A DNA stretch of 64,000 nucleotides from Candidatus Sericytochromatia bacterium (GCA_036676495.1 JAKFCT010000010.1:32001-96000), one strand, 5' to 3'. Shown: positions 1-64,000, numbered from the stretch's first letter. Notes: generated by a model from the sequence alone, not told the origin. Translations and numbers: made by a program.

Positions 1-1193
1 AGCTCCCGGATCTCCCGCCATTGCCGCTCGGCTTTCTCCTCGGTCAGCCCCTGCGCCACCCCCAAGCCATAGGAGTGATCCGTGATCACCATGTAGGCGT
101 AACCCCGCTCCATGGCGGCCAGGGCCATGTCCCGCAAGGAATCTCGGCCGTCGGAGTAGGTGCTGTGAACGTGGAAGTCGCCCAAGACGTCCGGGAGCGT
201 GATCAGCCGGGGCAGGCGATGCGCCGCCGCGAGCGCGAGTTCTCCGGCATGTTCCCGGAGTTCCGGGGGAATCCAGTCCATGCCCATGGCGGCGTAGACC
301 TCGGCCTCGCTCGCGCCGGCCAGACGCTTTCCCTTGGGATCGAAAAGGCCATACTCGTTGAGCTTCCAGCCCCTGGCGAGGGCCAAGTCCCGCAGCGCGA
401 TGTTATGGGCCTTCGAGCCGGTGAAGTAAAGCAGGGCCGCCCCCCAGGCCTCCCGCGGCACGATCCGCACGTCGACCTGGAACTGGTCGCGCGTCAGGAA
501 TGTGATCTTGCTCTCCCCGTGCGCCACGACTTCTCGCGTCAGGGGGAGGGCCCGCACGGCCCGGAGCACCCGTGCGGGATCGTCGGAAGCGACCAGGAGA
601 TCGACGTCTCCCACCGTCTCTCTGCGCCTGCGGATGCTCCCGGCCGGCTCCACCTGACCTTCCCCCAATGTCTGGCGCAGCGCCTGGGCCACCCGCTCGG
701 CGAGCGGCCAAGCCACGCTCAAGGGCAGGCGCACGCTTCGCGCCTCCAGGCGCTCCAGCTCATGCAGGATGTTCTGCTCGGTCTTCTCGCCCATCCCCGG
801 CACGCCCCGGATGCGTTGCTCCCGAGCCGCCTGGGCGAGCTCCGCCAGGCTGCTGATCTTCAGGGCTTCGTAGAGAAGATGGGCCTTGCGGGGGCCAATC
901 CCGGGCACCCGGAGCAGGTCGAAGACTCCCGCCGGGATCGCTCCGATCTGCTCCTCGAGGTAGGGGCTATATCCCTTGTCCAGGTACTCGGCGATGCGCG
1001 CGGAGATCGAGGCGCCGACCCCGGGGATCTCACCCAGACGCCCTTCCGCATGGAGGGTGGAGACGTCCTCGTCGAGCAAGGCGACGTTTCGCGACGCCTC
1101 CTGGTAGGCCCGAACCCGGAACCCGGACTCTCCCTTCAGCTCCAGGGACGCGGCGATGTCTTCCAGCATGCGGGCGACGTCCGCGTTGCGCAT
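1..1193 (-). CDS. polX: DNA polymerase X family (PolX, probably PolX-PHP); 3' part runs off the window
   Basis: Hand translation from ATG 1193 gives MRNADVARMLEDIAASLELKGESGFRVRAYQEA...GSIRRRRETVGDVDLLVAS...VDVR...YFTGSKAHN; GGAGG RBS. Absent from the ORF track because it has no stop in the window. Confidence 0.93.
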   Translation of the reverse strand, partial: MRNADVARMLEDIAASLELKGESGFRVRAYQEASRNVALLDEDVSTLHAEGRLGEIPGVGASISARIAEYLDKGYSPYLEEQIGAIPAGVFDLLRVPGIGPRKAHLLYEALKISSLAELAQAAREQRIRGVPGMGEKTEQNILHELERLEARSVRLPLSVAWPLAERVAQALRQTLGEGQVEPAGSIRRRRETVGDVDLLVASDDPARVLRAVRALPLTREVVAHGESKITFLTRDQFQVDVRIVPREAWGAALLYFTGSKAHNIALRDLALARGWKLNEYGLFDPKGKRLAGASEAEVYAAMGMDWIPPELREHAGELALAAAHRLPRLITLPDVLGDFHVHSTYSDGRDSLRDMALAAMERGYAYMVITDHSYGLGVAQGLTEEKAERQWREIRE

Positions 1194-1265
1194 GGCGTTC
1201 CCTCCCTCCGGATCATCCTCTCCCATCCCGTCGAGGAAGACAACGGCCCTTCCCTCGCCCATGTT

Positions 1266-1281
1266 TCGAACCTATGTTCGA
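1266..1281. promoter_or_regulatory. LexA SOS box (CGAAC-N4-GTTCG)
   Basis: TCGAAC-CTAT-GTTCGA palindrome between divergent polX and a small ORF. Confidence 0.8.
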
Positions 1282-1322
1282 TGGGTATGGATTCGGCAGC
1301 CCTGTCGAGAAAGAGGAGTCCC

Positions 1323-1595
1323 GTGGAACTCAAAACCGCCCTTTCGAACTTCCAGAAGGATCGTTACGTCTCGTCGATGATGCGCGAGGAGCTCGAGACG
1401 GTCATGCAGGCCCTGGAGCAACTCAAGACGCCTCCGGTCCCGCTCGCGACGATCGAGGAGAAGCTGAGCGAGGCACTCGCCCTGTTGAAAGGAGATCGTG
1501 CGCCAGCCAACTCCAAAAGTCGTCCCAAAAGTCGCAACGCTCACTCCCGCGGAGCTGGTGAGGCGGCTCCCGTGGCGGCGAAAGCCAAGTCCTAG
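1323..1595 (+). CDS. Small hypothetical helical protein
   Basis: AGGAG RBS then GTG 1323; MELKTALSNFQKDRYVSSMMREELETVMQALEQL... Confidence 0.6.
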   Translation: MELKTALSNFQKDRYVSSMMREELETVMQALEQLKTPPVPLATIEEKLSEALALLKGDRAPANSKSRPKSRNAHSRGAGEAAPVAAKAKS

Positions 1596-1797
1596 CCTCC
1601 TGGCGACCAGCGGCGCGCGCTGCGGGGAGTGCCGCTACCTTCACGTGAGCCCCGCGACCGTCGAAGGGCGCAAGCCCATCGGGACCGATTTCGATCTGCC
1701 GTGCCACGTCTTCGGGCAGCGGGCCGAGTTCCGGGCCTGTGAGGCCTTCGAGCGCCGCCGCAAGGGAGACCTTTCGGCCTCGGAGCACGCGGGCTAA
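1498..1797 (+). CDS. Small Cys-containing hypothetical protein
   Basis: AAAGGAG RBS then GTG; CGEC...C...C pattern; overlaps the previous ORF by ~98 nt. Confidence 0.45.
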   Translation: MRQPTPKVVPKVATLTPAELVRRLPWRRKPSPSLLATSGARCGECRYLHVSPATVEGRKPIGTDFDLPCHVFGQRAEFRACEAFERRRKGDLSASEHAG

Positions 1798-1832
1798 CCC
1801 CGTGGAGGCGGGCCACATGGCGGCGAACCTTC

Positions 1833-3737
1833 CTACGGCTCGCCCAGGAAGCGTCCCATGTCGCCGAGGCTTTCCAGCAAGGGAGCGTCCGGCAGGCTCT
1901 CCCGGATCCGGTCACGGTAGCGTCGGGTCGTGGCGCGGGGATCCAGGATGGCGATGACGCCACGGTCGGATGCCCGGCGGATCAGACGGCCGGTCCCTTG
2001 GCGCAGCTTCAGGAGCATCTGAGGCAGCAGGACGGCCTCGAACGGGTCGTCGCCGCATGCGATCGCCTGCGCGCGCTCGGCCTCCAGCACGGGATCGGAG
2101 GGCGGGAACGGAAGCTTGACGACCACGACGCAGGAGAGGGGATCTCCCGGCACGTCGATCCCTTCCCAGTAAGCCGTCCCCAGCAGGACGGAAGGCCCTT
2201 CCTCCCGAAAGCGGTTGAGCAAGTCTGCCGACGGACGCTCCTGATAAAGGATCGGGAAGCCCCCCCAGGCCTTGAGGTGCCTGGCCGCTTCAGCGGCGCG
2301 CCGACGCGCGGTATAGAGCAGCAAGGCGCGGCCCCGGCTCGCCTCCAAAAGGGCCTCGAGCCTCCGGATTGCCGCGGCGTAGAAGGCATCGGCGTCCGCG
2401 CTGGGATCGGGAAGGTCACTCGGCATGTAGAGCCGCGTCTGCCGCGCGAGATCGAACGGAGTGCCGACGGAGCAGGTCAAGGGGTTCTCGAGGCCCAGCG
2501 CGCGCTCGAGGTAGCTGAAGTCCCCTCCTACGGAAAGCGTCGCCGAGGTGAGCACGACGGGGGCCTCGCGGCCGAAAAGCCGCGCCTGGAAAAGCGAAGC
2601 GAGGTCGCGCGGAGCAGAGACCAACCGCTGGGCCTGCCGGCGCCGGGGCTCGCCCTCCACCCAGGAGAGATGATCGGCAGGACGCACGATGCCGTGAAGC
2701 GGGGCCATGGCCCGTTCGAGGCGCGCCAGGGCGGTTTCACGGGCCGGCGTTTCCGGCATGCCGCCCAGGAGTTCCTGGGCGGCGATCGCCGTGTCGAGAA
2801 GGCGCTCGCTGAGGGCAATCAGGCCCTCGTCGCAGCGGATCGCGAAGCGGGTGGTCTCTTCGGAGACTCTCCAGTCGATTTGAGGGGGAAGGGCGTCGAG
2901 GAAGCGCTCCGCCAGGGCCATGAGCGCGGGGCCCGTGGGATCCCGGCGCGAGAGCTGGCGCGCGGCGGCCTGCGCGGCGGCCGCGACCTCTGCCAGTTCG
3001 GTCTGATGCCCCAGCACGTCGCGGGCCGCGTCGATCACGGCGTGGGCCTCATCCAGGACGATCGCTCCCGGCAAGGCGAAGAGGTGGCCGCCGCTGGCTC
3101 TCAGGGCCATGTCCGCGAAGAACTGGTGGTGGTTGGTGACGAGGACTCCGCTGGCGTGCTGCCAGCTTTGGCGTTCGGCGAAGCTGGGGCAGGTTTCGGG
3201 GCGCGTGCAGCGGCGGGCGCAAGGGCCTTGCGCGCTCCAGTTGAGAGCTTGCCAGAGGGTTTCGGGGACGGGCGGGGCTTCGGCGCGATCGCCCGTCCGG
3301 GTCCGGCGGGCCCAGGAAACGAGGGGCTGCAGTTCGGCGGGCGGCCTCCCGGGGTCGGGAGCGCGCTGGAGCAAGGCCGAGAGCCTGGCGGGGCAGAGGT
3401 AATGCTCCCGGCCCTTGGCCAGCCGGAACGGAAACGATTCTCCCAGCAGCGTCTCGACCATGGGAAGGTCCTTGCCGATGAGTTGCTCCTGGAGCGGGAT
3501 CGTCCGGGTGGCGACCAGCAACGGCAAACCCTTGCGGCGGAGCTGGGCCACGCCTGGAATCAAGTAGGCATAGGATTTTCCGGTTCCCACGCCGGCCTCG
3601 GCCAAGAGGTGGCGGCCCTGGGTCATGGCCGTCATGACGTAGTTGGCCATGGCCCGCTGCTCCTCACGGGGCGCGAGGCCGCAGCGCGGGAAGTTTCGGT
3701 CGAAGATCTCCTGAAGCCAGGTGTTGTCGTAGGTCAT
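1833..3737 (-). CDS. dinG: DinG/YoaA-family ATP-dependent DNA helicase
   Basis: Q motif REEQ, Walker A EAGVGTGKS, Fe-S cysteines, DEAH, TSATL, WEGIDVPG, QGTGRLIRR. Confidence 0.93.
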   Translation of the reverse strand: MTYDNTWLQEIFDRNFPRCGLAPREEQRAMANYVMTAMTQGRHLLAEAGVGTGKSYAYLIPGVAQLRRKGLPLLVATRTIPLQEQLIGKDLPMVETLLGESFPFRLAKGREHYLCPARLSALLQRAPDPGRPPAELQPLVSWARRTRTGDRAEAPPVPETLWQALNWSAQGPCARRCTRPETCPSFAERQSWQHASGVLVTNHHQFFADMALRASGGHLFALPGAIVLDEAHAVIDAARDVLGHQTELAEVAAAAQAAARQLSRRDPTGPALMALAERFLDALPPQIDWRVSEETTRFAIRCDEGLIALSERLLDTAIAAQELLGGMPETPARETALARLERAMAPLHGIVRPADHLSWVEGEPRRRQAQRLVSAPRDLASLFQARLFGREAPVVLTSATLSVGGDFSYLERALGLENPLTCSVGTPFDLARQTRLYMPSDLPDPSADADAFYAAAIRRLEALLEASRGRALLLYTARRRAAEAARHLKAWGGFPILYQERPSADLLNRFREEGPSVLLGTAYWEGIDVPGDPLSCVVVVKLPFPPSDPVLEAERAQAIACGDDPFEAVLLPQMLLKLRQGTGRLIRRASDRGVIAILDPRATTRRYRDRIRESLPDAPLLESLGDMGRFLGEP

Positions 3738-3800
3738 CAGCCCCTCCCAGGGCCTCCCTCCGGAGCCCTATCCGAGCGACGGATCCCCTGCAATGAGCGA

Positions 3801-3834
3801 TTGACAGCTTTGTTAACAGATGTTAACATTGACA
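3801..3834 (+). promoter_or_regulatory. Sigma70-like promoter with tandem TGTTAACA palindromes
   Basis: TTGACA(3801)-17 bp-TAACAT; TGTTAACA at 3811 and 3821. Confidence 0.55.
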
Positions 3835-3906
3835 CAAATTTCTCCATGCCTCAACTCAAAACAAATCGGTCTCATAGCAACGAACGTACGAGAGAAAGCA
3901 GGGCTC

Positions 3907-4044
3907 ATGCACGCTCCGATCTACCGTTGTCACACCTGCTGGGTGGAAATGTGGATCATCGGCCGGTCCCACCGGCTCCACTGCCCCCGCTGCCATGTCG
4001 AGCTGACGGGCCCTTCGACAGAGCCGAGTGTCTGCGCGGGCTAG
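3907..4044 (+). CDS. Small zinc-ribbon protein (45 aa)
   Basis: MHAPIYRCHTC...CPRCH, two CxxC motifs; downstream of the promoter. Confidence 0.6.
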   Translation: MHAPIYRCHTCWVEMWIIGRSHRLHCPRCHVELTGPSTEPSVCAG

Positions 4045-4066
4045 CGGTGATCGCGAGGAGAGGCTC

Positions 4067-4483
4067 ATGAGACGTCCATTGCGGATCCTGGTGGTCGATG
4101 GGGATCCCGAGGCCCGGGCGCAAGCCGAGAACGGGCTTACCGCCATGGGCCTCCAGGTCACCGGCTGCCCGGACGAACAGCAAGCCCTGAGCCTCTGCTT
4201 CGGGGAGCCGTTCGATGCGGTCATCGTGGACCTCGCGGCCCTCGGGATCGGCGGGATTCGCTTGATCCGCCGTTTGCGCGAGCACGTGGCGTACAAGAGC
4301 CTACCCATCATTGGCTTGGCCAAGAGCGAGGCCGCCACGGTTCCTTTGGGCTCGGGCCTGGACCTCGTGATCGAAGCCGCCGAGGACGCCCGCACGCTAT
4401 CCCAGGCCATTCACCGCCTCCGCCAGCAGCGCGGTTTCCTCGCCTCCTCGGAGGCCTCCCCGATGAGCCGCCACTGGTCCTGA
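4067..4483 (+). CDS. Single-domain response regulator (atypical receiver)
   Basis: ILVVDGD...FDAVIVDL...GIRLIRRLR...LPIIGL; GAGGAG RBS. Confidence 0.8.
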   Translation: MRRPLRILVVDGDPEARAQAENGLTAMGLQVTGCPDEQQALSLCFGEPFDAVIVDLAALGIGGIRLIRRLREHVAYKSLPIIGLAKSEAATVPLGSGLDLVIEAAEDARTLSQAIHRLRQQRGFLASSEASPMSRHWS

Positions 4484-4557
4484 TCCGGCTTGCAAGCCGT
4501 GAGGGCCTCCGAATTCCGCCTTGGCACCCGCGCGAGCGAGCGCCGATCCCCAGACCG

Positions 4558-5394
4558 CTACCAGAAGTCGGCCTTCTTGCCCTCCCAAGGGGCGTCCTCC
4601 TGACAGGAAGGACAGAAGTAGCTTTTCTGGCCGTCGAGATGAAGGACGGAGATGCCTTCTCCCGAGGGACAACCCCGATCGTTGCCCCGGCGCGGCATCA
4701 GGTACCCCCTCCGGTCCAGCTCTTGCATGTCTCCGTTGAGCTCGGCGACGGCCTTGAGGATCTTCTGCATCTTGTCATAGAGGCGCTCCCAGTCCGCCCG
4801 CAGGAGCGTGCTCACCGGGCGATCGGGGCGAACGCGCCCCTGGAAGCAGATCTCGTCGGCCAGGGCCGGATCCAGGCCTGCGATCCGGTGCTGGCTCAAG
4901 AGGGCGATCCACAGGGGAGTCGACGGCTCGATCTTCTCGCTGAGGGCCTTGCGGAAGTCCATGTAGGTCATCTCCCGGGGGTCGGGCCCCAGGCCCTGAA
5001 GCGGCTCCATGGCCCGCTCGTCGGTGGTCGGGAAGAAGTAAAGGAGATCGTTCATGGAGGGGACCCGCAGATCCATGGAATGCCCGTCGTCGAAGTGCAC
5101 GATCAGCCGGGCGTCCGTCGGATGATCCGTGGCGGGGGACGGGACGCAGGCGAGGTCGGCGTCCGCGTACATCGAGACGATCAGGGTCTGGCCGCGATCG
5201 GTCTGGAGCAAGAGGAATTTCCCCTTGCGCAGGACCTGCGTGAAGCGCGCCCGGGCCAAGGCGTCCTGAAGGGCATGGGGATCGGTTCCCCGCAGCAGCT
5301 TCTCGTCACGGACCTCCACGCGCATGATCGTTCCGTTGAGGCAGGTCCGCTCGAGGTCACGCTTCCGGGCCTCGATGGCGATGAGATCGGACAT
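4558..5394 (-). CDS. Fpg/Nei-family DNA glycosylase homologue (degenerate active site)
   Basis: RKGKFLLL, H2TH-like LLSQHRIAGLDPALADEICF, C-terminal SYFCPSCQ; N-terminus is MSDL rather than MPEL. Confidence 0.85.
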   Translation of the reverse strand: MSDLIAIEARKRDLERTCLNGTIMRVEVRDEKLLRGTDPHALQDALARARFTQVLRKGKFLLLQTDRGQTLIVSMYADADLACVPSPATDHPTDARLIVHFDDGHSMDLRVPSMNDLLYFFPTTDERAMEPLQGLGPDPREMTYMDFRKALSEKIEPSTPLWIALLSQHRIAGLDPALADEICFQGRVRPDRPVSTLLRADWERLYDKMQKILKAVAELNGDMQELDRRGYLMPRRGNDRGCPSGEGISVLHLDGQKSYFCPSCQEDAPWEGKKADFW

Positions 5395-5497
5395 TTGCTT
5401 CCCCCTTTCCGCTGACCCGAAACGATGTTAACGTTCGTAACGTAGCGCATCGAAAGCCGCGCAGCAAGGCGCCAAGAAGGCGAAGGGGGAGGAAGCG

Positions 5498-6628
5498 ATG
5501 AAGGTCGCCGTCTACCATGGACCGGGCCAGGTGAGGCTCGAAGAGCACCCCCGTCCCGAGATCCAGCACCCCGAGGACGTGATCGTCGAGGTCCGGGTCT
5601 CCACCCTCTGCGGGACCGATCTCCACCCCTTCCGGGGGCGCCAGGAAAAGCCGGAGGGCTATCGGATCGGCCACGAATGCGTCGGCATCATCGACGAGGC
5701 CGGAGTGGGCGCCGGGGGCTTCCGTCCCGGAGACCGGGTGCTCATTCCGGCGACCCTTTGCTGCGGCTTCTGCCGCTTCTGCTCGGCGGGACTGACCGCC
5801 CAATGCGTCTCCCCGGAATCGGGCACCCTGCAAGGAGCCCAGGGGGAGGTCGTGCGGGTGCCTTACGCGCCGGCCAACCTGATCCGGATCCCGGACGCCG
5901 TCTCCGACGAGGCGGCGTTGACCCTGACGGATATCTTCCCCACCGGGGACTTCGCGGCCCAGCTCGGGGGAGTCGGGCCGGGGGATTCGGTGGCGGTCTT
6001 CGGGGCGGGTCCCGTCGGGCTCATGGCCATGGTGAGCGCCCGCATGCGGGGAGCCGTGCGGATCTATGCCATCGACCACGTCCCCGATCGGCTGGAGGCG
6101 GCGGCCGAAGAAGGCTTCATCCCGATCAACTTCCAGAACGTGGATCCGGTCTGCGCGCTCACGGAGCGCATGAACGGGCAAGGGGTGGACATCAGTCTCG
6201 AGGCGGTGGGGCAGGACGCGGTCGATCGCCAGGGCTGGCTACAGGCCTCCCAGACCCTGGAATGGGCGGCGGCCGTGACGCGGCCATGCGGGACGATCGC
6301 CGTCGTCGGGGACTTCACCACGCCCGCGGCGGGCGTTCCGCTCCACGTGCTCTTCCATAAGAACCTGGCCCTCAAATCCGGCATCGCGCATCATCGGACG
6401 CTGATTCCTCCGCTGCTGGAGGCCGTGCGTCGCGGTCAGGTCGATCCGACCTTCGTCTTCGACGCGCAGTTCGACCTGGCGGAAATTGCCGAGCTCTACC
6501 CGCGTTTCGAGCGGCAAGGCTTCCTGAAGGCCCTGATCTGGACGAAGGCGGGGCGGCGCGCGCTCGCGCAACGCGGAGTCCGCCAAGTGCGCGTCACGCC
6601 TCCGCGCCCGGCGGCGGCGAAAAAGTGA
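5498..6628 (+). CDS. Zn-dependent alcohol/formaldehyde dehydrogenase (MDR family)
   Basis: CGTDLH, GHE, CGFCRFC..C, GAGPVG. Confidence 0.92.
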   Translation: MKVAVYHGPGQVRLEEHPRPEIQHPEDVIVEVRVSTLCGTDLHPFRGRQEKPEGYRIGHECVGIIDEAGVGAGGFRPGDRVLIPATLCCGFCRFCSAGLTAQCVSPESGTLQGAQGEVVRVPYAPANLIRIPDAVSDEAALTLTDIFPTGDFAAQLGGVGPGDSVAVFGAGPVGLMAMVSARMRGAVRIYAIDHVPDRLEAAAEEGFIPINFQNVDPVCALTERMNGQGVDISLEAVGQDAVDRQGWLQASQTLEWAAAVTRPCGTIAVVGDFTTPAAGVPLHVLFHKNLALKSGIAHHRTLIPPLLEAVRRGQVDPTFVFDAQFDLAEIAELYPRFERQGFLKALIWTKAGRRALAQRGVRQVRVTPPRPAAAKK

Positions 6629-7316
6629 CCGGGCCCGGCTGGCAGCCTCGCTCCGGGACCGGAAGCCGGCGCCAGCGCTCCAGCAAGGTCTCCATGGCCT
6701 GGCAGGGGGCACAGGCTTTGCCGCATTCGCTCTGGGCGAAGACCAGGAAACTGAGCGCTCTCCCCGCGTAGGTCTCGCCCACCCGCTCCAGGAAGTAGTC
6801 CCAGTCGAAGTCCACCAGGCTCGGGCAGACGATGGAGAGGGCGTCGAACCAGTCCTTCGGCGTATCCTCCCTGAAGGAGAGGATCTTGCGGAAGAGCAGA
6901 TCCTCCGGCCCCAGGACCGGCAGCAGGTAATGGTCGAGCGCGAAGGTGCGCGACCGGCGGAAGGTCTCCTCGTCGAGGCGGATGTTGCCGGTGGTGTAGA
7001 CGATGAGATCGATGAGCACGTCCTGCTTCATGGCCTTGTAGAGCCATCCGGCGTCCGTGTCGCGCGTGTGGAAGCCGTGACGCGCCAGGACGTTCATGGC
7101 GTCCTCGGGAAACTGAGAGGGCAGGAAGAGGTCCATGTCCTTGGTGCAGCGGCGGCGGCCGTAGGCCCAGAGCGCAATGCCGCCTCCGATCAGGCACGGG
7201 ATCCCGGCCTCCTGGAGCAGCGTGCGCGCCTCCTCTCCTATCGCCAGGATGCGTTCGGTTCCGGGGCACGGCGGGAGTTGCGTCGCCGGCGCCGGGGGCA
7301 ATAGTTTCCGCTCCAT
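6594..7316 (-). CDS. Pol-beta-superfamily nucleotidyltransferase family protein
   Basis: IGGGIALWAYG...TKDMDL, downstream IDLI, PEDLLFRK, KDWFD. Confidence 0.75.
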   Translation of the reverse strand: MERKLLPPAPATQLPPCPGTERILAIGEEARTLLQEAGIPCLIGGGIALWAYGRRRCTKDMDLFLPSQFPEDAMNVLARHGFHTRDTDAGWLYKAMKQDVLIDLIVYTTGNIRLDEETFRRSRTFALDHYLLPVLGPEDLLFRKILSFREDTPKDWFDALSIVCPSLVDFDWDYFLERVGETYAGRALSFLVFAQSECGKACAPCQAMETLLERWRRLPVPERGCQPGPVTFSPPPGAEA

Positions 7317-7394
7317 CCCGCACCTCCGATTGCTCCGGGATCGCCGGCGCCATTGTGGCGGAAGGAGGCCCGCTCCGCAAGGCTTCCTTTGCCG

Positions 7395-10103
7395 TCAACG
7401 CGTCCGCGTCATGCGATCCCGGAGAGCGGCACGCCCGTATTTGCGCCCTTCCAGGAGGAGCAGGAGGGACGAGGCCACCAGAAACGTCGCTCCGAGTTCG
7501 CGGGCGGACAGGGGAACGGTGTGGAAGACCGCTTGCAGGACGGGGAGGTAAATGACCCCCAGGTGCAGGACGACGCTGATCGAGAGGCTGAGGAACATCC
7601 AGGGGTTCATGGGGAGCCGGAGCATCGGGGTCGTCAGGGAGCGCAGGCTGAAGGCGCTGAACCACTGGAAGAAGGCCAGGGTGGAGAAGGCCAGGGTCTG
7701 CGCCTTTTCCAGCGGCGCACCGGTGTCGAGCGCGTTCAGGAAGACCAGCATGGTGCCGAGGGTCATCACGGGCGCGACGGCCAGGACGGGCGCGACCACG
7801 TCCCGGGACAGCAGCGGAGCCTTCGCGGGACGGGGGGCGCGGCGCATGAGGTCGGATTCCGCCGGCTCCATGGCGAGCGACTTGTCGAAGGATCCGTCGG
7901 TGATGACGTTGAGCCAGATGATCTGGATGGGAACCAGCGGCAAGGGAGTGCCGAGCACGATCGCGGCGGTGAAGGTCATGGCCTCTCCGGTGCTGGTCGC
8001 GAAGAGGTAGCGCAGGACTTTTCGCAAGTTCTCGCCGATCCGGCGGCCCTCGGCGACGGCGGCCACGATGGTGGCGAAATTGTCGTCGGCGAGCACCATG
8101 TCGGAGGCTTCCTTGGCGACCTCGGTGCCGGTCAGGCCCATGGAGATGCCGACGTCGGCGCGGGCGAGGGCCGGGGCATCGTTGACGCCGTCGCCGGTCA
8201 TGGCCACGATGTTGCCGCGCTCCTGCAGGCCGCTCACGATCCGGAGCTTGTGCTCGGGCTCCACCCGGGCATAGACGGCGATGCGAGGAGCGCGCTCGCG
8301 CACGGCCGCGTCCCCGAGGCGTTCGAGCTCGGCTCCGCTGAGGACCTCCAGCCCCGGGGCCATGAGGCCCATCTCGCGGGCGATCGCCACGGCCGTAGCC
8401 CGATGGTCCCCGGTGATCATGGCGACCTGGATGCCGGCCTCGTGGCAGGTGCGGATGGCGGCGATCGCCTCGGGGCGCGGCGGGTCGATCATTCCGGTGA
8501 CTCCCAAGTAGATCAAGCGGCCGTCGAGGCGGGGAGGCTCGAAGTCCCGGGACGAATCGCGCTCCGGCACGAAGGCGAAAGCCAGGATGCGCAGGGCCCG
8601 CGACGCCATGGCTTCGGCCGCCTGGATGACGGCCTCACGCTCCTCCGGCCCCAGGGGCCGTACCCGCCCGTCCAGATCCAGCCAGTGCTGCGCCATCGGC
8701 AGAATTCGCTCGAGCGCCCCCTTGGCGTACGTCACGACCTGGCCGTCCGGCAAGCGGTTGAGAGTCGCCATCCAGCGGCGCTCCGAGCTGAAGCTGATCT
8801 CCGCGATCCGATCGGCCTCCGCGGTGACACCGCCCTTGGCGGCCAGGGTCAAGAGCGCTCCCTCGGTCGGATCTCCCAGGACCTCCCAGGCGCCCTCCCG
8901 CTCGCGCAGATCGGCATCGTTGCAATAGCGAGCTGCCTCCAGCAGGCGGCGCAGGCCCCGATCCGCTCGTGCCGCCCCTCCGGCTTCGGGGCGGATCTCG
9001 CCTTCCGGGCAATACCCCTCACCCGTCACGGAGTAGGCCCGCCCCGGCATGGAGACCCTCCGCACGGTCATCATGTTGCGCGTCAAGGTGCCCGTCTTGT
9101 CGGTGCAGATGACCGTGATGGCCCCCAGGGCCTCGATCGCCGGCAAGTTGCGAATCAAGGCGTTGCGCCGGGCCATTCTCCAGACACCCACGGCCAGCAG
9201 GAGCGTGACCACCAGCGGCAGGCCCTCGGGAATGGCCGAGGCCGCCATTCCCAGGCCGAAGTGGAAGATATCGAGGAAGGCGATCCCGCGGGCCACTCCG
9301 ACGGCGATCACCGTGGCCACCAGGACGATCACGAGGATTCCCAGGCGGTGGCTGAGGGTCTCCATCTTGCGGCGCAGCGGATCCATCGTGGGGGAGGAGA
9401 GCTCGCCCGCGATCTTCCCCATCTCGGTGGCCATGCCGGTGGCGACGACCACGGCGAGCCCGCGCCCGCGGGTCACGCTGGTGTTCAGGAAGGCCATGTT
9501 ACGGCGATCCGCCAGGGGCAAGGCCGCCTCCGGGATCGGCTCGCGATGCTTGAGGCTGGGTACCGATTCCCCGGTCAAGGTGGATTCGTCGATCTCGAGC
9601 TCGCTGGCATGCAGGATCCGGGCATCGGCCGCCGTCCGATCCCCCGCGCTCAGCCTCAGCAGGTCGCCGGGAACCACCTCGCGGGCCGGGATCTCGATCT
9701 CCTCGCCGTCACGCAGGACCGTGGCGCGCGGGCTCGTCATCTTCGCGAGCGCCAAGATCGCCTGCTGGGAGCGGAACTCCTGGAGAAAGCCGATGCCGGA
9801 GTTGATCAGGACGATCCCCAAGATGACCGCGGCGTCCACGGCTTCTCCGAGGAGCAGCGAGACCAAGGCCACCACGACGAGCACCGTGATGATCGGGCTC
9901 TTGAACTGCCTGAGGAAGATGACCATGGGCGGGGGCGGCGGGGCTACCTGCAGCAGGTTGGCTCCGAACGCCTCGAGCCGGCCCGCGGCTTCGCCGAGGG
10001 AGAGCCCCTGAGGCGGGGTGCCCAGTGCCTCCGTGATCCGCTCGCCCGGAAGGGTATGCCAGGCCTGCACGGAAACTCCGGCGGCGGTCTTGGTCCTTTC
10101 CAT
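7395..10103 (-). CDS. P2A-type cation (Ca2+/Mn2+) transporting ATPase
   Basis: TGES, PEGL, DKTGT, TGD and GDGVND motifs; multiple TM segments. Confidence 0.95.
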   Translation of the reverse strand: MERTKTAAGVSVQAWHTLPGERITEALGTPPQGLSLGEAAGRLEAFGANLLQVAPPPPPMVIFLRQFKSPIITVLVVVALVSLLLGEAVDAAVILGIVLINSGIGFLQEFRSQQAILALAKMTSPRATVLRDGEEIEIPAREVVPGDLLRLSAGDRTAADARILHASELEIDESTLTGESVPSLKHREPIPEAALPLADRRNMAFLNTSVTRGRGLAVVVATGMATEMGKIAGELSSPTMDPLRRKMETLSHRLGILVIVLVATVIAVGVARGIAFLDIFHFGLGMAASAIPEGLPLVVTLLLAVGVWRMARRNALIRNLPAIEALGAITVICTDKTGTLTRNMMTVRRVSMPGRAYSVTGEGYCPEGEIRPEAGGAARADRGLRRLLEAARYCNDADLREREGAWEVLGDPTEGALLTLAAKGGVTAEADRIAEISFSSERRWMATLNRLPDGQVVTYAKGALERILPMAQHWLDLDGRVRPLGPEEREAVIQAAEAMASRALRILAFAFVPERDSSRDFEPPRLDGRLIYLGVTGMIDPPRPEAIAAIRTCHEAGIQVAMITGDHRATAVAIAREMGLMAPGLEVLSGAELERLGDAAVRERAPRIAVYARVEPEHKLRIVSGLQERGNIVAMTGDGVNDAPALARADVGISMGLTGTEVAKEASDMVLADDNFATIVAAVAEGRRIGENLRKVLRYLFATSTGEAMTFTAAIVLGTPLPLVPIQIIWLNVITDGSFDKSLAMEPAESDLMRRAPRPAKAPLLSRDVVAPVLAVAPVMTLGTMLVFLNALDTGAPLEKAQTLAFSTLAFFQWFSAFSLRSLTTPMLRLPMNPWMFLSLSISVVLHLGVIYLPVLQAVFHTVPLSARELGATFLVASSLLLLLEGRKYGRAALRDRMTRTR

Positions 10104-10238
10104 GGCGGCAGCCCCCTTCCCATGGCCTCTGCCTCACCATAAGCCCTGATCCGGGGGAAGAAAAGGCGCGCCCGCGCGACGAAACCCGGGCGTCATGGGC
10201 TTGAAGCTCCGCGCGCCGCGTGATACGGTAAAGGCAGT

Positions 10239-10378
10239 CAAAGGGGAGTAGCGACCCGATATGGTGCTCTAGGTCAACATACTAGGCGAAAGCCTTGGCC
10301 TAGAGGGCGAGCAAAGCTCGATTTGCAAGACCTTTGGCGAGCCCGATCCGCATGGATCGGGCTCGCCAAAGGTCTTTT
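10239..10378 (+). ncRNA. yybP-ykoY (Mn2+) riboswitch with overlapping intrinsic terminator
   Basis: CAAAGGGGAGTAGC...GTCAACATACT...GCAAGACCTTTG. The P1 3' strand is shared with a 23-bp terminator stem (10327-10376) followed by Ts. Lies upstream of a TMEM165 gene; TTGAAG-17-TACGGT promoter at 10201. Confidence 0.9.
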
Positions 10379-10398
10379 CGCATGAAGAGGAGAAGATT

Positions 10399-10992
10399 TT
10401 GGAAGCCTTACTCAGCTCTGTCACGGTGGTCACGCTCTCGGAAATGGGAGACAAGACCCAGCTCTTGGCCCTCGCCTTGGCCTCGAAGTACCGGCGGCCA
10501 TGGCTGGTCATGGTGGGCATCCTGATCGCCACCCTGCTCAACCATGCGCTCGCGGCAGGCTCGGGAGCCCTCATCGCGGCGTACCTGACCCCGACCGTGC
10601 TGGGCTGGATCCTGGCCATCAGCTTCCTGGCCTTCGCGGTCTGGACGCTGAAACCCGACACGCTCGATTCGAACGAATCGGATCGCGGCTGGGGCCCGCT
10701 GGCCACGACGATCGTCCTTTTCTTCCTGGCCGAGATGGGCGACAAGACCCAGCTCGCGACGGTCGCCTTGGGCGCCAAGTTCGCCGCGACCACCATGGTG
10801 ATTGCGGGGACCACCCTGGGCATGCTGGTCGCCGACGGGATCGCCGTGGCCATCGGAGACAAGCTCGGCGAGCGCGTTCCGCTGGACATCCTGCGCTATG
10901 TGGCGGCCGGTCTCTTCGCCCTGCTGGGCATCCTCACCCTGATCGGCCTGCTCTTCCCGGAACTCGTCCCGGCCCTCGCCCCGGGAGCGTAG
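10399..10992 (+). CDS. TMEM165/GDT1 (UPF0016) Mn2+/Ca2+ exporter
   Basis: Two E-M-G-D-K-T-Q motifs; TTG start. Confidence 0.93.
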   Translation: MEALLSSVTVVTLSEMGDKTQLLALALASKYRRPWLVMVGILIATLLNHALAAGSGALIAAYLTPTVLGWILAISFLAFAVWTLKPDTLDSNESDRGWGPLATTIVLFFLAEMGDKTQLATVALGAKFAATTMVIAGTTLGMLVADGIAVAIGDKLGERVPLDILRYVAAGLFALLGILTLIGLLFPELVPALAPGA

Positions 10993-10998
10993 GTAAGG

Positions 10999-11934
10999 CT
11001 ACGCCAACGTCTCTCGGCCGTGAGGGGCGTCGAAGTCCAGGATCGGCCCCAGGGGGATGATCCGGGTGGGGTTGATCTCGGTGTGGGTGTAGTAGTAATG
11101 GCGCTTGATCTGATCGATCCGGACCGTCTCGGCGATGCCCGGCACCTGATAGAGGTCGCGCAGGTAGCCTGAGAGGTTCGGGTAATCGGCGATCCGGCGG
11201 AGGTTGCACTTGAAGTGGCCGACGTAGACGGCATCGAACCGGATCAAGGTCACGAAGAGGCGCCAGTCGGTCTCGACCGGGTGGTCGGTCACGAGGTAGC
11301 GACGGGTCGAGAGGCGGCTATCCAGCACGTCCAGCGCCTCGAAAAGCTCATTGACCGCCTTCTCGTAGACGGCCTGCGCGGTCGCGAAGCCTGCCTTGTA
11401 GACCCCGTTGTTCACCTTTTGGTAGATCCAGTCGTTCAACTCCTCGATCTCCGCCTGATGCGCGCGGGGATAGAGATCGAGCTTGCGCTCGGCCAAGGCG
11501 AGGAAGTCGGTTTCGAAAATGCGCATGAGGTCATCATCCGAGTTGCTGACGATCCGGCGCTTTTCCTTGTCCCAGAGCACGGGGACGGTGAAACGGCCTT
11601 GGTAGGCGGGGTCGGTGGCATGATAGGCTTGGCTGAGGAAGTCGAAGCCGTTGACGGGATCGCGCGAGAAGCCCTCTCCGTCGCGGAAGGCCCAGCCGCG
11701 GGCGTCTCGGACAGGGTCGACGGCGCTCATGCTGATGACGTCTTCCAGTCCGAGCAAGCGGCGGACGATGATCGTGCGATGGGCCCAGGGGCAGGCCCAT
11801 GAGACGTAGAGGTGGTAGCGTCCCGCCGACACGGGGAAGCCGGTGCGGCCGTCCGCGGAGACCCAGTTCCTGAAGGCGTCTTCTTGCCTGACGAAACGGC
11901 CTTCTTGGGATTGTTCGGATGGAAATTGCGCCAT
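10999..11934 (-). CDS. Glutathionyl-hydroquinone reductase (YqjG-like GST)
   Basis: RYHLYVSWACPWAHR, TVPVLWD, NNGVYKAGFA, HFKCN. Confidence 0.92.
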   Translation of the reverse strand: MAQFPSEQSQEGRFVRQEDAFRNWVSADGRTGFPVSAGRYHLYVSWACPWAHRTIIVRRLLGLEDVISMSAVDPVRDARGWAFRDGEGFSRDPVNGFDFLSQAYHATDPAYQGRFTVPVLWDKEKRRIVSNSDDDLMRIFETDFLALAERKLDLYPRAHQAEIEELNDWIYQKVNNGVYKAGFATAQAVYEKAVNELFEALDVLDSRLSTRRYLVTDHPVETDWRLFVTLIRFDAVYVGHFKCNLRRIADYPNLSGYLRDLYQVPGIAETVRIDQIKRHYYYTHTEINPTRIIPLGPILDFDAPHGRETLA

Positions 11935-11983
11935 GGTGCTTCCTCCTTTCCCCCTCTATACCATTCCGGAGGCGGCGCTTCAA

Positions 11984-12047
11984 TCCCGAACGAAACGGCG
12001 CGAAGGCCTCCCCGTCCGGGGAGGCCTTCGCGCCGTTTCGTTCGGGA
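11984..12047. terminator. Long perfect inverted repeat (30-bp stem)
   Basis: TCCCGAACGAAACGGCGCGAAGGCCTCCCC-gtcc-GGGGAGGCCTTCGCGCCGTTTCGTTCGGGA, right after the 12051 stop. Confidence 0.7.
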
Positions 12048-12050
12048 GAA

Positions 12051-12647
12051 TCAGGCGGCGGGTTTCTGCGGCGCGGAGCTGTCGTCGGCCGTGGCGGGAC
12101 GGCGCAGGATCTCGCGCTTGAGGCTGGTGAGTTGATCCTTGACCACGCCGTGCATGACCGATCCTCCCCAGATGGGCAGGTAGATCCGGGGCTTGGCACT
12201 GGCCACGTAGTCGACGCGCGTGCCCATCGCGGTGCGTTCGAGGGTCCAAGATCCGATGAAGTGCTCGAAGTCCTGGAGGCCCACGTCGGTGAAGAAGATG
12301 CGGCTCTGCGGAGCGACCTGGAGTTGCAGGAGGACGCGCATGGTCTTGGAGATGGCCATGAAGCGTGCGGAGGACTCCTGGGCGACTAGCATGGTGTCGG
12401 AGGAGACATGCTTGACGACGGAGGACTTGACGGAGGGGACATAGGAACCGAGGTGGTCGTAATCCGTGAGGACCGTCCAGACGGTGGTCGAGCCGGCGGG
12501 GACGGTGAAGCTCCCCCTGACCACGAAGACACCTTTGCCTTCCTCGGCCACCTGGACCTTGATCCCGTCATCGGCAAACGCCGCGGGAGCGGTGGCGATC
12601 CACAATCCCAGGCTCATCCCGATCAGTCGCGACCATGGTCTTTTCAT
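12051..12647 (-). CDS. Exported SRPBCC/polyketide-cyclase-fold protein
   Basis: Signal peptide (APAAFA), VWTVLTDYDHL..YVP, F..F.GSWTL. Confidence 0.75.
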   Translation of the reverse strand: MKRPWSRLIGMSLGLWIATAPAAFADDGIKVQVAEEGKGVFVVRGSFTVPAGSTTVWTVLTDYDHLGSYVPSVKSSVVKHVSSDTMLVAQESSARFMAISKTMRVLLQLQVAPQSRIFFTDVGLQDFEHFIGSWTLERTAMGTRVDYVASAKPRIYLPIWGGSVMHGVVKDQLTSLKREILRRPATADDSSAPQKPAA

Positions 12648-12816
12648 CTTGCGATCCTCGAAACCGTTATCAGGCCCGCGGGGCCCTGCGCTGTCCCATT
12701 CATACCCGAGCGCGACCTGGAAGAAATCGATTGCTTAGCGGCCTTCACGGTGCCGCGGTGGAAAGTACCAGGCCCCTGGCGCCGGGTTGCGGCGCCAGGG
12801 GTGAGGGGACTCTGGA

Positions 12817-14124
12817 CTAGAACTGGTACTGCAGACCCAGGCGACCCTGGATGATGAACTGCTGCTCGAGCGTACCGCCGGCCGTGGCCAGGTAACCGGT
12901 CTGGTCGGGCTGGTTGATCAGGTTGTAGTCGCCGATGCCGGGCTCGGTGACGACCGGAGCATTGAGCTGGATGGGCAGGTCCGCAATCAGCTTGAGGTTA
13001 TGGCCGTTGATGAGCCAGGTGATGGCGGGCGCGATCTCGTGGATGGGCTTGAGATCCTTGCCGAAGTTGACCGTCTTGTTCTTGTTGGTGGCCTTGTCGA
13101 CACCCGAGACGGCGAAGTTCGGATCCGGCATGAGGACCGAGTAACGCAGGCCGAGCTGGACGGGGTTCAGGTCGTAGGTGGCCTGGGCCCGGGCGCCAGA
13201 GAACTTGACGTTGCCCTTGTCGGTCGAGAACTGGTTGGTCATGACTTCCGCTTCGGCGGCGACGGGGCCGTTCTTCACGGAGTAGTCCACGCCCGCGGCC
13301 CAGTACTCGGCGTCACTCTTGATGCCGGCGAGCAGGGGGTTCCAGCTGGCGTTGAAGAGCAGCGAGGAGTCGAGCTTGCGCTGGGCCATGGTGCTGCCAT
13401 GTCCGACCAGGGTGTTCTTGGTGTAGATACCGTTGACGTAGAGGCCCTGCTTGAGGTCGCCGCCGTCGGAACCCTGGGTCAGCAGGGGTTCGGGAAGCGA
13501 GTAGAGGTCCTGGCCGATCTCGCCGACACCGACACGGGCCACCAACATGGGGATGCCCATCTTGACGGGGATGTAGCGCTCGGGGATGTCGCGACCACCG
13601 CCGGCGAAGACGCCCAGGACGGTGTTGACGCCGCCGAAGCTGTTCTGGTAGCCGAGACCGTAGTCGCGGCCCATCTGGAAGCCCATCGACAGAAGCGAGC
13701 GCTTGTTGAAGACCATGTTGCCGCCGTCAGTGAGCTCTTCGAGGCCGAACGGAACCTTGAACTGACCGGCCAGGATCTTACCGTAGGGGGTCGAGACCCG
13801 GGTGTACATGTCGAGCAGCGTCTGGTTGTTGTTGCTGCTGTAGAGGTCCTCACCGCCCAGCGCGAGCTGGGAGTAGAAGAGGTGCTCGCCCTGCTTGGCC
13901 GAGAACTCGAGGCGCGAGTTCTTCTGGAAGAGGTAAATCTTGTACTTGTCGCGGATCTGGTCGTTGCTGATTTCGCCATGACCCATCAGGTTCACGCGAC
14001 CGCCGACACCGATCTCGACATCACCGACCTTGGAGACGGTGGTGATCGCGTCGCTCGGGGCGCTCATCCCGACCAGGACGACGGCCGACAACAAACTTCC
14101 CCACGCAAATGTCTTCGAACTCAT
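12817..14124 (-). CDS. Outer-membrane porin (OprO/OprP-like)
   Basis: Signal peptide, AGQFKVPFGLEEL, GRDYG, C-terminal LQYQF. Confidence 0.75.
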   Translation of the reverse strand: MSSKTFAWGSLLSAVVLVGMSAPSDAITTVSKVGDVEIGVGGRVNLMGHGEISNDQIRDKYKIYLFQKNSRLEFSAKQGEHLFYSQLALGGEDLYSSNNNQTLLDMYTRVSTPYGKILAGQFKVPFGLEELTDGGNMVFNKRSLLSMGFQMGRDYGLGYQNSFGGVNTVLGVFAGGGRDIPERYIPVKMGIPMLVARVGVGEIGQDLYSLPEPLLTQGSDGGDLKQGLYVNGIYTKNTLVGHGSTMAQRKLDSSLLFNASWNPLLAGIKSDAEYWAAGVDYSVKNGPVAAEAEVMTNQFSTDKGNVKFSGARAQATYDLNPVQLGLRYSVLMPDPNFAVSGVDKATNKNKTVNFGKDLKPIHEIAPAITWLINGHNLKLIADLPIQLNAPVVTEPGIGDYNLINQPDQTGYLATAGGTLEQQFIIQGRLGLQYQF

Positions 14125-14289
14125 TGGCTTCTTCCTTCCCGTAGATGGCTTTGTCTGGGGCTGTCTTTGCTGCCCCCTCAGCCAGGATTATCAAGTCCGA
14201 AACGGCTTGCTCCTACCGTATTTTCCCCTGAAGATCGGCTGAATCAATCTAACAGAGGCAAAAGCCGGTAGTTTTCACCGAACGGTAAG

Positions 14290-14316
14290 TAAAGAAATGC
14301 CTTAAGCAACCGATAA
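14290..14316 (+). promoter_or_regulatory. Possible sigma28 (FliA-type) promoter
   Basis: TAAA-N15-ACCGATAA upstream of the YceI gene. Confidence 0.4.
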
Positions 14317-14468
14317 TTTCAAGAGACCTAATGAAAAGCCCGTTTTTTTATGTCGAAAACTATTCCGCAAAAATCCCGGATGGCGATAACGCGAAAGTAG
14401 TCGAAGATGATCTCGGAAGCCGAAGCAAAGGCAAGCCAAGGATTACAACGGCAAGGGAGAATAAGCGC

Positions 14469-15062
14469 ATGTTTGCAAGCAAGAAGATGATCGCAGGTCT
14501 CGTGATGATGGGAACGCTGGTGGGACTCAGCCCCGCAGCCCTGGCCGCCGGGGTGGAGTTCCAGCCCTCGAGCAAGATCTATTTCGAGGGAGACTCGACG
14601 CTCCACGCTTACAAGGCCACGTCGAAGACCTGGCAAATCAAGGCGACCGTGACGCCCGGCAAAGACGTCAAGATCGGCGACATCACCGAGCTGGAAGTCG
14701 TGATCCCCGCCAAGAGCCTGAAGTCGGGTGACGGCGCGTTGGACAACAACATGTACGGCGCCATGAATGCCGACAAGCACCCCAACATCAAGTTCGTCAT
14801 GAGCAACGCCAAGGTGACCACGACGAGCGGCGGGGACATCGAGGTGACGGCCGACGGCACCCTGACCATCAACGGCCAGGAGCGCTCGACCAAGCTCACC
14901 GCCAAGGGCGAGCTGGAGGGCAACACCCTCAAGATCAAGGGCAGCAAGGAAATGAAGATGAGCGACTTCGGCGTCAAGCCTCCCGTGCTGATGTTCGGCG
15001 CCATCAAGGTCACCGACAAGATCACCGTGAAGTACGACCTGGTCGGGAAGGTCACCGACTAA
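14469..15062 (+). CDS. YceI-family periplasmic lipid/polyisoprenoid-binding protein
   Basis: Signal peptide, GDSTLH, SLKSG, G.LTING, MSDFGVKPP; hairpin at 15088-15118. Confidence 0.88.
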   Translation: MFASKKMIAGLVMMGTLVGLSPAALAAGVEFQPSSKIYFEGDSTLHAYKATSKTWQIKATVTPGKDVKIGDITELEVVIPAKSLKSGDGALDNNMYGAMNADKHPNIKFVMSNAKVTTTSGGDIEVTADGTLTINGQERSTKLTAKGELEGNTLKIKGSKEMKMSDFGVKPPVLMFGAIKVTDKITVKYDLVGKVTD

Positions 15063-15357
15063 TCCCCTCAAATCCCTTCCTTGCCGCGAGGCCCCGCCTG
15101 GATTTCAGGCGGGGCCTCTGGGCATCCGGCGACGGTGCCGCGTCCCGGAATCGAGGTTTGCTTGAGGATTTCATGTCGGGGGCTTCGGTGCTATTCTTGG
15201 AGCGACTCAACGCGCTGAGGGAAACGGGTCTCGCATCGTCGGCGCCGCAGAGCCTCTTGAACGGCCTCGCGGCCTGAAATCGGGCTCGTCCCCTCGGTTG
15301 AGCGGGGTCTGCGTGTTGGGGCGCGGGCCCGTTGTCGATCATTAGGAGTTGGACCGC

Positions 15358-15654
15358 ATGTATACCGAGCAAACGCTAACCTGTGCCGATTGCGGCACGC
15401 AGTTTCCCTTCACGGCTTCCGAGCAGCAGTTCTACGCGGAGAAAGGCTTCACCAGCGCCCCGCGCCGCTGCAAGCCCTGCCGCGCCGCGGCCAAGGCGAG
15501 CCGGGGCGATCAAGGCGGCAGCCGGGGTGCCAGCTTCGGCACGCCGCGCGAGATGCACGAGGCCGTCTGCAGCGCCTGCGGCGTGACCACCCAGGTGCCC
15601 TTCAAGCCCAGCGGCTCGAAACCCGTTTATTGCCGGGATTGCTTCCGGCGCTAG
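15358..15654 (+). CDS. Zinc-ribbon / CxxC-x17-CxxC domain protein
   Basis: LTCADCG..F.FTASEQQFYAEKGF..PRRCKPCR and AVCSACG...VPFKP...PVYCRDCF; AGGAG RBS. Confidence 0.88.
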   Translation: MYTEQTLTCADCGTQFPFTASEQQFYAEKGFTSAPRRCKPCRAAAKASRGDQGGSRGASFGTPREMHEAVCSACGVTTQVPFKPSGSKPVYCRDCFRR

Positions 15655-15889
15655 GCGACGACTTCCCCACGCAGTCTGACTCCTCATCAGGGCCGGGCGT
15701 ACGACGTCCCCGCGAGCCACATCTCGCGGGGACGTTTTCTTTGCGCGCAAGCATGATCGGCGCGCTCCGGGCCGATAACCCCCCTACGAGCCCGAAGGCG
15801 CCTGACGCGAATGGCTTGGCCATTCGCTTTGCTGGTAAAATGACTGAGTTTCCCCCGTCACGCCAAGCGATCCCTGACAAGGAGTGTTC

Positions 15890-17413
15890 GTGGTCACCGA
15901 ATCCACCCCCGTCGCCAGTCCGGCGCCGAAGCCGCCGAGCTTCCTGGAGCAGATCCGCTCCTTCAACCGAGCCTACTGGGCCTGCAACCTCATGGAGCTC
16001 ATCGAGCGCTGGGCCTACTACGGCGTCCGCACCGTGCTCTCGCTCTACATCGTCGACGCCGTCTCCCGCGGTGGCCTCGAGTTCACCCATATCCAAAAGG
16101 GCAGCATCTACGCCTGGTGGGCCCTCATCCAATCCCTGCTCCCGCTCTTCACCGGCGGCTTCGCCGACCGCTACGGCTACAAGAATACCGTCGCCTTCTC
16201 GATCTCCATCAAGATCGCGGGCTACGTGCTCATGGCCACCCAGCACAGCTACTGGGGCTTCTTCCTGGGCTGCATGCTGCTCGCCACCGGTACGGCCGTC
16301 TTCAAGCCAGGCGTCCAGGGAATCATCGCCAACGCCACCAAGGACAGCAACGCCGCGGTGGGCTGGGGCGTCTTCTACGCCATGGTCAACATCGGCGGCT
16401 TCATCGGTCCCTGGACCGCCGGTTACCTGCGCATCCTGGACTGGTCCTACGTCTTCTACGCCAACGCCGCGCTGGTCGCGCTCAACTTCCTGATCCTGCC
16501 GTTCTTCAAGGAGCCCGAACGCCCCAGCTTCGACGCCGGCACCGCGAAGAACCCGCTCCAGGAAGCGGCGCAGATCCTGGTGGTCTCCGTGAAGAACGTC
16601 TTCGAGCCCCGGCTCGCGGCCTTCCTCGTGATCTTCTCGGGCTTCTGGCTGATGTTCATGCAGCTCTTCGACCTGCTTCCCAACTTCATCGACGACTGGG
16701 TCGACTCGTCCGGCCTGATGCTCAGCGTGGGCCAGCTCTTCGGCAACCAGGGCATGATCGCCGCCGCCCAGGCCGGCCAGCAGATCCAGCCGGAGTGGAT
16801 GATCAACATCGACGCCGGGGCGATCGTCTTCCTGATGGTTCCCATCGCCGCCCTCTTCAGCCGCATGAAGGCCCTCCACTCGATCATCTGGGGCATCCTG
16901 ATCTCGGTCATCGGCATCGTGCTCGCCGGCGCCTCCATGAACGGCGCCTTGGTCGCCTTCGGCATCTTCATCTTCGCGGTCGGCGAGATGATGTCGAGCC
17001 CCAAGAAGATGGAGTACCTCTCCGAGATCGCTCCTCCCGACAAGAAGGGCCTGTACATGGGCTACGCCAACGTGCCGCTCGCCATCGGCTGGGGCATCGG
17101 CTCCTCGCTGGGCGGCTACATGTACCAGCACTTCGGAGACAAGGTGACCCTCGCCAAGCAGTACATGGCCACCAAGCTGAACATGAGCCAGGCCGCCCTC
17201 GACGCCCTCCCCAAGGAGGAGGTCATGACCACCTTGGCGGCCCAGCTCGGCAAGACGCCCCGCGAAGCCACCGAGCTGCTCTTCGCGGTCTACCAGCCCC
17301 AGCAGATCTGGTACGTGTTCGGAGCGGTGGGACTGGCCTCCATGATCGGCCTCGTCATCTACGACCAGGTGCTCACCCGGATGGCCGCCAAGAAGGCGTC
17401 CCTGGCCTCCTGA
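15890..17413 (+). CDS. MFS transporter, POT/PTR-like
   Basis: ELIERWAYYG (ExxER motif), GGFADRYG, FYAMVNIGG. Confidence 0.88.
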   Translation: MVTESTPVASPAPKPPSFLEQIRSFNRAYWACNLMELIERWAYYGVRTVLSLYIVDAVSRGGLEFTHIQKGSIYAWWALIQSLLPLFTGGFADRYGYKNTVAFSISIKIAGYVLMATQHSYWGFFLGCMLLATGTAVFKPGVQGIIANATKDSNAAVGWGVFYAMVNIGGFIGPWTAGYLRILDWSYVFYANAALVALNFLILPFFKEPERPSFDAGTAKNPLQEAAQILVVSVKNVFEPRLAAFLVIFSGFWLMFMQLFDLLPNFIDDWVDSSGLMLSVGQLFGNQGMIAAAQAGQQIQPEWMINIDAGAIVFLMVPIAALFSRMKALHSIIWGILISVIGIVLAGASMNGALVAFGIFIFAVGEMMSSPKKMEYLSEIAPPDKKGLYMGYANVPLAIGWGIGSSLGGYMYQHFGDKVTLAKQYMATKLNMSQAALDALPKEEVMTTLAAQLGKTPREATELLFAVYQPQQIWYVFGAVGLASMIGLVIYDQVLTRMAAKKASLAS

Positions 17414-17620
17414 CGCGAGTTCCGTCATCCCCACAGCCGCCGCGATGCCCGAGCATCGCGGCGGCTGTGCGCTCCAACCCTTTAGACCCGATCCCGGCAG
17501 GCCGCATGTAGGCTTGATCCTCGGTCAATCGATTCGTAATACCCCAAACAGTCCGCCATGGAACAATCTGGGCTCAGGAGTCGTTCGACAAGTAGGCACC
17601 CTACCGAAAGGAGATCGAAG

Positions 17621-17998
17621 ATGCTCAGGACCCTCATGCTGGCAGCTCTCGCGGTCGGATTCACGTCGCTGGCGGCCCCCCCTGCCGCCGCAGCCGTTTG
17701 GCCGGCCGTGGACGCGCAAGTCATCATCCAGCCGCGCATCGTGATCGGGAACCCGCAACCCGTCGTCCGGGAGCGGGTCGTCGTGGAGCGTGAACGGCCG
17801 GTCGTCCGGGAGCGCGTGATCGTCGAGCGCCCCCGGCCCGTCGTCCGGGAGCGGATCGTGATCGTGGAGAAGCATCCGAAGCATAAGCATAAACACAAGC
17901 ATGAAAAGCACTACTACCAGGATCGTCACCCGCACCACCCCGGGTACCCCGGGTACTACGATCGCCCCGTGGAGAAGGTGGTGGTGATCCGGCGCTAA
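17621..17998 (+). CDS. Small exported low-complexity protein with PVVRER repeats and KH tract
   Basis: AAAGGAG RBS, signal peptide, 3x PVVRERV/I, KHKHKHKH. Confidence 0.7.
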   Translation: MLRTLMLAALAVGFTSLAAPPAAAAVWPAVDAQVIIQPRIVIGNPQPVVRERVVVERERPVVRERVIVERPRPVVRERIVIVEKHPKHKHKHKHEKHYYQDRHPHHPGYPGYYDRPVEKVVVIRR

Positions 17999-18009
17999 GC
18001 GCTCCGGAA

Positions 18010-18069
18010 CCCATGGAGAAGGCGGTCCCCGGGGTGACTCAACACCCCGGGGACCGCCTTCTCCATGGG
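18010..18069. terminator. Long inverted repeat between convergent genes
   Basis: CCCATGGAGAAGGCGGTCCCCGGGGTG...CACCCCGGGGACCGCCTTCTCCATGGG. Confidence 0.7.
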
Positions 18070-18074
18070 CTAGG

Positions 18075-19385
18075 CTAGAGGCAGGTACAAAGTTCGGTCT
18101 CGCCGCCGCTCATGTCGTTGGGATGCAGCGCGGTCCAGCTCAAGCGCGCCCGGTAGGAATCGAAGTCCCGGATCGGCCGCCGCGCGAGTCCAGCGGCCAT
18201 GGCGGCCTGGGCGACGGCCGAGGCCACCCAGGTGAGCGCCCGCGGGTCGAACGGTTTGGGGATGATGTAGTCCGGGCCGAAGGCGAGCGGGGTGGCATCG
18301 TAGGCCCGGTAGACCTCGGGCGGGACCTCCTGCTTGGCCAGTTCCGCCAGGGCCCGGACGGCGGCGAGCTTCATCTCGTCGCTGATGGTGCGGGCCCGGA
18401 CGTCGAGGGCTCCTCGGAAGATGTACGGGAAGCAAAGGACGTTGTTGATCTGGTTGGGGAAATCGGAGCGCCCGGTGCCCATGAGGATGTCGGGGCGCAC
18501 CGCCTTGGCGACGTCGTAAGGAATCTCGGGTTCGGGGTTGGCGAGCGCGAAGACGATGGCGCGCGGCGCCAGGGTCCGGATCATCTCCGGACTGACCAGG
18601 CCATGGGTGGAGAGGCCCACGAAGACGTCGGCTCCGACCATCGCCTCGGCGAGGGTGCGATGCGGGGTCTCCACCGCGAACTCGGCGGTGTAGGGGTTCA
18701 TGCGCTCGGTGCGACCTTGGTAGATCACGCCACCGGAGTTCACCATCACGAGGTTCTCCCGGCGCAAGCCGAGCTTGAGGAAGAGCTTCGCGCAGGAGAC
18801 GGCGGCGGCGCCGGAGCCGCTGAAGACGACCTTGGCCTCCGAGATCTCCCGGTCCGTGAGCTCCAGGGCGTTGAGGAGGGCCGCTGCGGTGATGATGGCC
18901 GTCCCGTGCTGGTCGTCATGAAAGACCGGGATGTCGAGTTCGGCCTTGAGGCGCTCCTCGATCATGAAGCATTCCGGGGCCTTGATGTCCTCGAGGTTGA
19001 TCCCTCCGAAGGTGGGGGCGATCGCCTTCACCGTCTGGATGAAGCGTTCGGGGTCCTCCTCGGCGACCTCGATGTCGAAGACGTCGAGATCCGCGAAGCG
19101 CTTGAAGAGAATCCCCTTGCCCTCCATGACGGGCTTACCCGCGAGCGGCCCGATGTTGCCCAAACCGAGCACGGCCGTTCCGTTGGTGATGACTCCGACG
19201 AGGTTCCCCTTCGCCGTATACTCGTAGGCGGTCTCCGGATCGCGCGCGATCTCGAGGCAAGGCTCCGCCACCCCCGGGGAATAAGCCAGCGACAGGTCCT
19301 TCTGGGTGAGGCAAGGCTTGGTGGGCGTCACGGCGATCTTGCCCTTCCGTCCCCGCGAGTGGTAGTTCAATGCGTCCATGTTCAC
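18075..19385 (-). CDS. NAD(P)-dependent malic enzyme (MaeB-like, no PTA domain)
   Basis: [48 protein letters not shown]. Confidence 0.92.
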
Positions 19386-19646
19386 GGCGCGTTCCTCCTT
19401 TTCATGCCGGCTATTATAGTCCGATTATTCGTGCATGAAAGCGTGGATTCCCCGATTCTTCGATGTTTTCATGTGAAATCACGGGGGCTCTGCCTCCGTG
19501 CGCATGATTTCCCCGGAGCGAGTCGCGGTTTCTGCGTATTCCCCCGCAGAAACGACGCTGAATCCATCCGTTCTGTGAATATGCAAAGAAATCTCGCGAA
19601 TACGTTCAACCCTTCACCTGAGGCGCCCACCGGCGGATGCTGCTGC

Positions 19647-19693
19647 TTGACAAGGCGGCGCGCGGGATCTAGGCTACATGAGAATCATTCGCA
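19647..19693 (+). promoter_or_regulatory. Sigma70 promoter with Fur-like box
   Basis: TTGACA-17-TAGGCT followed by the 7-1-7 repeat TGAGAAT-C-ATTCGCA. Confidence 0.65.
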
Positions 19694-19735
19694 TTATCCG
19701 GAAGAGCATGCCTCTTCCCTCACCCTGGGGATCGC

Positions 19736-20908
19736 ATGAAGACATCAACCTCGTTTACCTGGCGCACGCTCTTTCTCACGCTGCACCGCTGGCTCGGACT
19801 CGCGAGCGGCGCGATCGTGGCCATCCTCTGCCTGAGCGGGACGCTGCTCGCGCTCCAGGGTCCCGTCGAATCCTGGGTCAACCGCGACGTGCTTCACGTC
19901 TCGCCCCAGGGCCAGAAGATGGCCCTGGAGACCCTGGTGCCTCAGGTCGTCGAAGGAGCGAAGAAGCCCTTCACGGCGCTCGTGCTCATGCCCGGCGAAA
20001 CGGACGCGCTGCAGTTCATGCAGGGCCGCCAGATCACCTACGTGAACCCGTATACGGGCGAGGTGCTGGGGGGATTCAACCCCGTCGTCTCCGGGGCCTT
20101 CTTCTGGGTCTTCCGGCTGCATCGCTGGCTCTTGCTGGAAACGCCGATCGGCAGGCCGATCACGGGCGCTGCGACGGTGATCTTCCTCTTCGTCTTGCTG
20201 AGCGGCCTGCTGATCTGGTGGCCGAAGCGGATGAGCGGCCTTAAACGCGCCCTGACGATGCGCCCCAAGGTCAACTGGAAGGGCCGCAACTACGACCTTC
20301 ACGTGGTCCTCGGGTTCTACTCCCTGATCCCGCTCGCCATCATGGGGGCTTCCGCGCTCTACTGGTCCTACAATCCCGCGTTCAAGCAGGTGGTCTACGC
20401 CGTCCTGGACGGCAGCGCGCCTCCCGTCACGGCGCCGGAGAGCAAGCCTCCAGCGCGGCGGGACGCGCCTCCGGTGACCGCGCTCCCCTATTCGCGCCTC
20501 GTGGCGCAAACTCACGCGGCTTACCCCTACCGGGGCCCGATTCGCCTCACTTTCCCTGCGAAAGCCGACCAGCCGGTCGAAGTGGCCAAGACCCACGCGC
20601 CGACCGCGATCAGCTTGCCATACGTCGATCGCCTGAAGTTGGACGCCCGGACGGGAGCGCTCGTCACGCGCGAGCCGTTCGCCGAGAAGACGCGCGCGGA
20701 GAAGCTGCTCTCGCTCATCAAGCACATCCACCTCGGCACCGTCTACGGGGGCCTGTCGCTGACGCTTTACGTGCTCGCCTGCCTCATCGGCACCAGCCTG
20801 CCGATCACGGGCTTCATCTACTGGCTGATCAAGCGGAACGCGCGGCGGCCGCGCGCTCCCCTGGCTCCCGTGACGGACGTGGCCGCGTCGACCGTCGCAA
20901 GCCCCTAG
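19736..20908 (+). CDS. PepSY-associated TM helix protein (iron-regulated membrane protein type)
   Basis: LHRWLGL, VNPYTGEVLG, LHRWL, SGLLIWWP, DLHVVLG, HLG. Confidence 0.88.
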   Translation: MKTSTSFTWRTLFLTLHRWLGLASGAIVAILCLSGTLLALQGPVESWVNRDVLHVSPQGQKMALETLVPQVVEGAKKPFTALVLMPGETDALQFMQGRQITYVNPYTGEVLGGFNPVVSGAFFWVFRLHRWLLLETPIGRPITGAATVIFLFVLLSGLLIWWPKRMSGLKRALTMRPKVNWKGRNYDLHVVLGFYSLIPLAIMGASALYWSYNPAFKQVVYAVLDGSAPPVTAPESKPPARRDAPPVTALPYSRLVAQTHAAYPYRGPIRLTFPAKADQPVEVAKTHAPTAISLPYVDRLKLDARTGALVTREPFAEKTRAEKLLSLIKHIHLGTVYGGLSLTLYVLACLIGTSLPITGFIYWLIKRNARRPRAPLAPVTDVAASTVASP

Positions 20909-20970
20909 CCTGCACGGCACCAGGCCTCGGAGGGTCCGAGGCCTTTTGCGGGCACTCCGCCGCTCCTGCC

Positions 20971-21255
20971 CTAGTCGAAGTCGAAAAGCTCGCCGAGGAA
21001 GGACTTGGGCTTCTTCTTGTAGCCGTGACTTTCCCGCGGGGAGTCGTACGATTGCCGCGCAGGCCGTGACGGGTACGCCGTTTGCTGCGGATAAGCCGAC
21101 TGGGAAGGCGCCCCCACGGGCGCCGAGCGCTCGATAATCTTGTCGAGCTCCCCGCGATCCAGCCAGACGCCGCGGCACTGCGGGCAGTAATCGATCTCGA
21201 TCCCTTGACGATCGCTCATCATGAGCGCCACCTTACAAATCGGACACGTCATCAT
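20971..21255 (-). CDS. zf-TFIIB-like zinc-finger protein
   Basis: CPICK...[25 protein letters not shown]...SFLGELFD. Confidence 0.88.
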
Positions 21256-21390
21256 CCCCTCCTTTGAGAAACAGCACCATGGTCCCATATCCGGGCCGCG
21301 AGATCCATCCGAGCGGCTGCACCGCCGTTCCGGCTCATCGCCTGGCGATCAGCCGGAACGGCGGTCTTTCCGAGACGGACGTCGAGGGGG

Positions 21391-21447
21391 TTGGCAAATA
21401 TACCCTAGGGGGGTATCATGCTCATACCCCCCTAGGGTATATTTGCC
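21391..21447 (+). promoter_or_regulatory. Tandem CsoR/RcnR/CstR-type operators overlapping a promoter
   Basis: ATACCCTAGGGGGGTAT and ATACCCCCCTAGGGTAT form one 24-bp-arm inverted repeat; TTGGCA-17-TATCAT. Confidence 0.8.
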
Positions 21448-21470
21448 GATTTCACGAAGGAGCCTTTCCC

Positions 21471-21794
21471 ATGTCCCAGCCGATTCCCGTCGACGCGACC
21501 CGCTTCGCCGAGGAGGTCCTCCAGTCCTCCCAACCCGTGCTCGTGGACTTCTGGGCCCCCTGGTGCGGCCCCTGCCGCATGGTGGCCCCGGTCCTCGAGG
21601 AGGTGGCTCGCGCTCACCATGACAAGCTCAAGGTCATCAAGGTCAACACGGACGAGAACCCGGGCATCGCCAGCCAGTACGGCATCATGAGCATCCCGAC
21701 CCTCATGCTCTTCAAGGACGGAGCGGTGGTCGACCGGATGGTCGGCTACATGCCGAAGTCGACCCTGGAGAGCCGGCTCATCCCCCAGCTCTAG
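21471..21794 (+). CDS. trxA: Thioredoxin
   Basis: [14 protein letters not shown]; AAGGAG RBS. Confidence 0.93.
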
Positions 21795-21808
21795 AAGGAG
21801 CCTGCACC

Positions 21809-23458
21809 ATGAAACTGGTCATCATCGGCGGGGTCGCCGCCGGAGCGACCGCGGCGGCACGCGCCCGCCGCATCAGCGAAGACGCCGCGATCACGCTCTT
21901 CGAACGCGGCCCGTACGTCTCTTATGCCAACTGCGGCCTCCCGTACTTCCTCTCGGGCGACATCCCCGACCGCGCCGACCTCTTGCTTCAGACGCCCGAG
22001 GGCTTTGACGCACGCTACGGCGTCAAGGTCCGGGTGAACACCGAGATCGTGGCCATCGATCGCCCGCAGAAGCGGGTCCTGTCGCGGGGCCCCGCTGGCG
22101 ACGAGTGGGTGCCTTACGACAAGCTCATCCTGGCTCAGGGAGGCCAGCCCCTCATGCCGCCGATCCCGGGGATGGACCGGCCCAATGTCTTCAAGCTCTG
22201 GACCGTGCCGGACATGGATCGCATCCATGACGTGCTCGCGAGCGGCGCGCCCCAGACCGCGGTCGTGGTCGGCGGCGGCTTCATCGGGCTCGAGATGGCC
22301 GAGGCGTTCCGGAAGCGCGGCCTCGCCACCACCGTCGTCGAGCTGCAAAGCCACGTCATGGCGGTGATGGATCCCGAGTACGGCCGCCGGGTCGCTTCAG
22401 AGCTCGAGGAGAACGGGGTCTCGGTCGTCTCCGGAGCCGGGGTCCAGGCCGTGCATGAGCGGACGGTGGAGCTCAGCGATGGCCGGCAGCTTCCTGCGGA
22501 TCTCGTGCTCTTCTCCGTGGGGGTGCGGCCCGAGTTGCGGCTGGCCAAGGAAGCAGGACTTGAAATCGGCCCCTCGGGCGGCTTGCAGGTCAATGAGCAC
22601 CTGCAGACGTCCGATCCCGACATCTACGCGGCCGGAGACATGGTGGAAGTCACCCAGCGCGTCTCGGGGCGCCGGATCCGGGTGCCGCTCGCCGGTCCCG
22701 CGAATCGTCAGGGGCGGATCGCGGCCTCGAACGCCCTGGGGCAGGCCATGGGCTACTCCGGCGCCCTCGGGACCAGCGTCGTGAAAATCTTCGAGGCGAC
22801 CGCGGCCATGACCGGGCTCAGCGAGAAGGCCGCCCGCGAGGTGGGCTTCTCCGTGGGCGTGGCCATCCTCCACAAGGACCACCATGCCGGCTACTACCCC
22901 GGGGCGGAGGAAATCGCCCTGAAGCTCGTCTACGATCGTCCGAGTGCCCGGTTACTGGGAGCGCAAGCCTTTGGGCGGGCGGGGGTGGAGAAGCGCATCG
23001 ACGTGCTGGCGACCGCGCTGCACGGCCAGTTCACGCTCGACGATCTCGCCGAGCTGGACCTCGCGTACGCTCCGCCCTATTCCTCGGCCAACGATCCCGT
23101 CAACCTGGCGGCGTTCATCGGGCTCAACGATTGCTCGGGCTTCAGCCCGCTCGTCACTCCCGCCGCGCTCAAGGCCGAGCTCGCGTCGGGCGAGGCCCTC
23201 GTGCTCGACGTCCGGAAGGACTCCGAGTACGCGCGTTCGCACCTGAAAGGCGCCCGTCACATCCCGGTGGACGACCTGCGCGCGCGCCTCGACGAGTTGC
23301 CACGGGACCGGCGCATCTTCGTTCATTGCCGCTCGGGATTCCGGGCGCACCTGGCGGTACGCCTCTTGAAGGAGCGGGGCTTCGAGCAGGTCTTCAACGT
23401 CACCGGGGGGTATGTCAGCATCCTGGATGAGGGAGGATTCGAGGTGGAGGCCGCATGA
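21809..23458 (+). CDS. CoA-disulfide reductase with C-terminal rhodanese domain (CoA-persulfide reductase type)
   Basis: GGVAAG, SYANCGLPY, GGGFIGLE, YAPPYS, rhodanese CRSGFR. Confidence 0.9.
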   Translation: MKLVIIGGVAAGATAAARARRISEDAAITLFERGPYVSYANCGLPYFLSGDIPDRADLLLQTPEGFDARYGVKVRVNTEIVAIDRPQKRVLSRGPAGDEWVPYDKLILAQGGQPLMPPIPGMDRPNVFKLWTVPDMDRIHDVLASGAPQTAVVVGGGFIGLEMAEAFRKRGLATTVVELQSHVMAVMDPEYGRRVASELEENGVSVVSGAGVQAVHERTVELSDGRQLPADLVLFSVGVRPELRLAKEAGLEIGPSGGLQVNEHLQTSDPDIYAAGDMVEVTQRVSGRRIRVPLAGPANRQGRIAASNALGQAMGYSGALGTSVVKIFEATAAMTGLSEKAAREVGFSVGVAILHKDHHAGYYPGAEEIALKLVYDRPSARLLGAQAFGRAGVEKRIDVLATALHGQFTLDDLAELDLAYAPPYSSANDPVNLAAFIGLNDCSGFSPLVTPAALKAELASGEALVLDVRKDSEYARSHLKGARHIPVDDLRARLDELPRDRRIFVHCRSGFRAHLAVRLLKERGFEQVFNVTGGYVSILDEGGFEVEAA

Positions 23459-23802
23459 GTATCTGGACCCTTGCCGTACTGGCCCTGGCGGGCTTCTTCG
23501 TGCTCTCGCGCCTCAGCGGGGGGAAGCGCTCGTCCCCCGAGGCCCTGAAAGCGCGGATTGACGCCGGAGCGCAGATCCTGGACGTGCGCTCCCCGGGGGA
23601 ATTTCACTCGGGCGCGTACCCCGGGGCCCGCAACGTCCCGGTGCAGGATCTGGCGCGTCGGCTCGATGAGCTCGATCCGCGACGGCCGATCGTGGTCTAC
23701 TGCGCCTCCGGAGCCCGCAGCGCGGCGGCCGTCGGCCTGCTGAAAAAAGCGGGCTTCGCGGACGTCGTCAACGCCGGAGGCTTGCGGAACATGCCGCGCT
23801 GA
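23455..23802 (+). CDS. Membrane-anchored rhodanese
   Basis: N-terminal TM, LDVRSPGEF, YCASGARS. Confidence 0.88.
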   Translation: MSIWTLAVLALAGFFVLSRLSGGKRSSPEALKARIDAGAQILDVRSPGEFHSGAYPGARNVPVQDLARRLDELDPRRPIVVYCASGARSAAAVGLLKKAGFADVVNAGGLRNMPR

Positions 23803-24066
23803 CGACCGCAGCCAGGCTCCTTGGAGGCTCGGCGGCGCCGCCGACCCCAAGGCGGGAGGCGAGGTGAAAAGGTCCCAGCGTCGTTTCCGCCGCGTGGTCA
23901 TCCTCATCCCTGCGGGTCTCAGGTTGCTCCGGGTGACCCGCGCCTCCCGGGGCATGGCCATGGGCGCTATGCGTGTCTGATTGCAGAGGTCACGAGGGAT
24001 CGCTCGAGTCACGATCAGGCGGCGTAGGCTGTGATGGCCAAGGGAACGTCACAACGGAGGAACCGC

Positions 24067-24453
24067 ATGTCGAACCAAACGGAAGCCGTGGATCGCTTTC
24101 TGGGGGCGTTGGAGCATGACTTGAAGGAGGAGATCGCGGCGCTGCGTGCGGAGATCTTGGCCTCCAACCCGGAGATCACCGAGCGCATCAAGTGGAACGC
24201 CCCGAGCTTCTGCGATCGGGGCGAGGATCGGGTGACGTTCAAGTTGAACCGGAAGGATCGCGTCCAGCTCGTCTTCCATCGGGGCGCCAAGGTCAAGGAC
24301 AGCCAGGACTTCGTTTTCGAGGATCCTAGCGGCCTCCTGGTATGGGCAGCCGCCGACCGAGCCGTGGTCACGCTTCAGGAAGCCGCGGAGATGACGGCCA
24401 AGCGCGAGGCGCTCGTCGCCGTGGTGAATCACTGGATGGAACGAACCCGCTGA
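24067..24453 (+). CDS. DUF1801 (YdhG-like) protein
   Basis: ERIKWNAPSF, LVFHRGAK, DPSGLL. Confidence 0.8.
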   Translation: MSNQTEAVDRFLGALEHDLKEEIAALRAEILASNPEITERIKWNAPSFCDRGEDRVTFKLNRKDRVQLVFHRGAKVKDSQDFVFEDPSGLLVWAAADRAVVTLQEAAEMTAKREALVAVVNHWMERTR

Positions 24454-24507
24454 GAGCAGCCTGGGGCGGATCTCAGCGGGAGAGCGAAGCCTGCGAGAGC
24501 CGGTCGG

Positions 24508-25914
24508 CTAGGGGCGATCGTCCCCCGCCGCATCACGCGGGACCACGCGTTCCGCCCCCAACGCAGCAAGCTCGGGAGCAGCCGCCGGGATGGCCGCATC
24601 GAGGGCAATCTCGGGCGCCCGGCGCCGGATCGTGATCGCGTAACAGACCGAGGCCACCCCCAGGGTCAGGGTCACCCAGAGGATGGTCAGCGGGTTGGCG
24701 ATGAGGCTTCCGACCACGCTCCAGCCCACGCCCAGCAGGTAGACGGCAAGGGCGGCCAGCCGCCATCCCGTGATGCCCCCACCCTTGATCTTGAGGATCG
24801 CGCTCGCGCTCAAGGCCCCGAAGATGGCCAGGGTGACGCCCACGCCATTGAGCATGGCCTCGAACGTGTTCGAGAGCAGCATGAGGACGGCCACGCCCAC
24901 GAGCAGGCCGACGGGCCCCACGCCCCCCATACGGCCCGTGGTCCATTTCGCCCAGGAAGGAAGAAAGCGATCGCGGGCCATGGCGTCGCAGATCCAGGGG
25001 CCACTCATGGTCATGGCGATGATGCTCGAGACCAGGATCAGGAAGATCATCGCGGAGGCCAGGCGTCCGCCGATCTCTCCGAGCAAGCGCACCGCCACCA
25101 GGTGACCGAGGGTGATGGACCCGCCCTCGGACTGGGTCGCCAGTTGCAGCTCTTGGGGCGAGAGGGTCGTGACGAAGACGAAATTCAAAAGCAGGTACAT
25201 GAGCGTCACCGCTCCCACGCCCAGCAGCATGGCCCGGGGAACGTTGCGGACGGGATTCTCCACCTGCGAGGCGAGGTAAACCGCGGCACTCCAGCCGGCG
25301 AAGGCGAAACCGACGTAGATCTGGGCGGTGGCGAACGGCAGGCTCATGATGGCGTTCAGGGTCTGCGAGGTCGGCAAGGCGCGCATCGGCTCGCTGATCC
25401 CCGAGAAGAAGGCTCCGCCCAGGAAGACCAAGATGATGCCGAGCTTGAGCACGAACCCGATGTTCTGGACGATCTCTCCCCACTTCAGTCCCGCGGCCTG
25501 CACGGCCCCGAGCCCGAGCAGCACGAAAAGCGCGACGGGCATGGCGATGGACCGCCCCGTCAGCACCTCGGCGTACGCGCCGGCCGCGAGAGCGGCCATG
25601 GCCATGGGCCCCGCGAAGGCGAAGATGAGGGAGACCCAGCCCGCCACGTAACCGGCCAAGGGATGGAAGAGATCATGCAGGTAGCGGTACTCGCCGCCGT
25701 TCAGGGGGATGCGTTGCGCCACCGCGGAATAGCACAGCGCCCCCGCCGCGGCCAAGAGACCTCCGAGCAGCCAGCTCAGGAGGATGGCCGCCGGATCGAG
25801 GTCACTGGCCAGGAACCCGCTGGTGACGAAGACCCCGCTGCCGATCATCGAGGAGATGACCAGTCCCGTGGCACTGAAGAGTCCGAGAGGCTTGGCGAGA
25901 CGGGCTGTGGACAT
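24508..25914 (-). CDS. APC-family amino acid permease (copy 1)
   Basis: MIGSGVF, GGEYRYL, FAFAGW, NPVRNVPRA. Confidence 0.9.
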   Translation of the reverse strand: MSTARLAKPLGLFSATGLVISSMIGSGVFVTSGFLASDLDPAAILLSWLLGGLLAAAGALCYSAVAQRIPLNGGEYRYLHDLFHPLAGYVAGWVSLIFAFAGPMAMAALAAGAYAEVLTGRSIAMPVALFVLLGLGAVQAAGLKWGEIVQNIGFVLKLGIILVFLGGAFFSGISEPMRALPTSQTLNAIMSLPFATAQIYVGFAFAGWSAAVYLASQVENPVRNVPRAMLLGVGAVTLMYLLLNFVFVTTLSPQELQLATQSEGGSITLGHLVAVRLLGEIGGRLASAMIFLILVSSIIAMTMSGPWICDAMARDRFLPSWAKWTTGRMGGVGPVGLLVGVAVLMLLSNTFEAMLNGVGVTLAIFGALSASAILKIKGGGITGWRLAALAVYLLGVGWSVVGSLIANPLTILWVTLTLGVASVCYAITIRRRAPEIALDAAIPAAAPELAALGAERVVPRDAAGDDRP

Positions 25915-26064
25915 TCAGTCCCCTTTCAAAACAACGACAAAACCCTTGGTTACTCCATCCTAATGCAGAAAACCACGCTTGGGAGTCACTTCGCGCAGAA
26001 ATTCATCCCTAGAACAGGATTCCGCGCCGGCAAGACGTGCTCGACACGGCGATGAGCGGCGGGA

Positions 26065-27129
26065 TCAGAGGAGATGCGCCGGATCGGGCAAGGATCGGCG
26101 AAAGGTTACCTTCTTGTGCCAGCGCAGCAGCTTCTGTTCGCCGACCGCAATCTGTTGCGGCTTGAGCGTCGCGTTGAGCGCCTTGAGGGCCGTCTGGGCC
26201 TCCACATGGTTCTGAGCGGCGGCAAGCCCGAACCAGAAGTAGGCCGTGGACGGGTCCCGCTCGACATGGTTTCCGAAGTTGTAGGCCGTGCCGAGCGCGT
26301 ACTGAGCCTCCGCATGCCCTTCTTCTCCCGCCTTCTGGTACCAACTCAACGCTTCTTTGCCGTCGAGGGGAACCCCGAACCCCATGGCGTGCATGTAACC
26401 GATGAGGAACATGGCGTCCGGATGATGATGTCGAGCGGCCTTGAGGAAGAGGGCATGAGCCATTGCGTAGTCCAAGGGGACACTCTGGGCATTGGCATAG
26501 AGTAAGGCCAGTTGGTAGTGCGCCTCCGCCAGATCTTGATCGCTTGCCTTCCGGTAGTACTCCCTCGCCGCGGCGAGGTCTTGCGGAACCCCCTCCCCGC
26601 GGTGATACAGAAGGCCCAGATTCAGTTCCCCGTAGGCATGCCCCGCCTCTGCGGCCAATCGGTACCAACGGGCAGCTTGCGAAAAGTCCTTGTCGAGCCC
26701 CTCGCCGTTTTCGTACATCCAGCCCAGGTAGACCTGGGCTGGCGGGAAGTTTTGCTGAGCAGCCAAGCGGAACCACGCTGCGGCGGCCGCTTCGTTCCGC
26801 TCCATGCCTTCGCCATCGTAGTAGACGACGCCCACATTGAACTGAGCCTCCGCGTTTCCTTGCTCCGCAGCCCGCTCCATCAAATCGAAGGCTTGAAGGA
26901 AGTCCGAATGCGACGAGAACTGAGCCGAGCCGAGGCTGAACGTGGCGACGTCCTCAGCGGGCTCACCGGCCAGCGTTCGATTTTCACTGCCGGGGGCAAG
27001 GAGCAAGTTGCCTAGCGGTTTTACCCACGCGCCTCCATGTCCGAGACCCAGCCAGACCGAAGCGGCGACTCCGAGCAGGGCAGTGCCCCCTATGAGCAAC
27101 CAAGCGCGAGGTTGAATCACCTGGACCAT
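26065..27129 (-). CDS. Sel1-like repeat protein with N-terminal TM
   Basis: Repeated AAEQG.AEAQ..LG..Y..G.G units; start codon uncertain. Confidence 0.85.
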   Translation of the reverse strand: MVQVIQPRAWLLIGGTALLGVAASVWLGLGHGGAWVKPLGNLLLAPGSENRTLAGEPAEDVATFSLGSAQFSSHSDFLQAFDLMERAAEQGNAEAQFNVGVVYYDGEGMERNEAAAAAWFRLAAQQNFPPAQVYLGWMYENGEGLDKDFSQAARWYRLAAEAGHAYGELNLGLLYHRGEGVPQDLAAAREYYRKASDQDLAEAHYQLALLYANAQSVPLDYAMAHALFLKAARHHHPDAMFLIGYMHAMGFGVPLDGKEALSWYQKAGEEGHAEAQYALGTAYNFGNHVERDPSTAYFWFGLAAAQNHVEAQTALKALNATLKPQQIAVGEQKLLRWHKKVTFRRSLPDPAHLL

Positions 27130-27312
27130 TCCTTGACGATTGAGGGCTCGAGCGGAAGGGAGGCCTGCACGCATCCTGGCTCGCCCGGCGTTGAATCCCG
27201 TCCGCTCCGGCTGAGCAAGCAACCCTTGGAATGATAACACGCATCCGCTGACTTTCCAGCTCAAAAACCTGGGCCCTACCGCGCGCAGGAGCCGGTTTTC
27301 AGGGCTCGGGGC

Positions 27313-28227
27313 TCACGCCATTTGAGGCGTCATGGCGACGAAGCCCTGCAGCAGGGCTGCCACCTGCTCCGGGTGCTCCCACATGGGGAAGTGCCCGCAG
27401 GGATCCAGGGCCACGAGTCGCGCGTCCGGATGATGCTCGGCCGCCGCGTGGAAGAGGTCGATCGGGAAGAGGGGATCCTGCGCGCCGGCCACCATCATGA
27501 TCGGGAAGGTCGCGTCCTTGAGGCGCTCGCGGTAGAGCGCGCTCGCGCCCGGCGTGAAATAGGCCTGGTTGGAGCGCATGGTGCTCAGGAAGGCCTGACG
27601 ATGATACGCGTCGGCGATCACCTCGCAGCCCTGGCGCAGGACCTCCTTGAGGCGATCGCCCCCCACCTGCGGGAGGTCATGGAAGAGCGTCTCGTAATAG
27701 CGGCGAATCCCCCAGGGGTGCTCGACGCCGAGCAGCGGCGTGGCCATCAGCATGGCTTCCCCGAGCACCGGACGCAAGAAGGGTTGGAACAGCTCGGGAA
27801 TCGGGACGTTCACCCAGACGGGCGGGACGCCGACGGTGGCGAGGCCCGCCACGCGGTGCGGGTTCATCAGGGCATACGAGCTGCCGATGAGACCGCCCAT
27901 CGAATGGGCGACGATCGTGACCCGATCGAGGCCGAGGGCGGCCAAAAAGCTGTCCAGGAAGCGGTGATAGAACGCGAGGGTGTAGGCCGTGAGCGGCCGA
28001 TCGGACTCGCCCCAGCCCGGGAAATCAGGCGCGAGGGTGCGTGCGTGGGCCGACAAGGCGACCTGGGTATCCCACCAGAACACGTTGCCGGCGGAGACCG
28101 CCCCGTGCAACAGCAGCACCGGAGGGCCGTCGCCCGCCTCGGTATACGTGATCCGGACCCCGTCGAGGACCACCTCGCGCTGGCACAAACCCTGACAACG
28201 AGATGATTCGCCGCCCTCAAAACGCAT
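27313..28227 (-). CDS. Alpha/beta hydrolase
   Basis: LLLHG, DFPGWGES, AHSMGG, GHFPMWE. Confidence 0.9.
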   Translation of the reverse strand: MRFEGGESSRCQGLCQREVVLDGVRITYTEAGDGPPVLLLHGAVSAGNVFWWDTQVALSAHARTLAPDFPGWGESDRPLTAYTLAFYHRFLDSFLAALGLDRVTIVAHSMGGLIGSSYALMNPHRVAGLATVGVPPVWVNVPIPELFQPFLRPVLGEAMLMATPLLGVEHPWGIRRYYETLFHDLPQVGGDRLKEVLRQGCEVIADAYHRQAFLSTMRSNQAYFTPGASALYRERLKDATFPIMMVAGAQDPLFPIDLFHAAAEHHPDARLVALDPCGHFPMWEHPEQVAALLQGFVAMTPQMA

Positions 28228-28539
28228 CCCTACCCCCTTTCCGCCTACGCTGTCTTTTTATACCTCCTCCAAAGCGCTTGGGACACGTCAGCTTGGACGG
28301 CAATCGGCCTGTACGGGGCGGCTTACGCCGGATCCTCATGGGATGAGCGAGGGTCCTTCGCACAACGGAAGCTCAGAGGCCTCCAGGATCCAAGGGCCGT
28401 ACCGAGCCCTTCGGGTCCGCATGGCCGCGGGACGAAACTTTGAGCCCCAGGAAGCCGATAAGGTACGGATGAGCAGGAAAAATGTCCTTTTGGCAACTCG
28501 TGTCATCCCCCCGAGCCTTGAGAACTAGAGGATCCAACC

Positions 28540-28965
28540 GTGCCCAGTCTTGAAATCACCATGCCGCGCGTCGCCCCCGCGACCAAGCGGCGGCTCGCCG
28601 AGACCCTTACCCAAGCATTCGCTGAGACGACGACCTTCGAGCCCGAGATCTTCGGGATCTCGTTTCGCGAGTACGACCTCGAGGAAGCTGCGCATGGGGG
28701 CAAGCTCTGGGACGGCAGCGGGATTCCCCATCTGCACTTCCTGCTCTGTATCCCCCGGATCTCCCGTGCGACCAAGCAAAAGCTCGCCGAGACGCTTTCC
28801 CGGGTCTTCGGTGAGGGCATCGGCAACCCGGACTGGACGCCGATCATCCACATCAACGAGCACCCCTACGACAATATCGTCGTCAGCGGAAAGCTCCTCA
28901 CGGATCTGCACCCGCCGCTGGCGACACTTCCCTTCTACTACCCGACGACGGATCGCGAGCCCTGA
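28540..28965 (+). CDS. Tautomerase-superfamily protein with two fused 4-OT-like units
   Basis: N-terminal Pro (M-PSLEI); duplicated P.I...TK..LAETL...F...GK unit. Confidence 0.75.
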   Translation: MPSLEITMPRVAPATKRRLAETLTQAFAETTTFEPEIFGISFREYDLEEAAHGGKLWDGSGIPHLHFLLCIPRISRATKQKLAETLSRVFGEGIGNPDWTPIIHINEHPYDNIVVSGKLLTDLHPPLATLPFYYPTTDREP

Positions 28966-29383
28966 AGGGCTCAGTGACAGGTGAGCGGCCTTGCGCCCTT
29001 CCAACGACGGCGCGCCAGCTTCGACGAGAGCGCGGGCCATGTGCGGATAGCCGAGGGGTGTGGACGAAAAACCGACGAGATCGGTAACTGATACGGACGT
29101 AAGAACAAGGCCCCGGAGTTACCTTGAAGCTGTGAGGAGTGAGACCTGAAACGAGTGAAGCGAAGGACGGTTAACACCCTTCGAGGCGACACCGCCACGC
29201 AGTTGATTTTGTGAACAGGTCAACAGCCCCTCCGGCCCCCGCCATCCGCGCGGGGGCCTCTTCCATTGAACCTCTTCAAAAGCCTTTCTTCCCACCTCGG
29301 ATCGCCGTCAGGAGGCCTGAACGTCGGGCGATCTGGCTCAGGGAAATCCCGGAACGCGCTCAGAGTAGGCACGATCTCCCGGA

Positions 29384-30736
29384 TTAAACGTCGGCGGTCG
29401 TGGAGAGCGTGGGATCGTGGGGAACGACTTCAGTGGCGCGGCGCCAGCGGGCCGTGGCGAAGTATGCGATCGTGGCCGCGCCCAGGGTCAGGACGGTCCA
29501 GAGAAGCGCCATCGGAAAGGCGATGAGGCTTCCGATCACGCTCCAGATCACTCCCAGCAAGTTGACGACCAGGGCCAGTAGGATCCCCTTCGAGATCGCC
29601 TTTCCCTTGATCTTAAGGACCGCGCTGGAGCTCAAGGCGCCAAAGAGGGCCAGGGTGACGCCCACGGCGTTCAGCATGACCTCGAAGGTGTTGGAGAGCA
29701 GCAGGATCACGGCCATCCCCGCGAGCAGCCCGACAGGGCCCGCACCGCCCCAGCGACCCTCGCGCCAACGCGCCCAGGACGGGAGGTAGCGATCACGGGC
29801 CATGGCGTCAGCGATCCAGGGTCCGGCCATGGCCATGGCAATGATGACCGAGACCAGGATCAGGAAGATCATGCCAGACGCCAGGCGGCCGCCGAAATCG
29901 CCCAGCAGGCGCAAAGCGACGAGGTGGCCGAGCGTGAGGGCTCCGCCTTCGGACTGCGTGGCGTGCTGCAGCTCCGCGGGCGAGAGGGCGGTCACGAAGA
30001 CGAAATTCAAGAGCATGTACATGAGCGTGACGGAGCCAAGCCCGAGAAACATCGCACGAGGAACGTTCTTGACGGGGTCCTTCACCTGGGAGGCGAGATA
30101 GACCGTCATACTCCAGCCCGTGAAGGCGAAGCCGACGTAGTTCTGCGCGGTGGCAAAGGGAACGCTCGTGATCGCACTGAGGGTCTGAAGCGTGGGCAGG
30201 GCGCGCGAGGGCTCCGTGATGCCCGAGAACAACGCTCCTGCGAGGAAAACTAGGATGATCCCGAGCTTGAGCAAGACCCCGATATTCTGGACGAGTTCCC
30301 CCCACTTGAGCCCGCCGGCCTGAACCGCACTAACGGCCAGTAGGACGAGCAGGCCGATGGGCATGGCGATCGCCCGGCCCGTGAGCACCTCGGCATAAGC
30401 ACCGGCGGCCACGGCGGCCAAGGCCATGGGAGCGGCAAAGCCGAAGATCAGGATGATCCAGCCTGCCAGGTAACCGGCAATGGGGTGGTAGAGGTCGTGG
30501 AGGTAGCGGTACTCTCCGCCACTCTGGGGGAGGTGGGCAGCGACCGCAGAGTAGCAAATGGCTCCGCAGGCGGCCAGGAGGCCTCCCAGCAGCCAACTCA
30601 AGAGAATGGCGGCGGGATCGAGGTCATGGGCCAGGAAGCCGCTGGTGATGAAGACTCCGCTGCCTATCATCGACGAGATGACCAGTCCGGTGGCACTGAA
30701 CAGTCCAAGCGGCGCGGTGAGACGGGCGGTGGACAT
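29384..30736 (-). CDS. APC-family amino acid permease (copy 2)
   Basis: Close paralogue of 24508-25914 (MSTARL..PLGLFSATGLVISSMIGSGVF). Confidence 0.9.
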   Translation of the reverse strand: MSTARLTAPLGLFSATGLVISSMIGSGVFITSGFLAHDLDPAAILLSWLLGGLLAACGAICYSAVAAHLPQSGGEYRYLHDLYHPIAGYLAGWIILIFGFAAPMALAAVAAGAYAEVLTGRAIAMPIGLLVLLAVSAVQAGGLKWGELVQNIGVLLKLGIILVFLAGALFSGITEPSRALPTLQTLSAITSVPFATAQNYVGFAFTGWSMTVYLASQVKDPVKNVPRAMFLGLGSVTLMYMLLNFVFVTALSPAELQHATQSEGGALTLGHLVALRLLGDFGGRLASGMIFLILVSVIIAMAMAGPWIADAMARDRYLPSWARWREGRWGGAGPVGLLAGMAVILLLSNTFEVMLNAVGVTLALFGALSSSAVLKIKGKAISKGILLALVVNLLGVIWSVIGSLIAFPMALLWTVLTLGAATIAYFATARWRRATEVVPHDPTLSTTADV

Positions 30737-30876
30737 TCAGCCCCCTTTCAAAACAGCATCGAAATCACGGTATTCCCCAATCCTAGAGCACGAACGCCTG
30801 GCTATGCCACTAACAGGGGGAAATATGGCGGTTGTTTTCGCAGCCTTGTTAGGTTTTAAAAGCCTCCGGCCGAGAC

Positions 30877-30980
30877 CTTCGACGGCTCGCAAAACAAAGC
30901 TGACGGGATGCAAGTTGCGCACGTCAGGTAAAGTGCCCTTGAGGGGATGCCAATCGATCTTTCTTCACCAAGCTATGCGA
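30877..30980. repeat. Most decayed att-like copy (hairpin, tRNA 3' fragment, element arm); distal island boundary
   Basis: CTTCGAC...CTGACGGGATGCAAGTTGCGCACGTCAG...GTGCCCTTGAGGGGAT; 30946-30980 matches 35481-35515 at 22/35 ungapped (hand count). Confidence 0.65.
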
Positions 30981-31164
30981 TCGAGAGAGCATTGGTAGGT
31001 GTTCCTTGGCCCGAAGAGCTGAAGCGAGTGCATTTGTAAGCTGGAAAACCAACGGGTCCTGTATGATAGGGGAGCCTCGTAACGCGGCGCAGTTTGAGCC
31101 TCGCCTCTCTCCTTGCTCGCGGGGTGAGCCAACGTGTCATGCTCTCATAACAAGGAGTCCGCAG

Positions 31165-32055
31165 GTGTCAAAATTGCGCTTCAAGCTAGCAGGATCTATC
31201 CTCCTGGCTTGCCTGCTCTTCCTGGCAGGATGGGCATTCTGGTTTGAGCCCCGTGTCCTTGTAGCCAGAGAAGCGGCTCTCGACGTGCCACGCTGGAACC
31301 CCGCCCATGAGGGGCTCCGTGTTGCACTCTTGGCAGACCTCCATATCGGCTCCCCACAACATGGCATTGCGAAGTTGCGCGAGATCGTCGCCCGAGTGAA
31401 CCAGGCAGAGCCCGATGTCATTCTGCTTCTGGGCGATTTCGTCATTCAAGGCGTGAGAGGCGGAACTTTCGTCCCCCCTGAGGAAGCAGCAGTCGAGCTC
31501 TCCAAGCTTCGAGCCCCGTACGGGAAATTTGGGGTCTTGGGCAACCACGATTGGTGGTTGGACGGCCCAAGAGTCGCCGCGGCGCTCGAGAGCGCAGGCG
31601 TCACGATGCTGGAGAACACCTCCACGAAGCTGACCATAAACGGTCAACCGCTGTGGCTTGCTGGTGTCAGCGACTACGTCGCAAGCCAACCCGACTTGAA
31701 TTCAGCTCTCAGAGGGATCCCTGAGGATCACCCCGTCCTCTTGCTGAGCCACAATCCGGATTTTTTCCCGCACGTTCCTCAGCGGGTTTCCCTCACGGTC
31801 TCGGGGCATACCCATGGCGGCCAAGTCAATCTGCCGTTCATTGGTCGGCCCGTCGTTCCTTCCGCATTCGGCGAACGCTTTGCAGCTGGCCATGTCGTGG
31901 AGAACGGCCGACATCTCTACGTGTCTACCGGAACCGGAACCAGTATCTTGCCTGGTCGGTTCCGAGTGCCGCCAGAATGGGGGGTGCTGACGCTTCGCCC
32001 CCTTGGACAGGTTCAATCCACCAAACCGTCTTCATCGGCGAGAATCGTCCGGTAG
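31165..32055 (+). CDS. Calcineurin-like metallophosphoesterase (YkuE/YaeI-like)
   Basis: DLH, GDF, GNHD, SHNPD, GHTHGGQ; N-terminal TM; AAGGAG then GTG. Confidence 0.9.
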   Translation: MSKLRFKLAGSILLACLLFLAGWAFWFEPRVLVAREAALDVPRWNPAHEGLRVALLADLHIGSPQHGIAKLREIVARVNQAEPDVILLLGDFVIQGVRGGTFVPPEEAAVELSKLRAPYGKFGVLGNHDWWLDGPRVAAALESAGVTMLENTSTKLTINGQPLWLAGVSDYVASQPDLNSALRGIPEDHPVLLLSHNPDFFPHVPQRVSLTVSGHTHGGQVNLPFIGRPVVPSAFGERFAAGHVVENGRHLYVSTGTGTSILPGRFRVPPEWGVLTLRPLGQVQSTKPSSSARIVR

Positions 32056-32096
32056 CGGATCTAATCATGTAGGCCGAAACGATGTGCTTTAGATAA

Positions 32097-32155
32097 CTTC
32101 GACCTAAGCACTACTGACACGATAGTTCCTCTAACCTCTTAACCACGTTAACCGA
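32097..32155. repeat. Partial att-like copy (arm only, hairpin lost)
   Basis: CTTCGAC...GATAGT...CTTAACCACGTTAACCGA versus GATAGT...CTTAACCATGTTAACCGA at 35481; same spacing, last 18 nt match 17/18. Confidence 0.65.
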
Positions 32156-32354
32156 GAAGGTCATCAGGTCCACACCGTGACGCTCGCGAGCAATAAAAGA
32201 AAATATCCCGAAACCTACAAGAAAATATCAAAAAAGAACTGAGTCACATCGGGTATAAGGTCAACTAGACGATTGGCAGCAGACATGCTCGTTCCTGGAG
32301 CGTGTCAAAAGCTATGCGCCGTTTCTCGACATATTCTACTAAGAGATCAAGCAA

Positions 32355-32801
32355 TTGAAGAATTGTAGCGAACCATGCACCTTCTGCCAGATCATTAACA
32401 AAGAAGCGCCAGCGAGTCTCGTCTTTGAAGATGAAGACATCATTTCATTCCTAGATTTGGCCCCCGTAAACGCTGGACATCTCTTAGTGCTGCCGAAGCA
32501 GCATGCGTTTTCTTTGTCAGACTTGGATGAGCGTATTAGCCTTCGTGTATTCGAGATAGCGCTGCAGTTGTCGAGAGTACTTCGAGATTCCGAGCAGGAC
32601 TGGGAGGGGATGAACCTACATCTCGCGGAAGGGGAAGCTGCCGAGCAAGGTATTCCTCACGCCCATTTGCACGTGATCCCACGTAGACAGGGGGATGCGG
32701 TCAAAATCCATCTACCGTGTCTGCGGTCGCCTAAACGCGAAGAGCTCGACTCGCTCGCCTCACGTTTACGCCAAGGGCATCAAGTCATGAGGAATCGCTA
32801 G
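32355..32801 (+). CDS. HIT-family nucleotide hydrolase
   Basis: CTFCQI, GHLLVLPKQH, HAHLHVIPR. Confidence 0.9.
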   Translation: MKNCSEPCTFCQIINKEAPASLVFEDEDIISFLDLAPVNAGHLLVLPKQHAFSLSDLDERISLRVFEIALQLSRVLRDSEQDWEGMNLHLAEGEAAEQGIPHAHLHVIPRRQGDAVKIHLPCLRSPKREELDSLASRLRQGHQVMRNR

Positions 32802-32836
32802 AGACGAGCAAGTTCGCATTTGTGAGGAGGACTACA

Positions 32837-33487
32837 TTGAAAAGTATTCGTTCCATCCTACTTGCTGGTGCGATCTGCAGCTTGATCCAAGGCCCAGCCC
32901 TGGCCTACGAGCTGGTATTCGATGTCGATTCGCGTTACAACAACCTTGCTCGGGTAGCAAGTGCCTCAAAGGTGGTGGAGCTTGCCGTTACGAACCCTTA
33001 TCATCCGGAGGCTCTGCTGAAGTCCTCGGGGCGTTTCCAGTATACTTTCACCCCGATGGTGCCGGTTCAGGACCAAGACAACGGCGTCACGATGACGCGC
33101 CATGGCCAGATCTTTAAAATTACTCCGCTGGACGCCGAGGGAAGACCTATTGGACTTGGCTCGACCTCCGTGAGCGTGGTTCCTCGCCAAGTCTTCAACG
33201 GCGCTACGGTCAAGAGCTTGCTAACACCTGCGAGTGGCCTCGTGGCATCGGCGTTGGCTGGCTACTACTCAGGAAGCCAGCTTTCCCCAAATGCCACGGC
33301 CGGAGCGAACATGGTTAATGCAACGGCGCTCGTGGCTTCGGTGCTAAGCTTGGTAGCCCATGGGATGACTACCTGGGAGATAATTACCGCCAGTTACCAG
33401 TATGACGAACGCTACGTCTTCGAAGCCAGACCCAGCCAAGATCAGGCTAGTGGCATAAGGTTCACGCGGCGGCTGAGCAGCAACTAG
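32837..33487 (+). CDS. Hypothetical exported/membrane protein
   Basis: AGGAGG then TTG; signal peptide (GPALA); C-terminal hydrophobic segments. Confidence 0.65.
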   Translation: MKSIRSILLAGAICSLIQGPALAYELVFDVDSRYNNLARVASASKVVELAVTNPYHPEALLKSSGRFQYTFTPMVPVQDQDNGVTMTRHGQIFKITPLDAEGRPIGLGSTSVSVVPRQVFNGATVKSLLTPASGLVASALAGYYSGSQLSPNATAGANMVNATALVASVLSLVAHGMTTWEIITASYQYDERYVFEARPSQDQASGIRFTRRLSSN

Positions 33488-33496
33488 GAGGTTCAC

Positions 33497-33655
33497 ATGC
33501 ATGGCACTGGTAAGAAACCGGACGTAGAGGGCGGCTGCATGGGCACTTTTGCCCTGCAAGAATGTAATGGTTGCGGCCACGATAATTGTGTGAACGCCAG
33601 TTGGAAAACGTGGACCTGTTGGTCATGCAACCATCATAACCACATCGGCCGTTGA
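33497..33655 (+). CDS. Small zinc-ribbon-like protein (52 aa, below the ORF-track cutoff)
   Basis: GGAGG RBS; MHGTGKKPDVEGGCMGTFALQECNGCGHDNCVNASWKTWTCWSCNHHNHIGR. Confidence 0.6.
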   Translation: MHGTGKKPDVEGGCMGTFALQECNGCGHDNCVNASWKTWTCWSCNHHNHIGR

Positions 33656-33792
33656 ATTTCCTTTGAACCGCTCCTCAAGGAACCTAACCCCACAGGAGTT
33701 CAGCCGAAAGACCAATTACATGGAGTGAGACAGAAGCTTTAGGCGACTCTATTACTGGTGTCAGGTCAGGCCTATAATAGACAATGAATATA

Positions 33793-35217
33793 CTAAGAGT
33801 TCGTACCGGGGAGCGTTAGAATTTTCATTGGTTCCCTCACTTGCCCAGTTTCGTCTACCAGCGAGTAGGGTTCTTTCTTCTTTACCTTGCCTAACACTTC
33901 CACAAGCGCCTGAGAGTAGCGCCCATTATGGTTCCCATTTAGGCCAACATCAAGATGGTACTTATTATTACCGAATTTAACATCGAAGCCCGTATCTAAC
34001 TTCACCTGCTTAATCAGCCGATCAACGTGGTACCAGCTTTTGTATCCTAATTTTTTTCCTACATCGCTGAGAGAGTAAGGATAGAGCAAGGCAATAGCAT
34101 CGGGGTCGGAAACAGTACCAAACCCTAGCACGTTCATAAGATTGCTTTCCGTCGATGAGGAGTCAAGAGTCGCAATGTTTACTGAAAGACTTGCGTTTGC
34201 CGATTTGTTCTTAACAATATCATAGATATTAGTCATCAAGTTCCTAAGATAACGAACGTCGATTTGTTTAACTGCTACTGGTTGCGATATGGTCTCGAAT
34301 AGTGCTCCAAAACTGTCAACCAAAAGGTAGTTTACCCTAATTGAGCGGCCATCACCAAGATCAATAACTTTCTCACTAGGTGGTCTTTTACTCTGATCAA
34401 ACGAGCTCTGCCAATCGACAAACCAAATATTTCCGACCAAGTCGCCTGACTCACCTGGGACCATCTCCGCGATATCAGACAGTATTTCCTTGATATTCAT
34501 ATCTGAAACGGAATATCCCATAATTATTAACGGGAATTCAATGAAATAGGTCAAGAGTTTTGCAGTGAGATACTTCTTCTTCCTCATGAATTCTTGGTAG
34601 TCTTCGTGAGATATCACTAGTGACTCTGGTTCCGAAGCACATCCATGAACCTTAAGGATTTCGCCAATTGCCTCAAAAACTGGCTTTCGAATAATTTTCT
34701 GACCAATAATAGGATTGAAGAAGGGAAAGACCTTTTCCATTAGACCATCGTAATTAGTTGTAATCACAGCATGGGGTTCGACCTTTGACAGAAGTTTGAG
34801 TTCGACAGAGGTCGGCGTATCAGTAAGATCAAGATTGACCTTCTCGGTCAGGCTAGTAAACAATGACGCAATCTTATGCTTTAGAAAAATACCTTTGGAA
34901 TAAGTTCCCGTATAAAGGTAGTCAGGGAACAACCCACTGCCGTGCTGTTCCCAGGCATAGGTCTGGTAACCATCCTCAAGTAATGACGCAACCTTTGGAA
35001 GATCGTGGTCGGCCCTTTGCGAATAAAATCCAAACGGCATATCAAGCTTAGGGTTCTCTGAAACTAGATACTCCAGCAATTCAGGCCAAGATGGTGCCTG
35101 TAGATACCTTTTGGATAGGCCTGCGCCTACAAAGAGAATCGGTCGGCAGCCCATCTCTTGAATAACGGATCGCAGATGGAGAAGAGAATCTCTTAAATAG
35201 TCGTCATAAATTTTCAT
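33793..35217 (-). CDS. SIR2-like (SIR2_2) domain protein, candidate anti-phage NADase
   Basis: FVGAGLS..PSW, ITTNYD, LKVHG, GYSVSD.NI; AT-rich. Confidence 0.85.
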   Translation of the reverse strand: MKIYDDYLRDSLLHLRSVIQEMGCRPILFVGAGLSKRYLQAPSWPELLEYLVSENPKLDMPFGFYSQRADHDLPKVASLLEDGYQTYAWEQHGSGLFPDYLYTGTYSKGIFLKHKIASLFTSLTEKVNLDLTDTPTSVELKLLSKVEPHAVITTNYDGLMEKVFPFFNPIIGQKIIRKPVFEAIGEILKVHGCASEPESLVISHEDYQEFMRKKKYLTAKLLTYFIEFPLIIMGYSVSDMNIKEILSDIAEMVPGESGDLVGNIWFVDWQSSFDQSKRPPSEKVIDLGDGRSIRVNYLLVDSFGALFETISQPVAVKQIDVRYLRNLMTNIYDIVKNKSANASLSVNIATLDSSSTESNLMNVLGFGTVSDPDAIALLYPYSLSDVGKKLGYKSWYHVDRLIKQVKLDTGFDVKFGNNKYHLDVGLNGNHNGRYSQALVEVLGKVKKKEPYSLVDETGQVREPMKILTLPGTNS

Positions 35218-35413
35218 AACTGCTCCAAAATAATGAAGACTTGCTTGCCTTGTACATTCATAGCGCTACGACCTATTTAGGTCAAATGACTGATAGAATT
35301 ATTGCCTGACGCATGCACCCTAATCTACGGTATCTACTCGTTTCGCGGCGTTTATGGGTAATTGTCGAACCGACTTGCTCTCCTGGAAAGTCCACGTCTC
35401 TCCAAATAGAGGC

Positions 35414-35515
35414 CTTCGACAGCAAAGCAAAACCGGCGTGATGCAATGTGCATCACGCCGGTTTTGAGTACCCCTTACGGGATAGTCTTCAAACTTACTT
35501 AACCATGTTAACCGA
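35414..35515. repeat. att-like direct repeat: terminator hairpin, tRNA-Glu 3' fragment, element arm
   Basis: CAGCAAAGCAAAACCGGCGTGATGCAATGTGCATCACGCCGGTTTTGAGTACCCCTTACGGGAT closely matches 37344-37406. Confidence 0.85.
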
Positions 35516-35624
35516 CTTAGAGTCCCTTTGCGATCTCTAACGTGTAAGCAAATAGCGGGGCAAGGTCACCCTCGATAGTTTGAAAACCTGGATCAAGGCC
35601 ATAGGAGCTATAATCGAGACATAG

Positions 35625-37214
35625 TTGCCACGTCAAACGCCGGATCGGAGGGACGCGTTGTCTGAGGATGTTGAAACCCAAGGCACGACCTGGTGTGAGT
35701 GTTGCCGTTCGCCCATGAACGAGGGCATACAGACCGAACATGGCTTTGTGTGCTCGGTCCAATGTCTCAACACCGAACGAATCTGCGGTTCCATCCTCGA
35801 AAAGGCTCTAACTACCGGTTCGGCCTCCACCGCCATTCCAGGTTCAGTGAACAACTATGGGGATACCGTGGTCTTCGGTCCCGAACGCGGCCATGGAATT
35901 GCGGCAGAGCGAGCCAACCATTTCGTCGACGTTCTTAAAGGGCGAGACGCCAGTCACGTTGGCGGAGACAATGCCAAGAACGGTCCAGATCGCTTGGTAA
36001 ACGGTATCAATATCCAAAGTAAGTATTGCCACTCTGGTTCAAAATGCATTGCCGAATGCTTCGATGAAAAGGGCGCATTTCGCTATCGCAACGTCGATGG
36101 CAGCCCAATGCAAATCGAGGTTCCATCGAACTACTACGAGGATGCTGTTAAAGCTTTAGAGAATCGAATTCGCCGAGGCCAGGTCCCCGGTGTAACCGAT
36201 CCAGCAAAAGCCAAGGAGATCATTCGAAAGGGCGCGCTGACCTATCAACAGGCACGGAACGTCGCCAAGTTTTGCACGGTCGAATCACTCACCTACGACG
36301 CTATCACGGGGATCCAGGTAGCCGGCACAGCCTGTACGGTGACGGTTGCCATTTCATTTGCGCACGCCCTGTGGAACGGCGAAGACTGGAACGCCGCCGT
36401 CAAGCTTGCGGCTTCGTCAGGGCTCAAGGTCGGTGGCGCGGCATGGCTTACCAGCATCATTTCCGCTCAGCTAGCCAGAACCGGAGTGGAGGGGGCGATG
36501 CGCCCGGCCACCGATTTCATGGTCAAGAAGCTCGGTGCAAAGACCGCGGCTCAGCTGGCGAATGCCCTGCGGAACGGGAGTACGATTCATGGTGCCGCCG
36601 CCATGAATCACCTCTCCAAGGTGTTTCGCGGGAATATAGTTACCGGGCTAGTGACAACTGTGGTGCTCTCATCTGCGGACATTTCTCGCATGGTTCGAGG
36701 CCGGATCTCTGGACTCCAAGCCTTTAAGAACATTACGACGACGGCAGTCGGCGTCGCAGGCGGAACTGGAGGATGGATGGCCGGCGCTGCCGCTGGGGCA
36801 GCGCTCGGATCGGTGGTTCCCATCATTGGCACAGCGGCTGGCGGACTGGTGGGCGGATTGTTCGGCGCATTTGCAGGAGGCTCTCTGGGGAGTTCAGGAA
36901 CCAAGGCCATCCTCGATTGCTTTATTGAAGATGATGCCAAGCAAATGGCTGAACGCTTCGAATCAGAGTTGGTCCTTCAAGTTGAGGAATTCATGCTCAA
37001 TGAGGGGGAAATAGCCCGTCTACTTGAGCAAGTGGATAAGATTGACTTCGGAAAGGAACTTCAGAATATATACGCGTCCAGCAGCCGCAAGGCCTACCTG
37101 GTTCATCTTATCAAGCCACTCGTCGTCAGCGTCGTGGCCGAGCGCGGTTCGATCGCTCTCCCGAACGAAGATCAGCTATTGGATAGCATCAGCGACCTTG
37201 TAGAAACCCCCTGA
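35625..37214 (+). CDS. Putative PD-(D/E/Q)xK-like domain plus glycine-zipper membrane protein (possibly YeeR-like); start uncertain
   Basis: AAERAN...PDRLVNG..IQSKY; long GxxxG-rich hydrophobic region; N-terminal CxxC...CSxxC. Confidence 0.6.
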   Translation: MPRQTPDRRDALSEDVETQGTTWCECCRSPMNEGIQTEHGFVCSVQCLNTERICGSILEKALTTGSASTAIPGSVNNYGDTVVFGPERGHGIAAERANHFVDVLKGRDASHVGGDNAKNGPDRLVNGINIQSKYCHSGSKCIAECFDEKGAFRYRNVDGSPMQIEVPSNYYEDAVKALENRIRRGQVPGVTDPAKAKEIIRKGALTYQQARNVAKFCTVESLTYDAITGIQVAGTACTVTVAISFAHALWNGEDWNAAVKLAASSGLKVGGAAWLTSIISAQLARTGVEGAMRPATDFMVKKLGAKTAAQLANALRNGSTIHGAAAMNHLSKVFRGNIVTGLVTTVVLSSADISRMVRGRISGLQAFKNITTTAVGVAGGTGGWMAGAAAGAALGSVVPIIGTAAGGLVGGLFGAFAGGSLGSSGTKAILDCFIEDDAKQMAERFESELVLQVEEFMLNEGEIARLLEQVDKIDFGKELQNIYASSSRKAYLVHLIKPLVVSVVAERGSIALPNEDQLLDSISDLVETP

Positions 37215-37291
37215 CCAATCCTTGCCGAGTGTATTTTCTCTGATTTTCAGAACGGGCAATGAGTCCTACACTTCACCTGGACGGCCGCGTC

Positions 37292-37332
37292 TGACCTGCC
37301 CCCGAAAACTCCTCCAACCCGCATTAGAAGCT
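37292..37332 (-). mobile_element. Orphan IS3-family (IS407-group-like) terminal inverted repeat
   Basis: TGACCTGCCCCCGAAAACTCCTCCA resembles IS407-group ends; no transposase nearby. Confidence 0.45.
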
Positions 37333-37352
37333 CTCAAGCCGATCAGCAAAGT

Positions 37353-37388
37353 AAAACCGACGTGATGCAAGTTGCATCACGTCGGCTT
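37353..37388 (-). terminator. Intrinsic terminator of tRNA-Glu
   Basis: CCGACGTGATGCAA-g-TTGCATCACGTCGG stem with a T-tract on the minus strand. Confidence 0.8.
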
Positions 37389-37391
37389 GAG

Positions 37392-37464
37392 TACCCGATA
37401 CGGGATTCGAACCCGTGTTACCGCCGTGAGAGGGCGGCGTCCTAGGCCTCTAGACGAATCGGGC
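37392..37464 (-). tRNA. tRNA-Glu (CTC), CCA not encoded
   Basis: GCCCGATTCGTCTAGAGGCCTAGGACGCCGCCCTCTCACGGCGGTAACACGGGTTCGAATCCCGTATCGGGTA folds as a cloverleaf. Confidence 0.95.
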
Positions 37465-37606
37465 TTGGAACAAGGTTCATCCTAGCATAACGCCTCAAAG
37501 AGTGTCAAAGAGAAATTAAACCCAATTTAAATCGCGCAAGACCAAGGGACTGGGTAGGTATATAGAAGATGGTCTCGAGTAATCCCTTCCCGAAAGGAGC
37601 CGACCC

Positions 37607-40396
37607 ATGGTGCAAGTGGCGGATGCCGGTGGAACGCGGCCCGTAAACCCTACGGCCGCAACCATTTCTGCTGCGGCCAACGCTCCGGCTCCTCAGGCGG
37701 CCGCAACCCCGGAGGCTGCCGCGCAGCCCCGGATGTCCAGTGATACCTTCGAAGGTATCCCCGAGACCCTCAAGATCAAGTCCGGGGACACCCTGGGCAG
37801 CCTGGTCGCCAAGTACCAGGTGACTTACGACCAGCTCAAAGAGCTGAACCCCGAAATCTTCAAAGAAGGCACCGACGCCAAGGGCCGCAAGCGCGCAAGC
37901 GACGGACACTGGATCTATCCCGGCGACGTCATTCGCCTGCGGACGGCCTCCGCCCCCAAGCCCGCAACCCCTCCGGCCACGGCTCCCGCCACGACTCCGA
38001 CGGCCACCGCCACGACCGCCAACGGGAAGGTCGTCGAGGCCGCCAAGTCCGCCATCAACGAGGCAGCGATCATCCCCTCGACGGCTTCCAACGGCCGCGA
38101 GCTCTCCCAGCAGGTCTTGAGCAAGGCCCAGGAGATGCTCAAGCTGATCCCCGCGAGCGATCCGGCCCGGGGCCAGTTCGAAGGCAAGGTCAGCCGACTC
38201 GAGCGGGAATTCAAGGCCATTTACCCGCCTCCCGCCAGCGCGCAGGAGCGCTTCGACACGGCCAACGAGGGCTTCAACCAGGCCGTCCAGAACTACTACG
38301 ACGCGTCCGGCAAGGCCGCCCAGGGCGAGTCCCGCGATCAGGCGATTCGCTACTTCAGCGAAGCCCGGGACGCCGCCCGTGAGCTGACCTCGGACGATGC
38401 CAAGCTGGAAGCCGGCGAGCGGCTCGAAATGATGGAGTTCGCCCTCACGGACATGGGCGTCAACGCCTCGGCGATCGCCCTGGCCCGCGGCGAGGGAACG
38501 GACGCGACTCCGAGCGCCGCCGCCCCCGAGCCGACGTTCGCCGAGCGCGACAAGAACCAGGACGGCTACCTCTCAGGCAACGAGCTCGATGCGAAGGCCC
38601 GCTCCTTCGATGCCGACGGCAACCAGCGCGTCACCCGCGAAGAGTGGGAGATGGGCCAGATGGCCGAGCGCGAAGTCGAGTGGAAGCGCGAGTTCAAGCA
38701 GGCCGACGCCAACCAGGACGGCTGGCTCTCGGGATCCGAGGCGGCTTCCTTCAGCGCCCACGACGCCAACGGAGACTTCGAGGTCACCGAGCAGGAGTAC
38801 CTCAACGCCAAGCGCGCCCAGGTGATGAACGGCGTCTACGATCAGGACTTCGCCGCGCGGGATAAGAACCAGGACTCCTACCTGTCGGGCAACGAGCTCG
38901 ACGCAGCGACCCGCGCCTTCGACACCAACATGGACGGTCGGGTCACCCGCGAGGAGTACATGGCCGCCAAGTCGGGCGCCATGCCGGCGGGAAGCGCTCC
39001 CATGACCGCGACGCCCGTCGGCCAGATGCCGGGGGCGACCGTGCCTGCCGCCGGAATTCCGCAGCCGCAGCCGACGGCTCCCTCCAACCCGCTGGAGGCC
39101 TTCGAGGGCGCGAGCGCTCGCTTCAACGACGCGGCGACCCGCAACGACGTGCTCACCATGACCACGGCCTACCAGGACGCGGCCTACGCCATCGCCTACA
39201 TGCCGACCGGCGCCGAGCGTGACACGCTGGCCGCACAACTGGAGATCATGGGCTTCACGCTCCAGCAGGCCTACGCCGCCACGGGTACCCCCGTCGCCGC
39301 CGGCGGCAGCGTGACCGGCCTGACGGCCCAGCCCCTCACCCCCGGCGTGCAGGTTCCTGTCACTCCTGCCGCCATCCCGGGTCAAGCCGGTTACCCGGCC
39401 ACCGCTTACCAGGCGGCTGGCTACCCGGCAGCGGGCTATCCCGCCGGCGCCTATCCTGCCGGTGCCTACCCCGTCCAGCCCGGCGCGCCCATGGCTCCGG
39501 CGGCGTATCCGCAGGCCGGTTATCCCGTCACGGCGACGGGCGTCCCTCAGGCGGCCGTGGTGCCTCCGGCGGCTCCTGCCGCTCCGGCCGAGCCTCCGCG
39601 CCAGACCTACACCCAGGTCTGGTCCAGCCCCGACTACCTTGCCGAGGCCATGGGCTACAACAAGCCGGCTCCCGCGTCGCCCAACGGCAATCAATCGGCG
39701 CAAGGCACCACTCCTCCGGGAACTGACGCCACCCAGGGCACCCAGACTCCGAACGGAGCCAATGGCCAGCCTCCGGTGAACGAACAGGCGGTCCGGGAGA
39801 TCGATGCCTTCCTCCAGCGCTCGGACGCCAACGCCGTCCGCGACATGCTGGCCAGCCGCCCCGAGTTGCTCTACGACTCGCTGCCGCGCCAGAAGGCCGC
39901 CATGCTTCGCCTGCTGGTCGAGGGACGGACGGATGCGGGCGATCGCTCCGCCATCGTCAACATCCTCGACATGGCCGCCAAGACCGAGCAAGTGGACACC
40001 ATGCTCAACGAGCTCGACGGCCTCTACGGCGGTGCCGGCAAGGGCATCAAGCGCATGTTCGAGGACCTCGACCAGGCCACCAAGGGTGCGGCGCTCAAGG
40101 CGATGTTCACCCCCTCGCTCATGCAGTACCGCAAGTACGATCCCGCGGCCTTCGACGCGGTGGTCGGCGCCATGACCAAGGACGACATCAAGCTCCTGAT
40201 GGAGTCCATGGGCTACGGAGTCTCGTCCCCCTGGATGAGCGTCTTCTCGCCCCAGGCCCGCCAGATGATGATGGACAAGCTGGGCAGCGGCTTCAACCTC
40301 TTCGGGCTCTTCGGAGGCACCGAGAAGCAGATGATCGCGGCCTTGCAGCAATCCGCCGTCGCCTACACCCCGCAGGTCCAGCCCCCGGCCAAGTAA
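37607..40396 (+). CDS. Large LysM + multi-EF-hand protein with Pro/Ala/Tyr-rich repeats
   Basis: IKSGDTLG..L.ELNP..IYPGD.IRL (LysM); six DxNxDG-type loops; AGYP repeats. Confidence 0.85.
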   Translation: MVQVADAGGTRPVNPTAATISAAANAPAPQAAATPEAAAQPRMSSDTFEGIPETLKIKSGDTLGSLVAKYQVTYDQLKELNPEIFKEGTDAKGRKRASDGHWIYPGDVIRLRTASAPKPATPPATAPATTPTATATTANGKVVEAAKSAINEAAIIPSTASNGRELSQQVLSKAQEMLKLIPASDPARGQFEGKVSRLEREFKAIYPPPASAQERFDTANEGFNQAVQNYYDASGKAAQGESRDQAIRYFSEARDAARELTSDDAKLEAGERLEMMEFALTDMGVNASAIALARGEGTDATPSAAAPEPTFAERDKNQDGYLSGNELDAKARSFDADGNQRVTREEWEMGQMAEREVEWKREFKQADANQDGWLSGSEAASFSAHDANGDFEVTEQEYLNAKRAQVMNGVYDQDFAARDKNQDSYLSGNELDAATRAFDTNMDGRVTREEYMAAKSGAMPAGSAPMTATPVGQMPGATVPAAGIPQPQPTAPSNPLEAFEGASARFNDAATRNDVLTMTTAYQDAAYAIAYMPTGAERDTLAAQLEIMGFTLQQAYAATGTPVAAGGSVTGLTAQPLTPGVQVPVTPAAIPGQAGYPATAYQAAGYPAAGYPAGAYPAGAYPVQPGAPMAPAAYPQAGYPVTATGVPQAAVVPPAAPAAPAEPPRQTYTQVWSSPDYLAEAMGYNKPAPASPNGNQSAQGTTPPGTDATQGTQTPNGANGQPPVNEQAVREIDAFLQRSDANAVRDMLASRPELLYDSLPRQKAAMLRLLVEGRTDAGDRSAIVNILDMAAKTEQVDTMLNELDGLYGGAGKGIKRMFEDLDQATKGAALKAMFTPSLMQYRKYDPAAFDAVVGAMTKDDIKLLMESMGYGVSSPWMSVFSPQARQMMMDKLGSGFNLFGLFGGTEKQMIAALQQSAVAYTPQVQPPAK

Positions 40397-40487
40397 GGGG
40401 TTGTAACAGTCACCGGCCCACCCTCTTGGGTGGGCCGCTTGCTTTCGGGTATAGGGGATAGAGAGCCTGATTCGAGGAGGCACGACC

Positions 40488-41147
40488 ATGGCGTTTCTTG
40501 CCGCTTGGACCCTGACGGCCGCGCTTGCAAGCAAGCCCAACCTGGTTTACTCGCTGCCGGCTCCCGTCGTGCGCACCTATCCGGTCTCCGGGCAAAGCCT
40601 GGAGGAGCTGCTGGAGGCATGCCGCACGCTGGGCCCCAGCGACACCGAAGGCCGGAAGTTCCCGGGATTGACCCGCTACGCGTACCGGACGCAGTACCGC
40701 TACGACTACAAGGTCGAGGACGGGCTCGCCATCATTCGCTTGACCGAGCTCGCGGTCGACTGGAGCCACGAGATCACCCTGCCGACCCTGGCCCCGGGCG
40801 TCCGCCTCCCGGCCCGCGAGGCCTCCCGCTGGAAACAATTCCTCGAGCAGCTCCAGGCGCACGAGGAGGGCCACCTGGGGATCACCGCCGATCCGCGGCT
40901 GAAGGATCACTTCGAGGCGATCGCCCACCGCCACCGGGTCCTCTACAAGCCCGTCGGTCCCTCCGGAGCCGTCACCGCCGAAGGCCTCCAGGAGGTGATC
41001 GACCAGGCGATACAACCCGCCATCCAGCGCATCTCCGCGCAGATCGCGCGACGGAACCGCGAGTTCGACTTCACGACCGAGCACGGGCTCCGGCCGGACG
41101 CCCTCGATCGGACCCGCTTCTTCGCCGAGCTCTGGGACGGGCTCTAG
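40488..41147 (+). CDS. DUF922-like exported Zn-dependent protease
   Basis: YPVSG, ITLP, AHEEGH, FD..TEHG. Confidence 0.75.
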
Positions 41148-43204
41148 CCTTCGAGCGCTTCCGTGAGGGCCAGGGGATCGGTGACCGGCCGCTGGCAGGC
41201 GAATCGCTCGCAGACGTATGCGGCGGGCCGGCCCTCGAGTGGGGTTCGCCCCTCCAGCAAGGGAAGGCTCGCGCCATCTCCTGCCGTGTGGGCGATCGCC
41301 ACTCCGGGCAGGTAGCGAAGCATCACCACCTTCAAGAGCGCCTGGGTCTCGGGAGCCTCGCGCGGGCCTGCCACCACGACCTCGCGGCTGCCGACGAGAA
41401 AATCGTCCACGATCGCCAGCATGGCCGGATAGGCCGACGGGAACTTGCCGAGCGCCGACGAGAAAGCCTTGAGCGTTCCCTCGGCTTTCTCCCGGAAGTT
41501 CGATTCCCAGGTCAGGCTCGCCAGGCGCAAGAGGGCGTCGGCCGCCGCCGAGTTCCCGGAGGGAAGGGCATTGTCCATGGAGTCCTTGGTGCGCGCCTTC
41601 AGGAGCGGATCCTGATCGACTCCGGTGAAGTAGAAGCCCTCGTCCTCATGGTCCCAGAAGCGGGCGATCGCCTCCGCCATGAGGCCGCGCGCCTCCTTCA
41701 CCCAGTAGGGATCGAACGTGACCTCGTAGAGATCGAGCAAGCCGCCGGCCAGGAAGGCGTAATCGTCGAGGAATCCCTCGATCGCAGCCTCGCCGTCCCG
41801 CCAGCGCCGCAGGAGGCCTCCCGGGGTCTTCATGCGATCGAGCACGAAGCGGGCGGCGCGCTCCGCGCCTTCCCGGTAGCGCGGCTCCGAGAGGGCGCGC
41901 GCGGCATAGGCCATGGCACCGATCATCAGGCCGTTCCAGGACGTGAGGATCTTGTCGTCGAGGCCCGGACGAACCCGACGCTCGCGCGCCTCGAAGAGGC
42001 GCCGGCGCACGCGTTCCAGGCGCTCACCCACGTCGCGAAGGCTCATGTTGAACTCCGAGGCCAGGACCTCGGGAGTCGCCCCGACGTGCAGAACGGTCTC
42101 GCCGGAATGCTCGAAGTTGCCTTCCGGCGTCACGCCGTAGGCGCGCCTCGCAAAGGCGGCGTCGTCGCCCAGGACCTCGGAGAGTTGCTCGGGCGTCCAG
42201 ACGTAGAAGGCGCCCTCCCGTCCCTCGGAATCGGCGTCTTCCGCCGAGAAGAACCCGCCTTCCGCATGGGTCATGTCGCGAAGCACGTAATCGAGCGTCT
42301 CGCGGGCTATCCGGGCGTGCTCGGGGTTTCCCGTCACCTGGTAGGCTTCGACGTACGCGCGGGCGAGGAGCGCGTTGTCGTAGAGCATCTTCTCGAAGTG
42401 AGGCACCTGCCAGAAGGCGTCCACCGAGTAGCGGGAGAAGCCGCCGCCCAGCTGGTCGTAGATTCCTCCACGCGCCATGGCCGTGAGGGTTTTCTCAACC
42501 ATGACGAGCGATTGGCGATCGCCCCGGCGGACGGCCTGCCGCAGCAGGAGCGAGAAGATCATCGGGCGGGGAAACTTGGGAGCTTGACTGAAGCCGCCGT
42601 GGCGGGGATCGAACTGCTGCTTGAAGCTCGCCACCGCTTGCTCCACCAGGTGCACTCCCAGCGTTCCGGGACCGTGGCTGGCCTGATCCTGCTGGATGGC
42701 AGCCAGGATCTCGGAGCCCGAACGCTCGATCTCGTCGCGCTTGGTCTTCCAGACATTGTCGATGAGGCGGATCAAGCGCTTGAAGCTGGGGCGCCCATGG
42801 GCGTCCACGGGCGGGAAGTAGGTTCCAGCGAAGAAAGGCTTTCCTTCGGGGGTCATGAAGACCGTCATGGGCCAGCCTCCCTGGCCGGTCATCGCCTGAA
42901 CGGCGGTCATGTAAAGGCTGTCGACGTCCGGGCGCTCCTCGCGGTCCACCTTGATGCTGACGGCGGTCTCGGCCAGCAGATCGGCGACTTCCTGGCTCTC
43001 GAAGGACTCATGCGCCATGACGTGGCACCAGTGGCACGTGGAGTAGCCCACGCTCAGGAAGATGGGTTTGTCCTCGCGCTTGGCCTTGTCGAAGGCCTCA
43101 TCCCCCCACGGGTACCAGTCGACGGGATTGGTGGCATGCTGCTGCAAGTACGGTGATTTCGCGTGAATCAAGCGATTGGGATGGCGCCCCGCGTCGTTCG
43201 TCAT
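41144..43204 (-). CDS. YyaL/SPATA20-like thioredoxin-domain protein
   Basis: [36 protein letters not shown]. Confidence 0.93.
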
Positions 43205-43346
43205 GAGCCCTCCTCCCCCGGACGAGCCCTCGCCCGAGCAATCCCTCGATCGTAGCCTCCCGGGCAGGTGCGGTCAACCAGAGGCATGATCGGCCAACGG
43301 CCGGGATCCTGGGAGAGGATCCCGGCCGTTGGCCGATGATTTACCG

Positions 43347-44258
43347 TCAGGCGCAGGTGATGACGACGTTCCCCTTCTTGCGGCCTTGCTCGACGTACGC
43401 ATGCGCCTCGGGGATCTGCTCCAGCGAATAGCGCCGGTCGATCACCGATTTGATCGCGCCCTGTTCCAACAGCTCGCCGAGGAAGATCAGGTCTTCGAGA
43501 CGCTCCTTGGCAATCCCCTGCCCGTCGAGGGTCACGTAGGCTCCGTTCGGTGCAAGGGCTTTCAGGCAGCGGGATTTCTCGCACTTTCCGACCGCATCCA
43601 TGACGAGGTCGTACTTCTGGGGCTGGGTCGAGAAGTCCTCCTGCGTGTAATCGATGACCGCATCGGCTCCCAGCGATCGCACCAGGTCCAGGTTGGCGGT
43701 ACTGCAGACTCCGGTGACATGGGCCCCGAAGTGCTTGGCGAGTTGGACCGCGAAGGTTCCCACCGACCCGGACGCGCCGTAGACGAGGACCTTTTGGCCC
43801 TTGCTGATCTTGCCCTTCCTCAGGAAGTACAGCGCGGAGTTGGCCCCCACCGGCAGGGCGGCGGCTTGCTCGTAGCTCACCGTGGGCGGCTTGTGCACCA
43901 CCATCCCGTTCTCCGGCAGGCAGGCGTACTCGGCATGCGCGCCGAAACGCAATCCCGTCAACGCGAAGACCTGATCCCCGGGCTTGAACCGGGTGACCTT
44001 CGCCCCGACGGCATCGACTTCCCCGGCGAGCTCGATCCCCAGGATCGGCTTTCTCGGTCGGCGAAGGCCCAGAACGAGACGCATGGGCAGCCACAGCAAG
44101 AGGGGACTGTCGAAGCCGCGCACTCTCAGGTCCCCGGCCGCCACGGTCGTCGCATGAACCTTCACCCGGATTTCATGGTCCTTGGGAGTCGGCTTCTCGA
44201 CTTCCTGGAGGCGAAGCACCTCGGGGGGGCCGTAGTTCGTACAAACGATCGCTTTCAT
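43347..44258 (-). CDS. NAD(P)-dependent alcohol dehydrogenase / quinone oxidoreductase (MDR family)
   Basis: [31 protein letters not shown]. Confidence 0.9.
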
Positions 44259-44536
44259 CAGGAATCCTCCGTGTCTGCCGTCGAGGCTGAGCGGGTACTT
44301 TCGGCGCAAGTGACCGAGCGCAAGGGCAGGGCGAGATCGCGCACTTTTCTCAGCACGCCATGCAAGGCGGCCTGATCCGGCAAAGGGCCGGTCAAACGCG
44401 TGTCGCCATCGGCTTCCAGCGTGATGGTAAGGCCGTCGAACCAGTCCGTCCATTGACGGCCCAGGTGGCCCTTGATCCGGATTTCCCAGATCGTCCCCTC
44501 GCCTGAACCTGTGTTGGGTTGTCCGTCCTCTGCCAT
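44258..44536 (-). CDS. Small conserved hypothetical protein (MalT-like regulator-associated)
   Basis: EIRIKGHL...W.DWFDG...[15 protein letters not shown]. Confidence 0.75.
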
Positions 44537-44642
44537 GGTGCGGCCCTCTTCTTGGTCCGTCCGACCAAGTGCTCTCGTTACGAGCAGTATAGAGGCGCCC
44601 CCTGGGGCTCGTAAGACACTTTGGTGTGGAGTTGCGCGCGCC

Positions 44643-46751
44643 TTACAAGAGCTTGAGCTCGCGGGCGCGGGCGACCGCTTCCGTGCGCCGCTGGACCTGT
44701 AGTTTGTCGAAGAGGGTGCGGTTGTAGCCTTTGACCGTGTCGAGGGCGAGGAAGAGCTGCTCGCCGATCTCCCGGTTCGAGTGCCCCCGGGCGATGAGGC
44801 GCAGGATTTCCAGTTCGCGCGCGCTGAGCGGCTCGAGAAGCGCCGCCGCTTCCCGCGCCCGGATCACCTGGGCGAGGACCTCCTCGCACGCCGAGAACCG
44901 GTCGGTGCTCTCCAGGTGCCGTGCCAGCTGGGCTCCCTGCCGGGCGTGACGCTCCGCGGCATCCAGGTCGTTCCAAGCGACGCTGATCCGGGCCAGGCCG
45001 AGGTGCGCTTCACAGACGACCGGCAGCGGCGACTCTCCCGCCAGGTCCAAGACGCGCCGGTAGGTCTGAGCCGCCTGTTCGAGCTTGTTCTCCGCCTCGT
45101 CGAGGCGGCCGAGCCCAGTCGATGCCCCGAGCGTAATCACGATGTGGCCGATCGCCTGGCTGTTCGAGAGGGCTTCGCTATAGGCCCGGCGCGCCTCGGC
45201 GCGCTCCCCCTGGAGCTCATAGGCATGACCGAGCGTCCAGGCCGTGGCCGTGCGGACCGGCAAGTTGCCGGGATGCAGGTACTCCAGCGCCCGCTGGGAT
45301 TGGTGGAGGATGGTCTCTGCCTCATGCCGGGTGATGGCCAGCGTGGCCCGGATGGAGGCGATATGGCCGATCAGATCCCGGATCCGCTCGTCCAGCAGAG
45401 CGCCTTCCAGCGCGGCTTCGGCGGCTTGCAGCTTCGGCTCGACGCCGGGCATTTGCCCGACGAAGAGCAGGGCCGACGCGTACATGACCCACAATGAGGG
45501 GCTAGCATTCAGATCCGCCGCCGGCAGCGACGCCAGCCAGCTCAAGACCGGAGCCACCGCGCCGCGGAAGTGCAGCGGCATCCCCTCTCCTTCCACCAGA
45601 CGCGTGGCGCGCGGCAGGTCATGCGCGGCGGCCGCGTGCCGGAACGCGTCGAGCTCCATCCCGTTCTCCTCGAACCAGACGCTGGCCCGCCGATGGTACG
45701 CGGCCACGCTCCCCTCCTCGCCGCTTTTGGGGGCGCTCTGGAGCAGCCGCTGCCGCAGCAACTCTGCGAAGAGGTGATGATACCGGTACCAGCGCCGCTC
45801 GTCGTCCAGGGGGACGATGAAGAGATTGGCGTGTTCGAGGACGTTCAAGGTCTCCTGGCCGCCGTCCCGGCCCAGGACCGCCTCGCAAAGGGGAGCGCAG
45901 ATGCGATCGAGGATCGAGGTCGCGAGCAAGAAGGCCTGGAGATGTTCGGGCTGGCGCTGAAGGACTTCCTCCACCAGGTAGTCCAGGACGAAGCGATGGC
46001 TGCCGGTGAAGGACGCGATGAAGCCGGCGGGATCCTGATGCCCCCGCATGGAAATCGCCGCCAGTTGCAAGCCGGCAATCCAGCCCTCGGTGCGGGTTTC
46101 AAGGAGCGCGACGGCTTCCGGCGACAGGTCGAGGCCCATGGCCTGGTTGAGGAAGGCGGCTGCTTCGGCCTGGGTGAAGCGCAGGTCCTCGGCGCGAAGC
46201 TCGGCCAGCTGATCCCGGACCCTCATGCGTGCGAGAGGCAGTTGCGGATCCTCGCGGGTGGCGATGACCAGGTGCAGCTGAGGAGGCAGGTGTTCGAGCA
46301 GAAAGGTCAGGACCTGATCGACCGGCTGCGCGTCAATCACGTGGTAATCGTCAAGGACGAGCAAGCCCTCGATCGGGAGGGTGGTCATCTCGTTGATCAA
46401 GGCCGTCAGCACCCCCTCGAGGGAGGGCGGCAAGGGGGATTGGAGCTGACCCATCACGCCGCTGCCGAATCCCTCCACGAGCGTTTGCATGGCCGCGACG
46501 AGGTAAGTCAGGAAGCGGATGGGGTCGTTATCCCCTTCGTCCAGCGAGAGCCATGCGGCCGGCCTCCCGCAGGCGGCCAGCCATTCGCTGACCAGGGTGG
46601 ATTTGCCGAAGCCCGCGGAGGCGGAGAGGAGCGTCAGTTTACGGTGCAGGCCCGCGTTGAGGCCCGCGTTGAGGCGCGCGACGAGGTGGGGACGAGGGAC
46701 CGCCTGGGGGCGGGGCGCCGGGACATGCAGCTTGGTGGCTAAAACCGGCAT
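44643..46751 (-). CDS. MalT-like ATP-dependent LuxR-family transcriptional regulator
   Basis: LATKLHVP, AGFGKST, LDDYH, TEGWIAGL, C-terminal LSARELEIL HTH. Confidence 0.92.
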   Translation of the reverse strand: MPVLATKLHVPAPRPQAVPRPHLVARLNAGLNAGLHRKLTLLSASAGFGKSTLVSEWLAACGRPAAWLSLDEGDNDPIRFLTYLVAAMQTLVEGFGSGVMGQLQSPLPPSLEGVLTALINEMTTLPIEGLLVLDDYHVIDAQPVDQVLTFLLEHLPPQLHLVIATREDPQLPLARMRVRDQLAELRAEDLRFTQAEAAAFLNQAMGLDLSPEAVALLETRTEGWIAGLQLAAISMRGHQDPAGFIASFTGSHRFVLDYLVEEVLQRQPEHLQAFLLATSILDRICAPLCEAVLGRDGGQETLNVLEHANLFIVPLDDERRWYRYHHLFAELLRQRLLQSAPKSGEEGSVAAYHRRASVWFEENGMELDAFRHAAAAHDLPRATRLVEGEGMPLHFRGAVAPVLSWLASLPAADLNASPSLWVMYASALLFVGQMPGVEPKLQAAEAALEGALLDERIRDLIGHIASIRATLAITRHEAETILHQSQRALEYLHPGNLPVRTATAWTLGHAYELQGERAEARRAYSEALSNSQAIGHIVITLGASTGLGRLDEAENKLEQAAQTYRRVLDLAGESPLPVVCEAHLGLARISVAWNDLDAAERHARQGAQLARHLESTDRFSACEEVLAQVIRAREAAALLEPLSARELEILRLIARGHSNREIGEQLFLALDTVKGYNRTLFDKLQVQRRTEAVARARELKLL

Positions 46752-46806
46752 CGCCGTCCTTTCCTCCGTGGTCGTTCGTCGTGCGTCACCGGTCGGGGTG
46801 CGCGGT

Positions 46807-47661
46807 TCAACGACGGAGCCAAGCGAGCAACTGGGCCTCGAAGGCCGCGGCCTGCTCCTGCATGGGGTTGTGCCCGCTCTGCTCGAAGACGACCTTGGTG
46901 ACATGGGGGCAGCGCTCGTCGACCGCATCCCACAGGGAGACGGGCCCCACCAGGTAGTCATGACGCCCGAGTCCCAAGAAGACCGGCTTATCCAGGTGCG
47001 GGAGGCGGTCCAGCAGATTGAGCTGCCCGAAGGCCTCACCCCAGAGACGGTCGATGATCGGCATGGTCATGCGCACTCCCTCCCAGAGGGGCGCGCCGTC
47101 CGTCATGAAGTCATGGAAGGCGAGGGCTCCCATCCGGGTGACCACGTGCGCAAAGCGCCGATGCGGCTCCCGCTCGAAATCTCCGGGAAGCAAGGCCATC
47201 TCCGCCTCGAAGTGGCGCTTGCGCTCGGCGCTCGCATTCGCGTCGAAGAAGGCGAAACTCTGCTGCTGGCGCTCCGGGGAGTTGGTCGGAGCCGTGTTGA
47301 GCAAGATTAGGCCCCGCACATGCTCCGGATACCTCAAGGCGTACTCGACGGCCATGAAGGCGTGCCCCGAATGGCCCAAGACGAGGACGTCGTCGAGCCC
47401 CAGGGCTTGCCGCATGACCTCGACGTCCTCGATGACCCGCTCCAGCAGGGCAGGGCCTTCGGGGAGGTCGGGATCGGGGGAGGGCGATTCGGAGAAGCCG
47501 CGGTGATCGAGGTAGACCCAGCGCACGGCCCTGGAGAGATCGGGGGCGAAGAGCCGGGGGTAGTAGCGGGCACTTCCGATGACGAGGATCGTCGGACCCT
47601 CGCCCTCGATGCGATAGGCCAGCGGAAATCCGTCGATGGTGATGACCCCGTGATCCGGCAT
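46807..47661 (-). CDS. Alpha/beta hydrolase (proline iminopeptidase-like)
   Basis: DHRG, GHSGHA, GRHD, SGHNP. Confidence 0.8.
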   Translation of the reverse strand: MPDHGVITIDGFPLAYRIEGEGPTILVIGSARYYPRLFAPDLSRAVRWVYLDHRGFSESPSPDPDLPEGPALLERVIEDVEVMRQALGLDDVLVLGHSGHAFMAVEYALRYPEHVRGLILLNTAPTNSPERQQQSFAFFDANASAERKRHFEAEMALLPGDFEREPHRRFAHVVTRMGALAFHDFMTDGAPLWEGVRMTMPIIDRLWGEAFGQLNLLDRLPHLDKPVFLGLGRHDYLVGPVSLWDAVDERCPHVTKVVFEQSGHNPMQEQAAAFEAQLLAWLRR

Positions 47662-47866
47662 CGCCCCTCCTGAGTGATGGCTGCGCCCCATTCGACCGAA
47701 GGCCCCGTGCCTCCGGAGGGAAATGCGCGCCATTCCGGATCGTAGCCCCCGGCGGGGATCCCGGTCAACCACCCGCCGGGTTTGACAGGTGGAAACCCGT
47801 CTGGTTTGATGCTACAGCCCCAATGCCATTGAATACGCCCCCCGCAGCCTTCGAAGGTGAGGAAAG

Positions 47867-48706
47867 ATGAACCGTCGCGACCTCGAAACCGGCATGGAGC
47901 TCGACCTGCGCGAGCGGATGAGCTACGGAGGCTACCTCTGCCTCGACCAGTTGCTCTCGGCCCAGCGCCCGTTGAGCGAGCACCACGACGAGATGCTCTT
48001 CATCATCCAACATCAGACCTCGGAGCTGTGGATGAAGCTGATCCTGCATGAGTTGAAGGGGGCGATCGCCTCCATCCAGGCCGACCAGCTCGATCCGTGC
48101 TTCAAGATCCTCACCCGGGTCAAGAACATCCAGGCCCAGCTCTTCGACCAGTGGGCGGTGCTCGCGACGCTCACCCCCAGCGAGTATGCGCAGTTCCGCG
48201 GGGCGCTCGGGCCCGCCTCGGGCTTCCAGTCGGCCCAGTACCGCGCCATCGAGTTCATGCTCGGCAACAAGAACGCCGCCACCCTCGAGGTCTTCAAGCA
48301 CGACCCCGAGGTGATGGCCGAGCTGCAGGCCGTCCTCGAGGCCCCCAGCCTCTACGACGAGTTCCTGCTCCACCTGCACCGCCGCGGCTTCGCGGTTCCC
48401 GAGGCATGCCTCTCCCGGGACTGGTCCCAGCCCTACGAGCGCCATGAAGGCTTGATTCCGGTCTTCAAGCAAATCTACGAATCCCCGGACGGGCACTGGG
48501 ACGCCTACGAGATGTGCGAGAAGCTGGTCGACATCGAGGATCAGTTCCAGCTCTGGCGCTTCCGGCACATGCGGACCGTCCAGCGCACCATCGGGTTCAA
48601 GCGCGGGACCGGCGGCTCCTCGGGAGTGGCCTTCCTGAAGCGGGCCCTCGAGCTCACGTTCTTCCCCGAGCTCTTCGACGTCCGCACGGAGATCGGCCAG
48701 CCGTGA
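47867..48706 (+). CDS. kynA: Tryptophan 2,3-dioxygenase
   Basis: [32 protein letters not shown]. Confidence 0.96.
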
Positions 48707-49983
48707 TCCGCCCGACCTTCCAGGCCCTGGCCGCGGCGCTGCGGGGCCCCGACCCGACGCGGGAAGCCCCCCTCACCGAAGAGAACCTGCGCACGCACGT
48801 GCACCCGCTCTTCTCGCGCGTGCTCGCCCGCGACGAGATCTACCTGGCCAACCACTCGCTGGGCCGCCCGCTCGACGTCACCGCGAACGACGTCCAGGAA
48901 GCCCTGGACCTCTGGTACCGGGACCTGGACGGGGCCTGGGAGGCATGGCTGGACGAGATCCAGGCCTTCCGAAGCCGGACGGCCGCGCTGATCGGCGCGC
49001 CGCGGCCGGATTGCATCGCCCCCAAGACCAGCGCCGGGCAAGGGCTGCGCACCGTTCTCAACGCCAGCTCCAGTGGGGCCAGCCCCAGAGGGGCGAACCC
49101 GAGTGGGGCGAGCCCCCGAGGCTTGCGGGTGGTGACCACCCGCGGCGAGTTCGATTCCATCGACTTCATCCTCAAGGTCTACGCCCAGCAGGGCCTCATC
49201 GACCTGAAGGTGGTCGAGCCGGATGCGGCGGGGCGCTTCCATGCGGACGCGCTCCTGGACGCGCTGGGATCCGAGCCGGGCCTGATCGTGGTCTCGATGG
49301 TCATGTTCGGCACCGGTCAGGTGGTCTCGGGGCTCGATGCGTTCATCGCGCAGGCGCATGCGCGCGGGGCGCGGGTGCTGCTGGATCTCTACCATGCCGT
49401 GGGGGTCTTGCCCGTGGATCTTACGGCCCTGGACGCGGACTTCGCCATCGGAGGATCTTACAAGTACCTGCGGGGCGGAACCGGTGCCTGCTGGCTCTAC
49501 CTGCACCCGCGCCACCTGGACGGCAGCATGGTGCCGCTGGATACCGGCTGGTTCGCCAAGCAGGAGCCGTTCGGCTACGAGCGCCACGACCCTCCCCGCT
49601 TCGGGCCGGGGGGGGACGCCTTCCTGGAGTCCACCCCCCCGATTCTCCCCTTCTACCAGGCGCGTGCCGGTCAAGAGTTCACGCTCGCTCTCGGCATCCC
49701 GCGCCTTCGCGCATACTCGTTGACGCAGCAGCGGGAGCTGGTCTCCGCGCTGCAGGCCGAGGGCATTCCCGCCGTGGGTGGGCGCGAGGATCACGGCGCC
49801 TTCGTGGTGGTCACGCATGCCGAGGCTCCCGCGCTCGCCAAGCGATTGAAAGCCGAGGGCATCAACACCGATGCGCGGGGCCGCTCGCTCAGGCTCTGCC
49901 CCGACCTGCTCACTTCCTCCGAGGATCTGCGCAAAGCCGCGCGCCGCCTGGCTCAGGCCTGGCATGGGATAACAATCGGTTAG
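48703..49983 (+). CDS. kynU: Kynureninase-like PLP enzyme
   Basis: [24 protein letters not shown]; GTG overlaps the kynA stop. Confidence 0.85.
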
Positions 49984-50228
49984 GTTTCTTTAGAATGCTT
50001 AGAGAAGCGACGAAACGGGCCGGCTGAGGGCGACTCCCGGATCCGAAACCGGGTCTCGCGCCCCCCGCGCGGCATGTGGCCGATGTAAACTCGGTGACAA
50101 CTCAGCGACGGGCCAAACAGCCTGCTTGCTTAATATTGTTGCGGTTTGTAGGCCCTTCTAAGGGCGATCGAAAGGCTCTAGAATCCTCCTTGTGGACGTG
50201 ATCTCGGACGTCAGAAGGGAAGGACGCC

Positions 50229-50537
50229 ATGGATAACTGCAACTCCAGCAACCCCTCCAAGCCTACCCGCGGCCGCAAGCCCGCTTCGACCCCCAAGCCC
50301 CGCCGGAAGACCACCAAAAAGGCGGCAGCACCGGACTTCAACGTCGGGCAGGTCCATCTGCTCCTCGATCTGATGAAAGAATTCGCCTCGGACCTCGAAG
50401 CTCCGTCGTTCGAGGAGGATGGGGACATCGAGCTGACCCTGACCTCGGAAATGCCGGGCCTCGAAGCCTTCGTGCAGTTCAAGCTCGAGAACCTCCGGCG
50501 CCAGCAGGACGTGCTCGAAGCCCTGTGGAACTTGTAA
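50229..50537 (+). CDS. Hypothetical protein with basic N-terminal tail
   Basis: GGAAGG RBS; followed by a hairpin at 50546-50582. Confidence 0.65.
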   Translation: MDNCNSSNPSKPTRGRKPASTPKPRRKTTKKAAAPDFNVGQVHLLLDLMKEFASDLEAPSFEEDGDIELTLTSEMPGLEAFVQFKLENLRRQQDVLEALWNL

Positions 50538-50620
50538 GCCGCTATCGAAGGGCCCCCGGGAAGCGTTCCCGGGGGCCCTTCGCGTCGGGTGGCGCCGGCG
50601 GCTCGGGCGACGATAGACCG

Positions 50621-51421
50621 TCAGAAGAGGCGTTTGAGGAAGGCCGTCAGCGCCTCCCAGGAGCGCTGATCCGCCTTCTCGTTGTAGGCCGCTCCCTTGG
50701 AGGGGTCGTTGCCCGCAGCGGGGTTGGTGAAGGAGTGAACGGCCCCGCCGTAGGAATTCATCTGCCAATCGACCTTCGCGCTTCGCATCTCCGCCTGGAA
50801 GGCGCTCACCTCCGCGGGGGGCACGAACGGATCGTCGGCACCGTGGAGACTCAGGACCTGCCCCTTGATGTTGCGAGCATCGGCGGGATTGGGAGTGTCC
50901 AGGTTGCCATGGAAGCTCACGGTCCCCCGCAGGGGGGCGCCACTACGGGCCAATTCCAAGGCGACGCCGCCTCCGAAGCAGTACCCCATCGCCGCGAGCT
51001 GGGTCCCGTCCACCCGCGGGTGAGTCCTCAAGGCCTCGAGCCCTGCCTGAGCCCGCGCGCGCATCAAGGCTCGATCCTGGCGCAGCGCGGTTGCCCACTG
51101 CGCCGCCTCCTTGGCATCCTTGGCCGTCCGCCCCTCACCGTACATGTCGGCGGCGAGCGCCACGTAGCCCAGTTTCGCCACCGCTTCGGCCTTCTGGCGG
51201 GTCAGCGGGACCAGCCCCATCCATTCATGGACGACCAGGACGCCGGGACGGCGCCCTGGTAGCGCATCGTCGTAGACCAGGTCCCCGCGAAAGGTCTGAC
51301 CGGCATGCTGGTAGGTCACGGGCTCGTGCTTGATGGCCGCCGCCGCGGGAGCGGCGTGGGCAGCGACGAGAAGCGGGGCCACGAGAAACGGGGCAAATCG
51401 AAGCGGCTTCAAACGCGACAT
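50621..51421 (-). CDS. Dienelactone hydrolase family protein (exported)
   Basis: HEWMG, GYCFGG, HGADDP, HSFTNP. Confidence 0.92.
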   Translation of the reverse strand: MSRLKPLRFAPFLVAPLLVAAHAAPAAAAIKHEPVTYQHAGQTFRGDLVYDDALPGRRPGVLVVHEWMGLVPLTRQKAEAVAKLGYVALAADMYGEGRTAKDAKEAAQWATALRQDRALMRARAQAGLEALRTHPRVDGTQLAAMGYCFGGGVALELARSGAPLRGTVSFHGNLDTPNPADARNIKGQVLSLHGADDPFVPPAEVSAFQAEMRSAKVDWQMNSYGGAVHSFTNPAAGNDPSKGAAYNEKADQRSWEALTAFLKRLF

Positions 51422-51569
51422 GGCGATCCTCCGATGAACATGGAAGCGAACGGTCCAAGCTCGGTATACGGCATGACGACTCCCGGAGCAAGGTCGCGTT
51501 AGACCCGTGGGGGCGAGGGGTAGATAGATAATTAGCCAAACGTCTAAATGCTAGATGATGGGAGCAGCC

Positions 51570-51878
51570 ATGTCCCAAACCTCGGTATTCAAGGCCCTTG
51601 CCGATCCCACGCGACGGCAGATCCTGTCCCGCCTCAAGGCAGGCCCTCTGAGCGCGGGGCAGATCGCCGACGGCTTCGCCATGTCCAAGCCCTCGATCTC
51701 CCACCACTTGAGCCTGCTCAAGGCCGCGGAGCTCATCGTGAGTGAAAAAGACGGCCAATTCCTGATCTACTCGCTCAACCTGTCGGTCTTCGAGGAAGTC
51801 GCCGCCGCCATGTTCGAACTCTTTGCGACTCCCCCCCTTCCCGAGATCCCCAAGAAAGGAGCGCCCCATGAAGCCTGA
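51570..51878 (+). CDS. ArsR-family repressor, SdpR-like
   Basis: FKALADPTRRQIL, SKPSISHHL, GQF..YSLN; upstream imperfect palindrome TTAGCCAAACGTCTAA. Confidence 0.88.
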   Translation: MSQTSVFKALADPTRRQILSRLKAGPLSAGQIADGFAMSKPSISHHLSLLKAAELIVSEKDGQFLIYSLNLSVFEEVAAAMFELFATPPLPEIPKKGAPHEA

Positions 51879-52593
51879 CCGCGCCAAACTCGCGCTGCCG
51901 CTCGGCTTGCTCGGCCTGAACGTCGCCATCAGCCTCGGCTTCTTGCTCGGCGGCAAGCTGCCCGACCCGGCACCCGCGGGCTTCTGGATCGACGGTTCGG
52001 TGCTCTCCGAAGCTCCCGCCTGGGTGGTGGCCTTCCGGTTGCCCATGATCATGGCCGTGCTGCTCCTCAGCATCGGAGCGGCCCTCAAGTGGGACCCGCG
52101 CTTCTCCGCCCCGCAGCGGCGCCGCAGAGGCGCCTGGGGGGCCGCCACCAACATCGTCCTGGCCGTGGGCTGCCTCGGGAACTTCAACTATCTTTCAGCG
52201 GCTTCAGCGGGCGCCTTCCTCATGACGCCCCTGCACGTGATCCCCTTGGGGCTCCTGCTAATCGGCGTCGGCAACGTCGTCGCCAAGAGCGCCAGCAATG
52301 GCTTCTGGGGGCTCCACACCCCCTGGACCCGCCAGCATGAATCCGTGGAACGTCGAACCAACCGGCTCCTCGGAATCCTTTGGATGCTCGAAGGCCTGGG
52401 ACTCGTTCTGGCCAGCCCGTTCATCGGGGACGCCACCTCCTGGGTCGCTTCCTGGGCGGCTCTCGGCGCGGGAGGCTATCTGGCCCTGACGGGCGTGGCG
52501 ATCGTCCTTCTCGCCTTCTTGCCAATCGGCATCGCCGCGTTGGCCTCCTACCAGTTCGCCAAGCAAGCGCCCACGCCGGCTGTGGTGGACTGA
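51868..52593 (+). CDS. SdpI-like membrane immunity protein
   Basis: Multi-TM; GN..AK..SN.FWGLHTPWT...RRTNR; adjacent to SdpR-like gene. Confidence 0.75.
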   Translation: MKPDRAKLALPLGLLGLNVAISLGFLLGGKLPDPAPAGFWIDGSVLSEAPAWVVAFRLPMIMAVLLLSIGAALKWDPRFSAPQRRRRGAWGAATNIVLAVGCLGNFNYLSAASAGAFLMTPLHVIPLGLLLIGVGNVVAKSASNGFWGLHTPWTRQHESVERRTNRLLGILWMLEGLGLVLASPFIGDATSWVASWAALGAGGYLALTGVAIVLLAFLPIGIAALASYQFAKQAPTPAVVD

Positions 52594-52595
52594 CC

Positions 52596-52889
52596 ATGCT
52601 TTCGCTCTTTCCATTCCTGATCATCGGAGCGATCGGCGGCGGATTCCTCCTGTTGATCCTCACCGACAAGCTCGGCTGGACCAGCGTCTACAAGAAGCGA
52701 GACCCGGGGACCTCGATCCTCGGAGGCGTTCTGCTGGGCTCGGAGCAGCTCTTCGCCCCGGAACACCGGCGGGCTGCCATCGAATACCGGATCGAGGGAA
52801 AGGATCGCCTCCGGCAGCAGCAGGCAGGGGACGGCCATGACCGCGACGGACAGGGCCCCTCGGAGGCCGGAGAGGGAAGGTCCCTTTAA
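52596..52889 (+). CDS. Small single-TM hypothetical protein
   Basis: ATG 2 nt after the upstream stop; N-terminal TM. Confidence 0.6.
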
Positions 52890-54268
52890 GCCGGCCGGCC
52901 GGCCCGCACCTCGCGCTCGAGGCGGTCATGCAGCCATGGCACCACCGCCGCATGCTCGGGCTTCATGAGGCACGAGCGCAGGACCGTGACCGTCGGCTGA
53001 TCCCAAACCAGGTTCGGAGCCCGTGCCTCCACCAGCGCCCGCGGAAGCACCAGCTTGGCGAGGTAGAGCGGCTCGGCCGGATCGGCCATGAGCGCCTCGA
53101 AGATCCGATCCGTCTCGCGGCTGACGGCGCTGGCCGCCGCCCCCTGCGTCCCCCCGAGCTGAGGGAAGAACGCCAGGATGTCCAGTTCCGGAGGCATCAC
53201 CAGGTGCAGCCAGGGGCTTGCCTCGATCCGGGCTGCCCAGTCGAGAGCGGCGCGGCGGGTGGCCTGGAGCACCGGCCCCAGCCCTTCCGAGGCCGACAGC
53301 GGGAAACAGCGCAAGGTGGCCCAGAACGCAGCCGCCGCGGCGCCTGCCCGCGAGCACTCCAGGCTGATCTCCCCGAGGTGCAGCTCCGCGGAAGTGAAGT
53401 AGGTGTAAGGCGAGTCGTGCTTGTAGAAGCGCCCCACCGAGGCGTCCCGGAACAGCACCGCCCCGCAGCCGTAGGGCTGCAAGCCGTGCTTATGGGGGTC
53501 GATCACCACAGAATCCGCCTGGGCGATCGCCCGGAACGCCTCCGCGGCCAACGGAGCGAGCTCGGAATCGGCAAGCAGGCGATAGAACCCCCCGTAGGCC
53601 GCATCGACGTGCAAGCGGAAGCCCCGCTCGCGGCCCATCGCAACCAAGCGATCGATCGGATCCACGGCTCCCAGCCCGGTGGTGCCGGCCGTCGCCACCA
53701 CCGTTCCGATGGCCTCGGACTCCAGCAACCGCTCGAGCATGGTCAGATCCATGCGGCCATGGGCGTCCACGTCGACGGGAAACGCCTTGAGGCCCAGCAC
53801 CTCGCTCATGCGGGAATGGGTGTAATGGGCCTGGCGCGAGTAGGCGATCGCCTTCTCCGGATGCAGCGAGCGCGCGACCCAAAGCGCCTCGAGGTTGGCG
53901 ATGGTCCCGGAGCTGGTGAGGTGAGCCAAGGGCGCGTCGAAGCCGAACATGGCCGCGAGCTGGGCGATCGCCTCGCGCTCCAAGGCCGCGGTGGCGGGGC
54001 CTCCGTCGAGGGCATGGTTGTTGGGATTGACGGTCATGGCCATCATGTAGGCCATCATCGCCACGGGATGGGGAGGCTTCAGCATCTGCCCCGCGTAGTG
54101 GGGATGGAAGAAGGGATAGTTGTCGCGAAGCCGCTCGGCGAGCTCGTCGAGGGTATGCTGCAACTTGCCGGGATCGACCGAGAGCTCGGGGGCCGGATCG
54201 AACGAAGGCCAAAGCTGTTGCCAGGCGGCCATCATATCGAGCCCTCGATTGAGCAAATGCCGATCCAT
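52886..54268 (-). CDS. Group II PLP-dependent decarboxylase
   Basis: [30 protein letters not shown]. Confidence 0.9.
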
Positions 54269-54502
54269 GATTCCCCCTCCATCCGGGCGCCCGTGAAGGC
54301 GCCCATGCCGCGTATCCGTCTCCTTCCATTCAACGCGCCGCGCCAGGGGGCGTCAACCACGCCTCCTGGCGACGCCGTTCCGGCGCAGGCCTTGACAAAG
54401 ATCCGAAACAGACTATCTGGACCTCGGCAAACTTGTCCGGTAAACTAGCCTTTGTAATGAGGTCAGCCTGCCCTTGGGCAGGGCCGATGAGGCAGGGAAG
54501 GC

Positions 54503-56356
54503 ATGATCAACCGAGAACTCATCCCGGACGTCGCGGCTGACGAGCTTTTGCGGCTGCGCGCCGAACTGGCGGAAGCCCATGAGGCGATCGCCGAACTCGA
54601 GGCCCGAAACCAGAAGCTGCAGGCCGAGCTCGCCTCTCGTCAACGCGCGGTGCTTCAGAGTTTCGAAGCGACCCTTCACTCCTTTGCCAAGAGCCTGCTG
54701 AGCTCGACCGAAAAAGCCTTTTTCAGCTTGCTGAGTCAATCCCTGGCCAAGGCGCTGGGAGTGGACCACGTCCTGATTGGCGAGGTGAGCGAGCCGGGCC
54801 AGGGGCGAACCCTCGCCTACTATGCCGACGGCCAGACCTCGGAGAACTTCAGCTATCCCCTCGCGGGCACTCCCTGCGCCGTGGCCCTCGAGTGGCAGAA
54901 CTGTCTCTTCGCACAGGGGGTCCAGGAACGCTTTCCCGAGGCGATCGCCCTGCGCGAGTTGCAAGTCGACGCCTACGCCGCAACGGCCCTTTGCGACGAG
55001 TCGGGAGAGGCCCTGGGCTTGATCGCGGTCATGCAGCGGACGCCCTTCGCCTTTCCGGAGGCCGTCGAAACGCTGCTGCGCTTGGTGGCAAAACCGGCCA
55101 CGGCCGAGCTCCTGCGCCTCCGCTCGGAATCGGAGAGCGCCCGGCGGGCGCGGGCGCTGGAAGCGGCGTATGCGGCCCTGCAGGACCACAGCCTGCGGAT
55201 CGAGGCCGAGATCGCCCAGCGCAACCGGGAGCTGACCAGCGAGAAAGCGCTCATCGACCACATCATCGCCTCGATTCCGGTCGGCATCCTGTACCTGGAT
55301 CGCAACCTGGTCGTGCGCTGGACCAATGCCGAACAGCTGCGCATCACGGCCATGGGGCCCGATCGCATCGTCAACCGCTCGATTTTCGAACTCTTCCCGG
55401 GCCTGGAGCCGGAGGATGCGCGCTTCGACGACGTGCTGACCCACGGCAAGGATATCCGCATCACGAGCCATGCCCTGGAAGTCGGCAACCGCACCATCCA
55501 CATCGACGGGACCATGGTCCCCATTTTCGAGGAAGACCGGTCGGTCAAGGGGATTCTGCTCTTCGCCAACGACGTCTCCGCCCGGGTCGAAAACGAACGG
55601 CTTCAGCAGGAGCAAATCGAGGCCCTCCGCGAGCTCGACCGGCTGAAGGGGGATTTCATCAACGCCGCGTCCCATGAGTTGCGCACGCCGCTGACGTCCA
55701 TCACGGGCTATTCCGAGTTCCTCGAGGACGAGGTCGGCGGGCCGTTGAGCCTCGATCAACGGGGGTTCGTCACCCAGATCCAGGAAGGTGCGAAGCGGCT
55801 GCAGCGAATCGTCGACGACATGCTCGACTTCGCCCGGCTGGAAGCCGGCTCCTTCAAGCTGGTCGTCCGGGAAGCCGACCTGGGATTGCTGGTTCAAGAG
55901 GAGCTGGCTTTCGTGCAACCCCAGGCGCAGGACGCCCACGTGACCCTACGGACGGAGCTGCCCTCGGAGCCGCTGCACGTCCCCATGGATCCGAGCCGGA
56001 TCGGCCAGGTGCTCTTGAATCTCCTGGGGAATGCCATCAAGTTCACCCCGGCGGGCGGACAGGTCACCATCGCGATCCGGACCGAGCGCGACGCCGTGCG
56101 GGTGGAGGTGCGCGATACCGGGATCGGTATCTCCGAGGACCATATCGGAAGGTTGTTCCAGAAGTTCTTTCAGGTGGACCCCAGCATGACGCGGGAGCGC
56201 GGCGGGGCGGGCCTGGGGCTTTCGATCGCCAAGGCCCTGATCGAGGCGCATGGCGGCCGGATCGGAGTGGCCAGCCGTCTCGGAGAGGGAAGCACCTTCT
56301 GGTTCACCCTCCCGCGGCTCGGCGAGATCGACGAATCGGCCCTTATCCTCGAATGA
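54503..56356 (+). CDS. GAF-PAS sensor histidine kinase (cytoplasmic)
   Basis: LAGTPC GAF motif, PAS, SHELRTPL, NAIKF, DTGIG, GAGLGL. Confidence 0.93.
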   Translation: MINRELIPDVAADELLRLRAELAEAHEAIAELEARNQKLQAELASRQRAVLQSFEATLHSFAKSLLSSTEKAFFSLLSQSLAKALGVDHVLIGEVSEPGQGRTLAYYADGQTSENFSYPLAGTPCAVALEWQNCLFAQGVQERFPEAIALRELQVDAYAATALCDESGEALGLIAVMQRTPFAFPEAVETLLRLVAKPATAELLRLRSESESARRARALEAAYAALQDHSLRIEAEIAQRNRELTSEKALIDHIIASIPVGILYLDRNLVVRWTNAEQLRITAMGPDRIVNRSIFELFPGLEPEDARFDDVLTHGKDIRITSHALEVGNRTIHIDGTMVPIFEEDRSVKGILLFANDVSARVENERLQQEQIEALRELDRLKGDFINAASHELRTPLTSITGYSEFLEDEVGGPLSLDQRGFVTQIQEGAKRLQRIVDDMLDFARLEAGSFKLVVREADLGLLVQEELAFVQPQAQDAHVTLRTELPSEPLHVPMDPSRIGQVLLNLLGNAIKFTPAGGQVTIAIRTERDAVRVEVRDTGIGISEDHIGRLFQKFFQVDPSMTRERGGAGLGLSIAKALIEAHGGRIGVASRLGEGSTFWFTLPRLGEIDESALILE

Positions 56357-56405
56357 GCGCGCATGGCCAGGCGGCCTTGCCGGGCGCGGGCCGTCGCCCT
56401 CGGCG

Positions 56406-56570
56406 CTAGGCGCCCAGCGCGGCTCCCATGAGCATCACGAGCACGAGCAGCGTGAGCTTGAGTTCGAAGAGCTCCTCGACATCCCAGAAGCGCCGGATCC
56501 AGGATCGCCGTCCGCCTGAAAGCACGCGCAGGCGGGGAGCTTTGACAGGTTGATGCGTCCGGATCATCAC
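56406..56570 (-). CDS. Small single-TM protein under a LexA-boxed promoter
   Basis: GAGGGAGG RBS then GTG/ATG; MIRTHQPVKAPRLRVLSGGRRSWIRRFWDVEELFELKLTLLVLVMLMGAALGA. Confidence 0.65.
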   Translation of the reverse strand: MMIRTHQPVKAPRLRVLSGGRRSWIRRFWDVEELFELKLTLLVLVMLMGAALGA

Positions 56571-56724
56571 GACCTCCCTCGATAAACGTTGTTGCCGCAT
56601 GGACCAGCCTTGGTCGCTTCAGGCCCGCTTCGCGTTCCCAACCGCAGGCGCTGCGCCATCGCCGCTGGGAGCGCAGGCCCGTCTCCCTGCCCATCGAACA
56701 AACAATCGACCAATTTCCTCCGCG

Positions 56725-56753
56725 AGTGTATAATCGAACATACGTACTGTCAA
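56725..56753 (-). promoter_or_regulatory. Sigma70 promoter with LexA box in the spacer
   Basis: Minus strand TTGACA-17 bp-TACACT containing AGTAC-GTAT-GTTCG. Confidence 0.75.
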
Positions 56754-56861
56754 GCGCCGGAGGCACGCCCTAGGCAATCGACCGGCTTGATGTTACGATA
56801 TGAATCATTGTTAAGCTTGCTGCCAAACCATGGCACTCACTGGGAAGCGAAGGAGAGCACG

Positions 56862-57002
56862 ATGCAGAAGGCTCGGGAAGCGAAGCTGGGGTTGCTGGCC
56901 CTGCTCAAGGTCTCACATACGCTGAAGGGGCAAGGAGAGCTTCAGTTCATCGGGCGCACGGGCCTTCTGGGTCGGATGATGGGCTGGGCCCGCCGCCGCT
57001 AG
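56862..57002 (+). CDS. Small basic hypothetical protein (46 aa)
   Basis: AAGGAG RBS then ATG. Confidence 0.45.
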   Translation: MQKAREAKLGLLALLKVSHTLKGQGELQFIGRTGLLGRMMGWARRR

Positions 57003-57107
57003 CGGATCGCGCGCGGGCGCTCCCCGCCGGCCGTGCCGGCCCCCGACGCCGCTTTCGCGGGAGAATCGTTCCTTGACGGGCGCATGCCGAGGCGATAAAA
57101 TGCCCGA

Positions 57108-57640
57108 GTCAGTGGGACGGGTGATCGCGGGGACCTTGGGTCCCTGAGGAAAGTCCGAGCTCCCCAGGGCAGGACGCTGGGTAACGCCCAGTGGGGGAAA
57201 CCCCGAGGATAGTGCCACAGAAAGATACCGCCCGACACACCTGCAGCCTCCACGCATTTCGAAACCCATTCGAGATCTGCCGGCAAGGAAGACTCGCAGC
57301 TTCAATCCGCCACGCACCCGCAAGGGAACGCCGCCCCGTGACCGCCTCGCGCGGTTCCGGAACGAGGTAGGGAACGGATTGCGGAACGCGACGGAAGACG
57401 GGATTCAGCAGGGAAGCAACTGGTGTCGGGTAAGGGTGCAAAGGTGGGGTAAGAGCCCACCAGCAGTCGGGTGACCGGCTGGCTAGGTAAACCCCGTCCG
57501 GAGCAAGACCAAACAGGGGAAGTTGACGCGGCCCGCCGATTCCCCGGGTAAGGTCGCATGAGGCGTCGGGAGACCGGCGTCCCAGAGAGATGATCACCCC
57601 CGCTGCGGGGGGACAGAACTCGGCTTACAGGCCCACTGAC
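57108..57640 (+). ncRNA. rnpB: RNase P RNA (type A) with enlarged P12
   Basis: GAGGAAAGTCC, AGTGCCACAGAAA, GGTAAACCCC, ACAGAACTCGGCTTA; promoter TTGACG-17-TAAAAT at 57073; hairpin at 57642-57667. Confidence 0.96.
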
Positions 57641-57751
57641 CGGGGGGCATCCCGCAGGATGCCCCCCACTTCTCATGAAAGCGCAGTTTGACTGGGTCTT
57701 GAGCCCGGCGTGTGGCGAGGGTCACAGACCCCACCCAAGGGAGAGCGTACG

Positions 57752-58681
57752 GTGAAAGACGCCGGATTCCATCACGTTTCCGTCCTACTGGAGGAAGTCC
57801 TGGACAGCCTCCGTCCCGCTCCGGGCGGGAGGTTCCTGGATGGAACCGTCGGAGGAGCCGGCCATTCCGCCGCCCTGTTGTCGCGGGTCGGGCCGGAGGG
57901 GTACCTGTACGGGATCGACCAGGATCCCGCGGCCTTGGCGGTCGCCCAGGAGCGTCTCCAGCAGGTCGGCAGCAACTTCGCGCTGCGCCAAGGCAACTTC
58001 GCCGACGTGCTGCCGGACTGGGATCTCCCCCCCTTGAACGGGATTCTTCTCGACCTGGGGGTCTCTTCGCATCAGCTGGACACCGCCGAGCGCGGCTTCA
58101 GCTTCCGCCTCGAGGGCCCTCTCGACATGCGGATGGGAGAAGAAGGTCCCAGCGCGGCCGACCTGGTGAACGGCCTGGCTGAGCGGGAGCTGGTGGATAT
58201 CCTCTTCCGGTACGGGGAGGAGCGGCACGCCCGAGCCATCGTGCGCGCCATCCTCAAGCGCCGGTCCGAACAGCCTTTCCGGACGACCCGGGAGCTGGCG
58301 GAAGTCATCGAACGGGTGATCCCGGCCCACAAGGCGGGGGGCATCCACTCCGCGACCCGGACCTTCCAGGCCCTCAGGATCGCGGTGAACCGGGAGCTCG
58401 AGGTGCTCGAGCAGGTCCTGCCGGCGGCGATCGCCAAGCTCGCCCCAGGAGGACGGCTCGCCGTCATCAGCTTCCATTCCCTGGAGGATCGGATCGTCAA
58501 GACCGTCTTCCGGGACATGGCCAAGTCATGCGTCTGCCCGCCGAAGCTGCCCATCTGCGTCTGCGGGACGGTGCCGACGGTCAAGGTCATCACGACGAAG
58601 CCGATCGAGGCTTCGGAGGACGAGGTCCGGGCCAACCCCCGGTCGCGCTCGGCCAAGCTACGGGTGGCGGAACGGATCTAG
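57752..58681 (+). CDS. rsmH: 16S rRNA m4C1402 methyltransferase
   Basis: HVSVLL, DGTVGGAGH, DLGVSS, FHSLEDR, NPRSRSAKLR. Confidence 0.96.
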   Translation: MKDAGFHHVSVLLEEVLDSLRPAPGGRFLDGTVGGAGHSAALLSRVGPEGYLYGIDQDPAALAVAQERLQQVGSNFALRQGNFADVLPDWDLPPLNGILLDLGVSSHQLDTAERGFSFRLEGPLDMRMGEEGPSAADLVNGLAERELVDILFRYGEERHARAIVRAILKRRSEQPFRTTRELAEVIERVIPAHKAGGIHSATRTFQALRIAVNRELEVLEQVLPAAIAKLAPGGRLAVISFHSLEDRIVKTVFRDMAKSCVCPPKLPICVCGTVPTVKVITTKPIEASEDEVRANPRSRSAKLRVAERI

Positions 58682-58747
58682 CGGCCAAGGCCCTTGCCAA
58701 CGACGGCGAGTCCACAGGGGTCGTGCACGAGGGTCGAGGGGAGAGCA

Positions 58748-59215
58748 ATGGCAGAGCCCGTATCGAAAGAAAACGCCCTGGTCCGGCGGGCTGAAACGCT
58801 GCCTCTGGCCCTGCCCCAGCTTTCCGCGAATGCCCGTCTGGCCCCGCCGCGCACGGTGCCGCTCGACGAGCGCGAGCCGTGGACCGTCCTATCGAGCAAG
58901 CCTCGGAAGCGCAAGCTCGGCATCGAGGCCGTCCTCATGACCCTGGTGGCCGCCAACGTCGCGCTCTACACCGTCACGGTCGTCCAGGAAGCGGGGCTCA
59001 CCCGCCTGCAGAGCGAGATCCGCGATCGCCGCCAAGAGCTGGTCCGCCTGCGCACCGAGCTTGCGCGCGTCCAGTCCCTGGATCAAATCGAACTGAGCGC
59101 CAAGACGCTCGGCATGGTTCGGCCCAAATCCGCCCTCTACGTCGCCCCGCCGGCTCCCTTGCCTCTCAAGACCCGGGTGGCTCGCGCCCCCTTTGGAGCC
59201 CCTGAGGGGTACTGA
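58748..59215 (+). CDS. ftsL: Cell division protein FtsL-like
   Basis: TM plus coiled coil plus A..LGM..P; lies between rsmH and ftsI. Confidence 0.7.
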   Translation: MAEPVSKENALVRRAETLPLALPQLSANARLAPPRTVPLDEREPWTVLSSKPRKRKLGIEAVLMTLVAANVALYTVTVVQEAGLTRLQSEIRDRRQELVRLRTELARVQSLDQIELSAKTLGMVRPKSALYVAPPAPLPLKTRVARAPFGAPEGY

Positions 59216-60984
59216 TGGGCCGCCCCCAAATCATCCGTTCGCGCAGCAACTGGATCTACGCCGCGCTCTGCCTCGGAGCGGTCGTCCTCTCCGGACGGCT
59301 CGCCGTCCTCCAGGTCTGGGATGCCCCCAAGTTGGCGGCCCAGGCGAAGGATCAGCGCACGCGCGCGATCGATCTGGGCACGGTCCGGGGCGAAATCGTC
59401 GATCGCGAGGGCCAGGAGCTGGCCGTCTCCGTGAATTCCTGGTCGGTCTACGCCCAGCCCAGCGAGTTCGAGGAGAGCCCCGCGCAGATTGCCGCCAAGC
59501 TCGCCCCCATGCTCGGCATCCCCGCCCGCGAGCTCGAACAGAAGCTGCATGGCTCGCATTGGCGCTGGATCTCGCGACAGTTCGACGACAAGGCGCTCGC
59601 CGAGACCATCCGCAAGCAGAAGATCCCGGGCATCGGCGTCCTGCGGGAGAAGAAACGGGTCTACCCCAAGGACACCCTGGCCGCGAACCTGCTCGGCTTC
59701 GTGGGCATCGACAACCAGGGCCTGGCCGGCATCGAGCACGACTTCGAGGACGTCCTCCGGGGCGACTCCGAGAAGCTCTTGATCCAGGTCGACGCGCGCG
59801 GGCGCGAATTGCTTCGCGAGAACCCGGGCTCTCCCCTGGAGAGCGTCCTGACCGACGGAGCCAAGGTCGTGCTCACCCTGGACGAGCGCATCCAGCACAT
59901 CGCCGAGCGCGAGCTGGCGCAGTCCGTGCAGCGACTCAAGGCCAAGCGCGGGGCCGTGTTGATCATGGATCCGGCCAACGGCGATCTCCTGGCCTTCGCC
60001 ACCCACCCCACCTACGACCCCAACCGCTACCGGGACGCCGATTGGCAGACCATCAAGAACTGGGCCGCCAAGGACACCTTCGAGCCGGGCTCCACGATGA
60101 AGATGTTCACGATCGCCGCGGCCATCGAGCTGAATCGCCTCCGCCCCAGTGAGCGCTTCGCAATCGCCCCGACCATGACCATCGGCAAGCACACGATCTC
60201 GGATCACGGCGCCCCGCCCGGGATCCGCCAACTCACTCCCGCCCAGATCCTGGAGGTCTCCTCCAACGTCGGCAGCATCCTGATCGCCCAGCGCATGACG
60301 CCCGAGGAGCACCGAGATGCGCTCTTGCGCTTCGGCTTCGGCCGCGACACCGACTCCGGGATCAAGGGCGAGAGCCGGGGGCGTCTCCCCAAGCTTCCCT
60401 GGAAGCAGATCACCCAGGCCTCGCTGTCTTACGGGTACTCCCTTGCCGTCACGCCCCTTCAGCTGCTGACGGCAGCCACCAGCCTCGCCAACGGCGGGGC
60501 CTATCACGCGCCGCGAATCATCCAGCGGATCCTCACGCCGAAAGGCGAGGTCCTTCAGGAGTTCCCGCCCGCCCCGCCTCGTCAGGCGGTCTCTCCGGAG
60601 ACGGCGCGCAAGATGCTGGCGATGATGCAGAACGTCGTGGATGAAGGAACCGGAGCGTCCGCCGGGATTCCGGGGTATAATGTGGCCGGCAAAACCGGGA
60701 CCGCCAACAAGGCCAAGGAAACCGGCGGCGGCTACTCCAGCGACGTCTATTCGTCGTTCATCGGGTTCGTCCCTGCTGAGAAGCCCCGGATCGTGGTTCT
60801 CGCCCTCTTGGACAGCCCCCAGAATGCCCACTATGCAAGCCAAACTGCGTCCCCGCTCTTCAAGGCGGTGGCCGCCGACACCCTCAGGGTGCTCGGAGTG
60901 GTGCCCAACTCCCCGGGGGAAGACTCCCTCGCGGGCGGCTCGACCCCCAGCACCCACGCGGAGGCAACCCATGCGACTCGCTGA
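59215..60984 (+). CDS. ftsI: Class B penicillin-binding protein (FtsI/PBP3)
   Basis: RGEIVDR, EPGSTMK, SSN, KTGT. Confidence 0.92.
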   Translation: MGRPQIIRSRSNWIYAALCLGAVVLSGRLAVLQVWDAPKLAAQAKDQRTRAIDLGTVRGEIVDREGQELAVSVNSWSVYAQPSEFEESPAQIAAKLAPMLGIPARELEQKLHGSHWRWISRQFDDKALAETIRKQKIPGIGVLREKKRVYPKDTLAANLLGFVGIDNQGLAGIEHDFEDVLRGDSEKLLIQVDARGRELLRENPGSPLESVLTDGAKVVLTLDERIQHIAERELAQSVQRLKAKRGAVLIMDPANGDLLAFATHPTYDPNRYRDADWQTIKNWAAKDTFEPGSTMKMFTIAAAIELNRLRPSERFAIAPTMTIGKHTISDHGAPPGIRQLTPAQILEVSSNVGSILIAQRMTPEEHRDALLRFGFGRDTDSGIKGESRGRLPKLPWKQITQASLSYGYSLAVTPLQLLTAATSLANGGAYHAPRIIQRILTPKGEVLQEFPPAPPRQAVSPETARKMLAMMQNVVDEGTGASAGIPGYNVAGKTGTANKAKETGGGYSSDVYSSFIGFVPAEKPRIVVLALLDSPQNAHYASQTASPLFKAVAADTLRVLGVVPNSPGEDSLAGGSTPSTHAEATHATR

Positions 60985-62500
60985 TATCGATAGCCGCTAC
61001 CCTTCGGGCCTCTCCCTCTCGGGGGAAGGACCCGGCTCGAGACCGGTCGCAGGCATCGCCTACGACTCCCGGCGCGTGCAGCCCGGCGAGATCTTCGTCG
61101 CCCTCAAGGGCCTGCGGACGGACGGTCACGACCACCTGGCCCAGGCGATCGCCCAGGGTGCGGCCGCCGTGCTGATCGATGCCGCTTGGGCCGCCGAGCA
61201 TGAGACGGATCTGGGCGTGCCGGTCTTCCACGCCGCCGACACCCGCGAGGCCCTCGCATGGCTGGCTGCCGAGCACTACGGCCACCCCTCCCGCGCCATG
61301 GAAGTCATCGGAGTCACCGGCACCAACGGCAAGACCACCACCACCCACCTCATCGAAGCCATCCTGCAGGAAGCGGGACGCTCCACCGGCCTGATCGGGA
61401 CGCTGGGCGGCCGTTACCAGGAAGGCGGCGAGTCGCAGACCCTGGACACCGGCCACACCACGCCCCAGTCCCTGGAGCTGCAAGGCCTCTTCGCCCGCAT
61501 GAAGCGCTCAGGCGTCAACTCCGTGGTCATGGAGGTCTCCAGCCACGCCCTCGACCAGCTGCGGGTGGCGCATACCGACTTCGACTCCGCGGCCTTCACC
61601 AACCTCACCCAGGACCACCTGGACTATCACCAGACCATGGAGGCCTACGCCAAGGCCAAGGCCAAGCTCTTCGGCATGATCGAGCCCTCGTCGGGCTTCC
61701 GCGGCGTCGCCGTCAACGTCGATGACGCCCACGGCTCCACCATGGCCCAGAACGCCCGGGTCCCCGTGCTGACCTACTCCAGCCGCCCCGCGGCGGACGG
61801 CCCCGCGAGCCGTCCCGCCGACCTGCGCGCCGAGGACATCACCCTCACCGCCTCCGGCTCCCGCTGGAAGCTCGTCACGCCGTTTGGCGAACAAACCCTC
61901 ACCCTCCGGCTGCCGGGCCTCTTCAACATCTCGAACGCCCTCGCCGCGCTGGGCTGCGCCTTGAACCTGGGCATCCCCCTGGCGACCTGTGTCGCGGGCT
62001 TGGAGCGGGTGCGCGGAGTGCCCGGCCGCGTCGAGCTGGTGACCCGGCCCGAGGATCCTTTCAGCGTGCTGGTCGACTACGCCCACACGCCCGACGGCCT
62101 GGAGAACGTCCTGAAGACGGCGCGGGAGTTCACCCGCAACCGGCTTCTGGTGGTCTTCGGCTGCGGGGGCGATCGCGACAAGGGCAAGCGGCCCCAGATG
62201 GGGGAAATCGCCTCCCGGCTGGCCGACGGCGTCTACCTGACCTCCGACAACCCGCGCTCCGAGGACCCCCAGGCCATCATGGCCGACGTCGCCGCGGGCA
62301 TCGCCGGCGAGTACGTAGCCGAGCCCGACCGCGCGGACGCCATCGCGCGCGCCATCGACGCGGCCAAGGCCGGAGACGTGATCGTGATCGCGGGCAAGGG
62401 CCACGAGACCTACCAGATCTTCGCCGACCGGACGATTCACTTCGACGACCGCGAGGTCGCCCGCGACGCCCTCTCGAAAAGGACCGGGGCCAAATGCTGA
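60971..62500 (+). CDS. murE: UDP-MurNAc-dipeptide--meso-DAP ligase
   Basis: GTNGKTT, EVSSH, DYAHTPD, DNPR. Confidence 0.95.
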   Translation: MRLADIDSRYPSGLSLSGEGPGSRPVAGIAYDSRRVQPGEIFVALKGLRTDGHDHLAQAIAQGAAAVLIDAAWAAEHETDLGVPVFHAADTREALAWLAAEHYGHPSRAMEVIGVTGTNGKTTTTHLIEAILQEAGRSTGLIGTLGGRYQEGGESQTLDTGHTTPQSLELQGLFARMKRSGVNSVVMEVSSHALDQLRVAHTDFDSAAFTNLTQDHLDYHQTMEAYAKAKAKLFGMIEPSSGFRGVAVNVDDAHGSTMAQNARVPVLTYSSRPAADGPASRPADLRAEDITLTASGSRWKLVTPFGEQTLTLRLPGLFNISNALAALGCALNLGIPLATCVAGLERVRGVPGRVELVTRPEDPFSVLVDYAHTPDGLENVLKTAREFTRNRLLVVFGCGGDRDKGKRPQMGEIASRLADGVYLTSDNPRSEDPQAIMADVAAGIAGEYVAEPDRADAIARAIDAAKAGDVIVIAGKGHETYQIFADRTIHFDDREVARDALSKRTGAKC

Positions 62501-63867
62501 CCCTCGAAGACATCCTCAAGGCCACCGGGGGCGTTCCCGCGCCGGGCCTCGCCAACGACCCGGTCACCGGCGTCTCCACCGACACCCGCTCGCTCACGCC
62601 GGGCTCGCTCTACGTGCCCTTGAAAGGCGCCAAGTTCGACGGCCATGACTTCCTCGACGAGGCGGTCCGGCGCGGGGCCACCACCGCCCTGATCAGCCGC
62701 GAAGTCGACATCCCCAAGGGGCTCGGCACCATCCGGGTCCCCGATACGCTCGCCTCTTACGGCGACCTCGCCCGCTACTGGCGCGAGAAGCTCGGCCTGA
62801 CCGTCGTGGCCGTGACCGGCAGCTCCGGCAAGACCTCCACCAAGGAGATGGTGGCGAGCCTGCTCGGCCAGTACATGGCGGTCGGCAAGACGCACGCCAA
62901 CTACAACAACGAGATCGGCCTGCCGCGCACCCTCTTGGAGACGCCTCCCGAGACCCGGGCCTGCGTGCTCGAAATGGGCATGCGCGGCCCCGGAGAGATC
63001 GCCTACCTCACCTCGATCGCCCGGCCGAACGTCGGCATCCTCACCAACATCGGGACCGCGCATATCGGACGGCTGGGCAGCCGGGAGGCGATCGCCCGGG
63101 CCAAGGCCGAGCTGCTGCGCATCGGAGGGCCCACCATGGCCGCGGTCATCAACCATGACGACCCCTACGCCATGGCGCAGGCCGCCGATCACCCCGGCCC
63201 GCTGGCCACCTTCAGCCTCCACGACCCCAAGGCCACCCTCTGGGCGGAAGGCAACGGGCGCACGTTCCTCGCCCACTGGCAGGCGGGCCCCACGATGGAA
63301 GCCGGCTCGACCCGCGTGACCCTCCCGTTCCTCGGCGACCACCACCGGGCCAACGCCCTCGCCGCCCTGGCCACGGCCTGGCACCTGGGCTTGCCCCTCC
63401 CCGAAGCCGTGGCCATCGCGCCAGAAGCCCTTCCGGGCCGCGCCCGCACCCTCTCCGTCGCGGGAGTGGAGATCGTGGACGAGACCTATAACGCCAATCC
63501 CGAGTCCATGCGCATGACCATCCAGGCCTTCTGCCAGGAAGAAACGCAGGGACGCCGCTTCCTGGCCATCGGCCAGATGGGCGAGCTCGGCGAGTACGCC
63601 GTGACGGCGCATCGCGAGCTCGGAGAGCTGATCGCCCAGCTGCCCATCGCCGGCGTCGTCACCATGGGAGAGCTGGCCCAGCACGTCAGCGAAGCCCTGC
63701 CGGGCCGCTCCGAGCATGTGCCGGATCACGCGGCGGGCGCGGAGGTCCTGGCCTCCTGGCTGAAGCCCGGCGATCGGCTCTTCGTGAAGGGTTCGCGTTC
63801 CATGCAGATGGAAGTCCTCATCTCGCAAGTCGTCCAACGGCTAGAAGGGAAGCCCACTCCTCGATGA
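62494..63867 (+). CDS. murF: UDP-MurNAc-tripeptide--D-Ala-D-Ala ligase
   Basis: GSSGKTSTK, NNEIG, YNANPES, KGSR. Confidence 0.95.
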   Translation: MLTLEDILKATGGVPAPGLANDPVTGVSTDTRSLTPGSLYVPLKGAKFDGHDFLDEAVRRGATTALISREVDIPKGLGTIRVPDTLASYGDLARYWREKLGLTVVAVTGSSGKTSTKEMVASLLGQYMAVGKTHANYNNEIGLPRTLLETPPETRACVLEMGMRGPGEIAYLTSIARPNVGILTNIGTAHIGRLGSREAIARAKAELLRIGGPTMAAVINHDDPYAMAQAADHPGPLATFSLHDPKATLWAEGNGRTFLAHWQAGPTMEAGSTRVTLPFLGDHHRANALAALATAWHLGLPLPEAVAIAPEALPGRARTLSVAGVEIVDETYNANPESMRMTIQAFCQEETQGRRFLAIGQMGELGEYAVTAHRELGELIAQLPIAGVVTMGELAQHVSEALPGRSEHVPDHAAGAEVLASWLKPGDRLFVKGSRSMQMEVLISQVVQRLEGKPTPR

Positions 63868-64000
63868 TCCCCCTTTCGCTCGCGCTCGTCGCGACCGCCC
63901 TCCTGGCAATCGCCATCGGCAAACCCTTCATCGCCTACCTCAAGGCCTGGAAGATCGGACAGAGCATCCGCAAGGAAGGTCCGCAGTCCCACCATGCCAA
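63864..64000 (+). CDS. mraY: Phospho-MurNAc-pentapeptide transferase (partial)
   Basis: MIPLSL...IGQSIRKEGPQSHHA; overlaps the murF stop. Confidence 0.85.
   Translation, partial: MIPLSLALVATALLAIAIGKPFIAYLKAWKIGQSIRKEGPQSHHA

What the first reader, a model, noticed from the sequence alone, without database searches (positions are those of the whole stretch)
30877..37464. Integrase-less cassette array at tRNA-Glu: four decaying att-like repeats separate cargo islets
Seen: the tRNA 3' end plus terminator (37344-37406) recurs at 35420-35483 with a compensatory A-T to G-C pair change in the hairpin, and more decayed at ~30885-30948. Homology to the tRNA stops at the T-loop (TACGGGAT). A 35-nt non-tRNA arm follows at 35481, 32121 and 30946, and CTTCGAC precedes these three copies. 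The repeats define three islets: metallophosphoesterase; HIT + exported protein + Zn ribbon + SIR2; putative nuclease-membrane protein. No recombinase is present. Known: T-loop integration with restoration of the tRNA 3' end is typical of integrative elements. Inference: repeated integrations by one element family, or in-trans cassette capture, have built an integron-like accessory/defence array. The distal full copy is more decayed than the proximal one.
Basis: partly seen in the sequence, partly recalled or inferred. Interest (0 to 1): 0.75.

Follow-up and report, generated by a model that had tools for sequence, protein, structure and literature searches.

The report
Integrase-less gene islets behind tRNA-Glu
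Three small blocks of foreign genes sit in a row behind a tRNA-Glu gene, separated by copies of one recombination-site-like repeat and carrying no recombinase gene; this resembles known tandem island arrays, except that no recombinase has been found for the family.

Summary
Behind tRNA-Glu(CTC) (37391-37464, minus strand) lie three low-GC islets (1.1-3.2 kb). A composite repeat separates them: an arm of up to about 105 nt ending in a degenerate copy of the tRNA T-loop-to-3' end, then a terminator-like hairpin and about 60 nt of conserved flank.

Pairwise similarity beats every shuffle (z 7.8-28.9). A profile built only from copies outside the window finds exactly the three predicted sites.

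The organism is a Candidatus Sericytochromatia MAG. The same junction family bounds islets behind tRNA-Glu(CTC) genes or remnants at five further places: another contig of this bin, two genus mates and one metagenome contig.

None of the 10 junction-bounded islets holds a recombinase domain. The same genomes keep integrases in ordinary islands at tRNA-Asn and tRNA-Ser.

All junction copies share a 5-nt insertion and a two-base change that the real tRNA lacks. They therefore come from the element, not from displaced host tRNA ends, and the crossover lies at or after GGGTAC.

Best reading (about 0.5): serial site-specific integration of small cassettes mobilised in trans. This is a variant of the CIME and Dehalococcoides ssrA-island arrays. 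No integrase, circular form or excision was seen.

The parts
37391..37464 (-). tRNA-Glu(CTC), intact. It is the anchor of the array.
   Evidence: ARAGORN; Rfam tRNA at 59 bits
37354..37388 (.). Hairpin T1 (class 1), directly after the tRNA 3' end. It looks like a two-way terminator.
   Evidence: 17-nt arms, 94% complementary (I8); compensatory changes among 7 copies
37292..37353 (-). Conserved flank of about 60 nt after the hairpin. Homology between copies ends here.
   Evidence: Alignment of 7 class-1 units; match to C94 over 37292-37412
35625..37214 (+). Islet A cargo: a 529-aa YeeR-like membrane protein.
   Evidence: No Pfam, NCBIfam or PADLOC hit at threshold; atlas features 0.98 to YeeR_C clusters; pieces 98-99.5% identical in runs X2 and X3
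35466..35570 (-). Junction J35: an arm of about 85 nt plus a degenerate tRNA T-loop-to-3' end (core 35466-35483).
   Evidence: E 4.8e-15 with the outside profile; extended alignment
35428..35466 (.). Hairpin T2 (class 1).
   Evidence: 18-nt arms, 100% complementary (I3); terminator-like in the scan
35360..35427 (-). Flank after hairpin T2, partly homologous to the T1 flank. It contains CCTTCGAC.
33793..35217 (-). Islet B cargo: a SIR2_2 protein, a candidate single-gene defence protein (PADLOC PDC-S25). GC is 0.40-0.46.
   Evidence: Pfam PF13289 E 3.6e-23; PDC-S25 E 3.7e-85; GC
33497..33655 (+). Islet B cargo: a 52-aa Cys-rich ORF with no family hit.
32822..33487 (+). Islet B cargo: a 221-aa protein that looks exported, with no family hit at threshold.
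32355..32801 (+). Islet B cargo: a HIT-family hydrolase.
   Evidence: PF01230 E 1.8e-18; weak ThsC-model similarity, E 5e-13
32121..32180 (-). Junction J32: arm only. The tRNA-like core and the hairpin are lost.
   Evidence: 94% identical 18-mer shared with J35; z 9.6; E 0.011 with the outside profile
31165..32055 (+). Islet C cargo: a metallophosphoesterase (YaeI/LpxG-like, below the family cut-offs). The likely start is GTG at 31165.
   Evidence: PF00149 E 2.1e-11; NCBIfam hits below cut-off
30932..30998 (-). Junction J30: decayed arm plus degenerate tRNA end.
   Evidence: E 6.2e-5 with the outside profile
30887..30931 (.). Hairpin T3 (class 1, decayed), then a short flank with CCTTCGAC at 30876-30883.
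   Evidence: 60% identical to T2; z 11 against the proximal unit; included in the pair counts
29384..30736 (-). Amino-acid permease. This is the chromosomal side of the array. It is 85.5% identical to the permease on the related contig C73.
   Evidence: Pfam; blastn
37607..40396 (+). EF-hand/LysM protein. This conserved chromosomal neighbour upstream of the tRNA was used to find the same locus elsewhere.
   Evidence: Pfam; syntenic in C73, G001 and three metagenome contigs

Best explanation
The stretch 30877-37390 is a tandem array of three small genomic islets with no integrase. They have accreted at the 3' boundary of tRNA-Glu(CTC) by repeated site-specific integration of members of one element family, found almost only in this genus.

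Each element brings a terminator-like hairpin plus about 60 nt of conserved flank at its end near the tRNA. At its far end it brings an arm of up to about 105 nt that ends in a degenerate mimic of the tRNA T-loop-to-3' end. An internal junction (arm + mimic + hairpin + flank, about 200 nt) therefore looks like an attP site.

The crossover lies at or just after GGGTAC, the last bases of the tRNA, so the tRNA is never broken. Newer elements push older ones away from the tRNA.

The recombinase is not encoded in the islets. I infer that it acts in trans, from a helper element or host gene that is missing from these MAGs.

Shown: the repeats, their register, the boundaries, the lack of recombinase genes, and differences in islet content between relatives.

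Inferred: site-specific recombination, the crossover position, and supply of the recombinase in trans.
For: 1. The repeats are significant and family-specific.

2. Eleven junction copies align in register. Three are in the window and two on contig C59 of the same bin. G001:C43, G002:C93 and G002:C116 hold one each, and metagenome contig L103 holds two. A weak one sits at a tRNA-Val on C96.

3. Junction copies carry a 5-nt insertion after TTCGAA that the tRNA lacks. Most also read AAGGGG where the tRNA has ATCGGG. They are therefore copies of one another, not decayed host tRNA ends.

4. With-and-without comparisons break at GGGTAC. On C59 the order is tRNA | hairpin 3 + APH-like gene. In G002:C116 it is junction | hairpin 3 + APH-like gene, and identity is mostly 86-100% per 50-column block (74% in the lowest) from the T-loop motif onward. 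The 3.1-kb G002:C116 array is absent from the orthologous GAF-DAGK gap on G000:C33 (about 170 nt), which itself holds a ...GGGTAC motif.

5. The same tRNA-Glu(TTC)/tRNA-Glu(CTC) tandem locus carries three different hairpin classes in three genomes. This fits hairpins that arrive with elements.

6. None of the 10 junction-bounded islets gave a recombinase domain in the ORFs scanned, and no recombinase family hits contig C10. The same genomes keep integrases next to tRNA-Asn (G000:C67) and tRNA-Ser (G002:C116).

7. Pieces of islet A, including its junction arm, occur at 98-99.5% identity in contigs of two other studies, X2 and X3. Those runs show no cover on islets B and C except in one bin.

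8. The total conserved unit of about 200 nt matches the usual size of a tyrosine-integrase attP with arm sites. That size is recalled knowledge, not a test.
Against: - No recombinase with this specificity was found. It is absent from the bin, from G001 and G002, from 27 genomes of the order, and from viral contigs (1 chance hit), phages and plasmids.
- The two large serine recombinases of G000 have no close orthologue in G001 or G002 (33% identity or less).
- No circular form or excision joint was seen. The runs are kept as contigs only. The two joints at the repeats are explained otherwise.
- The crossover position is inferred, not observed.
- The hairpin plus flank next to the tRNA is also shared with C73, which has no junction repeat. 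It could therefore be ancestral chromosome rather than element-borne.
- Junction subtype does not co-vary with hairpin class under either pairing (permutation p 0.56 and 0.53).
- Some gene-content differences lie beyond the last detectable junction (window, C73 and L103 compared).
- All the genomes are MAGs, and the bin holds a second related population.
Confidence: 0.5

Rival explanations
1. Ordinary decay. Each islet is the stump of a once larger tRNA-integrated island, ICE or IME that carried its own integrase. Internal deletions removed the integration genes and left attL- and attR-like ends (CIME formation). Later arrivals then stacked in front.
For: This pathway is the standard account of such tandems (passage in PMC5704250). 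Decay is visible here: J32 has lost its core and hairpin, and J30 and T3 are eroded. There are pseudo-tRNA remnants at C94 and G002:C116.
Against: None of the 10 junction-bounded islets keeps an integrase domain. Several tiny islets keep both conserved ends. Islet A, for example, is 1.85 kb with one gene, the hairpin and flank, and the full arm. No larger relative with an integrase was found in any collection searched. The same genomes do retain integrases in islands at other tRNAs.
Confidence: 0.22
2. Shuffling by homologous recombination. The unit of about 200 nt is only portable homology. Islets are swapped between tRNA-Glu loci and between strains by general recombination, for example after DNA uptake, with no dedicated site-specific recombinase.
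For: - The homology is long, and it extends past the tRNA through the hairpin and 60 nt of flank.
- The same hairpin-and-flank classes occur at different loci.
- Whole blocks, including a tRNA remnant, sit at non-tRNA sites.
- No recombinase was found.
Against: Copies are only 60-90% identical, which makes them poor substrates for general recombination. The boundary at GGGTAC is sharp, and a GGGTAC-like motif sits at the empty secondary site. The arm is conserved although only one side of it could serve as flanking homology.
Confidence: 0.13
3. Single-strand (HUH, IS200/IS605-like) or other transposition. The elements have a hairpin at one end and a small CCC-GNRA-GGG hairpin at the other, and insert 3' of a fixed short target (GGGTAC).
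For: The left end starts with a long hairpin right after a fixed target word, and the right end finishes with the same word. One Y1 transposase gene exists in the bin, on C48.
Against: The two end hairpins are unlike each other. Insertions are confined to tRNA-Glu-like sites plus a few secondary sites, rather than spread over the many GGGTAC words of a genome. The Y2 search found nothing, but its control rang nowhere. The only rve-family hit is on C69.
Confidence: 0.04

Closest known systems
Dehalococcoides ssrA-specific genomic islands (PMC3146451; passages read)
   Same: Several tandem islands lie downstream of one tRNA-like gene. They are separated by direct repeats of its 3' end, with a conserved motif just upstream of each repeat that does not match the gene. 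Homology breaks in the T-loop. There, 15 islands lack an integration module and were proposed to be cis-mobilizable elements.
   Different: There, 16 islands carry a six-gene integration module with the serine recombinase DsiB. Here 0 of 10 carry any recombinase. There the repeat is 20 bp. Here the unit is about 200 nt, includes a hairpin and flank, and its tRNA-like part is a degenerate mimic. The islets here are much smaller (0.75-9 kb, mostly one to five genes).
CIMEs and site-specific accretion (Pavlovic 2004 and Bellanger 2011, as summarised in PMC5704250; one passage and the reference list read)
   Same: The elements are flanked by att sites, lack integration and transfer genes, are stacked in tandem at the 3' end of a tRNA gene, and are thought to be movable only with help.
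   Different: CIMEs are defined as decay products of a known ICE or IME with the same att sites. Here no parent or helper element is known, and all members seen lack the genes.
Integrons and CALINs (attC clusters without an integrase); recalled, no paper read here
   Same: Arrays of short, mostly single-gene cassettes separated by structured repeats whose stem is kept by compensatory change. The array itself holds no recombinase.
   Different: There is no intI or attI, and the anchor is a tRNA gene. The hairpins are perfect stems with T runs, not imperfect attC with extrahelical bases. Cassette orientation is mixed. The repeat also has a long non-palindromic arm.
SCC composite islands and pseudo-SCC elements at rlmH, and pdif modules in Acinetobacter plasmids; recalled, no paper read here
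   Same: Modules without a recombinase are bounded by repeated recombination sites and are moved in trans by CcrAB or XerCD.
   Different: The target sites and recombinases differ. Here the recombinase is unknown.

Membership tests
Classical tRNA-integrated genomic island (tyrosine integrase) | Lies directly 3' of a tRNA gene | tested here: met
   The array starts at the tRNA-Glu(CTC) 3' end, 37391
Classical tRNA-integrated genomic island (tyrosine integrase) | Direct repeat of the tRNA 3' part at the far boundary | tested here: met
   Copies at 35466-35483 and 30932-30948. They are a degenerate mimic shared by all copies.
Classical tRNA-integrated genomic island (tyrosine integrase) | Integrase gene inside the island | tested here: not met
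   No recombinase domain in the 6 window ORFs. PF00589, PF00239, PF01797 and PF00665 do not hit contig C10.
Classical tRNA-integrated genomic island (tyrosine integrase) | Atypical composition and presence/absence between relatives | tested here: met
   GC 0.40-0.62 against 0.62-0.70 in the flanks. Content differs at the same locus in C73, G001 and L103.
Cis-mobilizable element (CIME) | Flanked by attL- and attR-type sites and lacking integration and transfer genes | tested here: met
Cis-mobilizable element (CIME) | Derived from, or sharing att sites with, a known ICE or IME that encodes the integrase | tested here: not met
   No such element in the bin, in 27 genomes of the order, or in genome, metagenome, viral, phage and plasmid collections
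Cis-mobilizable element (CIME) | Excision or transfer when a helper is present | not testable with these tools
   Only contigs of the runs were available. No excision joint was seen.
Integron / CALIN | intI integrase with attI (integron), or at least two attC sites (CALIN) | tested here: not met
   No PF00589 hit on the contig
Integron / CALIN | attC structure (imperfect palindrome, conserved boxes, extrahelical bases) | not testable with these tools
   No attC model was at hand. Rfam gave only the tRNA. The hairpins are perfect stems of 16-18 pairs followed by T runs, unlike what I recall of attC.
Integron / CALIN | Cassettes all in one orientation | tested here: not met
   In the window 5 of 6 cargo ORFs are on the + strand and SIR2 is on the - strand. 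Orientation is also mixed in L103 and G002:C116.
Dehalococcoides-type ssrA-GI array | Tandem islands separated by repeats of the gene's 3' end, each with an adjacent conserved motif | tested here: met
   Compared with passages of PMC3146451.
Dehalococcoides-type ssrA-GI array | Integration module with a CcrB-like serine recombinase in many members | tested here: not met
   0 of 10 islets. The serine recombinases of the bin lie on C20, C104 and C22 and have no close orthologue in G001 or G002.

The most novel reading that the evidence does not exclude
A cassette system anchored at a tRNA gene, which works like an integron but is unrelated to it. Small circles of one or a few genes each carry a junction of about 200 nt (arm + tRNA-end mimic + hairpin + flank). 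A dedicated recombinase encoded elsewhere in the cell, or on a helper not captured in MAGs, inserts them one after another at the last bases of tRNA-Glu(CTC), and occasionally at look-alike sites. This builds exchangeable accessory and defence arrays in Sericytochromatia.
Probability: 0.2. Interest if true: 0.75.

Novelty: new variant of a known kind. Interest (0 to 1): 0.5.

Why it matters
Tandem islands at tRNA genes and integrase-less CIMEs are known. A whole family in which every member seen is a mini-cassette without a recombinase, yet has long, well-kept att-like ends, would point to trans-mobilised gene cassettes outside the integron world.

It would also give a concrete recombination site, the junction of about 200 nt plus GGGTAC, with which to search for the missing recombinase.

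The family sits in Sericytochromatia, the little-studied non-photosynthetic relatives of Cyanobacteria. Its cargo includes defence and toxin-antitoxin candidates: a SIR2 protein (PDC-S25), HipA and HigBA.

If it turns out to be mere decay, it is an ordinary integration hot spot.

Tried and rejected
- **Arm as a diverged tRNA part.** I tested whether the arm is a diverged copy of the tRNA from the anticodon loop onward. In 7 of 8 arms the alignment to the tRNA 5' part was no better than shuffles. Rejected.
- **Co-variation of junction subtype and hairpin class.** I tested the hairpin at the left end of the same islet, and the hairpin that follows the junction. There was no signal either way (p 0.56 and 0.53). 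By eye the 5-nt block seemed to track the left hairpin class, but I do not rely on that.
- **att-like sequence near the bin's recombinase genes** (C20, C104, C22, C67, C48). Only chance-level short matches were found.
- **Large serine recombinases of G000 as a conserved genus integrase.** There is no close orthologue in G001 or G002.
- **Pattern scans.** Genome contigs gave 86 hits, but by their titles only the three Sericytochromatia contigs belong to this family; the others were not opened. Metagenome contigs gave 0 hits for the arm-plus-core pattern. Viral contigs gave 1 hit with no arm or hairpin. Phages and plasmids gave no match.
- **Rfam.** Only the tRNA was found.
- **Laid runs.** The joint 35509 to 37390 in X1 ('between: not known', one contig) is most simply a contig that holds both a tRNA and an arm, such as C59, and not an excision product. 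The joint 35444 to 37374 in X2 (depth 2, 5 letters between) is a hybrid alignment of one hairpin. No circular or empty-site form was seen, and contigs cannot show rare forms.
- **APH gene of G008.** The APH-family gene next to the tRNA-Glu(CTC) of another genus is not an orthologue of the C59 APH-like gene.
- **Frame error.** One search failed on a wrong frame and was corrected.

Full report
**What is there.**
The window is G000:C10:32001-96000 of a 4.1-Mb MAG with 106 contigs, 91.9% completeness and 6.7% contamination. Titles of the genus mates' contigs name them Candidatus Sericytochromatia.

One tRNA gene lies in the window: tRNA-Glu(CTC) at 37391-37464 on the minus strand. From its 3' end down to about 30880, GC drops from 0.62-0.70 to 0.40-0.62.

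Read in the direction of the tRNA, the stretch contains the following, in order:
- hairpin T1 and a conserved flank
- islet A: one 529-aa gene, YeeR-like by atlas features
- junction J35 with hairpin T2
- islet B: SIR2_2/PDC-S25, a 52-aa Cys-rich ORF, a 221-aa protein that looks exported, and a HIT hydrolase
- junction J32, where only the arm is left
- islet C: a YaeI/LpxG-like metallophosphoesterase
- junction J30 with the decayed hairpin T3
- an amino-acid permease

**Are the repeats real?**
Yes.
- The proximal unit and the 35.4-kb unit align at 87-90% identity.
- Against 1000 dinucleotide shuffles the z-scores are 28.9 (proximal vs 35.4k), 11.0 (proximal vs 30.9k), 7.8 (35.4k vs 30.9k) and 9.6 (35.4k vs 32.1k). 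No shuffle reached the observed score in any of these four.
- Two pairs are not significant on their own: 30.9k vs 32.1k and proximal vs 32.1k.
- A profile built only from five junctions outside the window hits the 64-kb window three times, each at a predicted site: E 4.8e-15, 6.2e-5 and 0.011. The last is below the inclusion threshold.
- The hairpin is kept by compensatory change. Among 7 class-1 copies, 4 of 16 pairs change on both sides and 93.6% of cells pair. With partners slid by one to three columns, only 26-41% pair.

**The same junction elsewhere.**
The junction family is not private to the window. Copies align in register at these places:
- C59 of the same bin holds two copies, behind a tRNA-Glu(TTC)/tRNA-Glu(CTC) tandem.
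- G001:C43 is the same locus as the window. Its 9-kb island carries HipA, GSHPx, MarR, pirin and a 1344-aa Sel1 protein.
- G002:C93 is the tandem locus, with a 1289-aa Sel1 islet.
- G002:C116 has a tRNA remnant, then a FapA islet, then a junction, then an APH-like gene.
- Metagenome contig L103 holds two copies. It was found through the conserved EF-hand neighbour, and one of its islets carries HigB/HigA.
- A weak copy (E 0.04-0.2) closes a 2.5-kb low-GC islet behind a tRNA-Val on C96.

The extended alignment shows the arm conserved to about 105 nt from GGGTAC in 5-6 of 11 copies. The flank after the hairpin is conserved for about 60 nt and then homology stops.

In the order (27 genomes, pattern with up to 3 mismatches), all three genomes of the genus match. 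Two other genomes, G013 and G017, give single hits with 3 mismatches each. Both hits are followed by a hairpin.

**What the junction is.**
Junction copies carry five extra bases after the T-loop motif TTCGAA. Most also read AAGGGG where the tRNA reads ATCGGG. Such a 3' end could not pair with the tRNA's 5' acceptor strand.

These copies therefore cannot be successive displaced working ends of the host tRNA, as the classical T-loop model would have it. They are copies of one another, carried by the elements. It follows that the crossover lies 3' of this difference, at GGGTAC or just beyond, and that the tRNA is never interrupted.

Two comparisons agree with this.
- **C59 and G002:C116.** C59 reads tRNA | hairpin 3 + flank + APH-like gene. 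G002:C116 reads junction | hairpin 3 + flank + APH-like gene. Identity is mostly 86-100% per 50-column block (74% in the lowest) from the T-loop motif to 40 nt past the gene.
- **G002:C116 and G000:C33.** The 3.1-kb G002:C116 block is missing from the orthologous GAF-DAGK gap of G000:C33. That gap is about 170 nt long and contains a ...GGGTAC motif.

The same tandem tRNA locus carries three different hairpin classes in three genomes, and one class appears at two different loci. This is expected if hairpin and flank travel with the elements.

One point cuts the other way. C73 shares the class-1 hairpin and flank next to its tRNA but has no junction repeat. That segment may therefore be ancestral chromosome.

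**No recombinase.**
- In the ORFs scanned, none of the 10 junction-bounded islets shows a recombinase domain. Six window ORFs were scanned, 35 ORFs of relatives and 24 more. A few short or overlapping ORFs were left unscanned, and the C96 ORFs (170 aa or less) were not scanned.
- PF00589, PF00239, PF01797 and PF00665 hit other contigs only. The PF04986 search is uninformative because its control rang nowhere.
- This does not look like a general loss in these MAGs. G000:C67 has an integrase beside tRNA-Asn, and G002:C116 has one beside tRNA-Ser, 16 kb from its array.
- No copy of the junction stands near any recombinase gene of the bin. None was found in viral contigs, phages or plasmids.

**Independent occurrence of an islet.**
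Contigs of two other studies hold pieces of islet A at 98-99.5% identity.
- In X2 the pieces are 35698-35875 (2 of 178 letters differ) and 35915-36254 (4 of 340).
- In X3 the pieces are 35467-35741 (4 of 275, starting exactly at the junction core) and 35952-36169 (1 of 218).

Bins over islets B and C are empty or nearly so, except 33676-34009. The chromosomal flanks appear only at about 86-88% identity.

This is weak evidence. Depths are 2-6, 302 pieces were not listed, and contigs drop rare forms. Still, it fits islet A existing apart from islets B and C. The source run has one contig spanning 30125-37419 exactly, so the array is not an assembly join.

**Mechanism and rivals.**
- **Best reading (about 0.5).** Small cassettes bounded by hairpin plus flank on one side and arm plus mimic on the other integrate serially at the tRNA's last bases. 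A recombinase supplied in trans does the work.
- **Decay of ordinary integrase-bearing islands into CIMEs (about 0.22).** This is the textbook route (PMC5704250, one passage). It has to explain why no member anywhere keeps an integrase while tiny islets keep both ends.
- **Shuffling by homologous recombination through the 200-nt unit (about 0.13).** It is not excluded.
- **An HUH-type single-strand mechanism (about 0.04).** I think this unlikely.

**Comparison with what is known.**
The closest described case is the Dehalococcoides ssrA islands (PMC3146451, passages). These are tandem islands separated by 20-bp repeats of the ssrA 3' end, with a 15-bp motif beside each repeat and a break in the T-loop. 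Sixteen carry a DsiB serine-recombinase module and 15 do not.

The present family differs in four ways:
- no member has an integration module
- the junction unit is about 200 nt
- the tRNA-like part is a shared degenerate mimic
- the islets are very small

I rate it a new variant of a known kind. My two literature searches were aimed at analogues. They do not establish that this family is undescribed.

**Caveats.**
- All genomes are MAGs.
- The bin contains a second related population. C73 is about 80% identical and its contigs stand at about half the depth. C59 may belong to that population too.
- Hairpin classes were assigned by eye.
- The crossover position and the trans supply of the recombinase are inferences.

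Noticed in passing
G000:C73 (whole contig, 18.7 kb), against window 13839-41990: C73 is syntenic with the window at about 77-86% identity and has its own tRNA-Glu(CTC). In the source run the matching contigs stand at about half the depth (9-14.5 against 17-19). It is probably a second related population binned into the MAG. The 6.7% contamination fits this.
   Followed up: partly
G000:C96:5820-8480: A tRNA-Val(CAC) is followed by a 2.5-kb low-GC islet of small lipoprotein-like and membrane ORFs. The islet is closed by a weak junction-like copy whose tRNA-Glu-like core is followed at once by its own inverted copy, which makes the hairpin.
   Followed up: partly
G000:C94:4780-7041: A decayed tRNA-Glu-like remnant lies directly after a gene stop downstream of Lon. 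A class-1 hairpin and the conserved flank follow, then a low-GC 692-aa subtilase gene and a multi-copy repeat (C94 about 7354-7606). G001 is homologous only up to that stop codon.
   Followed up: partly
G000:C67:21795-24344 and G002:C116:89078-89883: These are ordinary islands with a tyrosine integrase gene next to tRNA-Asn(GTT) and tRNA-Ser(CGA). C67 holds three tyrosine recombinase genes within 10 kb.
   Followed up: partly
window 24646-25933 and 29468-30755: Two paralogous amino-acid permease genes, 77.6% identical, lie 3.5 kb apart. The copy next to the array is the closer match to the single C73 copy (85.5% against 79%).
   Followed up: no
window 33676-34009: This is the only bin inside islets B and C with cover in runs X2 and X3, and it has extra depth in X1. 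It is the stretch between the 52-aa ORF and the SIR2 gene. Some short sequence there is shared with other organisms.
   Followed up: no
G013:C127:2021-2100 and G017:C160:6330-6417: Single diverged junction-like cores are each followed by a hairpin, in two other families of the order. The flank after the G013 hairpin resembles the class-3 flank of C59. These may be distant members of the family.
   Followed up: partly
G008:C11:373819-374044: Another genus of the family has two tandem tRNA-Glu(CTC) genes 152 nt apart, start to start. Next come an APH-family gene (not orthologous to the one on C59), an alpha/beta hydrolase, AzlC and AsnC. No junction repeats are present.
   Followed up: partly
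window 38537-38645 and 38849-38957: There is an internal direct repeat, 77% identical, inside the EF-hand/LysM gene.
   Followed up: no
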